From an uncultured Chloroflexia bacterium (lineage in GTDB: Bacteria > Chloroflexota > Limnocylindria > Limnocylindrales > CSP1-4): 64,000 nucleotides of DNA. Shown here piece by piece: positions 1-64,000 of the stretch (the stretch's first letter is position 1; the number at the start of each line of letters is the position of its first letter). The DNA lies in assembly GCA_963734535.1 (NCBI GenBank), contig CAVTHS010000014.1, positions 96,001 to 160,000 on the forward strand, in the 5' to 3' direction. Below the pieces are notes generated by a model that made no database searches, was not told the DNA's origin, and was given only the letters and a program-made list of their open reading frames with translations. A program made the translations under genes and the position numbers.

Positions 1-338
1 CGTCTCGTTCACGGCGGAGCCCGGCGACCTCGTTGTCGCGGCCGCGGGTCGATCGTGGACCGTCCGACACGGCGACGGCCGGGCGACATCGTGCGCTGCG
101 CCCGTCGCCGTCCTGCGCGGGGCGCGGGAGGCCCTTCCCATCATCGAGGCACTGCTCGATCGGTGCGCCGTCGCAAGCGGCGCGTGACATCGCACCGCTC
201 AGCGACAGAGCGGGCTCTCCTCTTCCCGAAGCGCGCCGCGGACGCCTCCTGTTCCCGCGAGCGAGCTTACGGCACGCTTCGTGCTCGCAGTCCCGCGGAT
301 CGCGGCGCCGACCCCGGGCGCGTGTCTCGTCCCAGGTC

Positions 339-2138
339 TCAGCGGCGGCCGTAGAGCGGACCGAACGTCGCGCAGGCGCGGAAGTCCGCGCCTTCGGGAT
401 CGGCCGTCCCGAGGTTGGCCCATGCGCTCGGCCGGAAGAGGTCCTCCTCCGGGACGTTGTGCATGTGGACCGGGATTCGCAGGACCGAGGCCAGCGTGAT
501 GAGGTCGGCCCCGATGTGGCCGTAGCTGATCGCGCCGTGGTTGGCGGCCCAGTTCGCCATCACCGTGTAGACGTCGCGGAAGGGCCCGACACCGTTCACG
601 CGCGGCACGAACCAGTGGGTTGGCCAGGTCGGGTCGGTGCGCGCGTCGAGGATGTCGTGGACCTCCTTCGGGAGGTCCACCGTCCAGCCCTCGGCGATCT
701 GGAGGACCGGGCCAATGCCCGAGACCAGGTTGAGGCGAGCCATCGTCATGGGCATCCCGCCCCGGCTGACGAACTGCGACGAATACCCGCCGCCCCGGAA
801 GTAGCCCCGGCTGGCGGGGTACCAGGTGGTCGCCTCGAGGGCCGACCGGACGTCACCCTCGGTGATCTCCCAGAACGGCTTCATCGCGGGCTCGCCGTCC
901 GCGGTCATCGCGCCCGTCGCGTCGAGCGTGGCCGCGCCCGAGTTGATGAGGTGGATGAAGCCGCCCGCAGCGACGCCCTCGAGATCGTGGCCCGTGACGC
1001 GCTTGACCGCCTCCGGGCTCCAGTACGTGCGGACGTCGGCGAAGATCTGGGCACGGTTGGTCAGCAGGTAGCTGAGCAGCATCGTCGCGCCGTTGAGGCT
1101 GTCGTTCTCGGTCGCGAAGATGTGCGGAGCGCGGATCCCGTTCCAGTCGAACGACGAGTTCAGGATCGCTTCCATGAAGTCGCCGTTGGGGGCGTGATCC
1201 GTCCACTGGCGCTGGCCCTGGAACCCGCCCAGGATCGCGTTCCGGCCCATCGCCTCCTCGCCGAAGCCCAGCTCGGCCAGGCGCGGGTTGCCGACCAGGA
1301 GATCGCGGGTGATCAGGGTCATCTTGACCACGGTCTCCCAGTCGCGGTCCTTCTCCTCGCGACTCTTCTGCAGGTCGGAAGGGTTGTGGTCCGCGCCCTC
1401 GGTGCAGTTCGCCTTCGCCCAGGCCAGGCCCTTCGCGAACTCGACCGGGTCGTAGATGCCCTCGTCCATCCGGCGGGCCAGCTCGGACATGTCCACGCAC
1501 TCGACGCGCATGCCGAGGTACTTCTCGAAGAACGGCTGGTCGACGATCGAGCCGGCGATTCCCATCGAGACGCCGCCGAGCGAGAGGTACGACTTGCCGC
1601 GCAGGATCGCCGCGGCGAGGCCGGCCTTCGCGAAGCGCAGGATCTTCGCCTGCACGTCCGCCGGGATCGTGCCGTCGTTCGCGTCCTGGACGTCGCGGCC
1701 GTAGATGCCGAAGGCCGGCAGGCCCTTCTGCGTGTGGGCGGCGAGCACGGCCGCGAGGTAGACCGCCCCCGGGCGCTCGGTGCCGTTGAAGCCCCAGACC
1801 GCCTTGGGGGTCAGGGGATCCATGTCCATCGTCTCGGACCCGTAGCACCAGCACGGGGAGATCGTGATCGAGACGCCGACGCCCTCGACCCGGAAGAGCT
1901 CGGCGACCTTGGCCGCCTCGTAGACGCCGCCGATGGTGTGGTCGGGAACGACCACCTCCACGGGCGTCCCGTCCGGGTAGCGCAGGTTCGCGGCGATGAG
2001 GTCGGCCGTGCGGCGCGCCATCGCCTTCGTCTGGGACTCGAGCGATTCGCGAATTCCGTGCATGCGGCCGTCGATGGCGGGCCGGATGCCGATCTTCGGC
2101 CAGGCGCCCACGAAACGGCCGGCGGGACTGCTCGTCAT
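339..2138 (-). CDS. fucI: L-fucose isomerase
   Basis: 599 aa; [60 protein letters not shown] and NWAANH motifs of FucI; AGGAG RBS upstream. Confidence 0.97.
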
Positions 2139-2213
2139 GGGATTGGTCTCCTGTCGTGAGGCGGGCGCTCCGACCGTTCGGGCGCGTCCGCGCGGGGGCG
2201 TCTCGTTCGGTGC

Positions 2214-2633
2214 CTACTCGGGCATGACCACGCCGATGGTCAGCAGGATGTTGGCGTAGATGCGCTGCTCGCCGGTCGAGATCGCGAGCGCGAGGTCGGG
2301 GCTCCGGGCCATGTCGTAGAACTGGAAGCGGCCCAGGCGCTGGAGCTCCGTCCCGGGCAGCATCCCGCGGAATTCGCCGAAGACGGCGGGCTCCTCCCCG
2401 TTGTCGGGGCCCATGACGTGCGCCGCCTCGATCGGGATCGCTTCGACCAGGACGCGCAGGACGTCGGTCACGGTCACCAGGCCGGGCGCGAGGTTGAGGT
2501 GGACCCGGTGGGCGCCCGGGCTCGAGCGCGTCAGCAGCGGGTAGTTGCCGTCGGCGATCAGGACCTGGGCGCCGTGGCCGGCCTCCCCGAGCGCCTGAAG
2601 GATCTCCGGGTGGAGCAAGCGGGTCTTCAGCAT
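2214..2633 (-). CDS. fucU: RbsD/FucU family mutarotase (L-fucose mutarotase)
   Basis: 139 aa; GHG..VLIADGNYP, RFQFYD and TGEQRIYANILLTIGV motifs; adjacent to fucI; AGGAGG RBS. Confidence 0.85.
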   Translation of the reverse strand: MLKTRLLHPEILQALGEAGHGAQVLIADGNYPLLTRSSPGAHRVHLNLAPGLVTVTDVLRVLVEAIPIEAAHVMGPDNGEEPAVFGEFRGMLPGTELQRLGRFQFYDMARSPDLALAISTGEQRIYANILLTIGVVMPE

Positions 2634-2795
2634 CGTGGACTCCTCCTGTGGCGGCGGGCTGGCGAGGCGGGGGCACCGGTCTGCAGGGCGCAGCGGGAGA
2701 TCCCTGCGAGATCGAGGCGGCCGTCGAGCACGGCCCCCGGGGCCGTCACGCCGATTGCGGCCGGGCCGCGCTGCCGCGCAGGGAGGCGAGGACGT

Positions 2796-3872
2796 CTACG
2801 CAAGGGTCAGCGAAGCGGCTTCTGCCGTCGATCTCTTGTTCAGGACGGACAGCCCAGGCGGCGCACCACTCGAGCGGCGGATGCGCAGCTCGCTCGGCAG
2901 GATCACCTCGCGACCCGGGCCCGAGATCGTCCCATCGAGCCGGGCAAGCATGAGCTCGGCGGCGCGTCGCCCGATCTCGTAGGCGGGCTGGTCCACCACC
3001 GTCATGAACGGATCGGACAGCCAGGCGACGGGCAGGTCGTCGAACGCCACGATCGACACGTCCTCCGGCACCCGGATACCCGCGTCACGGAGCGATCGCA
3101 TCGCACCGAACGCGATGAAGTTGTTTGCGGCGAAGATCGCGGTCGGCCTCGGATCGACAGCCAGGACCTCCTGCGCCATCCGGTTTCCGTCCACCTGGTT
3201 GTACTCCCCGTAGTTGTACTCGCCGTAGCGGACCAGGTCGTCGTCCAGCTCGAGCCCGGCGTCGAGCATGGCCCGGCAGTAGCCTGCGACGCGGTCGATC
3301 GAGGTGGAGACGCTCCGGCGACCGGTCAGCACGGCAATGCGGCGGTGTCCGAGACCGATGAGGTGCTGCGTGAGCGTGTACGCCCCCGCTTCCGAGTCGG
3401 ATCGAACGCTGTCGATCTGGCGGGACTGGATGCGACGGTCGATGACGACCACCGGCATATGGTGCGACGACAGCAGGCGCAGCGACTTCCCGCTCGTGCT
3501 CGCGGGAACCAGCAGCACGCCGTCCACCTGGCGCTGGACCAGCATCAGCAGGTACCTGGCCTCTTCCGCCTCCGACTCGTCCGTGTTGCAGAACATGACG
3601 GAGAAGCCCTGCGCCCTGGCCACGTCCTCGACGCCGCGGGCGATGGTGGTGAAGAAGGGATTCATGATGTCGGAGAGAACCAGCGCCAGCATCTTGGTCC
3701 GCTTCGACCGCAGTTGTCGCCCGACCGCGTTCGGGACATAGGCGAGCTCCGCGATCGCTGCCTCGACGCGCGACCGGGTCTCCCGGCCGATGTACCCGGA
3801 GTTGTTGATGACGCGCGAGACCGTCATGGCGGAGACGCCCGCCAGCTTCGCGACGTCGTTGATCGTGCTCAT
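2796..3872 (-). CDS. LacI-family transcriptional regulator
   Basis: TINDVAKLAGVSAMTVSRVIN HTH plus sugar-binding domain (PTAIFAAN, VPEDVSIVAFDD). Confidence 0.95.
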   Translation of the reverse strand: MSTINDVAKLAGVSAMTVSRVINNSGYIGRETRSRVEAAIAELAYVPNAVGRQLRSKRTKMLALVLSDIMNPFFTTIARGVEDVARAQGFSVMFCNTDESEAEEARYLLMLVQRQVDGVLLVPASTSGKSLRLLSSHHMPVVVIDRRIQSRQIDSVRSDSEAGAYTLTQHLIGLGHRRIAVLTGRRSVSTSIDRVAGYCRAMLDAGLELDDDLVRYGEYNYGEYNQVDGNRMAQEVLAVDPRPTAIFAANNFIAFGAMRSLRDAGIRVPEDVSIVAFDDLPVAWLSDPFMTVVDQPAYEIGRRAAELMLARLDGTISGPGREVILPSELRIRRSSGAPPGLSVLNKRSTAEAASLTLA

Positions 3873-3929
3873 CCGGTGATCCCCGCGTGACTTCGGTCAG
3901 GGGTTCCCGTGAACGGCCCACGGTGAGAA

Positions 3930-3960
3930 TGGGGGCTGCCCGCCCTGCGGACAGCCCCCA
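3930..3960 (-). terminator. Stem-loop after the ABC binding-protein gene (terminator or mRNA stabiliser)
   Basis: TGGGGGCTGTCCGC-AGG-GCGGGCAGCCCCCA on the minus strand; 14-bp stem with one G-U pair; no clear U tract. Confidence 0.6.
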
Positions 3961-3983
3961 GTGGTTGCGGGCCAGGCGAGGGG

Positions 3984-5039
3984 CTACTTGTAGAGGACCG
4001 CCTGGATGGCCGGGTCGTTGATGTTGGTCTTGTCGAACCACATGAAGCCGGTGTCGATCTTCTGCGGCAGGGTCTTGCCGTTGATGGCGTCGACCGCGGC
4101 GTCGACGCACTTGGCACCGATGCCGATCGGGTTCTGGGTGATTGCGCCGGCCTCGACGCCGCTGGTGATCGCGTCGATCTGCTGCTGGCCGGAGTCGTAG
4201 CCGATGGCCACGATCTTGCCCTCGTTGCCGGTCTCCTTGAGCGCGTTGAGGACGCCCTTGATGGAGCCCTCGTTCGCGCCGAAGAAGCCCTTGAGGTCGG
4301 GGTTGGCCGTCATCATCGCCTTGGCGATGTCGGCGGACTTGACCGCGTCGCCCGCGCCGTACTGGGGCGGGAGGACCTTGATGTTCGGGTACTTCGCCGC
4401 CATCTGGGCGAGGAACCCGTCACGCCGAGTGATGCCAGTCTGGCTGGTCTGGTCGTGGACGATGACGCCGACCGTGCCCGCGTTGCCGATGAGGCTGGCC
4501 ATGTGGTCGGCGGCGACGGCGGCGGCCGCGGTGTTGTCGGTCGCGACGGTCGTCACCGGGATGGTGCTGTCGACGCCGGAGTCGAAGCCGACGACGGGGA
4601 TCTTGGAAGTCTGGGCCTGCGCCAGGAGGGCGCCCGCGGCCTTGCTGTCAAGGGCCGCGAAGCAGACGGCAGCGGGGTTGTTGCTGAGGGCTGTCTGCAG
4701 CATGGTGAGCTGCTTGTCGATTTCGGACTCAGTCGCCGGGCCCTGGTAGGTCGCCGTGACGCCGAGCTTGGCGGCCTCATCGAGGGCGCCCTTCTTGACG
4801 GCCTGCCAGAACTGGTGCTGCTCGCCCTTCGAGATGATGGCGATCGTCTTGCCCTTGGCCGCACCGGCGTCCGTGGGCGCGGTATAGGCCGAGGCCGCTC
4901 CGCCGGCCGAAGAGGCCTGGGCCGATGCCGCAGCGGCGCTCGCCGCCGGCGCGGTCGTGGCGCTGCCGGAGCAGGCGCTGGCCACCAGGGCCAGGGTCAT
5001 CGTGCCAGCCGCGAGGCTGGTGATGCGCGTGAGCTTCAT
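3984..5039 (-). CDS. Sugar ABC transporter substrate-binding lipoprotein (RbsB-like)
   Basis: Lipobox LVASAC, Ala/Ser/Thr-rich linker, KGEQHQFWQAV, GFDSG and ITQNP motifs. Confidence 0.92.
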   Translation of the reverse strand: MKLTRITSLAAGTMTLALVASACSGSATTAPAASAAAASAQASSAGGAASAYTAPTDAGAAKGKTIAIISKGEQHQFWQAVKKGALDEAAKLGVTATYQGPATESEIDKQLTMLQTALSNNPAAVCFAALDSKAAGALLAQAQTSKIPVVGFDSGVDSTIPVTTVATDNTAAAAVAADHMASLIGNAGTVGVIVHDQTSQTGITRRDGFLAQMAAKYPNIKVLPPQYGAGDAVKSADIAKAMMTANPDLKGFFGANEGSIKGVLNALKETGNEGKIVAIGYDSGQQQIDAITSGVEAGAITQNPIGIGAKCVDAAVDAINGKTLPQKIDTGFMWFDKTNINDPAIQAVLYK

Positions 5040-5133
5040 GTACTCCTCCGTGTTCCTTGCTGAACCGCTATTCCCGATCCCGGCCGCCGCGCGGCCGGTG
5101 TTGGGGCCGAAGTGAAGAGGGGTCGTGTGCCCC

Positions 5134-6168
5134 TCAGGCGCGACTGCGCCGGCGCATGATGTCGAGGTAGACGGCGCCGATGACCACGAGACCCGTGATC
5201 ACCGACTTCCACTGGTCGGGAACGCCCGCCACCGAGAGGCCGATGCGCAGCGTGCTGATGAGGAAGGCACCGATGATCGTGCCGACGACGCTCCCCTCGC
5301 CCCCGGAGAGGGAGGTGCCCCCGATGACCGCCGCTGCGATCGCGTCGAGCTCGTAGCCCATCCCGAGGCCTGGCTGGGCGGAGTTCATGCGCGAGGCGAT
5401 GACGATGCCGGCCAGGCCTACGAACAGGCCGTCAACGATGTAGACGATGATCTTCCAGCGATCGGTGTTGACACCGGAGAGCCGTGTCGCCTCTTCGTTG
5501 GAGCCGAGGGCAAACGTGTACCTGCCGAGGATCGTCTTGTTGAGGAGGATCCACGCGACGGCCGCGCCGCCCAGCATCACCCACACGATGTTCGGGATCC
5601 CGACGATCGGCTTGTCCATGAAGAACTTCTGGAAGCCGGGCTGCGTCGCCTCGAAGTAGATCGGATGCACGTCCGAGAGCACCTGGGCCATGCCGAGCGT
5701 GACGTAGAGCATACCCAGGGTGGCGATGAACGGCGGCAGCTTGAGCTTCGCGATGAGAAAGCCGTTCGTCAGGCCGACCAGGGCGCCCGCCGCGAAGGCG
5801 GCGAGCAGGCCGATCGGGAGCGGCAGCCCCAAGTTGACGGACACGAGCCCCATCACCACCGACGAGAAGGTCATGGCGGTGCCGAGCGAGAGGTCGATGC
5901 CCCCGGTGATGATCACGAACGTGACGCCGGTCGCGAGCACACCGTTGACCGCTGTCGCCGTCAGGATGTCGATGTAGTTGTTGGTGCTCGCGAAATGGGG
6001 GACGACGATCGAGAAGAAGACAAGCAGGATGACGAGGGCGCCGAGGGCCAGCAGGCGCTGGATCGATTCGCCCTTCATGAGCGACTGGGCGCGCGAGGGT
6101 GCGGGCGCGGGAGTCGACTGCATCGGTTCGCTGCCTCGTGGCTGACCGGTTGGGTTGGTGGCACTCAC
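5134..6168 (-). CDS. Sugar ABC transporter permease (RbsC-like)
   Basis: [14 protein letters not shown] and [19 protein letters not shown] motifs; many hydrophobic segments. Confidence 0.95.
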
Positions 6169-7673
6169 GCGGCGGCCACCGATTCGCGTTGGGTGGCCAG
6201 CGTCATGATCCGTTCCTGGGTCGCCTCCGCGGAGGTGAGCTCACCGGTGATGCGCCCTTCGCACATCACGAGGATGCGGTGGCTCATCCGGAGGATCTCG
6301 GGCAACTCCGAGGAGATCATGATGATCGACTTGCCCTGCTTGGCCAGGTCGTTGAGCAGCCGGTAGATCTCGCTCTTCGCCCCCACGTCGATGCCTCGCG
6401 TCGGCTCATCGAAGATGAGGATGTCGGTGTCGGCTGTCAGCCACTTGGCGATGACCACCTTCTGCTGGTTGCCGCCGGAGAGGTTCTTCACCCGTTGGGA
6501 GATCCCAGGCGTCTTGATCGCGAGGGCCTTGACCTGCTCCAGGGCCTGCCTCCGCGTGGTGCCGGTCCTGACCCAGCCGAACCAATTCGCGAAGCGGCCC
6601 AGGGAGGCGAGGACCGTGTTGACCTCGACGTCCATGCCGAGCGCCAGGCCGTAGCGCTTGCGGTCCTCGGAGAGGTACGCGATCCCGTGCTGAACGGCGT
6701 CGCTCGGCGAGCGGACCGTGGCCGGCTGGCCCTGGATCGTGATCGTGCCGGACTCCGGTCGGTCGGCGGCGAAGATGGCGCGCATGACCTCGGTGCGGCC
6801 TGCGCCAACGAGGCCGGCCACCCCCAGGATCTCACCGCGGTGGAGCTGGAAGCTGATGTCCTGGACCTGGCGACCGCGATTGAGCCCCCTGACCTCGAGC
6901 ACGACGTTCGGGTCGCGCTTCTCGGGAAGCTCGGGCGTCGCTTCGAAGACGGTCCGGCCGACCATCATGCTGATGATCTGCTGGATCTCGGCCTCGGCCG
7001 TGTTGACGGTCGCGATGTAGCGTCCGTCGCGCATGACCGTGATCCGGTCCGAGATCTTCTTGAGCTCCTCCAGGCGGTGGGAGATGTGGACGATGCCCTT
7101 CCCCTGGCCACGCAGGTGGCGGATGATCCGGAAGAGCTCCTCGATCTCCGTGTCGGTCAGGGCGGCCGTCGGCTCGTCCATGATCAGGACGGCCGAGTCG
7201 TAGCTGAGCGCCTTCGCGATCTCGACCATCTGCTGCTGGGCGACCGCCAGGGAGCCCACCCGCGTGCGCGGGTCGAGGTTCAGGTGGAGATCGTCGAAGA
7301 GCCGGCGTGCCTTGGCGTTCAGCGCCGCTTCATCGAGGAAGGGCCCGCGGCGCGGCTCGCGGCCGATGAAGATGTTCTGGGCCACCGTGAGGTGGTACAT
7401 GAGGTTCAGCTCCTGGTGGATGATGCTGATCCCCAGGGACTGGGCGGCATGGGGGGTGGGGACCTCCACCTCGCTGTCCTTGACTCGGATGGTGCCGGCA
7501 TCCCGCCGATAGATGCCGGCCAGGATCTTCATCAGCGTGGACTTGCCGGCCCCGTTCTCGCCGACGAGGGCATGGACTTCGCCGGCGCGAAGGTCGAAGC
7601 GACAGTCGTCGAGGGCGTGCACGCCAGGGAAGCTCTTGCTGATGCCGGTCATCTCGACCAGGAGCTCAACCAT
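6165..7673 (-). CDS. Sugar ABC transporter ATP-binding protein (RbsA/MglA-like, two ABC domains)
   Basis: Walker [30 protein letters not shown]; start reassigned to ATG 7673 behind an AGGGAGA RBS. Confidence 0.95.
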
Positions 7674-7767
7674 CGCGGATTCTCCCTGCGCTCGCGTGAC
7701 GGGGCGGGCGGGTCCACGGCCGGCTGTCGGACCCGCGGGGGACGCGCATGTGGCTCGACATCGCCGG

Positions 7768-7820
7768 GTGTTATCGATATCCGTTATCGATAACACATTG
7801 CAGACTAGCGCACGTGTCAA
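7768..7820 (-). promoter_or_regulatory. Tandem LacI-type operators and TTGACA -35 upstream of the fucose ABC operon
   Basis: GTGTTATCGATATCCGTTATCGATAACAC holds two CG-centred palindromes (GTTATCGATAAC is perfect); TTGACA on the minus strand at 7820-7815; -10 not clear. Confidence 0.75.
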
Positions 7821-7871
7821 TAGCCCCGCGGGGGCAGTTCGATACCTCGAAGGAGTCGTTCGGGACCGTTT

Positions 7872-8696
7872 TCAGACGACGGAGGTCTCCACGTGGAAGG
7901 CGGCGACCACCGCGCGCATCTCGTCCCCGCTCAGCCCCTCCGCGCGCTGTCCGGCAAGCAGATCCATGTACTCGTAGCGGGCGGCCGTCTCCGCGTACTC
8001 GATGCGGTCCGCGGCGCGCGTGATCGAGATGTCGGATCGGGACATCACACCGTGCTTACCCCACAGGACGACGCGGTGCGTGCGCAGCCCGGCGACGTTC
8101 GCGGCCATGAGCTCGGCTGATCCGGGCACCATGAAGGGGAGCACGCCGACACCCTGCGGGAGGTTGACGATCGTCTCGGGCTCCCAGCGCAGGAGACGCC
8201 GGTTGAAATATGCCTCGTCCCGGTACTCGGGAACGTGGCTCAGGTAGACGAGGTGCGGCGGCTGGGCGTGCATGACGGCGTGAACGTTCGTGTCGGCCCG
8301 CGCGATGGTGTCGTCGTGGACCCCCAGGTGCGAGTTCCACTCGCTGGTCAGGCCGTCGAAAAGACAGCGGGGCGACGTGAAGAGCGTGCCGGTCGTTCCG
8401 TCCGCGTGGACCAGGACGACGCCGAGGTTCGCCGCCGGGTCGCTCGCGATGTCACGCAGCCGCCGGCCGGAACCGGTCACGACGATCCGCCAGCCGCCGA
8501 GATGGGGCGCGGAAAGGGGAAGCTCGATCTCCCGGGCGACCGGGAACTGGCGACGGACCTCGATGGGCCATCCGACACACACCGAGATGTTGCCGGCGCC
8601 ACCCTCGCTCGCGCCGATCGCCGCGATCCGGCTGCCCGCCTCGCCGATGGAGACCAGGATCTCGCTGAGCTCCGGGAACGGCTCCCTGGCTGGCAT
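7872..8696 (-). CDS. rhaD: Class II aldolase, rhamnulose-1-phosphate aldolase-like
   Basis: EGGAGNIS, VTGSG, TSEWNSH, VMHAQP, WEPET and VLWGKHGV motifs; ATG 8696 with GAGGTG RBS. Confidence 0.8.
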   Translation of the reverse strand: MPAREPFPELSEILVSIGEAGSRIAAIGASEGGAGNISVCVGWPIEVRRQFPVAREIELPLSAPHLGGWRIVVTGSGRRLRDIASDPAANLGVVLVHADGTTGTLFTSPRCLFDGLTSEWNSHLGVHDDTIARADTNVHAVMHAQPPHLVYLSHVPEYRDEAYFNRRLLRWEPETIVNLPQGVGVLPFMVPGSAELMAANVAGLRTHRVVLWGKHGVMSRSDISITRAADRIEYAETAARYEYMDLLAGQRAEGLSGDEMRAVVAAFHVETSVV

Positions 8697-8722
8697 GCGC
8701 CACCTCGATTCTCGGTTCCTGC

Positions 8723-8799
8723 TTGAGGCTTCGCCTTTTGGCGTGTATTCTATGCCAAGTCGAAACCATTCGGAAACACCCGCATGGATTCGTTCGTCG
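8723..8799. promoter_or_regulatory. Overlapping divergent promoters with 10-bp phased repeats (candidate DeoR/RhaR site)
   Basis: + strand TTGAGG-17-TATTCT; - strand TAGAAT at 8752-8747; repeats TCGAAACCAT/TCGGAAACAC/CCGCATGGAT. Confidence 0.5.
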
Positions 8800-8883
8800 G
8801 TATCCCGGTCCCGCCGGGACGCCATCGGAGGTGCGCCGGGTGCTCGGCTGCGACCGGCGCGTGGGCAACAGGCAGGACGGCCA

Positions 8884-10173
8884 ATGAGCGGAGACGGGAG
8901 CACGGGCGCCATCGGGTCGCGCGACACCATCCGGTCTCGTGAGCCCAGCCGGTCGCGGACCCCTCGGTCGGGCGGGGCCGGATGGCCGATCGTCAACACG
9001 CACGTGCACCTGCCCCCGAACTTCTCGGCGTTCGAGACCGCCGAGGACGCCATCGAGACCGCCACCGCGGAGGGGATCCGGGTCCTCGGGGCCTCGAACT
9101 TCCACGACCGGCGGATCTACGGCAGGTTTGCCGAGGCGGCTGCGGCTGCCGGCATCGTCCCCCTGTTCGGGATCGAGTCGATCAGCGTCATCGACGCCGA
9201 GCGCGACGCCGGCGTGAAGGTGAACGACCCGGCGAACCCGGGCCGGATCTACCTCTGCGGGAAGGGCGTCGATCCGTTCGCGACGCCCACCGGGTCCGCC
9301 GGAGCCCTGGCGGCACGGGCGCGAGACGAGGACGCGAGGCGCATGCGCTCCATGGTCTCGCTGCTCGCCGACCGCTTCACGGCCGCCGGTCTCGGCACGG
9401 CGCTCACCGCGGAGAACATCGCGGAGCACGTCGCGGAGCGGGCCGGCTGTCCGCTCGAATGGGTCGTGCTGCAGGAGCGCCACGTGGCGATGGCATTCCA
9501 GGAGGCGCTCTTCGTCGCGGTGGCGCCCGAGCGGCGGCACGACATCCTGTCCCGTGCCTTCGGGGGGCCTGCGGCCGCATCCACCACGAATCCGATCCTG
9601 GTCCAGGACGAGATCCGCTCGCGCCTGATGAAGGCGGGCCGCCCGGCGTTCGTCCCGGAGTCACCGGTGTCGTTCGACGACGCCTACCAGATGATCCTCG
9701 GGTCGGGTGGGATTCCCTGTTATCCGACGCTCGCGGACGGCGCCGCGCCGGTCTGCCCGTGGGAGGAGCCGCCCGACGCGCTCGCGCGGCGCGTGCTCGG
9801 CGTGGGCATTCACGTCGCCGAGCTGATCCCGAACCGGAATGCTCCGGCCGTCGTGGACGCGTACGTCGCCGCATTCCGCCGGGCCGGCCTCCTCGTGATG
9901 GCGGGGACGGAGCACAACACGCGCCAGCGGATCCCTCTCGAGCCCCGCTGCGCAGACGGATCGCTGCCGTCGGCCGGTGCGCGTGCGGCATTCTGGGAAG
10001 CAACGTGCGTGGTCGCCGCTCACCAGCACCTCCGGGCATCCGGCCAGCCGGGCTTCGTCGACGGCCGCGGCGAGCTGAACCCGGGCTTCCCGGACGGTCC
10101 ATCGCGGACCCGCTGGTTCTCCGAGCTCGGCGCCGACCTGATCGACGCGGCATCAGGGGTGGACGCTCGATGA
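8884..10173 (+). CDS. PHP-domain metallohydrolase of unknown substrate
   Basis: NTHVHLP, GASNFHD, FGIES, ELIPNRN and AGTEHN metal-ligand-like motifs; ATGA overlap with the next gene. Confidence 0.7.
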   Translation: MSGDGSTGAIGSRDTIRSREPSRSRTPRSGGAGWPIVNTHVHLPPNFSAFETAEDAIETATAEGIRVLGASNFHDRRIYGRFAEAAAAAGIVPLFGIESISVIDAERDAGVKVNDPANPGRIYLCGKGVDPFATPTGSAGALAARARDEDARRMRSMVSLLADRFTAAGLGTALTAENIAEHVAERAGCPLEWVVLQERHVAMAFQEALFVAVAPERRHDILSRAFGGPAAASTTNPILVQDEIRSRLMKAGRPAFVPESPVSFDDAYQMILGSGGIPCYPTLADGAAPVCPWEEPPDALARRVLGVGIHVAELIPNRNAPAVVDAYVAAFRRAGLLVMAGTEHNTRQRIPLEPRCADGSLPSAGARAAFWEATCVVAAHQHLRASGQPGFVDGRGELNPGFPDGPSRTRWFSELGADLIDAASGVDAR

Positions 10174-12293
10174 GCGGGGGGAGGTTCGGGCCCAGGGAGC
10201 TTCCGCCGGTGCCGGTCGCGGTGCTCGACGAGCTCATCGAGCTCGCCCAGCGGTTTGGCCGCGACCCGGACTTCTCGCGGGGCGGGGGCGGCAACGCCTC
10301 GGCAAAGGTCGACGGCGTCCTGTACATCAAGCCGAGCGGCGTCGCCCTCGCGACGTTGACCGTGGCCGATCTGGTGCCGCTCGACAGGGCGCCGCTGCTG
10401 GCGCTGCTCCACGGCGATGATCGCGCGGCGGACGATTCGACGGCCGGTGATGCGGGGCCGGGCGCGGGCGTCGCCACTGGCGGCGACCGCGGCGACGCGC
10501 TGATGAACGCGGCGATGGCCGCACGCCTGGCTGACTCGGGCGGGCGCCGGCCCTCGGTGGAGCTCCTCTTCCACGCGTTCCTGCCCGACAGGTTCGTCCT
10601 CCACACGCACCCGCCCGCCATCAATGCGGTCACCTGCAACAGCGACGGCGCCGCGCTGGCGGCGCGCCTCTTCGGAGACGAGGCGCTGTGGGTGTCCTAT
10701 ACGAATCCCGGCCTTCCCCTCGCTCGCGCCATCGTGGATGCCCGCCGCGCGTTCACGGCGCGAACGGGCCGGCCGGCTCCGCAGGTCACGTTGATGCAGA
10801 ACCACGGGATCATCGTGGCGGCCGACAGGCCCTCCGAGATCGACGAGCGCTCGGCGTGGCTCGTGGAGACGCTCCGTGCGGCAATGGATGCCGCGCAGAC
10901 CGGGGACGAGTCCGCGCCGGGCGAGGCCACGGCGACCCCGGCCGCGATCGAATCGGATCGCGCCCGGCTGCTCGTGGACGCCATGGCGCCGTCCCTCCGC
11001 GGGCTCCTCGCGGGCGGCAGCGCATTCCGGGTGGTCACATTCGACGACGCTCCGCTGGCGGGGGCGTTCACCGCGACCACGGCCGGCCGGGGCGCCGTTC
11101 TCGGCGGGCCGCTGACCCCCGACCAGATCGTCTACACCGGGTCCTGGCCGCTCCTCCTCGACCTGCCGACGGAGATCGCCCCCGCCGACGTGGCATCTCT
11201 CCTGCGCGAACGCCTGGTCGCACACGTCGCATCCCGCGGGTCGCTGCCGATCGTGGTGGTCGTCCCGGGCCTGGGCCTCTTCGCCTGTGGTGACACGTGG
11301 GACCAGGCCAGCACGGCGCGGTACGTCTACCTGGATTCCCTGCGCGTGGCCAGGGGCGCCATCGCCCTCGGCGGCGTTCGGGCCCTGGCCGACGGCGAGC
11401 GCGCCTTCATCGAGGCATGGGAGGCGGAGGCGTACCGGAAGGGCGTGGCGGCCGGTGCCGCGCCGACCGGCCGGGTGGCGGGCAAGGTGGCGCTCGTCAC
11501 CGGGGCGGCCCAGGGCTTCGGGCTCGCGATCGCGGCCGACCTCGTGGCCGAGGGCGCCCACGTCGTGCTGGCCGACGTCAACGCGGCGCTCGCCGAGGCC
11601 AATGCACGGGACCTCGAGGAACGGTACGGGCCGGGCCGGGCGAGCGCCGTCGCGATGAACGTCATGGACGAGCAATCTGTCGCCGACGGCTTCCACGCGA
11701 CGGTCGTGCGCTACGGCGGGCTCGACCTCCTCGTCTCGAACGCGGGAGTGCTCCGCGCCGGGGGGGTGACGAGCCAACCGGTCGCAGACTTCGACCTGGT
11801 CACGAAGGTCAACTATCGCGGCTACTTCCTGGGCGTCCGGTTCGCCGCCCCGATCATGGCCCGTCAGCACCACGTGAAGCCCGACGCGTGGAGCGACATC
11901 GTCGAGATCAACTCCAAGTCCGGGCTCGTCGGCTCCAGCCGCAACAGCGCCTATGCCGGGTCGAAGTTCGGTGGGATCGGGCTGACCCAGTCGTTCGCGC
12001 TGGAGCTGGTGGGCGACGGCATCAAGGTCAATGCGATCTGCCCGGGCAACTTCCTCGACGGGCCGCTGTGGGCCGACCCGGACAGCGGACTCTTCGTCCA
12101 GTACCTCCGCGAGGGCAAGGTGCCCGGGGCGAGGACGATCGACGACGTCCGCCACTTCTACGAGGCCAGGGTCCCAATGGGCCGCGGCTGCACGCCGGCC
12201 GACGTTCTCGTCGCGCTGTATTACCTTGTCGCCCAGCAGTACGAGACCGGCCAGGCCCTGCCCGTCACCGGCGGCCAGGTGATGCTGAGCTGA
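10170..12293 (+). CDS. Bifunctional class II aldolase / short-chain dehydrogenase (SDR part SrlD-like)
   Basis: N-term GGGNASAK, KPSG, RPSVE, LHTHP, MQNHG; C-term TGAAQGFG, INSKSG, YAGSKFGGIGLTQSFALEL, YEARVPMGRGC. Confidence 0.85.
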   Translation: MSGGRFGPRELPPVPVAVLDELIELAQRFGRDPDFSRGGGGNASAKVDGVLYIKPSGVALATLTVADLVPLDRAPLLALLHGDDRAADDSTAGDAGPGAGVATGGDRGDALMNAAMAARLADSGGRRPSVELLFHAFLPDRFVLHTHPPAINAVTCNSDGAALAARLFGDEALWVSYTNPGLPLARAIVDARRAFTARTGRPAPQVTLMQNHGIIVAADRPSEIDERSAWLVETLRAAMDAAQTGDESAPGEATATPAAIESDRARLLVDAMAPSLRGLLAGGSAFRVVTFDDAPLAGAFTATTAGRGAVLGGPLTPDQIVYTGSWPLLLDLPTEIAPADVASLLRERLVAHVASRGSLPIVVVVPGLGLFACGDTWDQASTARYVYLDSLRVARGAIALGGVRALADGERAFIEAWEAEAYRKGVAAGAAPTGRVAGKVALVTGAAQGFGLAIAADLVAEGAHVVLADVNAALAEANARDLEERYGPGRASAVAMNVMDEQSVADGFHATVVRYGGLDLLVSNAGVLRAGGVTSQPVADFDLVTKVNYRGYFLGVRFAAPIMARQHHVKPDAWSDIVEINSKSGLVGSSRNSAYAGSKFGGIGLTQSFALELVGDGIKVNAICPGNFLDGPLWADPDSGLFVQYLREGKVPGARTIDDVRHFYEARVPMGRGCTPADVLVALYYLVAQQYETGQALPVTGGQVMLS

Positions 12294-12364
12294 GCTGCCA
12301 CCCCATCGCCGGCGGCTGCGTCCCCCCGGCGCGCGCCCGCCCCGCCGCCACGAGGAACCGCCAG

Positions 12365-14089
12365 GTGAACCAGACCCCTCCGCTCGTCCCGGCCCTCCCG
12401 ATGATCCAGCACGCGATCCAGTTCGTGGGTCCCGGGCAGCTGGTTCACAACCGCGCCAAGATCGTGGCGGCGCCGGGCCCGACGCAGCTCCTCGTGAGGG
12501 TCGAGGCGGTCGGGATCTGCTTCTCCGACACGAAGCTCCTCAAGGCGTTCTCGACGCACCTCCGGAAGGCCCGCGTCTCGAGCGGCATCGATGAGGCGGC
12601 CCTCGCGGAGATCTCGAGCTACGTCCCGGGCGAGCTGCCGACGGTCCCCGGCCACGAGGTGGCGGGACGGATCGTCGTCGTTGGCGATGCGGTCACCCGC
12701 CACGCGGTCGGCGAACGCGTCCTCGTGCAGACGGACTACCGGCACCTCGCGACGCCAGGCTCGAACGCGGCGTTCGGCTACAACTTCGAGGGCGGGCTCC
12801 AGGAGTACGTGCTGCTCGACGAGAGGATGCTCATCGAGCCTGCGACCGGGGAGCGCTTCCTGATCCCGGTCGACGAAGCACCGAGCGGCTCCGCGATCGC
12901 GCTCCTGGAGCCGTGGGCCTGCGTGGAAGCGTCGTACGCGTCGCGGGAGCGGGCCTCGCTCACGCCGTCGGGTCGCCTGCTCGTGGTCGCCGACGCGGGG
13001 CACCGCGTGAATGGACTGGCGCCGCTCCTGGCGGCCGCGACACCAGCCGCGATCACCGTCGTGGCCGGCGAGCCGGGCCAGCGGGCGCAGCTGGCGGCAG
13101 CGGTGGGCGGCGGCGCGGCGGCATTCGTGGTCGCCGCCGACGCGAGTTCGTTGCCCGCCGAATCCTTCGATGACATCGTCTATTTCGGCGCCGACGCGGA
13201 TCGGATCGAGCAGCTCCAGGGGCTGCTCGCGACAAGCGGCGTGATCGACATCGTGCTGGGCGGCGACCGGATCGGACGACCCGTCCCGGTGGACGTCGGG
13301 CGCATCCACTACGACCTCACCCGCTGGGTCGGCACGCCGGGCGGCAGCGCCGCCGACGGCTACGCGATCGCGCCCGCGAACGGCGAGCTGCGCGCCGGCG
13401 ACCGCGTCGCCGTGATCGGGGCCGCGGGCCCGATGGGCTTCATGCATGTCGTGCGGACGGCCTCCTCGGCACTGCCGGGGTTGTCGCTGACAGCGGTGGA
13501 CATCGACGATGCACGCCTTGCCCACCTCGCCGACGTTGCAGGGCCCCTCGCGGCCTCGCGCGGAATCCCGGCGGCCTTCCTCAACAGCCGGACGACCCAG
13601 CTGGATGGCGGCTTCAGCTACGTCGCGGTCATGGTTCCCGCGCCGCCCCTGGTGTCGCAGGCGGTGGAGCTGGCGGCGGCCGGCGCCCGGATCAACGTGT
13701 TCGCCGGCTTCGCGGCGGGGACGCGGGCCGCGATCGACCTCGACGCCGTGCTGGCAAACGGCGTCTACCTGTTCGGCACCAGCGGGTCGCAGATCCCGGA
13801 CATGCAGGCGGTGCTCGCCAGGCTCGAGCGCGGCGAGCTCGACACCAACATCTCGGTCGACGCGATCACGGGCATGGAGGGCGTGACCGATGCGCTCGCC
13901 GCGGTCGAGGCGCGCGCATCGGGCGGGAAGATCGTCGTCTACCCGGCGCTCCACGACCTGGGCATGTTCCGGCTCTCGGAGCTCCCGGCGCGCTTCCCGC
14001 GCGTGGCGGCCGGCCTCGTCGACGGGCGCTGGACGCGCGCCGCGGAGGACGCGCTGCTGGCGACCGCCGGGGACGCCGGCGAGGCGTGA
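12365..14089 (+). CDS. Zn-dependent (MDR) dehydrogenase, L-sorbose-1-phosphate reductase-like, elongated
   Basis: GICFSD, PGHE, FGYNFEGGLQEY, EPWACV, GAAGPMG, GTSGS and GGKIVVYP motifs; GTG start after a GAGGA RBS. Confidence 0.75.
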   Translation: MNQTPPLVPALPMIQHAIQFVGPGQLVHNRAKIVAAPGPTQLLVRVEAVGICFSDTKLLKAFSTHLRKARVSSGIDEAALAEISSYVPGELPTVPGHEVAGRIVVVGDAVTRHAVGERVLVQTDYRHLATPGSNAAFGYNFEGGLQEYVLLDERMLIEPATGERFLIPVDEAPSGSAIALLEPWACVEASYASRERASLTPSGRLLVVADAGHRVNGLAPLLAAATPAAITVVAGEPGQRAQLAAAVGGGAAAFVVAADASSLPAESFDDIVYFGADADRIEQLQGLLATSGVIDIVLGGDRIGRPVPVDVGRIHYDLTRWVGTPGGSAADGYAIAPANGELRAGDRVAVIGAAGPMGFMHVVRTASSALPGLSLTAVDIDDARLAHLADVAGPLAASRGIPAAFLNSRTTQLDGGFSYVAVMVPAPPLVSQAVELAAAGARINVFAGFAAGTRAAIDLDAVLANGVYLFGTSGSQIPDMQAVLARLERGELDTNISVDAITGMEGVTDALAAVEARASGGKIVVYPALHDLGMFRLSELPARFPRVAAGLVDGRWTRAAEDALLATAGDAGEA

Positions 14090-14139
14090 GGGCGCTTCGC
14101 CTCAACGCCGTTCGCGAGAACCGCCCGAACGGCTGAGGC

Positions 14140-15360
14140 TCATCCCCAGCCGGCCGCCGTGCCGCCCACGCGGGCTGCTGCCCGTGCCTCGGCCTCGCCG
14201 CTCTCGAGGTATGCCCGGTAGGGATCCGCCGCCAGGCCGCGTGCCGTGCGCAGCTCGGCGAGGAGCGGCCGGACGTCGGTGGCAAACGCGTCCGCAACGA
14301 GGCGGTTTGCCTCAAGGACGTCACCCATCGCCTGCGCACCGAGGAGCGCCGCGCGATCGACGAGGAGCGCCTTCGCGATCGCCTCCTGGAAGTTCATGAC
14401 GCTCCGGATGATCGCCGGGATCTTCGGCTCGATGTTGTGGCACTGGTCGAGCATGTAGACGGTCTCGTTGGCGCAGCGCTGGGCGATCGGGTCGGCGTCG
14501 TCGCGCATGGCGTTGACCATCTCGTGCGCGATCCGGAACAGCTGGTACGGGTCGATCGAGCCGACCATCAGGTCGTCGTCGCCGTACTTCTTGTCGTTGA
14601 GGTCGAAGCCGCCGAGGGCCCCCTCCGCGAGGAGGATCGCCACGATCTGCTCGATGTTGACCCCCATCGCGTGGTGGCCCGTGTCGACGCAGACCGTGGC
14701 CATCTCGCCGACGGCGCGGCAGACCGAGAGCGACTGGCCCCAGTCCTGGACGTCGGTGGAATAGAGGGCGGGCTCGTAGAGCTTGTACTCGAGGAGCAGC
14801 CGGACCCCGGCCGGCAGGTGCGGGTAGACCTCGCGCAGGCCCTCGACTAGCCGGTGGCGCCGCCAGCGCATGTCGTCCTGGCCGGGGTAGTTCGTCCCGT
14901 CGCCCAGCCAGACCTTCACGGCGCGTGAGCCGGTCGCCGCGGCGATCTCGCAGCACTCGATGATCGCCGCAACCGCCCTGGCGCGCACCGCGGCCGACGG
15001 GTGGCAGAGCGAGCCGAGCTTGTAGTCCTGGTCCTGGAACGTGTTGCTGTTGATTCCCCCGATTCGAAGGCCGCGCTCCCCCGCGTAGGCCGCGAAGGCC
15101 GGCCAGTCTTCGACCCGGTCCCACGGGATATGGAGGGCGACGGAGCCCGTCACGCCGGTGTACCGGTTGACCGTGGCCGCGTCGTCGACCTTCTCGAAGG
15201 CGGTGCGCGGCACGCCCGTCTGCGGGAAGACCCCGAACCGGGTGCCGGTGTTGACGAAGCCCCACGACGGCAGCTCGATGGCGAGGCCCGACATGGCCCA
15301 GTCGATCCGGTCGATGGCGGGAGCGGTGGCAGGGCGGGCGACGGACTCGATCACGGGCAT
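14140..15360 (-). CDS. rhaI: L-rhamnose isomerase (RhaI, xylose-isomerase-like type)
   Basis: IELPSWGF..GTRF, ALHIPWD, NSNTFQD, DGTNYPGQ, EYKLYEP, DTGHH and DDDL motifs. Confidence 0.92.
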   Translation of the reverse strand: MPVIESVARPATAPAIDRIDWAMSGLAIELPSWGFVNTGTRFGVFPQTGVPRTAFEKVDDAATVNRYTGVTGSVALHIPWDRVEDWPAFAAYAGERGLRIGGINSNTFQDQDYKLGSLCHPSAAVRARAVAAIIECCEIAAATGSRAVKVWLGDGTNYPGQDDMRWRRHRLVEGLREVYPHLPAGVRLLLEYKLYEPALYSTDVQDWGQSLSVCRAVGEMATVCVDTGHHAMGVNIEQIVAILLAEGALGGFDLNDKKYGDDDLMVGSIDPYQLFRIAHEMVNAMRDDADPIAQRCANETVYMLDQCHNIEPKIPAIIRSVMNFQEAIAKALLVDRAALLGAQAMGDVLEANRLVADAFATDVRPLLAELRTARGLAADPYRAYLESGEAEARAAARVGGTAAGWG

Positions 15361-15378
15361 GGCGATCTCCTCTGCGGG

Positions 15379-16888
15379 TCAGGGGGCGGTGGCCGCGCGG
15401 GCGCGCAACTGGCGCATGGCGGGCGAGGACGTCTGCGAAACGGGCGCGGGCCTCGGCCCAGTCGCCCTCGGGGTCATAGGCGGTGACCGGGAACGAGCGG
15501 GCGACAAGCTCGCGCGCCTCGGCCACCGAGGCGAGCTCCCCCGCGGCAATCGCCTGCACGGCCAGGTTGCCGATGGCGGTCGCCTCGACCGGGCCGGCCC
15601 GCACGGGGAGGCCGGTGGCGCCGGCCGTCAACCGGCAGAGCAGCCGGTGATTCGACCCGCCGCCCACCACGTGGATCGCGTCGATCGGATGGCCCGACGC
15701 GCGCGCCAGCTCGGCGACTGCGACCGCGTAGCGGAGCGCGAGGCTCTCGAGGATCACGCGGATGAGCGTCCCCGCGTCCGGCGGGACGGGCTGCCCGGTC
15801 TCGGCGCAGAACGCCCGCACCTGGGCGGGCAGGTCTCCCGGGCGCAGGAAGCGCTCGTCGTCCGGGTCGATGAAGGCGGTGAACGCGGGCGCCGCCTCGG
15901 CGCGGGCGGCGAGCTCCTCGTACGTTGGGGCGTCGCCCGCCGGCCAGAGCGCGCGACGGCACTCCTGCACCAGCCAGAGTCCCATGACGTTGCGCAGCAG
16001 GCGGATCGTGCCCGCGACGCCACCCTCGTTCGTGAGGTTGGCCGCGAGGGTCACGCCGGACACCACGGGGGCGGCAACCTCCAGCCCGATCAGCGACCAC
16101 GTTCCCGACGACAGGAACGCGGTGCGCGGGCCGGCCAGCGGCGCGCCGACGACCGCGGACGCCGTGTCGTGGGATCCGGGAGCCACGACCCGGGCCCCCG
16201 CGAGACCCGTCTCGGCGGCGACATCCGGGCGGAGCGAGCCCAGCACGGTACCGGGCTGCACGATCTCCGGGAGGAACCCGGTGGGGATGCCCAGCCGCTC
16301 CAGCAAGGGGCGCGCCCAGTCGCGGGCGACCGGGTCCAGGCACTGGCTCGTGCTGGCGTTCGTGTACTCGGCGACCGAGCTTCCGCACAGGAAGTGGGAG
16401 AACAGGTCGCCCATCATCAGCAGCCGATCCGCCGCGCGGAGCTGGGGATCGCCGGCGCGAGCCATCGAGAAGAGCTGGAAGAGCGTGTTGATGGGCATGA
16501 ACTGGATTCCCGTGGCCTGGTAGATCTCCTCGCGCGGGACCACCCCGAAGGCCAGCTCGGGCACTCCGGCCGTGCGGGCATCCCGGTAATGGACGGGGTT
16601 GCCGAGGAGCCTGCCGCGAGCGTCGACCAGCCCGAAGTCCACGCCCCAGGTGTCCACCCCGATCGAGGCCACCGGGCCGCTGGCGGCGGCCCGCCGCAGG
16701 CCCGCGGTGACGTCGCCGAAGAGGCGCAGGAAGTCCCAGTGGAGCGTGCCCGCCAGCATCACCGGCACGTTGGCAAACCGGTGAACGCCGTCGAGCGCCA
16801 TGCGCCCGCCGTCGAATGTCCCGACGACGACGCGGCCGCTCTCCGCACCGAGGTCGATGGCCACCATCAGGAGCGGCGAGTCAGTCAA
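15379..16888 (-). CDS. rhaB: Rhamnulokinase (stop codon out of frame by one base, probable indel near the 3' end)
   Basis: AIDLGAESGR, DTWGVDF, HYRDART, HDTASAV, SSGTWSL, NEGG and VGGG motifs; TTG start overlaps the rhaM stop; TGA at 15381-15379 lies in the +1 frame. Confidence 0.88.
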
Positions 16889-17195
16889 GGCGGAACACCT
16901 CCTCGAGGCGCCGATGGAAGCCCGTGGCAGGGTCGGTGCACGGGTCGATGAGGGCCGCCATCTCGGCCTGCCAGCGTGCATTGACGGGCGACCCGTCCAT
17001 CATCGCCCGAAAGCGGTCGAAGTCCAGCACGTCGAATACGCCGAACAGGTCGTCGTCGCGCTGGTAGATCGAGTAGTTGCCGCAGCCGGCGGCCCGGAGC
17101 GCGTCGAGCATCTCCGGCCACACGGCCGCGTGACGGCGCCGGTACTCCGCCTCCGCCCCGGGCAGGAGCTTCATCGTGAAGGCGACACGTTCCAT
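16881..17195 (-). CDS. rhaM: L-rhamnose mutarotase
   Basis: 104 aa; EYRRRH..VWPE, NYSIY and LEEVFRLD motifs. Confidence 0.93.
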   Translation of the reverse strand: MERVAFTMKLLPGAEAEYRRRHAAVWPEMLDALRAAGCGNYSIYQRDDDLFGVFDVLDFDRFRAMMDGSPVNARWQAEMAALIDPCTDPATGFHRRLEEVFRLD

Positions 17196-17213
17196 CGCGG
17201 CTCCTCCGAATCG

Positions 17214-17246
17214 CAGGGCCCCGGAAGCGATGCCTCCGGGGCCCTG
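17214..17246 (-). terminator. Stem-loop downstream of rhaS
   Basis: CAGGGCCCCGGA ... TCCGGGGCCCTG perfect 12-bp inverted repeat. Confidence 0.6.
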
Positions 17247-17270
17247 ACCCGCGTCTTGCCGAAGGCGGGG

Positions 17271-18329
17271 CTAGAAGTTGAAGTTGTCGACGTTCGTCTT
17301 GTCGAACCGGAACGCCGGCCCGAGGATCACGACGCTGTCCTTGCCGATCGTGTAGGGCTTGTCGCCGTTGAGCCCCTTGACAGTGAAGGTCTCGCCTTCC
17401 TTGCCGGTGATCTCGCCGCTGACGAGCTTGGCCGCGACCTGGTAGGAGAGGTAGCCAAGGTCAGGAACGCTCCACAGCCCGAAGACCGGGGAGGTGCCGT
17501 CCTTGACGAAGGGCTTCATGTCGTTCGGGAAGCCGAGGCCGGTCACCTTGACGGAGTCCGACTTGCCGGCCTGCTTGACGACCTGGGCGGCCGCCAGGAT
17601 CCCGACCGTCGTCGGGGCCACGATGACCTTGAGGTTGGGGTACTTGGTGAGGAGGGCCTGGGCCTGGGTCGTGCTGACCGTGGCGTCGTCGTTGCCATAG
17701 ACAGTGTCGACGAGCTTGAGGCCCTTGTACTTGTCGGTGGCGAGGGTCTTCTTCATGAGGTCGATCCACTCGTTCTGGTTGGTCGCCGTGGCGGCCGCAG
17801 AGAGGATCGCGATGTCGCCGGTGCAGCTGGGGGCGAGCTCACATGCCCAGTCCGCGAGGTTGACGCCGACGCCGCTGAAGTCGACCTGGTTGACGAAGAC
17901 GTTGTAGGCGCCGACCGCCGGGCTCGAGTCGAAGCCGACGACCTTGATCCCGGCCGCCATCGCCGCCTTCAGGGCCGGGGCAACCTCGTCCTTGCCGTCG
18001 GCAGAGATGATGATCGCGCTGACCTTCTGGGTGGTGAGATCGGTGATGAACGGGATCTGGAGATCCGGCTTGGCCTCGTTCGGCCCGACCTGGATCACCT
18101 TGCCGCCGGTCTCGCCGGCGGCCTTGTCGACGCCGGTCTTCGCGGCGGCGAAGTACTGGTTGACGATGTCCTTCGGCAGGTAGCCGACGGTGATGCCGGC
18201 GGCCGCACCGGAGGCCGCGGCGGACGCGGCCGCCGACGGGCTCGGCGTCGCGCTGCCCGAGCATGCCGCGAATACCAGCGCTGCGACGCTGACGAGGGCG
18301 ACGGTTCGCCCGACGTTCCTGAGCTCCAA
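17271..18329 (-). CDS. rhaS: Rhamnose ABC transporter substrate-binding lipoprotein
   Basis: Lipobox VFAAC; LPKDIVNQYF, ATATNQNEWI, VYGNDD, APTTVGI, TGLGFP and GLW motifs of RhaS; TTG start with AGGAGG. Confidence 0.88.
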   Translation of the reverse strand: MELRNVGRTVALVSVAALVFAACSGSATPSPSAAASAAASGAAAGITVGYLPKDIVNQYFAAAKTGVDKAAGETGGKVIQVGPNEAKPDLQIPFITDLTTQKVSAIIISADGKDEVAPALKAAMAAGIKVVGFDSSPAVGAYNVFVNQVDFSGVGVNLADWACELAPSCTGDIAILSAAATATNQNEWIDLMKKTLATDKYKGLKLVDTVYGNDDATVSTTQAQALLTKYPNLKVIVAPTTVGILAAAQVVKQAGKSDSVKVTGLGFPNDMKPFVKDGTSPVFGLWSVPDLGYLSYQVAAKLVSGEITGKEGETFTVKGLNGDKPYTIGKDSVVILGPAFRFDKTNVDNFNF

Positions 18330-18346
18330 GACTGTTCCTCCTTGAT

Positions 18347-19399
18347 CTACGACGGGGCTGTCTCACCGCGGGTGATCGAGTCGGCCGGCGGAGGCCGGCC
18401 TCTCCGCACTCGATCGACGGCCGACTTGGCCTGGTGAGCAAAGGTGGGGATGACGACCGAGAGGATCAGGAGCAGCCCGAGGGCGATGCTCTGGACCTCG
18501 ACCGTCACGCTGGCGAGGCGGAGCGCGTTCTGCATCACCGCCACGCAGAGGACCGCGAGCGCGACGCCCGGGATCGTGCCGGAGCCGCCGAAGATGTTGA
18601 CGCCGCCGAGCAGGACGACGGTCGCCACCGTCAGGGTCATTCCCGACCCGGCATCGGCGCGGGCGCTCGAGAGGCGGGAGGTGAGGATGATGCCGGCCAG
18701 CGCGGCGATCAACCCGGACAGCACGAAGAGGCTGGTCCGGACCCGCGTCACCCGCACGCCCGAGAATCGCGCCGTGCTCGGATTCTTGCCGATGGCGAAG
18801 ACCTGCCGACCGATCCATGTCCGGTGGAGCACGATGCCCAGCACCACGGCCAGCAGGATGAAGATGACGAACGGCCAGGGGATCAGCGTCCCGGGAACGT
18901 GACCGAAGCCCAGCTCGGTGAATGCAGCCGGGAAGTCGCTGACACCGCGCGGCCCGAGCACGATCAGGGCCATGCCGCGGAAGAGGGCCAGGGTTCCCAG
19001 GGTCACGACCAGCGAGGGAAGGCCGCCGCGGGCCACGATCAGGCCGTTCAGGAGGCCGCCCAGGGCTCCCACGACGAGGACGACCGGGATCCCGATCCAG
19101 AGTGGCACGCCGGCCGCCCAGAGGAACCCCAGGATCGCGCTCGCGAGGCCGGCCATCGATTCGACGGACAGGTCGATCTCGCCGGCAACGATGATCAGGG
19201 TCATCGGCATGGCCATGATCGCGACTTCCATCAGGGCGGCGATGAGGTTCGAGAAGTTGCCGGCCGTCAGGAAGAACGGCGACAGGGATGCCCCGAGCGC
19301 GATCAGCCCGATGAGGGCGAGCACGAGGAGGCTCTCCCAGCGTGCGAGGAGGCTCATCCAGCGACGCTGGCTGCGCGGGGGCGCCACGGCGGTGCTCAT
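18347..19399 (-). CDS. rhaQ: Rhamnose ABC transporter permease
   Basis: RWESLL, GEIDLSV, PSLVVTLGT and VLLGGVNIFGGSG motifs; ATG overlaps the upstream stop. Confidence 0.85.
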   Translation of the reverse strand: MSTAVAPPRSQRRWMSLLARWESLLVLALIGLIALGASLSPFFLTAGNFSNLIAALMEVAIMAMPMTLIIVAGEIDLSVESMAGLASAILGFLWAAGVPLWIGIPVVLVVGALGGLLNGLIVARGGLPSLVVTLGTLALFRGMALIVLGPRGVSDFPAAFTELGFGHVPGTLIPWPFVIFILLAVVLGIVLHRTWIGRQVFAIGKNPSTARFSGVRVTRVRTSLFVLSGLIAALAGIILTSRLSSARADAGSGMTLTVATVVLLGGVNIFGGSGTIPGVALAVLCVAVMQNALRLASVTVEVQSIALGLLLILSVVIPTFAHQAKSAVDRVRRGRPPPADSITRGETAPS

Positions 19400-20433
19400 C
19401 GGGCGCGTCGCTCCGCGCTCGCCCGCTGGATCCGTCGCAGGATGATCGCGTCGGCGCTCACGGCGACCAGGATCACCAGCCCGTAGATGGCCTGCAGCCA
19501 GAACTGAGACAGGCCCACGAGCGGGAGCGCGTTGGCGGTGAACCCGAGGAACAGCGCCCCGAGCGCGGCGCCCGCGATCGACCCGGAACCACCGAGCGTG
19601 CTCACACCCCCGACAACGACCGCCGCCACGATCGACAGCACGATGCCCGTCCCGGCTGTCCCGTTGATGGTCCCGAAGAACATGACCCACATGACGCCGG
19701 CGACGCCGGCGAGCAGTCCGCACACCGAGAACGCCACGAATTCCACGAGCCGGGCTGGGATCCCGAGGATCGCCGCGGCTTCCGGGTTGCTGCCGACGGC
19801 ATAGACCTGCCGTCCGAAGCGGGTGGATCGGAGGATGACGGTCCCGACGACCACCACGACAAGCGCCACCAGGACGAACACCGGGAGGAAGCCCAGGAGG
19901 TTCGTGCGCGCCGGATCCGTGAAGCCGGGCGGGAGGCCGGCCAGCGGGACCTGGTGGCTCCCGGCGATGACGTAGTCGAGGCCCCGGAAGATGCTCAGCG
20001 TTCCCAGCGTGGCGACGATCGACGGGACCCTGAGCAGGGTCACGATGACCCCGTTTGCCATGCCCAGGACCAGCCCGATCCCGATCCCGAGCGCGATCGC
20101 CGTCGGTGCATCGAAGACGTGTCGCTCCAGGACGCTTGCCACGCAGTACGCGACCACGCCGATGGTCGCCTCCACCGAGAGGTCGATGTTCCGCGTGATG
20201 ATGACGAGGGCCTCGCCGACCGACGCGACCGCGTAGATCGACGCGAGCACGGCGACGGCGGTGAGGTTGGAGAACGTCAGGAACTGGGGCGCGACCACCG
20301 AGACGAGCGCGCCGAGCACGAGCATGATCGCGATCAGGCTCAGCTCGCGCTGCCGCGCGAACACCGAGAACCACGAGGCCCGGGGGCGTGCGGTCGCAGG
20401 CCCGGCGGTGGTCATCAGGCCGGACTCAGCCAT
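19396..20433 (-). CDS. rhaP: Rhamnose ABC transporter permease
   Basis: ITRNIDLSV, VPSIVATLGT, AVVVGGVS and FWLQAIYG motifs; start at 20433 or 20487. Confidence 0.85.
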   Translation of the reverse strand: MAESGLMTTAGPATARPRASWFSVFARQRELSLIAIMLVLGALVSVVAPQFLTFSNLTAVAVLASIYAVASVGEALVIITRNIDLSVEATIGVVAYCVASVLERHVFDAPTAIALGIGIGLVLGMANGVIVTLLRVPSIVATLGTLSIFRGLDYVIAGSHQVPLAGLPPGFTDPARTNLLGFLPVFVLVALVVVVVGTVILRSTRFGRQVYAVGSNPEAAAILGIPARLVEFVAFSVCGLLAGVAGVMWVMFFGTINGTAGTGIVLSIVAAVVVGGVSTLGGSGSIAGAALGALFLGFTANALPLVGLSQFWLQAIYGLVILVAVSADAIILRRIQRASAERRAR

Positions 20434-22030
20434 CGAGGCGCTGCTCGCCCGGGACGCCGACGGCTGCCGGGGCAGCCGCGGGCTCATCCACGCTGGCGCT
20501 CCCAGTCGCCGCGAACATCACCCGCTCCTGCGTCGCCTGGCCGCGCGGGATCTCGGCGGTGATCTTTCCCTCGTGGAAGACCAGGATCCGGTCCGACATG
20601 GCCAGGACCTCGGGGAGGTCGCTCGAGATGAGGATGATCCCGAGCCCGGAGGCCGCCAGCTCCGAGATGATCCGGTGAACCTCCACCTTGGCCCCGATGT
20701 CGATCCCGCGGGTGGGCTCATCCAGGATCAGGATCCTGGGCCGCGAAGCCAGCCACTTGGCAAGCACGACCTTCTGCTGGTTTCCGCCCGAGAGGGACCC
20801 CACCAGCTGGTCGACGCCGGTCATCCGGACGCTCAGCTGCCCGGTGAACTCGTGCGCCACCTTCCGCTCGGCGGAGACGCGAGTCACGAGGCGCGGGAAG
20901 AGGCGCGGGAGGATCGGCAGCGTCACGTTCTGGGCGATCGTGAAGTCCTGGACGAGGCCCTCCTGGTGCCGGTCCTCCGGGAGGTAGGCGATCCCCGCGT
21001 GCATCGCCGCGGATGGGCTGGCGAAGCTGACAGGGACGCCGCCGAGCAGGACCCGGCCCCGGTCGCGCTGGTCGATCCCGAACAGGACCCTGGCCACCTC
21101 CGTGCGGCCCGCCCCCACCAGCCCGGCGAAGCCGACGATCTCGCCGGCGCGGACGGAGAACCCGACATCGCGGAACTCGCCGATCTTCGTGAGGCCGCTG
21201 ACCTCCAGCAGCACGTCGCCGATCGGCGTCGCGACCTTCGGGAAGAGCGACACGGTCCGCCCGACCATGTGGCGGACCAGGTCGGCCGTCGTCAGGTCGC
21301 CGGTGGCCATCGTGACAACGTGCCGGCCGTCCCGGAAGACGGTGGCCCGGTCGCAGAGCACGAAGACCTCGTCGAGCCGGTGGCTCACGAACAGGACCGA
21401 GACGCCGCGCCCGCGGAGCCGGCGGACGATCGTGAAGAGGCGATCCACCTCGTGCGCGGAGAGCGAGGCCGTCGGCTCATCCAGGATGAGGACGCGCGCC
21501 TCGAGCGACAGGGATTTGGCGATCTCGATGAGCTGCTGGTCGGCCATCGAGAGGCCCCGGACCGGCGCCCCGACGTCGACCTGCACGTCGAGCTCCCGGA
21601 ACAGGTCCGCTGCCCGGCGACGGGTCGCGCCCCAGTCGATGGAGCCCAGGCGTCCCGACGGGGCGTGCCCGATGAACACGTTCTCGGCGACGGTCAGGTC
21701 CGGGAAGAGGCGAGGCTCCTGGTGCACCACGGCGATCCCGAGCGAGCGGGAGTGGGCGGGGCCGTGGATCTGGGTCGGCTCGCCATCGAGCCGGATCGTC
21801 CCGCTGTCGGGCTGATGGACGCCCGCGAGGATCTTGACCAGCGTGCTCTTCCCGGCACCGTTCTCGCCGACGAGGCCGTGGACCTCGCCGGGCAGGAGGT
21901 CGAGTGACACGTCCTCGAGCGCCTGGGTCGCCGCAAAGCGCTTGGAGATGCCGCGCAGCTCGATGCGGGGCGGCGCCGGGACCGTCACCGCGTCCGGTGC
22001 AAGGGGCTGCTCATGCGGCGACAGGGTCAC
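20426..22030 (-). CDS. rhaT: Rhamnose ABC transporter ATP-binding protein
   Basis: [18 protein letters not shown] and [12 protein letters not shown]; GTG overlaps the regulator stop. Confidence 0.9.
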   Translation of the reverse strand: MTLSPHEQPLAPDAVTVPAPPRIELRGISKRFAATQALEDVSLDLLPGEVHGLVGENGAGKSTLVKILAGVHQPDSGTIRLDGEPTQIHGPAHSRSLGIAVVHQEPRLFPDLTVAENVFIGHAPSGRLGSIDWGATRRRAADLFRELDVQVDVGAPVRGLSMADQQLIEIAKSLSLEARVLILDEPTASLSAHEVDRLFTIVRRLRGRGVSVLFVSHRLDEVFVLCDRATVFRDGRHVVTMATGDLTTADLVRHMVGRTVSLFPKVATPIGDVLLEVSGLTKIGEFRDVGFSVRAGEIVGFAGLVGAGRTEVARVLFGIDQRDRGRVLLGGVPVSFASPSAAMHAGIAYLPEDRHQEGLVQDFTIAQNVTLPILPRLFPRLVTRVSAERKVAHEFTGQLSVRMTGVDQLVGSLSGGNQQKVVLAKWLASRPRILILDEPTRGIDIGAKVEVHRIISELAASGLGIILISSDLPEVLAMSDRILVFHEGKITAEIPRGQATQERVMFAATGSASVDEPAAAPAAVGVPGEQRLDG

Positions 22031-22881
22031 GGGGCCCCCAGGAGGTCGCGCCCGTCGACGGCGCCCGACCCCGGCCGGCCGGTCTCGGTGACACTGATTC
22101 CCATCTCGCGCAGCGCCGACACCATCGCTGCGGGTGCGCCCGAATCCGTGAGGACACCGGCAAGGCGGTCCGTCCGGCAGAACGTGGCGGAGGCGATGCG
22201 GCCCCACTTCGTGTGGTCGACGACGGCGTAGACCTCGTGCGCGGCGCCGACCATCGAGCGCTTGATCTGGGCCTCCTCCTCCATCGCGTCGGAGAGGCCC
22301 GCCTCGATCGTGAAGCCGGCCGCGCCCACGAACGCCTTCTGAACGTTGACTCGGCGGAAGACCCCGTCACCGAGCGGGCCGACCACGGAGAGCGCCTCCC
22401 AGCGAACGCGTCCGCCCAGCATGAGGACGGTGATGCCCGGGTGGCCGGCCAGCTCGGAGGCGATCCGGATGCTGTTGGTGACCACCGTCAGCCCATGCCA
22501 CGCCTCGCGATCCATGAGGCGGCGTGCGATGTACAGGGCCGTCGTGCTGGCGTCGAGGACGATGCTCTCACCGTCGCCGATGCGACCGGCCGCGGCCGCG
22601 GCGATGCCGACCTTCTCGTCGCGCTGGAGCCGTTCCCGGATCTCGAACGCGAGCTCCGGCCGGCTGTCGCCCATCGCGATGGCGCCGCCATGGGTGCGGA
22701 TCACGCGGCGCTTGCCCTCCAGGATGAGGAGGTCCTTGCGAATCGTGACCGCGGAGACGCCGAAGCTTCCCGCCAGCTCGGTCACCCGGGCGCGACCCGT
22801 CTCCTCGACGATCCGGGCGATCTGCTGCTGGCGCTCACGAGCGAAAACGCCGTGCGGCACGTTGAAAGCCTTCGCAGTCAC
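22027..22881 (-). CDS. DeoR/GlpR-family regulator (probable rhamnose regulator)
   Basis: ERQQQI, FGVSAVTIRKDL, RTHGGA, LDASTT, VVTNS and DHTKW motifs; heads the rha operon. Confidence 0.92.
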   Translation of the reverse strand: MTAKAFNVPHGVFARERQQQIARIVEETGRARVTELAGSFGVSAVTIRKDLLILEGKRRVIRTHGGAIAMGDSRPELAFEIRERLQRDEKVGIAAAAAGRIGDGESIVLDASTTALYIARRLMDREAWHGLTVVTNSIRIASELAGHPGITVLMLGGRVRWEALSVVGPLGDGVFRRVNVQKAFVGAAGFTIEAGLSDAMEEEAQIKRSMVGAAHEVYAVVDHTKWGRIASATFCRTDRLAGVLTDSGAPAAMVSALREMGISVTETGRPGSGAVDGRDLLGAP

Positions 22882-22989
22882 TCGCTCTTCCCGGTCTCGA
22901 CGAATGGACTTCGGTTGGTTGCGATTAGATACACTTTGCATCGGGCTGTGACGGAAGTCAAGGCGATCCGCACCCGTGACGGCGGCTTC

Positions 22990-23037
22990 TTGACACACCG
23001 GTCGGTTCTCCGTAGGATCAACAAGCCTTTATATAAA
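22990..23037 (+). promoter_or_regulatory. Sigma70-type promoter of the arsR-pgsA-ino1 operon with an AT-rich palindrome
   Basis: TTGACA (22990) -17 bp- TAGGAT (23013); TTTATATAAA palindrome at 23028-23037. Confidence 0.7.
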
Positions 23038-23040
23038 CGT

Positions 23041-23445
23041 GTGTTGCAGGACGGTCCGCGAGCGGCGGATCCTCCCCGACCAGCCGGGAGCTTCGCCCTG
23101 TCCCCTTCGCCAGCCCGGATCCGCGGGACCCTCGCATCGATCGTCGACCAGCCCGACGAGCTGCGCGAGCTGCGCACCTTCCACCGGGCGCTCGCCGACG
23201 TGAACCGGCTGCGGATCGTTCGCCGCCTCGCGGAGACCCCCTCGACGGTGACCGAGCTGATCGATCACGTCGGGCTGTCGCAGCCGCTCGTCAGCCACCA
23301 CCTCAAGCGCCTCCGCGACGCGGGGCTGGTCGTGACCAGGCGGGCCGGGCGCGAGACGATCTGCTCGCTCCGGCCCGGGGCCTTCGACGAGGTCGCCGCA
23401 CGTGAGCGCGTCGTGCTCGGCTACGCGCCGCCCGTGGTGGGCTGA
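23041..23445 (+). CDS. ArsR/SmtB-family regulator
   Basis: ALADVNRLRIV, LSQPLVSHHLKRLRDAGLV and RRAGR motifs; start uncertain (GTG 23041). Confidence 0.85.
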   Translation: MLQDGPRAADPPRPAGSFALSPSPARIRGTLASIVDQPDELRELRTFHRALADVNRLRIVRRLAETPSTVTELIDHVGLSQPLVSHHLKRLRDAGLVVTRRAGRETICSLRPGAFDEVAARERVVLGYAPPVVG

Positions 23446-23456
23446 GGCGCGGGCGG

Positions 23457-24164
23457 ATGACCATCTCGAACCAGACGCGCAGCCGGATCAAGCGACTCGG
23501 CGAGCCGCTTGCGCTGGCCCTTGGCAGGGCCGGCCTCACCCCGGACGGTCTGACTTTGATCGGCTTCGGGGTCACCGCCGCGGGGGCGGTCCTGCTCGCC
23601 AACCAGATGTGGCTGGTGGGCGGGCTCGTGGTCCTCTGCGGGGCCTCGTTCGACATGCTCGACGGGGCCCTGGCGCGGGCGTCGGGCCGGGTGAGCCGCT
23701 TCGGCGCGTTTCTCGACTCGGTCCTCGACCGCTCCGGAGAAGCGCTCGTCTACGTCGGCCTGGTCTGGGGCACGCTCGATCTCGGCCTGTGGCGCCCCGT
23801 CGTCCTCGCCGCCGCGGCCATGGCCGCGGCGTTCATGGTCAGCTACGTCAGGGCCAAGGCGGAAGGCCTGGGCTTCTCCCCCGGAACCGGGATGGCCGCC
23901 GTCGGCCTCGCGCCCCGCGAGGTCCGGACGGTCATCCTCACCCTCGGCCTCGTCGTCGCGGGAATCCTGCCGGGCTTCCCGGCGGACATGAACGCGCCGG
24001 GCGCGCAGGCGTACCCGCTATCGGCGCTCGCCCTCGAGGCAGCGCTCGGGCTCATCGCGCTCCTCGGGACGGTGACCGTCATCCAGCGAATCCTCCACAC
24101 CCGGGCCCAGGCGCGCCTCCAGGAGCACGCGGCGGCCGGGGAGACGCCCGTGCGGCCGGGCTGA
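23457..24164 (+). CDS. pgsA: CDP-alcohol phosphatidyltransferase, phosphatidylinositol-phosphate synthase-like
   Basis: DMLDGALAR...[10 protein letters not shown] signature; [13 protein letters not shown] and TVIQR resemble PIP synthases; adjacent to ino1. Confidence 0.88.
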
Positions 24165-24225
24165 CATTGCACCACCGACCCACGGACCCAAAGCCAACCC
24201 CCAGCAGGAGGCACGAGACAACCAA

Positions 24226-25482
24226 ATGGCCAAGAAGGACTCGATCAAGGGGAGCACGAACGGCGTGAGCAGCAACGGAACGAGCACGAGCGAGGCCGGC
24301 ACCTGGGCCGGGTCGAAGCGCAAGGACGGCAAGATCCGCGTCGCGATCGTCGGCGTCGGGAACTGCGCCAGCAGCCTTGTCCAGGGTCGCTTCTACTACG
24401 AGAACGCCAAGGAGACGGAGGCTGTCCCGGGCCTCATGCACGTCAACCTCGGCGGCTACCACGTCCGCGACATCGAGTTCGTGGCTGCCTTCGACGTCAA
24501 CGCGACCAAGGTCGGCAAGGACCTCTCCGAGGCCATCTACGCCGAGCCAAACAACACGATCGTCTTCCAGCAGGTCCCCCACATGGGCGTGACCGTCGAT
24601 CGCGGCATGACCCACGACGGCCTGGGCAAGTACCTGTCCCAGATCATCAAGAAGGCGCCCGGGCCCACGGCCGACATCGTCGGCATCCTGCGCGAGCGCG
24701 AGGTCGACGTCATGGTCTCCTACCTGCCGGTGGGCAGCGAGGAGGCGACGAAGTGGTACGTCGAGCAGGCCCTGCGCGCGGGCGTGGGGTTCGTGAACGC
24801 GATCCCGGTCTTCATCGGCCGCGAGCCCTACTGGCAGCGCCGCTTCGCCGAGATGGGCCTGCCGGTCATCGGCGACGACATCAAGAGCCAGGTCGGCGCG
24901 ACGATCACCCATCGCGTGATGACCCGCCTCTTCATGGACCGCGGCGTGCGCCTGGACCGGACCTACCAGCTGAACTTCGGGGGCAACACCGACTTCCTCA
25001 ACATGCTCGAGCGCGAGCGCCTCGAGAGCAAGAAGATCAGCAAGACCAACGCGGTCACCTCGATGCTCGACTACGACATCGACCCCGACAACATCCACGT
25101 TGGCCCGAGTGACCACGTGCCGTGGCTTCTCGACCGCAAGTACTGTTACATCGTCATGGAGGGGACCACGTACGGGGACGTTCCGCTGAAGGCCGAGCTC
25201 AAGCTCGAGGTCTGGGACAGCCCCAACAGCGCTGGCGTCATCACCGACGCGATCCGCTGCCTGAAGCTGGGCCTGGATCGCGGCCTCAAGGGAACCCTGG
25301 TCGCCCCGTCGAGCTATTTCATGAAGAGCCCGCCTCTCCAGGTCCACGACGACATCTCGTACAACCGCGTCGAGGCGTTCATCCGCGGCGAGGACAACGA
25401 GACGCTGGTCGGGACGGAGAAGCCCGTCGCCCGATCGCTCCGGACCCTGGCCAAGGCGCCGGACAAGGTCGCCGTGAAGTGA
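24226..25482 (+). CDS. ino1: myo-inositol-1-phosphate synthase
   Basis: [48 protein letters not shown] and WDSPNSAG motifs. Confidence 0.97.
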
Positions 25483-26582
25483 TGTCCGCTCCCGGGACGC
25501 CCGGCACCCCCGACGGGGCGCCGGGCACCGAGGCCAGGAGCGGCTCCCGGACCGCGCTCCGCGCGCCCCATCACCGTGAAGCGCAGGGGCGGCGCTTGCG
25601 GGCACGGTCCGCCGTGCTCGGATACCGGGCCGGCGCGTGGACCCTCGCTCGCCTGCCGCTCGGACCGGCGACGCGCGTCGGCGGCTGGATCGCGGTCGCC
25701 GTCTACTGGGCATGGCCGGCCCGGCGCCGCTACGTGCGCGCCAACGCCGCGCGTGTGCTGGGCGTCGACGCGAGCGATCGCCGCGTCGGCCACCTGGCGC
25801 GCGGCGTCTACCGGAACCAGGTCCGCTGGGTCCTGGAGCTGATGCGGCTGTCGCGCCTCTCCCAGGCGGAGCGGGTCGCGCAGATCGGCGACAACGCCGC
25901 CGAGCCGTTCCATTCCGCGTGGCTCGAATCGGACGGGTTGATCATCGTGGGGGCCCACCTCGGCAACAACGAGGCGGCTGCGGCGGGCCTTGCTGGCCGT
26001 GGCTGGCCGATCCACGCCGTCGCGGACGATACGGCGTACGAGGAGCTCTTCGACCATCTCAACCGGGAGCGCCTCAGCTGGGGGGTCGGGCAGATCCCGT
26101 GGCGGAATCTCCGGGAGGTCTTCCGGGTCCTCCGGCGGCGGGAGATCGTGGGACTCCTGGTGGACTGGGGCTACCGCCCCGACGGGATCCCGGTCCGGTT
26201 CTTCGGGGCCTGGACGCGCTTCCCCGCCGGACCCGCGGTGCTCGCCGCCAAGACCGGCGCGACGATCCTTCCCTTCTGGGTGATCCGCACCGACGGCCGC
26301 CATGCGACCGAGGTCGGCGAACGCATCACGGTCGCCTCGATGGAGCCGGCCGACCTGGCGCGGGCGACGCAGCAGATCGCGGACACGCTCGAGGCCGGGA
26401 TCCGCCTCGCGCCGGAGCAATGGTGCGTCTTCAAGCCGATGTGGCCGGACGACCCCGCCGAGATCGCCCGCCTCGAGGCGCTCGCCGCGGTGCCGCAGTC
26501 GGCCGTCGCTGCCGAGGGCGCCGTGTCCGATCCCGCCGAGGGCGCGACCCCCGACGGGGCCGCGGCGCGCGTCGGTGCATGA
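25482..26582 (+). CDS. PatA/LpxL-family acyltransferase 1 (phosphatidylinositol mannoside acyltransferase-like)
   Basis: AHLGNNE, LLVD, VRFFG..PAGPA.LA and PEQW motifs. Confidence 0.82.
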   Translation: MSAPGTPGTPDGAPGTEARSGSRTALRAPHHREAQGRRLRARSAVLGYRAGAWTLARLPLGPATRVGGWIAVAVYWAWPARRRYVRANAARVLGVDASDRRVGHLARGVYRNQVRWVLELMRLSRLSQAERVAQIGDNAAEPFHSAWLESDGLIIVGAHLGNNEAAAAGLAGRGWPIHAVADDTAYEELFDHLNRERLSWGVGQIPWRNLREVFRVLRRREIVGLLVDWGYRPDGIPVRFFGAWTRFPAGPAVLAAKTGATILPFWVIRTDGRHATEVGERITVASMEPADLARATQQIADTLEAGIRLAPEQWCVFKPMWPDDPAEIARLEALAAVPQSAVAAEGAVSDPAEGATPDGAAARVGA

Positions 26583-27585
26583 CGGTCGCACGAGCGTGAT
26601 CGTGGCGCCGGCAGTGTGCGTTCCGCTCGGCGCCACCCGCGTCCAACGGCTCCGCGTTCGCCTGCTCGAGGCGACCGGCTGGGTCGCGAACCGCCTGCCA
26701 GCGAGCGTGGCGGGCGGCGCCGCCGACGCTGCGGGCGAGCTCTGGTACCGCGCCACCCCGGCGCGAGCCGCCCAGGCGCGCGCGAACCTGGGACGCGTGG
26801 TCGCGCACCTCGCCGCAACCGGCATGGGATCCGACCGGGTCCGGGCCGCGGCCGGCGATCCCGCCGCGCTCGAGCGCCTGGTCCGCGCGTCCTACCGCCA
26901 GGCGGCACGGACCTACGCCGAGATGCTCCGGGCAGGCGCCGTCATCCGGGAGGCCCCGGGCCGGACTCGCGTCGAGGGGCCCGAGGCCGTCGACGCCGCC
27001 TTCGCGACCCACCCGGCGATCTTCTCTTCCCTCCACTTCGGGTCGCTCCAGGCGACCGAGGCCATCCTGCTGACCCGGACCGACATCCCGGTCACTGCCC
27101 CCATGGAGACGCTCGACGATCCGGCCCTCCAGGCGTTCACTTCGAGGGCTCGATCGGCGACCGGCGTGCGCCTCGTGACCCTCGAGGCCGCCCGGCGCGA
27201 GCTGCGCGCCGCGCTGGCCCGCGGCGAGTACGCGGGGATCGTGGGGGACCGCGACGTCGGCGGCGGCGGCATGCCGGTGACCTTCTTCGGCTCGCCCGCG
27301 CCGCTGCCCGTCGGGCCCGCGTTGCTCGCGCTCGAGTCCGGCGCCCCGATTCACGTGGCGGCCGTCCGGCGCCTCCGCGGCGAGCGGTTCGCGGGCCGCC
27401 TCGAGACGATCCTGCCGCCGGACGGGCCCCACGCGGCGGGCCCGGGCGCCCGGCGGGCCCGCGTCGAGGCGCTCCTCGCGGCGGAGGCCGGCGCGTTCGA
27501 GCGTCTCGTGGCGGACGCCCCCGAGCAGTGGTGGACGGTCCTCTTCCCGATCTGGCCCGACCTCGAACCGGTGCCGCGCCGATGA
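26575..27585 (+). CDS. PatA/LpxL-family acyltransferase 2 (divergent)
   Basis: LHFGSLQ, IVGDRD, VTFFG..PVGPA.LA and PEQWW motifs; start approximate. Confidence 0.75.
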   Translation: MHDGRTSVIVAPAVCVPLGATRVQRLRVRLLEATGWVANRLPASVAGGAADAAGELWYRATPARAAQARANLGRVVAHLAATGMGSDRVRAAAGDPAALERLVRASYRQAARTYAEMLRAGAVIREAPGRTRVEGPEAVDAAFATHPAIFSSLHFGSLQATEAILLTRTDIPVTAPMETLDDPALQAFTSRARSATGVRLVTLEAARRELRAALARGEYAGIVGDRDVGGGGMPVTFFGSPAPLPVGPALLALESGAPIHVAAVRRLRGERFAGRLETILPPDGPHAAGPGARRARVEALLAAEAGAFERLVADAPEQWWTVLFPIWPDLEPVPRR

Positions 27586-28454
27586 GCGCGGGTGGCACCT
27601 CCCGTCGGTCGGCCGGTGGCCCGGACCCGGCGCAGCCGCATGGCCGTGCCGACCTGCACGTCCACACGCTCGCCTCGGACGGGGTCGACGGGATCGAGGC
27701 GATCCTCGACTACGCGGTCGCACGCACGGACCTCGACGTCCTCGGGATTGCCGACCACGAGCGGATCGATGCGGCCGTCGCCGCGCGGGCGCTCGCCCGT
27801 GAGCGCGGGCTGCGGATCGAGATCGTCGTGGGCGAGGAGGTGACCACGCGCGATGGGCACCTGCTGGCCCTCTTCGTGGAGGAGCGGCTCCGTCCGTTCC
27901 GCTCGATGCGCACGACGATCGGCGAGATCCACGAGCAGGGTGGCATCGCCATCCCGGCCCACCCGCTCTTCCCCTACCCGCTCTGCGCGCAGGGCTGGAC
28001 GCTCCGGCGCCTCCTGACCGCGGATGATCCCCGCGTCCGTCCGGACGCCCTGGAAGCCTTCAACCCCACCACGTTCGGGCGCCTTGTCCACGAGCGGGTC
28101 AGCCTGTTTGCCGCGGCGCACGGCGTGGCCACGATCGGCAGCAGCGACGCGCACGCCGCGGCGTCGGTCGGGACGGGCTTCACAACCTTCCCCGGACGGA
28201 CGGCAGAGGACGTGCGACGCGCGATCCTCGACGGGACGACGGGCTGGGAAGGGTCCTTCCACCGGACGGCTGCGCAGCTCCCGACGTTCGGGCGGCAGCT
28301 CCGCAAGTACGGCCGCGACCTGCGGGCGGAGGTCGGCGGCCGGGTCCGGCGCGATGGAACCGGGCGTGACCTGGGCTACCCCGGGGGTCGCTTCCGCCCG
28401 CCCCGGCCGGGCGAGACCGCCGGGGTCGTGCGACCGCGGGACGACGCCTCGTGA
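27582..28454 (+). CDS. PHP-family phosphoesterase
   Basis: ADLHVHT..SDG, IADHE, GEEV, GHLL, AHP, EAFN and GSSDAH motifs. Confidence 0.88.
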   Translation: MSAGGTSRRSAGGPDPAQPHGRADLHVHTLASDGVDGIEAILDYAVARTDLDVLGIADHERIDAAVAARALARERGLRIEIVVGEEVTTRDGHLLALFVEERLRPFRSMRTTIGEIHEQGGIAIPAHPLFPYPLCAQGWTLRRLLTADDPRVRPDALEAFNPTTFGRLVHERVSLFAAAHGVATIGSSDAHAAASVGTGFTTFPGRTAEDVRRAILDGTTGWEGSFHRTAAQLPTFGRQLRKYGRDLRAEVGGRVRRDGTGRDLGYPGGRFRPPRPGETAGVVRPRDDAS

Positions 28455-29632
28455 AGATCGGGCTCGTCACCCCGTACGTCTACCCGTTGCCGGGCGGGGT
28501 GAACGACCACGTGGGGCACCTCTACGAGACGCTCCGGGCGCGGGGTCACGACGTCCGGATCCTGACCGCCAGCCACGGCCTGCAGCGCAGCTCCGAGGGC
28601 GACGTCATCCGGATCGGGAAGGGCTTCTCGGTGCCCTCCAACGGGTCGATGGGGACGATCACCGTCTCGCCGCGCTACCGGAGCCAGATCCAGGACGTCC
28701 TGGACCGCGAGCAGTTCGACCTGCTGCACTTCCACGAGCCCTTCGTGCCGCTCCTGGCGTTGTTCACCCTGCGCGAGTCGCGGAGCGTGAACATCGCGAC
28801 GTTTCACGCCTACGCGGGCTATGCCCCCGGCTACCAGCTGGGCGGGAAGATGCTGGGGCCCGTCGCCCGCAACCTCCACGGAAGGATCGCGGTCAGCGCC
28901 GCCGCCCGGCACTTCGCCGATCGCTACCTGCCCGGGGACTACAAGGTGATCCCGAACGGGGTCGACCTGCGCCGTTTCGCCCACGCGGTTCCGATGGCCC
29001 GCTGGCAGGACGGGCGGCCCAACATCCTGTTCGTGGGCCGGCTCGAGCCGCGCAAGGGCCTGCTCCCGCTCCTCAAGGCCTACCGGATCCTGCGCAAGAG
29101 CGGGTGCGACTGTCGCCTCCTCGTCGTTGGCTCCGGGCCGCAGGAGCGCGAGGCGCGCCGCTACGTGATGACCCGCCGCCTGCCCGACGTGGAGCTCCTG
29201 GGCCGCGTCTCGGACGGCGACAAGGTCCAGCTGTTCAAGTCCGCGGACGTCTATGTTTCGCCGGCGACCGGCCGCGAATCGTTCGGGATCGTGCTCCTCG
29301 AGGCGATGGCGGCCGGGACGGCCATCGTCTGCAGCGACATCCACGGCTACAAGGGCGTGGTGAAGCGGGGTGAGCAGGCGCTCCTGGTGCCGCCGGGCGA
29401 GTCGCGACCGCTGGCGGAGGCGATCCTCCGCCTCCTCGCGGACCCGGCTCTCCGCGAGCGGATGGGAGCAAGCGGGCTGGAGCGCGTCGTCGACTACGGG
29501 TGGGACCGGATCGGCGCCCGCGTCGAGGCCTATTACGGGTTCGTGATCCGGCGCCTGGCGGCCCAGGGCGCGCTGCCCCGCGACTTCCACGCCGAGGTCC
29601 CGCCCGACCCGCGGGGCAGCCCCGTCACCTGA
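28451..29632 (+). CDS. pimA: GT4 phosphatidylinositol alpha-mannosyltransferase-like
   Basis: PY..PGGV..HV, NGS, FDLLHFHEP, ATFH, GRIAVS, IPNGVD, EPRKG and ESFGIVLLEAMAAG match PimA; pgsA-patA context. Confidence 0.82.
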   Translation: MKIGLVTPYVYPLPGGVNDHVGHLYETLRARGHDVRILTASHGLQRSSEGDVIRIGKGFSVPSNGSMGTITVSPRYRSQIQDVLDREQFDLLHFHEPFVPLLALFTLRESRSVNIATFHAYAGYAPGYQLGGKMLGPVARNLHGRIAVSAAARHFADRYLPGDYKVIPNGVDLRRFAHAVPMARWQDGRPNILFVGRLEPRKGLLPLLKAYRILRKSGCDCRLLVVGSGPQEREARRYVMTRRLPDVELLGRVSDGDKVQLFKSADVYVSPATGRESFGIVLLEAMAAGTAIVCSDIHGYKGVVKRGEQALLVPPGESRPLAEAILRLLADPALRERMGASGLERVVDYGWDRIGARVEAYYGFVIRRLAAQGALPRDFHAEVPPDPRGSPVT

Positions 29633-29651
29633 CTCCGCGTCGACGCCCCGT

Positions 29652-32600
29652 TCACGGGCCGGACGGCTCGGTCCCCTCGGGCACCCCTGCCTCGTCGACC
29701 AGCCGCTCCGCGGTCGCGAGGCGCCAGACCCACGCGCTGTAGGCCACGATCACGGCCGAGACGAGGACCGCGGCGAACAGCAGGACCGGCCACGGGCTGG
29801 CGAACGAGACGCTGAACGGCGGGTCCGTGTTGACGGCGAACTGGAACGGGTAGAGCCAGGACGGGAGCAGCCCCTGGTACCAGTTGAAGATGCCGTTCGG
29901 GAGCGGCAGCCCCGACCAGTTCGGGTAGAACGCGACGAACACGACGGCCGCCGCGAGGACCACGCCGACGGCGAAGCGACGCGGCGAACGCGCCGACCAT
30001 GCGAGCCACGCGATCGGTCCGAGGACCAGGAGGAGGAGGAGCGAGAGGACCTCGCCCGGGAACGCTCGGCGTCTGGACGAGCGGCGTCGCCGGGAGCAGG
30101 ACCGCGGCGGCCACCAGGCTCGCGCCGGCCACGACCCCCGTGCCCAGGATCCGACGGGAAGCTGCCCCGGCCTCGACCTGATCGGCGCCGGCCCGGATCG
30201 CCCGGTCGAGGCGCACGAGCTGCCAGACCAGCAGCCCGCCGCCGACCACGAGGACGCCGATCAGCCCGACCACCTGTGCTGAGAGCGTGAACGGCAACGC
30301 GGCCGAGGCGGAGCACGCCGGCGAGCCCGGGTTGACCTTCTCGACGCCGGCGATCGCGCACAGCGGACCCTTGCCGAGCCACATCACGACCGGCGCGAGG
30401 AGCGCCGCGGCCGCGCCGGCGCGGGCCAGTCGCCAGGTGCGCGCCGACGGCCCGTGCCAGAGCTCGGCGACGAAGTAGGCAAGGCCCAGGACCACGAACG
30501 GCAGGGTCGTGTAGAAGTGGTACTCGAAGGTGGCGCGGTCGATCCGCGCCCACGAGATCCAGAGCCAGCCGATCATGATCGAGATGAGCGCGAGGCCCAG
30601 GCTCCGGCGCCGGTAGGCCTGCCACGCGACGAATGCGATCGCCGGGATGGCGAGCCACCAGATGACCAGGTTCCCGCCGTCGTAGATCGCGCCCGACGTG
30701 GACCCGCCGAAGCCCTGCTGGAAGAACCAGACGGGCTTGAGGTTGAGCGGCCAGCCCCACCAGGGCGAGGCGGCCGCGTGCGTCGCCCGCAGGTTGTTGT
30801 GGTAGTCGTACATCGACTTCGTGAGGTCCAGCAGGGTCTGGCCGGTGTTGCCCGGCGGGGAACGTCGCTGTCAGCCGGTTGCCCAGCGCCACCCACGGCA
30901 GGTAGAGGGCGACGTAGACCGCGGCCGGGATCGCCAGCAGGGAGACGCCCGCCCACCCGATCGGGAGGCCCCAGCGCCAGCCCGGACGGAGCCACCCATC
31001 CGGGGCGGCTGCGGGCGGATCGAGCAGCGCCGCCGGGTCGTCCGGCGCGGGCGGCGGCGCGAGCGGCCCGAAGCCGAGCCGGCCCGAGAGCCAGAAGCCG
31101 CCTGCAGCGAGCGCGGCAAGGCCGAAGCAGCCGAGCGCGAGCGCGAGGGCCGTGGTGCCGAGATGGAGCGGGATGGCCGCCAGGGCAACGAGCGCGCCGA
31201 CCCCGGCGGGGCCTGCCACGGCGACCTGGACCTCCTCCGTGGTCCACGCGATCGGATGGAGCACCGTCACCACGGCGGCGACCAGGGTGAGGGCGATCAT
31301 GATCGCGAGAAAGGCGAGGTTGCCACTCGCGGTGTCGCCGGCGGGCACCGAGACGGCCATGTACCCGAGCACGGCCGTGACGACCGCGAGACCCAGCACC
31401 ACCACCACGCGCCCGAGCGCCGACCGGACGAGGATCAGGAGGCCGATCGCCCCGATCGCGTAGAGGGCGACCCACTTCGAGGCGAGGCCAAGGCCCAGCA
31501 GGACGCCGACGAGCGGCATACCGACCCAGAATGCTCCGCGCCACTTCCAGGCGCCCGTCCAGATCGCCGCGAACAGGGTGACCGCCGCGACGATGAAGAG
31601 CGCCGCGTACGTGTCGTTCATCGCGATCCGCTGCTGGACGAAGAACATCCCGTCGAGCAGGCCGAAGACCCCCGCGAGGATCGCCACCGACCGGCGGCGG
31701 AAGAGGATTCGGGCCAGCAGGAAGAGCAGCCCGGCCATGAGCGCGCCCGCGATCACGCCCGGGAGTCGCCACGCGAACGCGTGCTGGCCGATGTCGACCG
31801 AGGCGGCCTCGCCATCGCCGCCGAACACGAGCAGCTGCTGGCGGTCCGTCGCCGGCTGATCGATGTTGACGTCCGTCGCCCAGCGTGGCGGGCTCGAACG
31901 GCAGGCGCGCGTCGGCGAAGACGCTGTTCCCGCGTGGCTCCACCGCGTAGACGGTCCAGCCGGTGCCGTCCGGCGTGCGGCCGAGAGCGTGCACGATCTG
32001 GCTCGCATCGTCGACGGTGACCCGGCTGATCGCGGCCGGCATCCAGACCGTCTGGTCGACGGACGGCGCGGTTCCGTCGGCGGGGAGCCGGATCGCGGTG
32101 AGCGACTTCCCCGTCGCCGCGTAGATCATCGGCGCGTCGAGTCCGTCGACCTTGACCAGGCCGGTGGCGCCACCCGTAATGGGGATGTCGCCGGTCACGG
32201 CCCCGCTCTGCGGGTCCACGAACGCCACGCCGCCCGCGTCGGCCACCGCCACGCGCGGCACGCCCGCGACGCTCAGCCCCGCCAGCGAACCGCCGGCGAT
32301 GGCGGCGTCGAGCTGGGCCCGCTGGTCCTTGATCGCGGTGGCGATGGTCACCCGGGGCGCGCTCGAGCGGAGCTGCTCCTCGTACGTGGCGGCCGTCCCG
32401 CCGAGGATCCGGGCAAGCTCCGCCGCCGCGCCGGCGGGATCGGTCACCGCCGCCGGATCCGCCACGAGCGCGTCGACCGTGCCCGCGTCGGCGACGTCCG
32501 CCCGGCCGGGCAGGCTGAACGAGGCGAGATGGGCGCCGCTCGTCACGTCGAGCGAGACGAGCGAGTCGCCGGGCGTCGCCGCGATGAGGGTGGCCCCGGA

Positions 32601-34740
32601 GTCGGTGAGCCAGAGGCGGTCCACCGCGCCACCGGCCGATCCGAGCGGGTCGAGGGTGACCGGGGCCGCCGCGCCCGTGTCGCCCGCCCGAAGGTCGCCG
32701 GCGCTGACGGCCGTGTCGAGGGTCAGGATGTCGCCCGACGCGGTGCCGACGTAGAGGCGGTGGCCGGTGGCGTCGAGCGCGACGGCCCGGGCGCCCGGCA
32801 GCACGAACGTTGCCAGGCGCTCGCGGGTCTGCAGGTCGAACACCCGCAGGTCCGCGCCCGTCGCCACGTAGAGCCGGTCGCCGCCCTGGCGAACGCTCCC
32901 GACGGCAACCGGGTCGACCCAGCCGCGGTTCGGTCGCGACGTCGGCGACCGGCACCCCGAGCGTGCTCGTGGCCGTCACCCGGTCGTCGCCGAACGCGAC
33001 GAGCCCGCCGGCGATCGCGTACTTGGCGAGATGCGGATGGGTGTACTCGTAGATCGCGTGGGGCTGCCCGTAGCGCCAGTCCTGCAGGAACTCGGCTGCC
33101 GTCCGCGCGTGGTAGACCTCGTCGAAGTGCATCCGCGCGGGCTCGCCCAGGCGGAACGTCCGCAGGCAGAGCGACACGACGACCAGCACGACGATGAACC
33201 AGAGGTCGAGACGGTCGAGCCTGCCGCCGCCTTCGCGATGGAGCAGGTGCGAGCGGTCGAAGCTCGCGCGGCTCGCGAGCGATCGTGCTCCCCGGGCCGC
33301 CCGGCCGAGGCCCGCCGCGAGCGCGAGCCCGCCGGCCGCCGGGAGAGCGCCCAGCTCCGGGGCCACCCGTGCATCGTCGTCGGACTCGGCCATCCGGGCG
33401 GCGGACGCGTCGGTCTCGGCCGGCGACGGGCGGACAAGGAACCACAGGCCGGCCACCAGCCCGCCGGCGTGGAGCACCGCGCTCGTCGCCACGCCGCTCC
33501 ACGAGCGCACGGCATCTCCGAGCTGGGTTCCGAGCCCTCCGAACGCGAGCAGCATCGGGGCGAGCCCCAGGTTCTCGTAGAACGGCTCGGTCAGGATGCC
33601 GTAGAGGTTCGCCGTGTTCGCCACGGCGAGGACCGCGTACAGGCCCGCCCAGCGGGGGCTCACCGCGAGCAGCACGGCCCCGAGCGCGAAGAACGGGAAG
33701 AGGTACCGCTCGTGCACGCGCGTCGGCAGGACGAAGAAGGCGATCGCGATCACGGCCAGGGCGACGAGCAGCGTGCGCCGGTCGTCGCGACGCCAGATCG
33801 TCGCGGCGAGGAACGCGATCAGGCCCAGGAGCAGACCGCTCCCGACTGCGATGGCGGGGATGCCGAACACGAGGAAGCCCGCACCGCCGTCCGGGCCGGG
33901 CGTCGTCAGGTCGCGGATCCAGGTCCCGCTCTGGGCGAGGCCGTTCCCGTCCTGCGTGACCAGGGCCCACGGGTTGAACGCGTTGACGGTCAGCCACGGG
34001 TAGCCGGCCGCAGTGTCGAGGATCTGACGGAACAGCCCCACGATGGTCAGCCCGAACGGCAGGCACAGGAGCTGGGCCGTGGCAAGCCCGACGAGCGTCG
34101 TCGACACGAGGCGGCGCGGCCCATGGCCGGGCGGCCGCGTGACCAGGTTGCGGCGCAGGATCAGGATCGCTGCGAGCGGGATCAGGATCCCGAACTGGGG
34201 CTTGATGATCGCGGCCACGGTCGTCAGGAGCGCCGCACGTTCGTCCCGCCCGCGCCACAGCTCGCGCACGGCGAGCAGCAGGACCAGCGTCCCGACCGAG
34301 TCGACCTGGGACCAGACCGCGCTGTCGAACCAGGTGACCGGGACGAACAGGACCACTGCGGCGGCGACCAGCGCCGGGCGGCGGCGGGCGCCCAGGTCGG
34401 CCGCGAGCAGGAAGACGGCGACCGCGAGCCCGAGGTCGGCGAGGATCGGGGGCAGCTTGAGCAGGGCGCCCGGGGACCCGCCGGGGAGGCCGAACAGCTG
34501 CGCGACCAGGCCCAGGCCCCACAGGACATAGAGGTAGCCGGGCGTGTAGTCGATGAAGATCGGGCGGTCGTAGATCCCGAATGGCCCGTTCCTGGCGAGC
34601 TCCACCGCCCAGCCATCGAACGAGTTGACGTCCACCTTGAACCCCGACCCGGGCAGGAGGACGTATGCGATGATGAGCCGAAGGGCGAGGCCGAGCGCGA
34701 GAAGGATGCCGAGCGGGACGGCAACGTCTCGAAGCCGCAC
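29652..34740 (-). CDS. ~1700-aa double GT-C protein: Gpi18/GT87-like domain + PMT (GT39) domain with a large inserted soluble domain; broken by four +1 frameshifts
   Basis: Segments in five successive frames: DYTPGY/WSQVDS/IKPQ/HERY; FDEVYH/EYTHPHLAK; beta-rich insert; AWRLPG/RIAMND/ASKW; YHNNL..H..ASPWWGWP/FEYHFY. Shifts at ~32925, ~31885, ~30858 and ~30058. Confidence 0.75.
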
Positions 34741-34848
34741 CCGGGCCCCCTCGCCGGCCCGCGCCCGCTCGCCCGGTGCGGGGCCAGCCAAGGGAAACGG
34801 CCTCCGTGAACGAGCGCTGAGGTGGACCGGAGTATAGCCGAGGGTTCG

Positions 34849-36229
34849 GTGCCCCTTCCCCGTCGCGCCGTCCCCGTCGCCGCCCCATCCCGTTCGACGC
34901 TCGCCGTCGGGATCGGCCTGGTCGTCGCCTGCTTCGTGCTGTACTCCCTGAGCCGGCCGGCCTGGCAGACCGTCTACAACCACTTCGTCTGGCAGGCGGA
35001 CGCGTTCCTCCACGGCGAGGCCTCCATCAGGTACCCGGTACCCGCGACCGGCACGTCGCCGGGGAACGACTTCTTCAACGACGTGGTGCGGGTGGTCGAC
35101 GCTGCCGGGAACCAGACGGGCCGCGGGATGATCCCGTTCCCGCCCCTTCCGGCCGTGATCCTCCTCCCCTTCGTCGCCATCTGGGGAATGGCCACGGACC
35201 AGGCCTTGCTGGCCGTGGTGTTCGGCGCCCTGGACGTCGGGGTCGCGTTCTGGCTCCTTGGTCGGGTGCCCATCAGGGCGGGGCTTCGCGCGGCCCTGAC
35301 GGTCTTCGTGGGGGCGGGCAGCGTCCTCTGGTATGCCTCGTCGCTGGGAACCACGTGGTTCCTCGCCCACGTCGTCGCCCTCGGGCTCACCCTCGCCGCG
35401 GTCGCGATCGCCCTGGACGCCGACGAACGGTCCACGGCTCTCGGGCGCGAGGCGGCGCGCCGGATTCCTCGACCGGCGGCAGGTGCTCGCGGGCCTCCTC
35501 CTGGGCCTCGCCGTGACGAGCCGGCTGACCGTGGCGTTCGGGGTGGTCTTCCTGGTCTTCGTCGGCGGGGGTGGCTCCTGGGTGCGGCGTGCCGCGGGCG
35601 CTGCGCTCGGCATGGCGATCCCCGTGGGTCTGCTGCTTGCCTATAACCTCGCCGTCAGCGGGACGCTCTTCAACCCGGTCTACGAGTCGCTCTACCGCTA
35701 CGAGGTCTGGGCATACCCGGACCTCAACTACCACGCCGAGTGGTCGCTCCAGGACCTCCGCTACATCCCCCAGAACCTCGGGATCATGCTCTTCGGCGCG
35801 CCGGACGTGATGCCTCCGTGCGGCACCGGCGTCCCGCGCGAGATCTGGAGCGCCGCCGGCTGCTCGTGGCTGGTCCCCCGACCAGTCGGGATGAGCCTCC
35901 TGCTCACGAGCCCGGCCTGGCTCCTGGCAGCGGCATCGGCCCCCCTCCTGCGCGACCGGCGGGTCGCGGGCGGCCTCCTCGCCACGCTCGCGATCGCGGT
36001 CGTCAACCTGATGCACTTCTCACAGGGCTGGGTCCAGTTCGGCTATCGCTTCAGCCTCGACTTCGCGCCGTTCCTGCTCATCCCGGTCGCGCTCGGCGCC
36101 GAGCGGCTGCTGGCCGGGCGCGGGCGGAGAGCCGCCGCGTGGGGCGGTGTGCTGGTCGGCGGCCTGATCGTGGCCTCGGTGGCCGTGCAGGCCTGGGGGA
36201 TCGCATGGGCCCGGACCCTGGGCTGGTGA
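34849..36229 (+). CDS. Polytopic membrane protein, probable GT-C glycosyltransferase; +1 frameshift near 35458
   Basis: YNHFVWQADAFL, PFPPLPA, TWFLAH and QFGYRFSLDF motifs, many TM segments; two overlapping ORFs join into one protein. Confidence 0.6.
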
Positions 36230-37828
36230 GCGCGGCCCGTCCGCCGGCCCCGGTCCCTCGCCCGCCGGCGGCTCGCTGGCGCAGCCCGGCACGCGTCGGC
36301 GTCCCCGTGCTCGTGGGCGTGGTCGCCTTCGCCCTCGCGCGCTCGACGCTGCTTCCCGGCCTTGCCCTGTGGGACACGGGCGAGTTCCAGGCCGTGGCCC
36401 CCGTGCTCGGCACCGCCCATCCGACGGGATATCCCAGCTACATCCTGCTGGGCTGGGTCGCGAGCCTGCTGCTCGCACCGTTCGGCGAGCCGGCGCTGCG
36501 GATGAACCTTCTCTCCGCCATCACGCTGGGCGCGGCCGCCGGACTGACGGTCGTGCTGGTCCGCGGGCTGACCGGTCGAACGCCGGTCGCAGCCGCGGCC
36601 GGGATTCTCCTTGCGCTGACCCCGATCCCGTGGCGAGTCGGGTCGTTCGCCGATCCGCACATGCTCCACCTTGCCCTGGTCGCGGCGATCCTCGTGCTGC
36701 TGGCGGGCTGGGAGTCGCGGACGCGGGGCGGCCGGCCGAACGCGGACCGCTGGCTCGTCGCTGCCGCTGCGACGTATGGCGTCGCGCTGGGCAACCAGGG
36801 GCTGACGGTCCTGCTCGCGCCTGGGATCGGCCTCTTCGTCCTCGCTGTCGAGCCTGGCGTCTGGCGGCGATCGGCACAGCTCGGCCGCTGTGTCGCGGCC
36901 CTTCTCGGCGTCGCGGTGGTCCTCTACCTGGAGCTGCCGATCCGCGCCGCGATGGGCGCGCCGCTCGTCTACGGCCACCCGGACACGTGGGGCGGGTTCT
37001 GGTACGTGGTCCTGGGACTGCAGTTCGGGGGCGCGGTCAGCGGGCCGTTCGCGGACCTCGCGGGCAAGGCTGGCGCGCTCGTCAGCCTTGCGACGGCCCA
37101 GTTCGGACCGCTGGTCGCGCTCATCCCGGCCAGCTTCCTCGTCGTCGCGATCCGCCGGCCGCGATATGCGCTCCTGACCGGCTCGTCGCTTGTCGTCACG
37201 TGCTGGTTCGCGGCGTCCTACACGAATGCCGACATCGAGCGCTACTACCTCGGCCCGATCCTCCTCGTGATCAGCTGGCTCGCCATCGCCGCTGCGGCGG
37301 TGGTCGACGGCGTCGCGGCGCAGTGGCTCATCCTCGAGGACGAGCCCGGCACGCGACGGCCGGTCGTGGCCACGATCGCGAGCCTCGTCGTGGCCGTCGC
37401 CCTGGTTGCGCCGGCCGTCCTCGCCGCCCCAGCGACCCGGCTCACCGCTGACCAGTCCACCGACACGCGGGCCGCGGACTGGAGCCGCTGGGCCTTCCGG
37501 ACGGCGGAGCCGGACGCCGTCTTCGTGACGTGGTGGGGGTACTCCACGCCGCTGTGGTACCGGCAGGTGGTCCTGGGCGAGCGGCCGGACGTCCGGGTCG
37601 TGGACGACCGGACCCGCCTCGACGCGAGCCTGGGCACCGTGGACGACGTGATCAGGGCCAACGTGGGGAGCAGGCCGGTCTATCTCGTGCGACGCGACGA
37701 GGACCTGGCCGCGCTCGAGGGCGGCTGGCAGCTGGACGTGGTGCCGGACCCGGGCGGGCTCCAGCCCCTCCTCCGCGTGGTGGGCCCGCGTTCGGCGCAG
37801 CGGCGGCCCGGGTACGATTGCGCCGTGA
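36226..37828 (+). CDS. DUF2723 (TMEM260-like) membrane glycosyltransferase
   Basis: WDTGEFQ...LGTAHPTGYP signature, YLELPIRA, ERYYL and LWY motifs; as sequenced it reads through into the GT2 gene, with a TGA in the +1 frame at 37826-37828. Confidence 0.78.
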
Positions 37829-38610
37829 GCGAAGACGCCGCCACTCTTTCCGTCGCGCCGGCGCGAGTCCCGGCGCTCTCGTACTTCTTCCCGGCCCACA
37901 ACGAGGAGGCCAACCTCGAGGGGCTGGTGGAAGAGGCGCTCGCCGCGCTGCCGGCCCTCGCGGACCGGTTCGAGATCATCATCGTGGACGACGGTTCGAA
38001 GGACCGGACCGCGCAGATCGCGGACGCGCTGGCTGCCGCCAGCCCGGACCTCGTCCGGGCCGTGCACCATCCGACGAACCTCGGCTACGGCGCAGCGCTC
38101 CGCTCGGGGTTCCGGGCCGCGCGGATGGACCTGGTCTCGTTCACCGACGGCGACCGGCAGTTCCGGGTCGCCGACCTCGGCCGGCTGACGGGCCGGCTGG
38201 CCGGCCCGGACACCCCGGACGCCGTCGTGGGGTATCGGATCCGGCGGGCCGATCCCGTGATCCGGACGCTCTACGCCCGTCTCTACCGGCTCGCGTACCG
38301 GTCGCTCTTCGGCCTCCGCATCCGGGACGTGGACTGCGCGTGCAAGCTCTTCCGGCGCGATGCGCTGGCGCGCGTCCGCGTCGAGTCCGGCGGGGCGTTC
38401 CTGTCGGCCGAGCTGCTGATCAAGGTCCGCGCTGCAGGCGGGAACGTGGTCGAGGTCGGCGTCGACCACTACCCGCGCACGGCGGGCTCGCAGACGGGGG
38501 CCAGGCCGTCCGTCATCTGGCGCGCGGTCACCGACTTCTGGGGCCTCCGCCTGCGGCTCTGGGCGAACCGCGAGCGGGCGCTTCGGCGGGGTTCCGCGAT
38601 CGTCGGCTGA
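37825..38610 (+). CDS. GT2 polyprenyl/dolichyl-phosphate sugar (mannose) synthase-like
   Basis: FPAHNEE, IVDDGSKD, NLGYGAA, TDGD, DVDCACKL and E.GV.HYPR..G motifs; TACGAT 6 nt before the GTG. Confidence 0.85.
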   Translation: MSEDAATLSVAPARVPALSYFFPAHNEEANLEGLVEEALAALPALADRFEIIIVDDGSKDRTAQIADALAAASPDLVRAVHHPTNLGYGAALRSGFRAARMDLVSFTDGDRQFRVADLGRLTGRLAGPDTPDAVVGYRIRRADPVIRTLYARLYRLAYRSLFGLRIRDVDCACKLFRRDALARVRVESGGAFLSAELLIKVRAAGGNVVEVGVDHYPRTAGSQTGARPSVIWRAVTDFWGLRLRLWANRERALRRGSAIVG

Positions 38611-38665
38611 GGGACAGCCGCCTCGCGCCGCCGGGTGTCCGCCGCCTCCGACCCGTGCCCGCGGG

Positions 38666-39205
38666 TCACTCCCTGGGCGGCCCCTCGCGGCGGTCTTCGG
38701 TCCCCGGCTCCATGTCGAGGGAGTTCACGAAGTCACGGAAGACGGAAAGCCTCGACTCGTCGATCGGGCCGCCGGCATCCTCGGTCGGGGAATGGTCGGG
38801 CACGACGCCAGCCCGGTCCAGGACCGCCTCGGCCGCGAAGATCCGGGCGCCCGTGCGAACGGCCAGCGCGAGCGCGTCCGACGGTCGCGAGTCCACCTCG
38901 ATCGGCCGGCCCCCGACCTCCAGCATCACCCGGGCGTGGAACGTCTCGTCGGCGAGGTCCGCGATGATCACCTCGCGGACGGTCGCCCCGAGGACGTCGA
39001 GGACGGTCGCGAAGAGGTCGTGGGTCAGTGGTCGCTCGGGTGACTGTCCCTGGAGCTTCATGGCGATCGCGCTCGCCTCCCAGGGCCCGATCCAGATGGG
39101 GAGGTAGCGGTCCTGCTCGAGCTCGCGCAGGATCACGACGTGCTGGGTCGACAGCATGTGGACCCGCACGCTCTCGACGGACATCTCGATCAGGCGACCG
39201 ACCAT
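38666..39205 (-). CDS. Bifunctional nuclease family protein (DUF151)
   Basis: LPIWIG..EA.AI, RPLTHDL and DSRPSDALALA motifs. Confidence 0.92.
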   Translation of the reverse strand: MVGRLIEMSVESVRVHMLSTQHVVILRELEQDRYLPIWIGPWEASAIAMKLQGQSPERPLTHDLFATVLDVLGATVREVIIADLADETFHARVMLEVGGRPIEVDSRPSDALALAVRTGARIFAAEAVLDRAGVVPDHSPTEDAGGPIDESRLSVFRDFVNSLDMEPGTEDRREGPPRE

Positions 39206-39244
39206 GGGCGGGATTATCCCACCTCGAGGTGTCGCCGCCGCGCG

Positions 39245-41575
39245 CTACGGGCTGGGCGTCGGCCGCGGGGTGCCGGACGGCTTCCTGGTCGCCGTCGCCT
39301 TCGGCGAGGCCTTCGGCGAGGCCGTGGGCGCGCCGGACGCCGCCGGGCTCGCCGAGCCACCGGGCAGCGCGCTGGCGCCCGGCGACCCGTCCGGGCCGGT
39401 GCCCGGGACCTGCTGGAGCGTCGCGGTCCCCAGCGTCGCCCCATCGATCCAGAAGATCGCGGGAGCCTGGCCCGGCGACCGGGGCGCGACGTAGAACCCC
39501 CGGAGGTCGGTCCAGGCCGGGCCGCCGCCGGCCGGCCGGTACTGCGCCAGGTAGGCACCGGTCAGCTTGTCGAACGCGAGCACCCGCGCATTCGCCGCGT
39601 CGAACACGTACAGGGTGCCTTCGCGGCGCGGGTCGGGCGAGTCGACCAGCGTGTACCGCCGGATCGGGCGCAGCGCGTCGTCGCCCGGCGGCGCCAGCGC
39701 CCAGTCACCCGACCGACCGCCCACGAAACGCTCGACCAGGCCCCCGTCGGCGAGATAGACCTCGCCGTCGATGTACATCGAGGTCACCTTCGAGACGTCC
39801 TGCGGGGTCGTCAGGTAGCCGGTCGCGGCGGCGGGATAGCTGGAACCGTCCGCGAGCATCGTGTAGCGCAGGATCTGCTGCTCCGACGGGTCGATGACGT
39901 ACAGGTTGTAGAGCGCCGCGTTGAAGTTGGCCACGAAGGTCCCGATCGCCATGATGTCGTTGCCCCAGGTGGCGGATTCCTGGACCGGGAGGCGACGCAG
40001 GGTGCCCTTGCCCGTGTCGTCGGCCGGGCGCCAGCGCCAGAGGATGTTCTTGTCGTCGAGCATGAGCAGGTCGGGACCGCCAACGGCAAGGTAGCGCGGC
40101 ACCCCCACCTTGATGCCGGCGCTCGCGACGACCTGGCCGGCCTTCATGATCGGGACGGCCTTGCGGGCCTGGAGGCTGATCCGGTAGACCGCCTTCGTTG
40201 TGCGGTCGAGGACGTACGGCGCGCCGTCCGGGCCCTGGACGAGCCCGGCGAGGTCGAAGGCCGGCTTCTGGGATGCGAAGGAGAACGCGGTCTGCGTCGC
40301 GATCTCCGCGACCCCATAGAGGCGGTCGAGCCCGGCCGTCGCCCGCAGGCGCACGGGGTCGAGCGTGGACGCCGGGATCCCGGCCGTCGCCGCCGTGGCG
40401 ACCTGGACCATCGCGTCCTTGAGCAGCTGCTCCGCGCGCCGCGGGTCGGCCGCGATCAGGTCCGTCCCGTTGTCGAAGACGAACCGGACATCGTCCCGGG
40501 CGGTCGCGAGGGCCTGTTCGCCCGCGGTGATCTGCGGGATCTGGGTGGTGGCGCCGGAGCCGCCGAGGACCCAGAGGCCGACGCCGAGGAGCGCGACGAT
40601 ACCGACGAACGCGAGCACCGCGTAGGCGGCCCGGCGCTGGGATTCGCGGCGGGTCGCCGCGGGCGTGACCCGCCGATAGCGGGTCCCGCGCCGTGGCAGC
40701 AGGTCCTGCACCCGGTCGACGACCCCGGCAAGCCCGCCACGGATCGCGTCGCGCGCCCGGCCGGCGCCCGACGAGACCGCGGCCAGCCCGCCCCCGACCG
40801 AGTCAGCGAGGGGGATCGGCGAACGGTCGGGGAGTCCCGCGAGGGGTTCGGGCGGCCGGACCGGGACGAGCCGGCCGCGGTGGGTGGTGGCCGAGACCTC
40901 GCCTGCCTCCAGGGCGAGCGCGGCGTCGCTGCCCGTCCCGCCCGCCGCCACGAAACGGTGGTGGAGGTGCTCCATCGCCGCCTGGGGGTGCAGCGTGACC
41001 ACGGCATCCTTGAGCTCGTCCGGGCCGAGCTTCGCGGTCAGGTTGGTCGAGACGAGGACGAGCGAGTCGCGGACTGCGATCTCGCCGCGCCACACCTCCG
41101 GGGTGATCTCCTCCATCGGCAGGCCGTTGGCGCGGGCCACGTCGGGCAGCGTCAGCAGGTGGGCCTGCCGGACGAGGTACGCCTCGGCGGGACCGGTCGT
41201 CACGACGTAGAGCTCGTTCCCGCGGACGACGGCCAGGCCGATGCCGATCGGGCCGGTTGGCCCGGCTCCCAGGGCAAGGCGCTCGCGCTGGGCGAGCAGG
41301 CGGCGGTTCGCGGCGCGGATCGCCTTCTCCAGGCACACGACGAGGCCAGCGGACTCGTCGTAGTAGTACTCCCCCTGGATCGTGTCCGCGACCACGTGGG
41401 TCGCCTCGCGCAGGCGCCGGCCCCGGCCGACGCCGGTCACAACGAGGAAGAGACTCCCCTTGGAACGGGCCGTCGCGCCGATCGTCGGCTCGACGATGGC
41501 GACGGTGTCCGGGGAGTCCTCGAGCCGCTCGGGCTCGGCCACGAGGCCGAGCTTCATCTGGAGTCGGACGGCCAT
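39245..41575 (-). CDS. Single-pass membrane protein: degenerate PP2C-like domain + TM + beta-propeller-like domain + Ser/Pro/Thr tail
   Basis: PP2C-like order of elements (LFLVV, LEKAIRAANRRL, ELYV, AYLVR, DSLVLVS); TM AAYAVLAFVGIVALLGVGLWVLG; repeated YVLD/YVID/YVFD strands. Confidence 0.6.
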   Translation of the reverse strand: MAVRLQMKLGLVAEPERLEDSPDTVAIVEPTIGATARSKGSLFLVVTGVGRGRRLREATHVVADTIQGEYYYDESAGLVVCLEKAIRAANRRLLAQRERLALGAGPTGPIGIGLAVVRGNELYVVTTGPAEAYLVRQAHLLTLPDVARANGLPMEEITPEVWRGEIAVRDSLVLVSTNLTAKLGPDELKDAVVTLHPQAAMEHLHHRFVAAGGTGSDAALALEAGEVSATTHRGRLVPVRPPEPLAGLPDRSPIPLADSVGGGLAAVSSGAGRARDAIRGGLAGVVDRVQDLLPRRGTRYRRVTPAATRRESQRRAAYAVLAFVGIVALLGVGLWVLGGSGATTQIPQITAGEQALATARDDVRFVFDNGTDLIAADPRRAEQLLKDAMVQVATAATAGIPASTLDPVRLRATAGLDRLYGVAEIATQTAFSFASQKPAFDLAGLVQGPDGAPYVLDRTTKAVYRISLQARKAVPIMKAGQVVASAGIKVGVPRYLAVGGPDLLMLDDKNILWRWRPADDTGKGTLRRLPVQESATWGNDIMAIGTFVANFNAALYNLYVIDPSEQQILRYTMLADGSSYPAAATGYLTTPQDVSKVTSMYIDGEVYLADGGLVERFVGGRSGDWALAPPGDDALRPIRRYTLVDSPDPRREGTLYVFDAANARVLAFDKLTGAYLAQYRPAGGGPAWTDLRGFYVAPRSPGQAPAIFWIDGATLGTATLQQVPGTGPDGSPGASALPGGSASPAASGAPTASPKASPKATATRKPSGTPRPTPSP

Positions 41576-41663
41576 GCGATTCGACGGACCTGACGCTCAG
41601 AGGCGGGCCGGCGTGACGCCGGTGGCGGGCAACCGCGCAGGCGGACATCGCCGCCCACCGGGG

Positions 41664-42023
41664 TCACCGGATGATACCCCGGCCCACCACCACCCGCAGC
41701 GATTCCGCCCGGATTCCGTCGGCCATCGCCGCGTATGCCGCGAGCAGGCCGTCGGCGCGCAGGAGCAGCTCCTGGCCGACGATCGGCGCGCTCGCCTCCA
41801 CGACCAGCACCCCGTCCCGCTCCAGCCGCACGGGCCGGGATCCACCCGCCGCCGCCGGCGCGTGGTCCTCCACGAGCCGATCCCACGCGGCGACGGCGCG
41901 CGCCCAGCGCAGCTGCTCCTCGAGGCCGAGGGCCCGGGCCGCCTCGGGCAGGAGATCGCCCACCCGGCGCGGCTGCCGGCGCCGCGGGACGCGCTCGTCG
42001 TCGAAGGGGCGGGCCGGCGACAC
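41664..42023 (-). CDS. dciA: DciA (DUF721) helicase-loading factor
   Basis: W..LV, A..SRP, GVLVV.A and QEL motifs; directly downstream of recF. Confidence 0.75.
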   Translation of the reverse strand: MSPARPFDDERVPRRRQPRRVGDLLPEAARALGLEEQLRWARAVAAWDRLVEDHAPAAAGGSRPVRLERDGVLVVEASAPIVGQELLLRADGLLAAYAAMADGIRAESLRVVVGRGIIR

Positions 42024-42032
42024 GCGGTGACC

Positions 42033-43172
42033 TCAGCCGGCCCGCGGTCCCACGAGCCGGGCGCCCAGGGTGGCGTCCGGGACGACCTCCCAGGCCGCCC
42101 CGATCGCCCGCAGGGCCGGATCCAGGTCGTCGAGCGTGGTCGTCGTGACGAACGCCTGCGGCAGGCCCGCGATCCGCCGGACCAGGTGGCTGCGGCGCGC
42201 CGGATCGAGCTCGCTGAAGACGTCGTCGAGCAGGAGGAGCGGGGCCCGGCCGTCGTGCGCGGTCAGCAGGTCCAGCTCCGCGAGCTTGAGGGCGAGGATC
42301 GCCGTCCGCTGCTGGCCGCGCGACGCGAACGTGGCGAGGTTCCGCCCGTCGAGCCGGAAGGCGAGGTCGTCCCGGTGCGGGCCCACCAGGGTGACCCCGT
42401 TCCACCCCTCCTTCTCGGCCGTGTCGGCGAGGCGCCTCGCGAGCGCGTCGTGGTGGCTCTCGCCCGAGGCGGGCGCCACATTGCTCTCGTAGGTGATCGC
42501 CAGGCGTCCCTCGTCGGCGGCGATCTCCGCGTGGGCGGCGAGGAGCGGGGCGGAGAGCTCGCCGAGTGCGCGCTGCCGGGTGTCGAGGATGGTCGCCCCG
42601 GCGTCGACGAGCCTGGTGTCCCACGGCGGCAGCTCGTCGCGCCCCGCCTGTCCTTCACGGATGGCGCGCAGGAGGGCGTTGCGCTGGGCGAGGATGCGGC
42701 CGTAGGCAGCCAGGTCGGCCGGGTGGGCCGGGCTCCGCTGGGCGGCCAGCGCATCGAGCATGCCTCGGCGGAGCGACGGCGGCCCGACGATGAGCAGCAT
42801 CTCTTCGGGCGCAAAGACGACCACGCGCAGGAGCCCGGCAAGGGCAGTGGCTCGTCGGGGAACCCCGTTGACCCGGATCCGCTTGCGGCCTCCGGCCGGT
42901 CCTTCGCGAACGAGCGTGACGTCGAGCTCGAGCGGGTCGAGGCCCGGGAGCTCGCGGCGGGTGTCGACGCGGGCGAACGGGGCATCCCAGCGGATCAGCT
43001 CGGCGTCCGCCAGGGTCCGGTGCGACGACCCGCGGGCGCACACCACGAGGGCCTCGAGCAGGCTCGTCTTCCCCGCCGCGTTCGGGCCCCAGACCAGGTG
43101 GGCGCCCGGTCCGAACGTCGCGGCCAGGGTTGCGTAGCCGCGGAAGCCGCTGAGCGAGACGGAGGTCAGCAC
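42033..43172 (-). CDS. recF: DNA replication/repair protein RecF
   Basis: GPNAAGKTSLLEA, GPHRDD, SRGQQR and LLLDDVFSELD motifs. Confidence 0.96.
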   Translation of the reverse strand: MLTSVSLSGFRGYATLAATFGPGAHLVWGPNAAGKTSLLEALVVCARGSSHRTLADAELIRWDAPFARVDTRRELPGLDPLELDVTLVREGPAGGRKRIRVNGVPRRATALAGLLRVVVFAPEEMLLIVGPPSLRRGMLDALAAQRSPAHPADLAAYGRILAQRNALLRAIREGQAGRDELPPWDTRLVDAGATILDTRQRALGELSAPLLAAHAEIAADEGRLAITYESNVAPASGESHHDALARRLADTAEKEGWNGVTLVGPHRDDLAFRLDGRNLATFASRGQQRTAILALKLAELDLLTAHDGRAPLLLLDDVFSELDPARRSHLVRRIAGLPQAFVTTTTLDDLDPALRAIGAAWEVVPDATLGARLVGPRAG

Positions 43173-43213
43173 CGGGCTGGACGCGGCCAGGAGACCCGGT
43201 CGCGCGGCCGCCG

Positions 43214-44332
43214 CTACGAGGTGGTCCGGACCGGCATGACCACGTGCGTGTAGTCGCGCCCGTCCGCCGGCCGGAAGACGCCCGGAGAGAGCGGCCCGTT
43301 CAGCTCGATCACGAAGCGGTCCGCGTCCACGTTCTGGAGCGCGTCGCTGAGGTAGCGGGCATTGAAGGCGATCGTCGTGCCGTCTCCCTCGATGGTGGCG
43401 TCGACCAGGCCCCGGTGGTCGCCGACCTCGGCCGCGGCCGCCACGAGGACCTGGGCGGCTCCGTCGGGCGCGACCTGCATCCGGACGATGTTCGCGGAGG
43501 AGCTGGCGATGAATCCGGCCAGCCGCACGGCCTTGAGAAGGTCGTCCCTGTCCACCTCGACGCGCGTCGCGTGGGTGGTCGGCAGGACCTGCTGGTAGTT
43601 GGGGAACTGGCCGTCGATCAGCCGGCTCACGACGTCGATGCCCTCGACATGGAAGAGGATCTGGTTCTTCTGCGGCGAGAGGATCAGCTCCACCGGGTCG
43701 TCAGTGTCGGCCAGCACGCGGGCGAGCTCCGCATACGAGCGGGCGGGGACCACGATGCTCGTCTCCTCGACCGCGTCGAGGGTTGGGATCGTCGTGATCG
43801 CAATCCGATAGTTGTCCGCCGCGGCGAGGGTGAGCCGATCGCCCTCGAACCGGGTGAGGACGCCCGTGAGGATGGGTCGGGCCTCGTCGGAGGCGGCCGC
43901 GAAGGTCACCTCGGACAGGGCTCTCCGCAGGACGCGCTGGCTGATCCGGGTGGTCGGGCGCTCGCCCGCCGCGGGGATCGCCGGGAACTCGTCGGCGTCG
44001 ATGCCGCGAAGGGTCGTCTCGAAGTGGCCCGCCCGGAGGAAGAGGCGGTCGCCAGTTCGGACCTCGAGGTCGACGCGCTCCTGGGACGGGAGGCCGCCGA
44101 CGATCTCGGCGAAGAGGCGGGCCGGAACCGTGATCGCGCCGTCTGATTCGATCCGCCCCGGGACCCAGTACGTGATCCCGATCTCCAGGTTGGTCGCGGT
44201 CAGCTTGAGGCCGGCGTCCTCGGTCCGGAGAAGCACGTTGGCGAGGACGGGCAGCGTGCTGCGCCCGGAGACCGCGTGGCCCACGACGGAGAGGCCGCGC
44301 GCAAGGTTCTCGCAGATGACGGACAGGTTCAC
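43214..44332 (-). CDS. dnaN: DNA polymerase III beta clamp
   Basis: TLPVLANV, ATNLE, RPILTGV, DNYRI, SRLIDGQFPNY, FNARYL and VMPVR motifs; GTG 44332. Confidence 0.96.
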   Translation of the reverse strand: MNLSVICENLARGLSVVGHAVSGRSTLPVLANVLLRTEDAGLKLTATNLEIGITYWVPGRIESDGAITVPARLFAEIVGGLPSQERVDLEVRTGDRLFLRAGHFETTLRGIDADEFPAIPAAGERPTTRISQRVLRRALSEVTFAAASDEARPILTGVLTRFEGDRLTLAAADNYRIAITTIPTLDAVEETSIVVPARSYAELARVLADTDDPVELILSPQKNQILFHVEGIDVVSRLIDGQFPNYQQVLPTTHATRVEVDRDDLLKAVRLAGFIASSSANIVRMQVAPDGAAQVLVAAAAEVGDHRGLVDATIEGDGTTIAFNARYLSDALQNVDADRFVIELNGPLSPGVFRPADGRDYTHVVMPVRTTS

Positions 44333-44772
44333 GGGACAGTCACTCCGGGTGCTCGGGACAGGGGCGGACAGGGGAGGTCCGGCCGGCCGGGACACGATGG
44401 ATTCGTGGTTTGGTGCATGGTCGCATATCGAGTCATCACCGTCGTCATCATGGTGTTGACGGAGTGGACCGACGCGCTTCGCCGCGCTCGGGCGACCGGT
44501 GGAGGAACGCCGTCCGAAAGGGGGAAAGCGCGCGCGGCCGGCGGACGGGCCCCGGGTCGAGGCGTGGACAGATAACGGCCCCGCGGGACGGAGCCCGCCA
44601 AATCGTCGATGGAGGGTCCGGCGATCCCCCGCGGGACGCCCGCCGCGAGGGAGCATTGTCCACACGGCAACCAGGTTTTCCACCGATTTCGGGCATTTTT
44701 CCACACGCAGGGTCGCCGCCGGCCCGGTTCGCGACGGGGCGGCCGTCCGCGCGGCACGCGGCGAGTCGCGCG
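44333..44772. other. oriC: Replication origin (oriC) between dnaA and dnaN
   Basis: DnaA boxes TTGTCCACA 44656-64, TTTTCCACC 44676-84 and TTTTCCACA 44697-705 (+); CTGTCCACG ~44563-71 (-); tandem degenerate boxes plus a trinucleotide run at 44432-44471. Confidence 0.8.
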
Positions 44773-46140
44773 TCAGTCGGCGTAGATCAGCTCGCGGACC
44801 GCGGCGATGTCGCGGCGCATCTCGTCGTTGATCGCCGCCTCCCGGTTGATCTTGTCGTAGGCGTGGAGCACGGTCGAGTGGTCGCGCCCGCCGAGCTCCG
44901 CGCCGATTCGCAGCAGGGAGACGTCCGTCTCCTCGCGCATCAGGAACATGGCGATCTGGCGGGGCGTGACGATCGCCTTGTCGCGCTTCTGGCCGCGCAG
45001 CGCGTCGAGCCCGACCCCGTAATAGTCGGCCACCGCGCGGGCGATCTTCTCGGTCGTGACCTGGCGCTTCTTCGGGTTGTAGAGGACGTTCGAGAGGACC
45101 GCCTGGGCCAGCTCGATCGTGATCGGCATCGCCCCCATGCTGGCGTAGGCGACGACGCGGTTGAGCGCTCCCTCCAGCTCGCGGATGTTGCTGACGACCT
45201 TGCGCGCGATGAACTCGATCACGTCCGACCCGATCGGCACGGCCGAGTCCTCGGCCTTGGCGCGCAGGATGGCGATCCGCGTCTCGAGGTCCGGCGCGGT
45301 CAGGTCGGCGATCAGGCCCCACTCGAACCGGCTCCGCAGCCGCTCCTCGAGGGTGATGATCTGCTTCGGCGGGCGGTCCGAGGAGAGGACGATCTGCTTG
45401 CCGTCCTCGTGGATCGCGTTGAACGTGTGGAAGAACTCCTCCTGGGTCCGCTCCTTGTCGGCGATGAACTGGATGTCGTCGATCAGGAGCAGGTCGATGC
45501 GCCGGTAGCGACCGCGGAAGTCGTCGATCCGACCCTGCTGGATGCTGGTGATGAACTCGTTGGTGAACTTCTCGCTCGTGGCGTAGACGACGCGCTTGCG
45601 CGGGAAGCGAGCCACGACCGCGTTCCCGATGGCGTGCATCAGGTGGGTCTTGCCCAGGCCCACGCCGCCGTAGAGGAAGAGCGGGTTGTAGGCATGGCCG
45701 GGACGCTCCGCCACCGAGAGCGCCGCGGCATGGGCCAGGCGGTTGGCGGACCCCACGATGAAGTTCGAGAACGTGTAGCGCGGGTTGACGTTGGCGGCCG
45801 AGCCGTCGCCGCCGACACGGGTGGGCTCGACCCGGACGTCGTGCGCCGCCGCAGCCGCGACGACGCCATCCGCCCCCGGCTCGGCGACGACCGCGTCCGC
45901 TCGCACCACGAACTCGACCGCCACGCTGTAGCCGACGATCCGGGCGAGCGTCTGCGAGATCAGGGAGCGATAGCGCGTCTCGAGCCAGTCCTTCGCGAAC
46001 CCGTTGGGGACCGCGATGCGGAAGCGCGTGTCGTCGACCTCGACCAGGGCCGTATGCCGCAGCCACGTCTCGAAGTTGGCCGGCGACAGGGCGACCTGGA
46101 GCTCTCCGAGGGCCGCGCGCCAGATGTGTCGTGTATCCAA
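44773..46140 (-). CDS. dnaA: Chromosomal replication initiator DnaA
   Basis: YNPLFLYGGVGLGKTHL, LLIDDIQF, QEEFFHTFN, RELEGAL and GGRDHSTV motifs; TTG start 46140. Confidence 0.98.
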   Translation of the reverse strand: MDTRHIWRAALGELQVALSPANFETWLRHTALVEVDDTRFRIAVPNGFAKDWLETRYRSLISQTLARIVGYSVAVEFVVRADAVVAEPGADGVVAAAAAHDVRVEPTRVGGDGSAANVNPRYTFSNFIVGSANRLAHAAALSVAERPGHAYNPLFLYGGVGLGKTHLMHAIGNAVVARFPRKRVVYATSEKFTNEFITSIQQGRIDDFRGRYRRIDLLLIDDIQFIADKERTQEEFFHTFNAIHEDGKQIVLSSDRPPKQIITLEERLRSRFEWGLIADLTAPDLETRIAILRAKAEDSAVPIGSDVIEFIARKVVSNIRELEGALNRVVAYASMGAMPITIELAQAVLSNVLYNPKKRQVTTEKIARAVADYYGVGLDALRGQKRDKAIVTPRQIAMFLMREETDVSLLRIGAELGGRDHSTVLHAYDKINREAAINDEMRRDIAAVRELIYAD

Positions 46141-46337
46141 GACGGACGACCCTGCATGACTCGGGCCTGCGGGCCCGGCGGTACTCGGTGACCGGTTCCG
46201 GGCAGCACGAACTGGACCAGAAACCACTGAATCGACACACGGCGGGACTACCCAGGTGGCCGAGCGACCGCTTCTGGGCGGCCCCCGGCGTCGCCCGGAG
46301 GTTGCCCGCAGGCGTCCCGGCGACCGTGGGCCGACGC

Positions 46338-46367
46338 ATGGTAGCACCGCCCGGACCGGCCCCGCAA
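46338..46367 (-). promoter_or_regulatory. Candidate dnaA promoter
   Basis: TTGCGG-18-TACCAT with an extended TGn on the minus strand. Confidence 0.45.
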
Positions 46368-46470
46368 GGCAATGTGGCACCCAAACCGTCATACTCCCAG
46401 GGGGTATATCGGGACACCGCCGCCGGGCACCATTCGGCTCTCCGGGCGCCCCCGGCGAGAGCGACGCCGT

Positions 46471-46499
46471 TTGACACCCCGGAGGGGACCTTCCATAAT
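46471..46499 (+). promoter_or_regulatory. rpmH promoter
   Basis: TTGACA-17-CATAAT. Confidence 0.7.
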
Positions 46500-46611
46500 C
46501 GCGCGGCGTTGACGTGCCCTTCGCCTCCGTGCGGGCGGCGCGTCCACGTGCCTTCTGGGGGCGAAACGACCGAAACCCCTGGGGCCGGACGGTTGAGGAT
46601 CACGACACCCG

Positions 46612-46746
46612 ATGAAGCAGACCTATCAGCCGAAGAAGCGCCATCGCGCCAAGGAGCACGGCTTCCGCGCCCGGATGAAGACGACCGGGGGTCGCCGGGT
46701 TCTTGCCGCGCGCCGCGCCCGGGGCCGGAAGCAGCTGACGGCCTGA
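46612..46746 (+). CDS. rpmH: 50S ribosomal protein L34
   Basis: [44 protein letters not shown], translated by hand (below the ORF-track size). Confidence 0.97.
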
Positions 46747-46781
46747 CGCCGACCTCGGGCCGCGACAACCGGCGGCTCGCG

Positions 46782-47117
46782 ATGCTCACCCGGCCGGCGG
46801 ACTTCGCGGCGCTCCAGGCGTCGAGGACCACTCGGTCCCACCCGCTGATGACCGCCCGGTTTCGACGGACCGGCCTCGACCAGGTTCGCTTCGGCTTCGC
46901 CACCGGACGGGCGGTGGGGGGAGCCGTGATCAGGAACCGGACGCGCCGCCGCCTCCGGGAAGCACTCAGGGTGATGGCGCCCTCGTTCCAGCCGGGCTGG
47001 GACGTGCTCATCATCGCTCGACCCGCGCTCGTGGCGGCGGACCACCGGACGCTCGTCGAGGTACTGGAACGGCTCCTCCGGCGCGGAGGGGTCTTCGGAG
47101 GATCGACGCCCTCGTGA
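46782..47117 (+). CDS. rnpA: Ribonuclease P protein component
   Basis: RFGF...[15 protein letters not shown] (RNR motif); lies between rpmH and yidD. Confidence 0.93.
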
Positions 47118-47320
47118 AGCGGATCGGGATCGGGCTCATCCGGCTCTACCGAACCGTGTTCGCGTGGCTGCCGTCGAGCTGCCGGTTCTATCCCACCTGC
47201 TCGCACTACACGGAGCAGGCCATCCAGAAGTACGGCCTTCTCCGGGGAGGCTGGATGGGAGCGCGGCGCATCGCCCGCTGCCACCCATGGAACCCCGGTG
47301 GCTATGACCCGGTCCGCTAG
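47114..47320 (+). CDS. yidD: Membrane protein insertion efficiency factor
   Basis: [10 protein letters not shown] and [13 protein letters not shown] motifs. Confidence 0.95.
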
Positions 47321-48530
47321 GTGAGGCAGCTCTACGTGTCGCTCCCCCGTCCGCGCCGTGAGCTGCTGCTCCCGCTCCTCCTGATCGTCGGAGTGGCGCT
47401 CCTCGTGGCTGCCTGCAGCCCCTCGGGGATCGTCCCGGTCGGCAGCGGCGGGGTTGCCGCCACGGCAGCGCCGCACCCGCCGCTCACCCCGGCGCAGCCC
47501 GGCGCCGACCCGGTCTCGCTGATGGCCTGGATCTTCAACCCGATCTTCCAGCTCCTCTACATCCTCCTGGTCTGGCTCCAGAAGGTGACCGGCGACGTCG
47601 GCGTCGCGATCATCCTGATGACGCTGATCGTGCGGGCGGCGCTCATCCCGCTCTTCCGCCGCCAGATCGTCTCCACCAAGCGGATGCAGCTGATCCAGCC
47701 GGAGCTCAAGGAGCTCCAGAAGCGCTACAAGGGCGACCGGGCCAAGTACAGCGCCGCCCAGATGGAGCTCTTCAAGGAGCGCGGGGTCAACCCCGCGTCC
47801 GGATGCCTGCCCCTGCTCCTCCAGCTCCCGCTCCTGATGATCATCTACTCGGTGATCAGCCAGGGCCTGACGAACCCGGACCCGCAGGCGATGTTCAGCT
47901 TCTTCGGGTTCCACCTCGTGGACTACTCGTGCGTCAACCACCTGGGCACGGCCGCCTACAACGCCTATCAAGCCCTGCATCAACACGACCGTGGCGTGGC
48001 TCGGGAACCTCGATGTCTCGAAGCCCTGGACCCTCTTCCCGGACGTCGCGTTCCTGAGCTGGTTCAGCCTCCTGGCGGCCGCCTCGGCGGTCCTCCAGCT
48101 GGTCCAGAGCCGCATGACGATGCCTCCGTCAACGGCCGCCTTCAGCGACCAGAACTCCAAGGTCCAGCGGCAGCTCGTGATGTTCCTGCCCCTGATCTCG
48201 CTCGCCTACGGCGGGTTCCTGCCCGCCGGCCTGTTCATCTACTGGATCGTCACCACGATCTTCGGGATCATCCAGCAGTACCTCATCGTCGGCTGGGGCT
48301 CCACGTTCCCGCTGTTCGGCTATACACCCGGCTTCGCACGCGACCATCGCCCGCGGTTCCCCGTCGAGGAGCCGACGATCGAGGTCGGGAGCGCTCCCGG
48401 CACGGCTCGCAAGCCGGCAACCGTCCGTCCGCCTGTGGACCGCACGCCGGCCGCCCGCACAGCTTCCGCGGCGGCCACCGTGCGACCCCGAGAACGAGGC
48501 CGTCAGGGCCGCCGAGGGAGAAAGCGCTGA
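47321..48530 (+). CDS. yidC: Membrane protein insertase YidC (lipoprotein type); +1 frameshift near 47966
   Basis: Lipobox LVAAC; MQLIQPE and VNPASGCLPLLLQLP in one frame, then PAGLFIYW..QQY in the +1 frame. Confidence 0.9.
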
Positions 48531-48532
48531 GC

Positions 48533-49657
48533 ATGAGTGAGTACCGAGAGTTCACCGGCAAGTCCGTCGAGGAGGCCCTTCGCCACGCTCGCGAGGAATT
48601 CGGGGTCGGCCTGGACGAGCTCGATTTCGAGATCCTGACCGCGGGCAGCCGGGGAGTCCTCGGCATGGGCGCCGAGCCGGCCCGCATCGTCGCCGCGCCC
48701 AGGGCAGCCCTCGGAGGTGCCGCGCCGAAGCGCGAAGCGGCCGCCGCGACCCCGCTTCCGGCCCCCGTTGATCGCGGCCCGCGCCGCGACGACCGACCTC
48801 CGCGCCGTGACGACCGTCCCGCGCGGTCGGATGACCGCCCGGCGCCGGCTCGCCCGGATGCGGCCCGCGCCGACCTTCCCCGGACCGACGCCCCGCGCCG
48901 TGACGACGCCCCGCGCACCGAGGCCGCGCCGCGTGCCGACGCTCCGCGCCGCGACGACCGACCCGAGCGCGTCCGGGATCGCGGACCGCGCCGCGACGAC
49001 CGTCCCGGGCGGTCGGATGATCGCGGACCGCGCCGTGATGATCGCCCGCCCCGGCGGTCGGATGACCGCCAGCCCCGAAGGTCCGACGACCGGCCCGGGG
49101 CATCGGCCGTGTCCTCCAGCGAGGCCGACGAGGTCCAGTCCGCGCGATCGCTCGTTCGCGAGCGCGAGGAGCTGCAGGCCGCAGAGGCATCCCCGGCCGC
49201 GCTCGACGCCGGGAAGCGGCTTCTCGAGCAGCTGATGCAGCACATGGGGTTCTCGGTTGCGGTCAACATCGAGACCGGCGAGACGAACCGCCTCAACGTG
49301 ATCGGCGCCGATGACGAGGAGCACGAGGCCCTGGGCGCCCTGATCGGCCGCAAGGGCGAGCGACTGTCCGCCCTCCAGCACATCGTGAACCTCATGCTGT
49401 CGCGCGAGATGGGCGAATGGACCCGGGTCCTCGTGGATGTCGAGGGCTATCGCGGCCGGAGGGAGCAGCAGCTCCGGGAGATCGCCGACCGGGCCGCGGC
49501 CCGCGTGGTGGAGACCGGCAAGATGCTCCAGCTGGAGCCGATGCCGGCCCTCGAGCGGCGCTGGATCCACCTGGCGCTCCGGAACCACCCGGCCGTCGGG
49601 ACCCAGTCGATCGGCGAGGAGCCGAACCGCCGCGTGGTCGTCGTTCCGAAGGCATAG
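48533..49657 (+). CDS. jag: Jag/KhpB/EloR RNA-binding protein
   Basis: Jag_N (GKSVEEA), KH (LIGRKGERL) and R3H (PMPALERRWIH) domains. Confidence 0.93.
   Translation: MSEYREFTGKSVEEALRHAREEFGVGLDELDFEILTAGSRGVLGMGAEPARIVAAPRAALGGAAPKREAAAATPLPAPVDRGPRRDDRPPRRDDRPARSDDRPAPARPDAARADLPRTDAPRRDDAPRTEAAPRADAPRRDDRPERVRDRGPRRDDRPGRSDDRGPRRDDRPPRRSDDRQPRRSDDRPGASAVSSSEADEVQSARSLVREREELQAAEASPAALDAGKRLLEQLMQHMGFSVAVNIETGETNRLNVIGADDEEHEALGALIGRKGERLSALQHIVNLMLSREMGEWTRVLVDVEGYRGRREQQLREIADRAAARVVETGKMLQLEPMPALERRWIHLALRNHPAVGTQSIGEEPNRRVVVVPKA
48770..49100 (+). repeat. Low-complexity PRRDDR/RSDDR coding repeats in the Jag linker
   Basis: About 10 copies of (P/G)R(R/S)DDR-like units. Confidence 0.8.
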
Positions 49658-49790
49658 GCCGGGAGCGCGCGCCGTCGCCCGCCGGGCCGCGGCTGGCACC
49701 GGACACCGCCGCGAGGCGCGCCGATACGTCGTATCACGGCCGGCCTGCTAGAGTCGCCTTCCGACCCGCCCGCACCGAGCACTCGAGACC

Positions 49791-51674
49791 ATGGACACCG
49801 CCCCCCGCCACTTCCCGATCGGCCGCCTCCTCTTCGCGGTCGTCGCCGGATTCGTGCTGGCCGCGGCCGTCGGCACGGGCGCGCTCTTCGCATTCGAGGG
49901 CCGGTACGCGGACCGGATCTACCCCGGCGTGCGCGTTGCGGGCGTCGACGTCGCGGGGCTCGATCGCGGGGCCGCACGGCACGTGCTCTCGTCGGCGCTG
50001 GCCGGCTACGCAGCGGGAAACGTCGTCGTCAGCGCGGACGGCGGATCGGTACAGATCGCGGACAAGGACCTGGGCCGCACGGCGGACATCGAGGGGCTCC
50101 TCGACGAGGCATTCGCAGTCGGCCGCTACGGCGACACGATGGGCAAGGCCGCCGACGGCGTGCGGAGCCTGGTCCGGGGCACGGAGATCGCACCCCGCGT
50201 GATGCTGGACTCCGGAGCGGTCGCCCGGGCGGTCATGGCGGCCGCGGCCCGGCTCGATACGCCGGCGGTGGGTGCCACGGCCACGACAACTGCGACCGGC
50301 TTCGCCACGACACCGGCGGTCGGGGGTCGCGGCCTCGACCAGGCGAGCCTGGTCGACCTGATCACGCAGCGCCTCGCCGATCCGTCCGCGCCCGACCGCG
50401 TTGAGCTGGACGTCCCCCTGGTCCCCGTCACTGCGGCGGTCAGCGATGCGGCGGTCAGCGCAGCGGTCTCGGATGCGATCCGGATGGTGGCCGACGTGAC
50501 GCTCGCGAGCGGCAAGGAGACCTGGACGATCCCGGCATCGACCGTCCGCGGCTGGATCACGTTCGCCGCGACGCCCGATGGCCGCTACGCACCCGTGGTG
50601 GCCCAGGACGCGGCCGTCCCCGCCCTCACGGTCCTGACGAAGAAGGTCGACCGGGACGCCACCGACGCGAGCTTCCTGGTCGGGAAGAACAGCACGGTCG
50701 TGGGCGTCGTCGCCGGCAAGGACGGCCGGAAGCTGGACGTCGCGGCGACGAGCCCGCTCATCGCGCAGGCGGTCCTCGCGCGTGCGGCGGACGGCGCCCC
50801 GGCCCAGCCGCCGAGCGTGGCTCCCGCACTGACGACCGTCGCGCCGAAGCTGACCACAGAGCAGGCCCAGAAGGCGGCCCCGCTCATGCAGCAGATCTCG
50901 ACGTGGGTCACCTACTACGACGTGAGCGACCGGAACGGGTTCGGGGCCAACATCACGATCCCGACCCGCACGATCGATGGCTACGTCGTGCCTGCCGGCG
51001 CCATCTTCGATTTCTGGCAGGCGGTCGGCGAGGTCAGCGCCCGAACCGGGTACCTCCCGGGCGGGGCGATCATCGACGGCAAGACCGAGCCCACGGGGGC
51101 GCTGGCTGGTGGGATCTGCTCGTGCTCTACGACGCTCTTCAATGCGGCCGTGCGGGCCGGGCTGGAGATCAAGTCCCGGGCCAACCACTACTACTACATC
51201 GACCGCTACCCGCTTGGCCTGGACGCCACCGTCTTCGAGAGCGGCTCCGGCTCGGTGACCACGATGTCCTTCCGCAACGACACCGCGTTCCCGATCCTGA
51301 TCCGGGGCTATGCGTCACCGGGCGTCGTCCGCTTCTCGCTCTTCAGCGTCCCGACGGGACGAACCACGAAGTTCACGAACCCGATCGTGACAAACCGCAA
51401 TCCCGGGATCGAGACGACCGAGTACACCTCGAGCATCCCCGTCGGGACCTCCAAGCGCCTGGAATACCCGACCATCGGCATGCACGTCACGCTCTCGCGG
51501 ACCGTGACCGACGCGTCCGGGGCCGTGATCCACCACGACGTCTTCAACTCGTCGTACGCCCGCGTGGACGGCCTGACGCTCATCGGCCGGGCCGCCACCC
51601 CGGCCCCGCGGCCCAGCCCGAGCCCCGCCCCGATCCCGAGCGCGGAGCCATCGCCGGCGCCGTCGCCGAGCTGA
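49791..51674 (+). CDS. VanW-family protein with peptidoglycan-binding (PG_binding_4-like) region
   Basis: N-term TM, IYPGVRVAGVDVAGL; GGICSCSTTLFNA, R.NH, YPLGLDATV and FRNDT motifs; Pro/Ser tail. Confidence 0.85.
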   Translation: MDTAPRHFPIGRLLFAVVAGFVLAAAVGTGALFAFEGRYADRIYPGVRVAGVDVAGLDRGAARHVLSSALAGYAAGNVVVSADGGSVQIADKDLGRTADIEGLLDEAFAVGRYGDTMGKAADGVRSLVRGTEIAPRVMLDSGAVARAVMAAAARLDTPAVGATATTTATGFATTPAVGGRGLDQASLVDLITQRLADPSAPDRVELDVPLVPVTAAVSDAAVSAAVSDAIRMVADVTLASGKETWTIPASTVRGWITFAATPDGRYAPVVAQDAAVPALTVLTKKVDRDATDASFLVGKNSTVVGVVAGKDGRKLDVAATSPLIAQAVLARAADGAPAQPPSVAPALTTVAPKLTTEQAQKAAPLMQQISTWVTYYDVSDRNGFGANITIPTRTIDGYVVPAGAIFDFWQAVGEVSARTGYLPGGAIIDGKTEPTGALAGGICSCSTTLFNAAVRAGLEIKSRANHYYYIDRYPLGLDATVFESGSGSVTTMSFRNDTAFPILIRGYASPGVVRFSLFSVPTGRTTKFTNPIVTNRNPGIETTEYTSSIPVGTSKRLEYPTIGMHVTLSRTVTDASGAVIHHDVFNSSYARVDGLTLIGRAATPAPRPSPSPAPIPSAEPSPAPSPS

Positions 51675-51687
51675 CCTCGAGGCGCCG

Positions 51688-54060
51688 TCAGGCGGCGGCG
51701 TCCGCCGCTCCCACCGCGACGGACTCGCCCGCGTCGTCGCCGAGCGACAGGTAGAGCTCCTCCTCCTGGGCCATGTGCAGGCGCAGGATCGCGTCCAGGC
51801 CATACAGGACGCGCCGCAGATCGACCAGGTCCTCGTGGGCGGGGCCCTCCTGCGGCAGGTCCCCCACCAGCCGGTCGTAGAGGCCGATCAGGTGGAAGAT
51901 CTCCGTGTGCGTCCGATGGAGCGCGGCCGTGGCGTCTTCGTTGCCGATCGCCTGGGCGAGCATCGGGTAGACCGCACGATCCTCCTGCTGCTCGTGCCGC
52001 ATGAGGTCGTCGACGAGGAATGAGCGGGTCGACTCCAGCGCCGCCCCGGCCGCGAGGGCGGGCAGAGCGTCGATGCCATCGGCCAGGCCGCGGATCCGTG
52101 CAAGCGCCGGCGCAAGCTCGCGGTGCTCGGTCCGCAGGCCGGCGCTCGTCTCCGCCCAGCCCGGCACATGGGCTCGCACCTCGGTGCCGCCGCGAAGCGC
52201 GCGAAGGGCGTTGAGGATGACAGCCACGTCGATCGCCTCCTGGAGCAGCGCCCCGGCCACGACGGGCAGCGCGCCGACGGCCGCGAATCCCATCGCCACG
52301 AGCGACATCGCCATCCCGGCCACGACGCTCTGGATGGCGATCCGGCGGGACCGTTTCGCGAGCCGGATCGCCTCCGCCAGCCGGTCCAGGCGATCAACCG
52401 TGATCACGAGATCGGCGGCCTCCGAGCTGGCCGTCGCGCCGCGGGCGCCCATCGCGACGCCCACGTCCGCGATGGCGAGCGCCGGGGCATCGTTGATGCC
52501 ATCCCCGACCATGACCACCGGGCCGAGCGCGTCGGCCATCTCCTGGCGGACCGCGTCCACCTTGTCCACCGGCGTCCGCTCGGCCAGGACGCCATCGACG
52601 CCGATTGCCGCGCCCACCATCTCCGCGACGGAGGCGTGGTCGCCGGTCACCATCACGATCCGCGTGATGCCCGCGCGCCGGAGCGAGCGGATCGCACGCG
52701 GGGTTTCCGGCCGGATCGGGTCGTCGAGGACCAGGGCGCCGGCCAGGCGGTCGTCCGCCCGCACGAAGACGTGCGTGCTCCCCTCTACGGCGCCGCGCCG
52801 GCGCAGCTCGCGTGCCCACGCGGGGAGGCTCCCGCCGCCGGCGCCGACATGACCCGCGAAGTCCGCCGACCCGACCTGGACCTCGCGGCCGTCGACGCGG
52901 CCCGAGACGCCGGAGCCGGGCGTCTCGACGACGTCGGTCGGGAAGGCGAGCGTGAGCCCTCGTTCGCGCGCCCCGTGGACGATCGCGGCCGCGAGGACGT
53001 GGGGGCTCACCTGGTCGACGGAGGCGGCGAGGCGCAAGACATCATTCGGGTCGGCGCCCGGCGCCGCCTCGACGCCTGCCAGGCGCGGCCGTCCCGCGGT
53101 GAGCGTGCCGGTCTTGTCGAAGAGGAGCACGCGGGCACGGGCGAGCGTCTCCAGCGGCCCGCCGCCCTTCACGATGATCCCGCGTCGGGCGGCACGGCTG
53201 AGGCCCGCCACGATCGCGATCGGCGCGGCCAGGAGCAGCGGACAGGGCGTCGCGACGACCACCACGGCAAGCGCCCGGTTGGGATCGCCCGAGATGAGCC
53301 ACGCGAGGCCCGCCACGGCGAGCGTGAGGGGGACGAAGAGAACCGCATAGCGGTCGGCGAGCCGAACGAATGGTGCCTTGGAGCCCTCGGCCTCCCGGAC
53401 CAGGCGGACGATGCCGGCATACGTCGACTGCTCGGCGATGGCGATCGCCCGGAGATCGAAGGGCCCGCCCGCGTTCAGGGTCCCGGAGCTGACCTGGTCT
53501 CCTTCGGCGCGTGTGACGGGTCCCGCCTCCCCGGTGAGGGCCGATTCGTCGAGGACTGCCGCGTCGCCATCCACGAGGCCGTCGACGGGGACGACCTCGC
53601 CGGGCATGACCAGCAGCCGGTCGCCGACGATCACCGCGTCGATCGAGCGGGTGACGAGCTCGCCGTCCTCGTAGCGGTGGACGTCGCGCGGCGCCCTGGC
53701 CAGGAGCGCCGTCAGCTCTCGATGCGCGCGCCCGGCCGCGTACCGCTCCAGCGCCTCGCCGGTGGCGAGCATCAGGGCGATGATGGCCGCCGCGAGGTAC
53801 TCCTCCATCGCCAGCGCCCCGCCGATCGCGAGGATCGCGATGACGTCGACGCCCGCCTTGCCCGTCAGCACGTCGCGCAGGATCGACCAGGCAAGCCGGA
53901 CCCCGACGATCGCGGAGGGAGCCACCCACGCGATCCTCGCGAGGTCGTCACGGCCGGCCCACGCGAAGGCGATGCCCAGCGCGAGCCCGGCCGCGCAGAA
54001 CGGGAGCAGCGCGGCGCCGAGGAATCCAAGGACGCGAGCAAGCAGTGTCGGGGATGGCAT
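51688..54060 (-). CDS. P1B-5-type heavy-metal ATPase with a C-terminal hemerythrin domain
   Basis: LTGE, TPCP, DKTGTLT, GDGIND and QEAID motifs; C-term H..., HEQQED, H..I and HMAQEE hemerythrin ligands. Confidence 0.9.
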   Translation of the reverse strand: MPSPTLLARVLGFLGAALLPFCAAGLALGIAFAWAGRDDLARIAWVAPSAIVGVRLAWSILRDVLTGKAGVDVIAILAIGGALAMEEYLAAAIIALMLATGEALERYAAGRAHRELTALLARAPRDVHRYEDGELVTRSIDAVIVGDRLLVMPGEVVPVDGLVDGDAAVLDESALTGEAGPVTRAEGDQVSSGTLNAGGPFDLRAIAIAEQSTYAGIVRLVREAEGSKAPFVRLADRYAVLFVPLTLAVAGLAWLISGDPNRALAVVVVATPCPLLLAAPIAIVAGLSRAARRGIIVKGGGPLETLARARVLLFDKTGTLTAGRPRLAGVEAAPGADPNDVLRLAASVDQVSPHVLAAAIVHGARERGLTLAFPTDVVETPGSGVSGRVDGREVQVGSADFAGHVGAGGGSLPAWARELRRRGAVEGSTHVFVRADDRLAGALVLDDPIRPETPRAIRSLRRAGITRIVMVTGDHASVAEMVGAAIGVDGVLAERTPVDKVDAVRQEMADALGPVVMVGDGINDAPALAIADVGVAMGARGATASSEAADLVITVDRLDRLAEAIRLAKRSRRIAIQSVVAGMAMSLVAMGFAAVGALPVVAGALLQEAIDVAVILNALRALRGGTEVRAHVPGWAETSAGLRTEHRELAPALARIRGLADGIDALPALAAGAALESTRSFLVDDLMRHEQQEDRAVYPMLAQAIGNEDATAALHRTHTEIFHLIGLYDRLVGDLPQEGPAHEDLVDLRRVLYGLDAILRLHMAQEEELYLSLGDDAGESVAVGAADAAA

Positions 54061-54218
54061 CCCTCCAGTCTATGGCGGCCCATCGCCCGGTTCGCGAGTC
54101 CCGGGTCCCGCCGAGCCGGGCCGTTCGGCACGCTCGCGAGCGGATCCTGCAGCGAAGCGCAGAATCGGGGCCGGCCGTCGGCGCACACCGCCCGGCACCG
54201 AACCGCGGGAGATCGAGC

Positions 54219-55250
54219 ATGACGATGCATCTGGAGCTCGCCGAATCGCCGGCCGTCGCCAGCGGCCTTCTCGCGAGCGCAAGGGCGCCGCTGGCCCGCG
54301 TTGCCGACGAGGTCCGTCGGCGCGGGACCCGGTTCGTGCTGATCGCAGCCCGCGGCACGTCCGATCACGCCGCCACCTATGCCCAGTACGTGCTGGGTTC
54401 GAGGAATCGGCTCCCCGTCGGCCTGGCGGCCCCCTCCCTGACGTCGCTCTACGGGAGCGGCCCGAGCGTCGGTGAGGCGCTCGTGATCGGGATGAGCCAG
54501 TCCGGCCGGTCACCCGACATCGTCGCCGTGCTCGACGAGGCGCGCCGCCAGGGCGCGTTGACGCTCGCGATCACGAACGACCCGGGTTCGCCGCTGGCCG
54601 ACGTCGCCGACGTCGTCGTTCCGCTGGAGGCCGGGCCGGAGCTGGCGGTCGCGGCCACCAAGACCTACGTCGCCGAGCTCGTGGTGGTGGCGCTTCTCTC
54701 CGAGGCGCTGCGCGGCGGCGAACCCGATCCCGGGCTCGCGAGGCTGCCCGCTGCACTCGCCGGGACCCTCGACCTCGAGGCGTCGATCGTCGAGCTGGCC
54801 GGCGGGCTCGCGCCGGCGCCCGCCTGCGTGGTCTTGGGGCGGGGATTCCAGTACCCGACTGCGCGCGAATGGGCGCTCAAGCTCAAGGAGGTGGCGGGCG
54901 TCTTTGCCGACGCGTACTCAGCGGCGGACTACGAGCACGGACCGATCTCGCTCGTCGAGCCCGGGCTGCCGGTGCTGGCGGTTGTGTCGAGCGGGCCGAC
55001 GCTGGCCGGCCTCCTCGTCCTGCTCGAGCGGCTCGCGGCGGACGGCGCCGACCTGCTGGTCCTGTCCGATGCCGCCGAAGCGCGTGCGCTCGGGAGGGGC
55101 TCCCTCGCGCTTGCCGGCGACGTCCCCGAGTGGCTGGCGCCGATCGTCGCGGTCCTTCCCTGCCAGCTTCTGGCCTATCACCTGGCGATCGCGCGCGGCC
55201 GCGACCCGGAAGCGCCGCGCCATCTCCGCAAGGTGACGCTGACGCGCTAG
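54219..55250 (+). CDS. SIS-domain sugar-phosphate isomerase/deaminase (GlmS C-terminal-like, GlcN6P deaminase type)
   Basis: ARGTSDHA, SQSGRSPD, AVAATKTY, EWALKLKE, HGP and LRKVTLTR motifs; no glutaminase domain. Confidence 0.85.
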   Translation: MTMHLELAESPAVASGLLASARAPLARVADEVRRRGTRFVLIAARGTSDHAATYAQYVLGSRNRLPVGLAAPSLTSLYGSGPSVGEALVIGMSQSGRSPDIVAVLDEARRQGALTLAITNDPGSPLADVADVVVPLEAGPELAVAATKTYVAELVVVALLSEALRGGEPDPGLARLPAALAGTLDLEASIVELAGGLAPAPACVVLGRGFQYPTAREWALKLKEVAGVFADAYSAADYEHGPISLVEPGLPVLAVVSSGPTLAGLLVLLERLAADGADLLVLSDAAEARALGRGSLALAGDVPEWLAPIVAVLPCQLLAYHLAIARGRDPEAPRHLRKVTLTR

Positions 55251-55300
55251 CCGGGCTCAATTCGCTGGTGATCCCGCGGCGCTCAGGTGCTCCCGCGTCG

Positions 55301-56005
55301 TCAGGCGTCTGCCTCCACGCGCGGGCCGAACGCCACGCAGCAGGCACCCGGGATCGCCACCGGGCGAGGCCAACGATCAGTTTCGCCGACGCCGGAGCGG
55401 ATCCCGTCGAGCATCGCCAGGTTCATCGCGCAGGTCAGGCCGCGATGGTCGGCCACGAGCGCGTCGAAGGGGCAGTTGCGCAGCACGACGAGCGACCCGT
55501 CCTCGCGCGGCTCGTAGCCCGCGCCGCGAAGGGCGGCGAGCAGCGGGTCGGCGGGCTGCGCCGCTGAAGCAGGGACCCCGTCGACCTCACGTCGTGCCGA
55601 CGTGCCGAGCGCCTCGCCGCGGACCCGCGCGCCGGCGAGCACCGCCGTCGGGTCCGTCATCTCGAGCGCCGCGGCGAACAGGTCGGCTGCCAGCACATAT
55701 CGCCGGGCGGGAAGCGACACCTCGACGACCTCGTCCGCGCGGCGGTAGAGCTTCGCGGGCCGCCCTGCGCCGGGACCGCTCCGGCCGCGCAGCCGCCGGT
55801 ACTCCGCGGTGAGCAGGCCGGCGCGCAGGAGTCGCTCCAGGTGGAACGCGACGAGTGGCCGGCCGATCCCGAGCGCGTCGGCGGCCTGGTCCCGTCCGAC
55901 CGGCTCGTCGCTCCCGGCGACGTACTCGTAGAGCCGTCGGCGCGTCGGCTCGTGGAGCGCGGCGATCGCTCGCACCGGGTCGGCCGGCGCACGTCGGGCG
56001 TTCAC
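55301..56005 (-). CDS. Winged-HTH regulator with a Cys-containing C-terminus (ArsR/SufR-like)
   Basis: L.EPTRRRLY, FHLERL, GRPAKLY, RNCPF, TCAMN and CCV motifs. Confidence 0.8.
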   Translation of the reverse strand: MNARRAPADPVRAIAALHEPTRRRLYEYVAGSDEPVGRDQAADALGIGRPLVAFHLERLLRAGLLTAEYRRLRGRSGPGAGRPAKLYRRADEVVEVSLPARRYVLAADLFAAALEMTDPTAVLAGARVRGEALGTSARREVDGVPASAAQPADPLLAALRGAGYEPREDGSLVVLRNCPFDALVADHRGLTCAMNLAMLDGIRSGVGETDRWPRPVAIPGACCVAFGPRVEADA

Positions 56006-56064
56006 CCCGGCATTCTACTGCACAATATCGCTAACGAAACCAGCCAGCGTGAGCGAGGCTCCGG

Positions 56065-56901
56065 TCAGCCCGCCACGGCGAGGGACTTGAACTCCTCGAC
56101 TTGGCCGCGAATGGCCCGCTCCGTCGGGAGCCGTTCGATGCTGGAGGCGCCGAAGAAGCCGGCGACCCCGGGCATCCGCGTGAGCGCGCGGCCGACGGTG
56201 CCGGGTTCGTCGAACGGCCCGCCGTGACAGATCACGATGATGTCCGAGCGCACGCCGCGGCCCGCCTCGGCGATCGCCATCACCCGGTCGATCGCGTCGT
56301 CGAGCGTGAAGGCGACGCCCGCGCCGATGGTGCCTGCGGTCGTCAAGCCGACGTGGGCGACCAGCTGGTCCGCGCCGGCACGGGCCATGGCCCGCGCGTC
56401 GTCCGGGTTGAAGACGTACGGGGAGCAGAACAGGCCGATCTCCGAGGCGAGACGGATCATCTCCACCTCGCGGTCATAGCCCATTCCCGTGGCCTCGATG
56501 TTCTTCCGGAAGTCGCCGTCGATCAGGCCGACCGTGGGGAAGTTCTGGACGCCATCGAAGCCCATCTCCTTCAGCTGCCGGAGGAAGACGGGCATCAACC
56601 GGAACGGGTCGGTTCCGCAGACGCCGGCGAGGACCGGTGTATCCCGGACCACCGGCAGCACCTCGGCGGCCATCTCGACGACGATGCCGTTGGCGTCGCC
56701 GTACGGCATCAGGCCGGCGAGCGAGCCGCGACCGGCCATGCGGTAGCGGCCGGAGTTGTAGATGATCACGAGGTCGGCGCCGCCGGCCTCGGCCATCTTC
56801 GCCGAGATGCCCGTGCCGGCACCACAGCCGACGATGGGCCGGCCCGCGTCGATCTCCGCCCGGAGACGGCGCAGCACCTCGGTGCGGGGAATGAACGGCA
56901 T
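56065..56901 (-). CDS. TIM-barrel 'signal transduction' / PEP hydrolase-like protein
   Basis: [37 protein letters not shown] and GASSIERLP motifs; ATG 56901 with AGGAG. Confidence 0.88.
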
Positions 56902-56947
56902 CGGATCTCCTCCTGCTGGGGTGTGGTGTTCGTGCCGGGCGCGGCTG

Positions 56948-58162
56948 TCAGCGCCCGTCAAGCATCTCGAGGAGCGTCTCGGCCACCCTCCCCGAGAAGG
57001 CCGGATCGTTGATGTTCGCGTCGACCTCGATGACCGGGACGCCTGTCCCGACTCCCGCCCGGATTGCCTCGAAGCAGGCGGCGTCGGCCGCCGGGTCCCA
57101 GAACTCGTGTCCCGCGGCGTCGAGCATGGAGACGCCTCGGAGGGGCAGCAGGACGGCGACCGGAGCGGTCGCGGCGCGTGCGGCCGCGGCGATCATCTCG
57201 CCGATACGGCGGTTCTCCTCGGCGTTCGTGCGAAGGAGGGTGATGTTCGGGTTCCACGCGTAGAGGTTCCGGTCGTGGAAGCGTGCCGGGACCGTCTCGA
57301 TGCCGCCGAAGTTGGCCATGTCGACACAGCCCGGCACGAGGACGGCCGGGATTCCCGCGCGGGATGCCGCCAGGCAGCGTTCGGGTCCGGCGCTCAGGAC
57401 GCCCCCACAGACCTCGTCCGCGAGCTCGGTCGTGGTCATGTCGAGCGAGGCGGTCACGTACCCATCGGCGATGAGCCCTTCCATCGTCCGACCGCCGGTG
57501 CCCGTGGCATGGAAGACGAGGACCTCGTAATCGCGGGCCTCGAGGATGGCGCGGGCGTGGTCGACCGCCACGGTCGTGTTGCCGAACATGGAGGCGACGA
57601 TGAGCGGCCTGTCGGCTCCGTCGGTGGGAATCTCAGCTCGAACCATGCCGGCGATGGCGCCCGCTGCGTTCGCGAAGATCCGGCGGCTCAGCCGGTTGAA
57701 GCCAGCCACGTCCACGATCGAGGGCATGAACGTGATGTCCTTCGTGCCCGCATAGGCGCTCACGTCGCCGCCGCCCAGCGTCGACAGCATCACCTTCGGC
57801 ACGCCCACGGGGAGCGCCCGCATGGCGGTGGTCGCGATCGATGTGCCGCCGCTTCCTCCCATCGACAGGATGCCGTCGAGCCGCCCCTCCGCGTGGAGCC
57901 TGCCCACGATGACCGCCAGCCCGTCGGCCATGGTGCGCATCGCCTCGTCCTTGTGGTCACCCGACGCAAGGCGGGCAAGGTCGCCGCCGACCGCGGCAAC
58001 GACCTCCTCGCGCGTGATGTCCGCGCGGAACCCGGGCGGGCCCATCACCCCGACGTCGACCACCAGGGTCGCGAGCCCCTGGCCCTCGATCAGCCCCTTG
58101 ACGTACCGGAACTCCTCGCCCTTCGTGTCGAGCGCTCCCGCGATCACGACTGTCTTCACCAT
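56948..58162 (-). CDS. Tm-1-like ATP-binding protein (UPF0261)
   Basis: [37 protein letters not shown] and DMANFG motifs. Confidence 0.88.
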
Positions 58163-58278
58163 GCTCCCCTTCTCGATCCGGCGGGCCAGCGATGCGCGAG
58201 GGCCGACGCTCAACGATTGCTCAAGGTCGGGCTCGCGACTGCGTGATTCTGCCACCACGGGTACTAGTATCGGAGCAC

Positions 58279-59919
58279 ATGGTGGCATTCGTCGGAGGGC
58301 GTAGCGTGGTGGGCCGGGTCGCCGGTCGCCGCTCGGCGACGGCGATTGCCGTCGCGATATGCCTGGCGCTGGGCGGCACGACGCTGGCCGTCGCGGCGAT
58401 CCGCGCGGTCGTCCCGGACGCGGCCCCCGTCTACCTGCTGGCCGTCCTGGCGGTCGGCATGCTCCACGGGACGGCGCCCGCGGTGGTGACGTCGGTCGGC
58501 GCGTTCCTGCTCTACGACTTCCTGTTCGTCCAACCCGTGTACACGTTCACGATCTCGAGCCCGGACGAGTGGCTCAACCTGCTCCTCCTGCTGGCCGTGG
58601 CCGTCGTCATCGGGCGTCTCGCGGCGCTCCAGACGCAGCGCGCGCAGGAGGCGGCGGACCGCGCGCTCGAAGCGGAGTCGCTCTACGGGATCACCGGCGT
58701 CCTCGCCTCGACGAGGACCGTCGCCGAGGCCACGCCGCTTGTCCTGGCCCGGCTTGCAGAGACCACCGCGATGGATCGCGTCTGGTTCGGGCTCGGGCCG
58801 GCGCCCACCGAGGAGCGGATCGTCGCCGACACGGCCGCGGCCGAGGCGCTGCCGGTGCCGGGCTGGCACGTCGTCCTGCAGCGCCCTTCCGACGGCCCGG
58901 TGCGCTGGGCGCGGACCCACGTGGGCCGGCCCGGCGCGCGGCGATCCGAGAAGGCGGTCGTCCACCGCGTCCGCGTCGAGGTCGCCGGCGAGCTTCTCGG
59001 CTCGCTCTGGGCGCTGCGGGCCCGCGCCGAGCACGATCCGGACCGCGCCGAGACCCGGATCCTGGCGGCCGCAGCGGACCAGCTCGGCCAGGCCGTGGTC
59101 CGGGACCGCCTGTCGGAGGAGGCCACGAACGCCGCGATCCTCCGCGAGAGCGAGTCGCTGAAGTCCGCGCTGCTGGACTCGGTCTCCCACGACCTGCGGA
59201 CACCGCTCGCCACGATCCGCGCGGCCGCCGGCAGCATGCTGGATCGAAGCATCGGCTGGAGCGAGGAAGAGCAGCTCGGGGCCTTCCAGACCATCGATGC
59301 CGAGGCCGAGCGGATGGGCCGGCTCGTGCGCAACCTCCTGGACCTGAGCCGGATCGAGGGCGGTGCGCTCAGGCCGGAGCTGGCCGCCCAGGATGCGGGA
59401 GAGCTGGCTCGACAGGCCGTAAGCCGGACGCACGCGCAGGGGAAGACGATCCGGGTCGACATCCCGCTGTCACTGCCGCCCGTCCTCGTCGACGACGTCT
59501 ACATGGGCCAGGTCCTGGCCAACCTGCTCGAGAACGCGGTTCGGTACGGCGGTCCCACGATCGTGGTCCAGGCCCGCTTCCTGCCCGACGAGTCCACCGT
59601 CGAGGTGAGCGTCGCCGATGACGGCGACGGCGTCCCGGTTCGCGCCCTGGCCCACCTCTTCGACAAGTTCTACCAGGTGCCCAGGTCGGACGACCTGTCC
59701 CGGCGCGGGATGGGAATCGGCCTGACGGTGGTGGCAGGGCTCACGCGCGCGATGGGTGGCACGGTCCGCGCCCAGCGTGCCGTTGCCGGCGGCCTCGTGG
59801 TCGTGGTCCGGCTGCGCGCCGCAGACGCCCCACCCTCCGCAGACGCGTCGCCGACCGCAGACGCGTCGCCGGCGGACCGTAACGAGCGCACCCCGGTTAC
59901 CGCCGAGAGGGCCCGATGA
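58279..59919 (+). CDS. kdpD: KdpD-like sensor kinase lacking the N-terminal KdpD/Usp domains
   Basis: Four-TM region (YDFLFVQP.YTF), GAF-like region, VSHDLRTPL, NLLENA, D.G.G and GMGIGL motifs. Confidence 0.85.
   Translation: MVAFVGGRSVVGRVAGRRSATAIAVAICLALGGTTLAVAAIRAVVPDAAPVYLLAVLAVGMLHGTAPAVVTSVGAFLLYDFLFVQPVYTFTISSPDEWLNLLLLLAVAVVIGRLAALQTQRAQEAADRALEAESLYGITGVLASTRTVAEATPLVLARLAETTAMDRVWFGLGPAPTEERIVADTAAAEALPVPGWHVVLQRPSDGPVRWARTHVGRPGARRSEKAVVHRVRVEVAGELLGSLWALRARAEHDPDRAETRILAAAADQLGQAVVRDRLSEEATNAAILRESESLKSALLDSVSHDLRTPLATIRAAAGSMLDRSIGWSEEEQLGAFQTIDAEAERMGRLVRNLLDLSRIEGGALRPELAAQDAGELARQAVSRTHAQGKTIRVDIPLSLPPVLVDDVYMGQVLANLLENAVRYGGPTIVVQARFLPDESTVEVSVADDGDGVPVRALAHLFDKFYQVPRSDDLSRRGMGIGLTVVAGLTRAMGGTVRAQRAVAGGLVVVVRLRAADAPPSADASPTADASPADRNERTPVTAERAR
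59821..59874 (+). repeat. 3 x 18-bp tandem repeat in the KdpD C-terminal tail
   Basis: GCAGACGC-led units encoding ADAPPS/ADASPT/ADASPA. Confidence 0.7.
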
Positions 59920-60653
59920 TCGCCTCCGGGGCGTGGTTGCTGGTCGTCGAGGACGAGGAGCCTGCCCGGCGCCTGCTGCGGGCGTACCTCGCTCGACGCG
60001 GCTACCGCGTGGACGAGGCGGCTTCCGCCAGGGAGGCGATGCGTGCCTGGGAGGCGCACCGGCCGGATCTCGTCCTTCTCGACCTGGGCCTTCCCGACCT
60101 CGATGGCGTCGAGGTCATCCGGCGCATCCGGCGCGACGCCGTCACCCCCATCATCGTGCTGTCGGCCCGGGGTGAGGAGCGCGACAAGGTCGCCGGCCTG
60201 GAGGCGGGCGCCGACGACTACCTGTCCAAGCCGTTCTCGATCGGCGAGCTCGAGGCGCGCATCCACGCGGTGCTGCGTCGGCTTGGGCCCGACGTGGGTC
60301 CGGACGGCAGGCTGCGGCTCGGGCCGATCGAGCTCGACCCGGTCCGCCGCTCCGTCACCGCGGCCGGGGATCCGGTCCATCTCTCCCCGCGTGAGTACGA
60401 GCTGCTCAAGGTGCTCCTGTCCAACCAGGGCCGGCTCGTGACACGCGAGCGCCTGCTCCGGGCGGTTTGGGGCCGCGAGCACGCGGGTGCGCGCGAGTAT
60501 CTCCACGTCTACATCGGACGGCTTCGGCATAAGCTGGCCGACGCGGGCGTCGGTCCCGCGATCGAGCAGATGATCGCGACGGAGCCAGGGATCGGGTATC
60601 GCGTGGCGGCTCCGACGCCCGCGGCGCCGCTCGAGGCGCCGGCTCCGGTCTGA
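59916..60653 (+). CDS. kdpE: KdpE response regulator (OmpR family)
   Basis: LDLGLPDLDG, GADDYLSKPF, YLHVYIGRLR and TEPGIGYR motifs. Confidence 0.9.
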   Translation: MIASGAWLLVVEDEEPARRLLRAYLARRGYRVDEAASAREAMRAWEAHRPDLVLLDLGLPDLDGVEVIRRIRRDAVTPIIVLSARGEERDKVAGLEAGADDYLSKPFSIGELEARIHAVLRRLGPDVGPDGRLRLGPIELDPVRRSVTAAGDPVHLSPREYELLKVLLSNQGRLVTRERLLRAVWGREHAGAREYLHVYIGRLRHKLADAGVGPAIEQMIATEPGIGYRVAAPTPAAPLEAPAPV

Positions 60654-60718
60654 CGCGCGCCGGTCTCGACAGATCCGACCCGAGCGGGCAGCCGATGGGC
60701 GTGGCGCCAGCCCAAACG

Positions 60719-60740
60719 TTTAGGCCGACTTAAGGCCGCC
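60719..60740 (+). promoter_or_regulatory. 11-bp direct repeat, candidate KdpE binding site
   Basis: TTTAGGCCGAC-TTAAGGCCGCC about 50 nt upstream of the operon's first ATG. Confidence 0.55.
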
Positions 60741-60790
60741 GGTGCCCGGAAGCAGGCCGGCCTCTTGGACCCCGGGCGGATGCTCGAGGC

Positions 60791-61060
60791 ATGCCACACG
60801 TGAGCGGCCCCGACGCGTTCAGGGACGGAACCACCGCCTACCGCCTGGCGAGCGAGGTGCGAGAGGTCGAATCCGCGATGGCGCTGGTCCGATCCGGGGC
60901 CGCGACCCGCGTCACACTCACCGGCCTGCGCTTCGCCGAGGCCGTCCTCCGGCAGCTCAGCCCGGATGCGCAGCGCGATGGCATCGCGCTCGACCCGCTC
61001 TACTGGCCCGACGATTCGGGCTGCGACGTCGTCGTGAGGCGAACCGATGACGACGCCTGA
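60791..61060 (+). CDS. Hypothetical 89-aa protein at the head of the kdp operon
   Basis: GC-rich third codon positions, overlaps the next gene, GATGCT 6 nt upstream. Confidence 0.6.
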   Translation: MPHVSGPDAFRDGTTAYRLASEVREVESAMALVRSGAATRVTLTGLRFAEAVLRQLSPDAQRDGIALDPLYWPDDSGCDVVVRRTDDDA

Positions 61061-61472
61061 CCGCGCGGCCCGGGTCCTGCTCGTCGAGGACGACCTTGGC
61101 CTCTCGGGAATCATCGAGCGTCACCTTTGCGCTCGCGGCCACGACGCGCGCGCGTCGGCGTCGGTCGAGGATGCGATCGAGTTGCTCCGGGCGGGTTTTC
61201 GGCCGACCGTGGTCCTGCTGGACATCAACCTGCCGGGGGCGTCGGGCTGGAACCTGCTCCGCGGTCCCGAGCTGGCGGCGGCCGGATCGCCGCCCGTCTA
61301 CGTGGTCAGCGCGACGTCGATCCCCACGGCGCGCCTCCGCGAGTTCAACGTGGCCGGCTTCCTGCCGAAGCCGTTCGCACTGCCGACGCTCGTCGACGTC
61401 GTGGAGCGGACGCACCCAACGGGCGAAGGCGCAGCCGAGACCGTGGCCGGAGGAGGCCTGGATGCTCTTTGA
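61047..61472 (+). CDS. Single-domain response regulator (receiver only)
   Basis: LLVEDD, LLDINLPG, VSA and FLPKPF motifs. Confidence 0.85.
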   Translation: MTTPDRAARVLLVEDDLGLSGIIERHLCARGHDARASASVEDAIELLRAGFRPTVVLLDINLPGASGWNLLRGPELAAAGSPPVYVVSATSIPTARLREFNVAGFLPKPFALPTLVDVVERTHPTGEGAAETVAGGGLDAL

Positions 61473-61554
61473 CCTCGCGATGATCGCCCTGACCCTGGTC
61501 TGGGCACTCGCGTTCTTCGCGTTCCTGTGGCTTGCGAGGAAGCTCGCTCGATGA
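61462..61554 (+). CDS. 30-aa hydrophobic peptide upstream of kdpF
   Basis: MLFDLAMIALTLVWALAFFAFLWLARKLAR; GGAGGAGG RBS; ATGA overlap with kdpF. Confidence 0.7.
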   Translation: MLFDLAMIALTLVWALAFFAFLWLARKLAR

Positions 61555-61640
61555 ACCTCGGCGACCTCGTGGGGGGCGTGATCGCACTCCTGCTCGGCGT
61601 GTACCTCTTCTGGACCCTTCTCCGGCCCGAGGACTTCTGA
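61551..61640 (+). CDS. kdpF: K+-transporting ATPase subunit F
   Basis: MNLGDLVGGVIALLLGVYLFWTLLRPEDF (YL..LL.PE.F motif). Confidence 0.9.
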   Translation: MNLGDLVGGVIALLLGVYLFWTLLRPEDF

Positions 61641-61643
61641 GCA

Positions 61644-63356
61644 ATGCCCAACCTCCCGGGCCTGGTCCAGATCGTCACGGTCCTGGCCGCCATCGTCCTG
61701 GTGACCCGCCCGCTGGGCGGGTACATGCGGCGCGTGTTCGAGGGCGAGCGGACGTTCCTCTCCCCTGTCATGCGACCCATCGAGCGCGGGATCTATCGGG
61801 TCATGGGCGTGGACGAGACCGTCGAGCAGCGCTGGACCGGCTACGCGGTGTCGATCCTGGTCTTCGCCTTCGTCGGCATCCTCGTCCTGTACGTCCAGCA
61901 GCGGGTCCAGGGCTCGTTGCCGCTCAATCCGAACGGCTTCGGAGCGGTTCCCCAGGACCTCTCGTTCAACACCGCCGTCAGCTTCGAGACCAACACGAAC
62001 TGGCAGAACTACAGCGGCGAGAACACGCTGAGCTACCTGACCCAGATGGCCGGGCTCACGGTTCGGAACTTCACCTCGGCCGCGATGGGTCTCGTGGTTG
62101 CCATCGCCCTGGCTCGCGGGCTGGTCCGACGCTCGGCGACAACCATCGGCAACTTCTGGGTGGACGTGACTCGGAGCACGCTCTACATCCTGCTCCCGAT
62201 CGCCTTCGTGGCGGCGCTCGTGCTGGTCTCCCAGGGTGTCGTCCAGACCCTCAATGCCTCGACCACCGTCCATACGCTCCAGGGAGCAAGCCAGACGATC
62301 AGCGTCGGTCCGTTCGCGTCGCAGGAGGCGATCAAGGAGCTCGGCAACAACGGCGGCGGCCCCTTCAACGCCAACTCGGCCCATCCCTTCGAGAATCCCA
62401 ACGGGCTCACGAACTGGCTCGAGATGTTCCTGATCCTGCTGATCCCGTTCGGCCTCACCAACACCTTCGGGCGGATGGCCGGCAACGAGAAGCAGGGCTG
62501 GGCGCTGTTCGCCGCCATGATGGTGCTCCTCGTCGTGGCGATCGCCGTGGTGACCTGGAGCGAGCAGCAGGGCAACCCGCTCTACCCGCAGGCCGTGAAC
62601 ACGGCCCTCGGCAACATGGAAGGCAAGGAGGTCCGCTTCGGCGCCGACACGAGCGCCTTCTTCGCCGCGGTGACGACCGGCACGAGCACCGGGGCCGTCA
62701 ACTCGATGCACGACAGCTTCCTGCCGCTCGGGGGCATGGTGCCGCTGGTCCTCATCCAGCTCGGCGAGATCACCCCCGGCGGAATCGGTGCCGGCTTCTA
62801 CGGCCACGTGATCTTCGGGGCGATCCTGGCCGTCTTCATCGCGGGCCTCATGGTCGGGCGGACCCCCGAGTACCTTGGCAAGAAGATCGAGTCATACGAG
62901 ATCAAGATGGCCATCCTGGCGGTGCTGGCCATGGGTGGCAGCATCCTCATCTTCTCGGCCATCGCGTCGGTCGCTCCAGCGGGTCTCGCCGGGCCCCTGA
63001 ACTCCGGGCCGCACGGCTTCAGCGAGATCCTCTACGCGTTCTCGAGCCAGACCGGCAACAACGGCTCGGCGTTCGCGGGCCTGACCGGCAACACCCTCTT
63101 CTACAACCTGTCGGGAGCCTCGGCGATGCTCATCGGCCGCTTCGCGGAGATCATCCCGGCCCTCGCGATCGCCGGGTCGATGGCGGCCAAGCGGCGGGTC
63201 GCGCCGTCGCTCGGAACCTTCCCGACCACGGGTCCCATCTGGGTCGCGCTGCTCATCGGGGTGATCGTGATCGTCGGCGCACTCACCTTCTTCCCGGCGC
63301 TCTCGCTGGGCCCAATCGTGGAGCAGCTCAAGATGGCCGCAGGCCAGGTGTTCTGA
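61644..63356 (+). CDS. kdpA: K+-transporting ATPase subunit A
   Basis: FNTAVSF.TNTNWQ.Y, KELGNNGGG, NSAHPFENP, GRTPEYLGKKI and NNGSAFAG motifs. Confidence 0.97.
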   Translation: MPNLPGLVQIVTVLAAIVLVTRPLGGYMRRVFEGERTFLSPVMRPIERGIYRVMGVDETVEQRWTGYAVSILVFAFVGILVLYVQQRVQGSLPLNPNGFGAVPQDLSFNTAVSFETNTNWQNYSGENTLSYLTQMAGLTVRNFTSAAMGLVVAIALARGLVRRSATTIGNFWVDVTRSTLYILLPIAFVAALVLVSQGVVQTLNASTTVHTLQGASQTISVGPFASQEAIKELGNNGGGPFNANSAHPFENPNGLTNWLEMFLILLIPFGLTNTFGRMAGNEKQGWALFAAMMVLLVVAIAVVTWSEQQGNPLYPQAVNTALGNMEGKEVRFGADTSAFFAAVTTGTSTGAVNSMHDSFLPLGGMVPLVLIQLGEITPGGIGAGFYGHVIFGAILAVFIAGLMVGRTPEYLGKKIESYEIKMAILAVLAMGGSILIFSAIASVAPAGLAGPLNSGPHGFSEILYAFSSQTGNNGSAFAGLTGNTLFYNLSGASAMLIGRFAEIIPALAIAGSMAAKRRVAPSLGTFPTTGPIWVALLIGVIVIVGALTFFPALSLGPIVEQLKMAAGQVF

Positions 63357-63357
63357 G

Positions 63358-64000
63358 ATGATCAATCCAGCCCGCACGCCGACTATCGGGGCACGCCTCG
63401 TCCGGGCGGTCATCGACACGGGTCGCGGCACCCGCCGCATCCAGCGCGCCGAGCGCGAGGCGACCGCCGGAGCGCCGGGCGCCCCGAGGACGCCGCGGGG
63501 CATCTTCGATCCTGCCCTGCTGCGAGCCGCGCTCCGGCCGGCCCTTCGCAAGCTCGACCCGCGCGAGCTCTACAGGAACCCGGTCATGTTCGTCGTGGAG
63601 GTGACCGCAACGCTCGTCGCGCTGGTCTTCCTGGCCGACCTGGCGGGCATCACGACGGCCGCGACGGGCGAGGTCGGGCGGTCGCTGGGCTTCGAGCTCC
63701 AGATCGCGGCGTGGCTCTGGTTCACGGTCTACTTCGCCACGTACGCCGAGGCGCTCGCGGAGGCGCGCGGCAAGGCCCAGGCCGCGTCGCTGCGCAAGAC
63801 GCGTTCCGAGACGGCTGCCCACCGGCGGCGAGCCGACGGGACGCTCGAGGACGTCGGCTCGTCGCTCCTCCGCTCGGGAGACGTCATCGTGGTACGGGAC
63901 GGCGAGACGATCCCGGGAGACGGCGATGTCATCGAAGGCGTGGCCTACGTCAACGAAGCCGTCATCACCGGGGAGTCCGCCCCGGTCCTCAAGGAACCGG
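63358..64000 (+). CDS. kdpB: K+-transporting ATPase subunit B (5' part, runs off the window)
   Basis: KLDPR...NPVMFVVE, LWFTV.FA..AEA.AE.RGKAQA and ITGESAPV motifs. Confidence 0.93.
   Translation, partial: MINPARTPTIGARLVRAVIDTGRGTRRIQRAEREATAGAPGAPRTPRGIFDPALLRAALRPALRKLDPRELYRNPVMFVVEVTATLVALVFLADLAGITTAATGEVGRSLGFELQIAAWLWFTVYFATYAEALAEARGKAQAASLRKTRSETAAHRRRADGTLEDVGSSLLRSGDVIVVRDGETIPGDGDVIEGVAYVNEAVITGESAPVLKEP

Follow-up and report, generated by a model that had tools for sequence, protein, structure and literature searches.

On the minus strand of the window, that is, the whole 64-kb stretch of DNA that was analysed, the ORF track shows five fragments between positions 29652 and 34791. 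Do these fragments belong to one gene, and what would that gene encode? The sequence-only reading had proposed a double glycosyltransferase of ~1,700 aa whose ORF reappears once four extra bases are removed. The five fragments that it described are present, and the breaks between them are four one-base shifts. Third-position GC indicated minus-strand coding from ~29650 to 34700, and the coding phase changed along the gene from 1 to 0, 2, 1, and 0, with steps near 32900, 31850, 30850, and 30000. These phase changes are not gene boundaries because the ORFs, read from stop to stop in those frames, share more than 1 kb with each other. The stop codon is at 29652-29654, and the candidates for the start codon are TTG at 34791, which homologues also use, and GTG at 34740, which had been taken as the end coordinate earlier. 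When an intact homologue of 1,711 aa (P0002) was used as the reference for tblastn, five collinear HSPs with an identity of 95-97% were obtained:

29652..34791, minus strand: whole gene, ~1,711 codons over five frames (third-position GC, tblastn, identity check)
34791-32926, minus strand: HSP 1, P0002 residues 1-622 (tblastn)
32924-31884, minus strand: HSP 2, P0002 residues 623-969 (tblastn)
31891-30851, minus strand: HSP 3, P0002 residues 967-1313 (tblastn)
30858-30055, minus strand: HSP 4, P0002 residues 1311-1578 (tblastn)
30059-29658, minus strand: HSP 5, P0002 residues 1577-1710 (tblastn)

The five pieces cover 1,707 of the 1,711 residues of P0002 with an identity of 96.3%, which bears out the single ORF. 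No in-frame stop was present within any of the five pieces, and each junction between them corresponds to a shift from one extra base. The related loci carry one gene rather than separate genes: 51 of 60 full-length loci, all from Chloroflexota/Limnocylindria MAGs, have a single ORF that spans 97% or more of the match, and apparent splits among the homologues, such as P0299 plus P0080, are frameshift products. Similarly, a length of 1,618-1,929 aa was found for 96 of 120 listed proteins homologous to the central insert described below. We are highly confident that the architecture, with its modules in this order on one polypeptide, is real and conserved. The fused enzyme of ~1,711 aa is conserved as a hallmark of the Limnocylindria (Chloroflexota), an abundant uncultured class of soil and freshwater in which the gene is near-universal. 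The modules are arranged as follows:

33382..34791, minus strand: N-terminal GT-C module, residues ~1-470, ~10 hydrophobic spans, GT87-like (Pfam, invariant columns, hydropathy, Atlas neighbours)
33232..33381, minus strand: charged, variable linker between the GT-C modules, residues ~471-520, putatively cytoplasmic (hydropathy, variable columns)
32986..33231, minus strand: PMT TMH1 and the start of external loop 1 (EL1) with two horizontal helices, residues ~521-602, including the DE motif and HPHLAK (Pfam PMT profile 2-57, AF2)
31790..32985, minus strand: beta-propeller of ~400 aa, 7 or 8 blades, with a helical excursion of ~50 aa (AF2, Foldseek)
31424..31783, minus strand: PMT core from TMH2 on, past the insert, residues 1003-1122 (Pfam PMT profile 81-199)
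30436..30837, minus strand: PMT_4TMC domain, residues 1318-1451 (Pfam, 47.1 bits for the window piece vs a cut-off of 32.4)
29655..30435, minus strand: extra C-terminal membrane region past the canonical PMT, residues ~1452-1711, several hydrophobic spans (hydropathy, AF2 model)

The PMT module was recognised by Pfam PMT (PF02366) at 45.8 bits in the window piece and 45.0 bits in P0002 (cut-off 22.7). Among 27 homologues, PMT and PMT_4TMC (PF16192) were matched in all 27 and PMT_2 in 25, while no Pfam MIR match at E<=0.01 was found in any of the 27. The acidic FDE motif, which had been read as intact, is present as HFDEVYHA, with D557 and E558 (33118-33123) kept in the window and invariant in 27/27 homologues. 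The NCBIfam equivalog for protein O-mannosyltransferase (NF058602) gave only 26.2 bits against a cut-off of 800, and a profile of the whole protein reached the PMT4 structure at E 1e-4 only. The Pfam matches assign the module to GT39 as a family member, not as an equivalog of characterised enzymes.

The insert follows horizontal helix 2 and precedes TMH2 in external loop 1 of the PMT, where ~32985-31790 had been assigned to a segment of ~400 aa. It splits the Pfam PMT profile between positions 57 and 81; profile positions 2-57 are matched before it at E 0.036 and positions 81-199 after it. An AF2 model of 1,190 aa (pLDDT 89.3) showed the expected order of PMT helices, in which TMH1 is followed by two helices (H3-21, H34-50, and H63-76 of the first PMT segment in model numbering), strands at 81-476, and TMH2, and its Foldseek list was filled by propeller matches. 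Where the propeller sits with respect to the catalytic pocket is inferred from this chain order only. The impression that the insert resembles a beta-propeller was substantiated by structure prediction: the insert alone was modelled with a pLDDT of 92.8 and a pTM of 0.90, and every listed Foldseek match in the PDB was a beta-propeller (E down to 1.5e-9), including the YVTN propeller 1l0q (E 3e-9, TMq 0.54), BamB 8orr, and WD40 propellers. The first Atlas match was a YncE-like cluster at 0.91, although recognition was weak. No Pfam family was significant in the insert, the best E-values being 0.067-0.086 and far below the cut-offs, and among the 27 members PQQ_2 and Beta-prop_EML_2 were each touched in one.

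The N-terminal module conserves D54 in the first loop, DYTPGY, and a later HERY motif as invariant columns. Pfam GT87 (PF09594) matched the window module marginally, at 26.0 bits (25.3 in another scan) against a cut-off of 25, and reached E<0.01 in 24 of 35 N-modules but in only 1 of the 27 homologues scanned at full length. Alg6_Alg8 (PF03155, GT57) stayed below its cut-off of 25 on the window module (21.6-22.5 bits), and E<0.01 was reached in 11/27 full-length proteins and 12/35 N-modules. Among the short relatives of the module, 26 of 120 listed bear a precomputed PF09594, and its Atlas neighbours are stand-alone clusters of 436-451 aa labelled GT87, Alg6_Alg8, or MptA_B. A profile of the 35 N-modules retrieved no GT-C chain from the PDB at E<=10. 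For Gpi18 (GPI mannosyltransferase 2), no Pfam match at E<=0.01 was found in the window or in the homologues scanned; 'Gpi18-like mannosyltransferase' occurs as a name only, from one source, on some homologues. Of the N-terminal Gpi18/GT87-like GT-C proposed earlier, the GT-C thus holds with GT87 as the best Pfam label, whereas the Gpi18 part finds no Pfam support. The linker that follows falls in a 67-residue loop with 8 K/R and 10 D/E in the hydropathy analysis, and its columns are variable in the alignment of the 27 homologues.

The gene looks like five fragments because of four stray extra bases, which are probably assembly errors. These lie at the following sites:

32925, minus strand: frameshift 1, one extra base, window GAACCGCGGCTGG vs GAGCCGC-GCTGG in relatives
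31884..31891, minus strand: frameshift 2, one extra base in the last strands of the propeller, window ACGCTGG vs ACG-TGG in relatives
30851..30858, minus strand: frameshift 3, one extra base, in GCCGGGCAAC
30055..30059, minus strand: frameshift 4, one extra base, window GCGTTCCC vs GCG-TCCC in relatives

If the five pieces were separate small genes, or if the gene were decoded via programmed +1 frameshifting, the raw ORF track would be explained directly, and the four shifts do share one sign. We consider this extremely improbable. The ends of the pieces cut across the propeller, PMT, and PMT_4TMC domains, 51 of 60 relatives keep a single frame throughout, relatives 83-86% identical in DNA have no extra base at any of the four sites, and the breaks in other genomes are elsewhere; these observations refute the reading. 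A recently inactivated, true pseudogene, with the system lost in this strain together with its divergent neighbour, deserves more attention. Seven frameshifts were found across the window, and besides the four in the double-glycosyltransferase gene one falls in the adjoining membrane-protein gene. Five of the seven are clustered within 6.5 kb (binomial p = 1.9e-4), which speaks for this reading and is not accounted for by errors at a uniform rate. Moreover, the junction contexts of the shifts in this gene are not long homopolymers. However, the window copy contains no in-frame stops and no deletions and keeps 240 of 240 invariant columns. Its dN/dS against two intact relatives (0.161 and 0.182) is not above the value between those two (0.199). 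Of the remaining two frameshifts, one disrupts yidC and the other, within a C5 run, hits the stop codon that ends the FGGY kinase gene. True decay is expected to mix signs, whereas 7/7 shifts in the window and 11/12 in broken relatives, where they lie at positions other than those in the window, are +1. Breakage also follows one assembly series, since 8 of 28 loci are broken in one isolate-name series but 1 of 32 elsewhere (Fisher p = 0.009). Inactivation in this strain is therefore judged unlikely; the four single-base insertions are most likely assembly errors and not decay, and the five-fragment ORF track would then reflect +1 indel noise, not biology.

Which reaction the intact enzyme catalyses was considered together with its neighbouring genes:

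34810..36229, plus strand: divergent neighbour, membrane protein of ~470 aa, a single ORF in relatives, with a +1 frameshift near 35420-35460 in the window
36247..38601, plus strand: TMEM260-like GT-C fused to GT2, the GT2 best matching polyprenyl-phosphate-sugar synthases
23436..29632, plus strand: convergent PIM-type block with PI-phosphate synthase-like, inositol-1-phosphate synthase, two PIM-acyltransferase-like, PHP hydrolase, and GT4 genes

The divergent membrane protein matched no Pfam family. The two PIM-acyltransferase-like genes matched NCBIfam NF005919 at 3e-38 and 1e-25, both below the cut-off. In the mechanism that we propose, both catalytic faces and the propeller would lie outside the cytoplasmic membrane. 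The PMT module would transfer the first mannose from polyprenol-phosphate-mannose onto Ser/Thr of exported proteins, and the fused GT87-like module may extend that mannose, as the free-standing PimE does in mycobacteria. The propeller may hold or select the acceptor beside the active site, the role that MIR, in a different loop, is thought to play in eukaryotic PMTs. The fusion of GT2 with a TMEM260-like GT-C, two genes away, is a candidate supplier of the lipid-linked donor. A priming and elongating enzyme with a built-in substrate-recognition domain, as had been suggested, would fit the actinobacterial Pmt/PimE pathway as outlined in the available text of PMC12757957. For the full statement, namely one fused enzyme, breaks that are errors, and a function in protein O-mannosylation, we see the chances as evenly balanced. 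The more specific view of a self-contained bacterial O-mannosylation machine, in which a GT39 primer and a GT87-like extender share one chain and an independently acquired EL1 propeller provides MIR-like acceptor capture and feeding, is offered tentatively.

The conserved PI/PIM-type neighbourhood suggests a lipid acceptor as much as a protein one. The enzyme might build a PI-anchored glycolipid, such as a PIM- or lipomannan-like lipoglycan, instead of glycoproteins, which we think rather doubtful. The neighbouring genes would then make a phosphatidylinositol mannoside to which both GT-C modules add polyprenol-phosphate-linked sugars, and the propeller might, with the same degree of doubt, bind the growing glycan. 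The gene stands tail to tail with the PIM-type block, whose gene order recurs in 58-75 of 77 related loci, and the relatives of the N-module include GT87 and MptA_B, which act on PIM/LM in mycobacteria. On the other hand, PMT and PMT_4TMC above the Pfam cut-offs, together with the DE motif, make up the signature of protein O-mannosyltransferases. The gene is not co-transcribed with the block because the two are convergent. In addition, synteny across Limnocylindria extends over the entire region, with dnaN and recF included, and the adjacency may therefore be a matter of conserved genome order rather than of function.

The proposed protein O-mannosylation enzyme resembles several known systems. 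In the actinobacterial pathway, as described in the available text of PMC12757957, the GT39 enzyme Pmt primes and the GT87 enzyme PimE extends, with polyprenol-P-Man as the donor. According to the accessible part of PMC12331936, nearly all that is known of protein O-mannosylation in bacteria comes from Actinomycetota, where Pmt and PimE/GT87 are separate. The enzyme described here shares the presumed polyprenol-phosphate-mannose donor and a GT87-like GT-C as potential extender of the first mannose (PMC12757957 and PMC12331936, in their available parts), but carries both modules on one polypeptide, in Chloroflexota. Like actinobacterial Pmt (GT39, e.g. M. tuberculosis MtPMT), it has PMT and PMT_4TMC with the DE motif in external loop 1; unlike it, it has the ~400-aa EL1 propeller, extra C-terminal helices, and a PMT of ~800 aa even without the insert. 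A typical bacterial PMT is ~520 aa.

Eukaryotic PMT1/2/4 and POMT1/2 are likewise GT39 enzymes with a bulky soluble beta-rich domain in an extracytoplasmic loop by the catalytic face, but theirs is the MIR beta-trefoil in EL4, according to the available text of PMC12331936, and not a propeller in EL1. The propeller and MIR would represent independent acquisitions. TMTC1-4, TMEM260, EmbA/B/C, and AftD also pair a GT-C core with a soluble domain outside the cytoplasm, by which the acceptor is selected or held. TMTC1-4 and TMEM260 bear TPR, and mycobacterial EmbA/B/C and AftD bear periplasmic carbohydrate-binding domains. These TPR or jelly-roll/CBM domains are mostly terminal, whereas the propeller is inserted. 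We know of no other GT-C with a propeller inserted in EL1, and none was found in our literature searches. The insert resembles YVTN, YncE, and BamB propellers (1l0q, 8orr) at the fold level but differs from them in having no sequence family above cut-off, in its ~50-aa helical excursion, and in being embedded in a membrane enzyme. Our literature searches also found no paper on this fused double-glycosyltransferase family.

In this family a GT39 enzyme and a GT87-like module are naturally joined by a covalent link, and the catalytic loop of a GT-C has received a soluble domain in a new way. The family offers a defined construct in which priming and extension, and the role of the presumed acceptor-binding domain, are separable by mutation, and the locus also draws attention to a block of PIM-type lipid genes in Chloroflexota. 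The available texts of PMC12331936, PMC7759382, and PMC12705809 link MIR to the handling of substrates and to dimerisation, and the first of these lists as an open question how bacterial PMTs, which are without MIR, compensate. If the tentative O-mannosylation machine is real, the enzyme would be a natural 'Rosetta stone' for the functional coupling of Pmt and PimE, and its propeller would naturally explain by what means bacterial PMTs without MIR can become selective for acceptors.

Because the window has a G+C content of ~72%, long spurious ORFs occur throughout it. Third-position G+C nevertheless gave a clean signal of coding on the minus strand from ~29650 to ~34700, in which the phase ran 1, 0, 2, 1, 0 with changes near 32900, 31850, 30850, and 30000. 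All of these changes were in one direction, corresponding to one extra base each. The upstream frame remained open for another 0.7–1.4 kb past each change, and the phase changes are therefore frame breaks rather than gene ends. When P0002, an intact homologue of 1,711 aa, was compared with the window by tblastn, five collinear HSPs spanned residues 1–1710 at 95–97% identity, with boundaries at 32926/32924, 31884–31891, 30851–30858, and 30055–30059. The window copy translated piecewise contained no in-frame stop, covered 1,707 of the 1,711 P0002 residues at 96.3% identity, and retained all 240 columns invariant among 27 full-length homologues. These results agree with the sequence-only reading, which had joined the pieces into one ORF by removing four extra bases. 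The gene starts at TTG 34791 or GTG 34740 and stops at 29652–29654 (minus strand). A scan of 29300–35200 found no promoter-like sites and one terminator-like site against 0.8 expected. Pfam assigned three of the frame pieces as below, and no Pfam family matched piece 2.

Pfam matches of the giant-gene pieces
Piece 1, minus strand: GT87 (E 1.5e-5) and Alg6_Alg8
Piece 3, minus strand: PMT (E 7e-12)
Piece 4, minus strand: PMT_4TMC (E 2.5e-12)

The insert query P0001 (353 aa; window 31872–32930, minus strand) was searched among longer proteins and gave 140 matches at E ≤ 0.001. Among the matches listed, 96 of 120 were 1,618–1,929 aa long with PMT and PMT_4TMC, and P0002 was the best at 95% identity. 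A scan of relatives with one genome per species yielded at least 651 pattern matches, at least 310 of them confirmed by tblastn. We retained 77 loci from the matches listed, exclusive of the window's own genome; all 77 were labelled as Chloroflexota MAGs (Chloroflexi, Chloroflexota, Chloroflexia, Limnocylindria, Limnocylindrales, and four Anaerolineaceae/Anaerolinea), and the top DNA identity to the window among them was 86%. Of the 60 loci whose match spanned 5 kb or more, 51 were intact, with one ORF covering no less than 97% of the match, and 9 were broken. Among 1.84 billion cluster representatives, relatives of the insert numbered 302 (E ≤ 1e-3), 161 (E ≤ 1e-10), and 37 (E ≤ 1e-30), and in the long proteins it always lay at about residues 650–1040. 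By these searches the insert family is small and specific. Database names for the homologues were generic ('phospholipid carrier-dependent glycosyltransferase', 'ArnT-like', 'hypothetical'), and our literature search, including work on GT39/GT87 in Chloroflexi and on propeller-bearing PMTs, found no account of the family.

Seven frameshifts were found in the 64 kb. All were +1, and four were in the giant gene; the others were as follows.

Frameshifts outside the giant gene
34810–36229, plus strand: divergent neighbour, +1 break near 35420–35460; a single 472–479-aa ORF in the related loci L001 and L002
47321–48395, plus strand: yidC, break near 47950–47975; 60KD_IMP positions 2–90 and 97–161 in different frames
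About 15379–15390, minus strand: FGGY kinase gene, extra C in a C5 run; stop lost from its own frame

As YidC is an essential insertase, the frameshift in its gene suggests that the assembly contains indel errors. Taking one C out of the C5 run before the TGA of the FGGY kinase gene restored a stop that adjoins, on the upstream side, the ribosome-binding site of the next gene, and this break resembles a further +1 insertion. At each of the four giant-gene sites, relatives with 83–86% DNA identity had one base fewer. The contexts (CGC to CGGC, ACG-C-TGG, GGG/C, and GT to GTT) were not long homopolymers. The broken loci were concentrated among those sharing one isolate-name prefix (8/28 versus 1/32 of the others; Fisher p = 0.009). 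Eleven of the 12 frame changes in broken relatives were +1, and they occurred at residues ~173, 446, 478, 502, 517, 604, 711, 811, 890, 947, and 1214, sites different from those in the window. Since the shifts are one-signed, random in position, linked to the assembly, and also present in an essential gene, the sequence evidence points to assembly insertions as the probable origin of the four breaks. Programmed frameshifting and separate genes were excluded by the collinear HSPs, the single ORFs at most loci, and the absence of the extra bases in relatives. A recent, true inactivation of the giant gene would fit the packing of five of the seven window shifts within 6.5 kb (p = 1.9e-4), a clustering which is not accounted for by assembly insertions. 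The dN/dS of the window copy (0.161 against L002 and 0.182 against L001) was no higher than that between the intact L001 and L002 (0.199), and we regard inactivation as improbable.

Apparent short or split forms were also assessed. Nine loci, at which the tblastn match was confined to the C-terminal two thirds from about residue 500, had raised the idea of a different N-terminus. This was rejected, as an HMM of the N-module matched all seven loci tested (L013, L021, L029, L045, L046, L049, and L075, the other two being L060 and L069) with E values of 1e-178 to 1e-215. Three proteins of 1,047–1,216 aa (P0080, P0150, and P0126) were first read as a form lacking the N-module. A stand-alone form represented by P0080 (1,047 aa, PMT and propeller) was rejected because it shares one contig with P0299, a 615-aa N-module whose tail is the linker translated out of frame. 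Short forms are thus artefacts at least for the P0299/P0080 pair, to which this check applies; P0150 and P0126 are fragments outside it. A natural two-gene split was likewise rejected, since L006, L035, L038, and L057, which are broken in the linker, have no stop at the module boundary and their upstream frame continues for 305–839 nt. Frame changes often fell within the variable linker, at about residues 446–530 (4 of the 9 broken loci and the P0299/P0080 pair), and gene callers then report two proteins resembling a natural split.

The PMT module is interrupted. Residues 515–602 matched positions 2–57 of the Pfam PMT profile weakly (E 0.036) and residues 1003–1122 matched positions 81–199; therefore ~400 residues occupy the place of ~24 profile positions in a canonical PMT. 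D557 and E558 of the HFDEVYHA motif were invariant in 27/27 homologues. The AF2 model of the homologous 1,190-aa segment of L002 (pLDDT 89.3, pTM 0.88) ran from TMH1 (3–21) through helices 34–50 and 63–76 to beta strands at 81–476, followed by a long helix (480–507) and the membrane core. In the MtPMT nomenclature of PMC12331936, the insert lies in external loop 1 (EL1), past the horizontal helices. With the N-module taken as N-in and of roughly ten spans, and with a positively charged linker after it, hydropathy and charge would place the propeller on the outer side of the membrane. The insert from the window's own sequence, modelled by AF2 with 93 aligned rows, gave pLDDT 92.8 and pTM 0.90. 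Every PDB match listed by Foldseek was a beta-propeller, including the YVTN propeller 1l0q (E 3e-9, TMq 0.54), BamB 8orr, and WD40 proteins, so that the fold anticipated by the sequence-only reading was recovered. The model contained 28 strand elements, four of them long, which fits seven or eight blades plus a helical excursion of ~50 aa; no significant Pfam family matched the insert. Foldseek with the 1,190-aa model returned propellers alone and so bears on the insert, and a whole-protein profile searched against the PDB by sequence gave weak matches to PMT4 and WD-repeat proteins.

The N-module (residues ~1–470) has ~10 hydrophobic spans, with D54 and DYTPGY conserved in the first loop and a TRVHERY motif further on. 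Pfam matched GT87 in 24 of 35 N-modules (best 6.6e-7; 26.0 bits for the window against a cut-off of 25), Alg6_Alg8 in 12, Mannosyl_trans4 in 3, and PIG-U in 1. Its Atlas neighbours were stand-alone bacterial clusters of 436–451 aa with GT87 or Alg6_Alg8 in 10–41% of members, related fragments were named 'glycosyltransferase 87 family protein', 'DUF2029 domain-containing protein', or 'Gpi18-like mannosyltransferase', and an N-module profile searched by sequence reached no solved structure in the PDB. On this basis the N-module is a GT-C, for which GT87-like, at marginal membership, is the best label. A charged, variable linker of ~50–70 residues joins the two GT-C modules. Complex prediction with N-module residues 20–460 and PMT parts 520–602 and 1000–1470 of the full-length alignment scored 0.00, which, obtained without controls, is neutral as to their packing.

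The giant gene lies between conserved neighbours.

Neighbouring features
23436–29632, plus strand: PIM-type block, convergent with the giant gene on its downstream side
36247–38601, plus strand: TMEM260-like GT-C/GT2 fusion, single ORF; GT-C residues 43–199, GT2 residues 548–709
41673–46149, minus strand: replication-origin neighbourhood with dnaA, dnaN, recF, and a DciA-like gene
46719–49645, plus strand: replication-origin neighbourhood with rnpA, yidC, and a Jag/KhpB-like R3H protein

On the upstream side of the giant gene, and divergent from it, are a polytopic membrane protein of ~470 aa, which matched no Pfam or NCBIfam family and is kept beside the giant gene in 58–59/77 loci, and then the GT-C/GT2 fusion. 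The top matches of the fused GT2 were polyprenyl-phosphate-sugar synthases (ArnC, PpgS, and dolichyl-phosphate hexose transferase), and by homology this protein would combine a synthase of a lipid-linked sugar donor with a GT-C user. Between dnaN and the PI-phosphate synthase-like gene, the arrangement of genes was kept in 46–75/77 loci, many of them truncated at contig ends. A 745-aa protein (39362–41596, minus strand), kept in 59/77 loci, has no Pfam family and one predicted membrane span; repeated strand motifs in its C-terminal half (e.g., LYVIDP, VYLADG, LYVFDA) look like another propeller. Elsewhere, 51700–54054 (minus strand) encodes a P-type ATPase (E1-E2 ATPase and HAD hydrolase) with a C-terminal hemerythrin domain (residues 640–769). 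Two blocks of sugar catabolism and ABC transport occupy 354–22863 (L-fucose isomerase, FucU/RbsD, LacI regulator, rhamnose mutarotase, FGGY kinase, aldolase-SDR fusion, and DeoR regulator), and a 400-aa ORF at 8959–10158 has no Pfam family.

We are highly confident in the architecture of the giant gene described here. As to its function, in mycobacteria Ser/Thr is primed by the GT39 Pmt and the glycan is extended by the GT87 PimE, both using polyprenol-phosphate-mannose as donor (PMC12757957). The giant gene would follow the same two-step logic, with the difference that its GT39 is covalently fused to a GT87-like module. The main rival is that the enzyme assembles a PI-anchored glycolipid. The adjacent PIM-type block, syntenic in 58–75/77 related loci, comprises a GT4, a PHP hydrolase, two acyltransferases whose top NCBIfam match was PIM acyltransferase below the cut-off, inositol-1-phosphate synthase, and a CDP-alcohol transferase with top matches to archaetidylinositol-phosphate (3.3e-40) and PI-phosphate (2e-37) synthases; our search of the Chloroflexota literature found no paper on PI-mannosides. 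We consider this rival unlikely. By analogy, the fusion of GT39 and a GT87-like module would most simply represent a two-step mannosylation pathway in one protein, in which the PMT module primes, the fused module extends, and the neighbouring synthase may supply the donor. The MtPMT study (PMC12331936) counts EL1 as one of the elements by which the choice of acceptor may be shaped, and the propeller in this catalytic loop may handle the acceptor. The fusion, the nearby candidate donor synthase, and the propeller in EL1 together lead us to favour, as possible if not quite probable, an enzyme that O-mannosylates proteins and carries its own propeller for handling acceptors. The GT39 and GT87-like modules are of known kinds; the insertion site and the inserted fold are new as far as our searches show.
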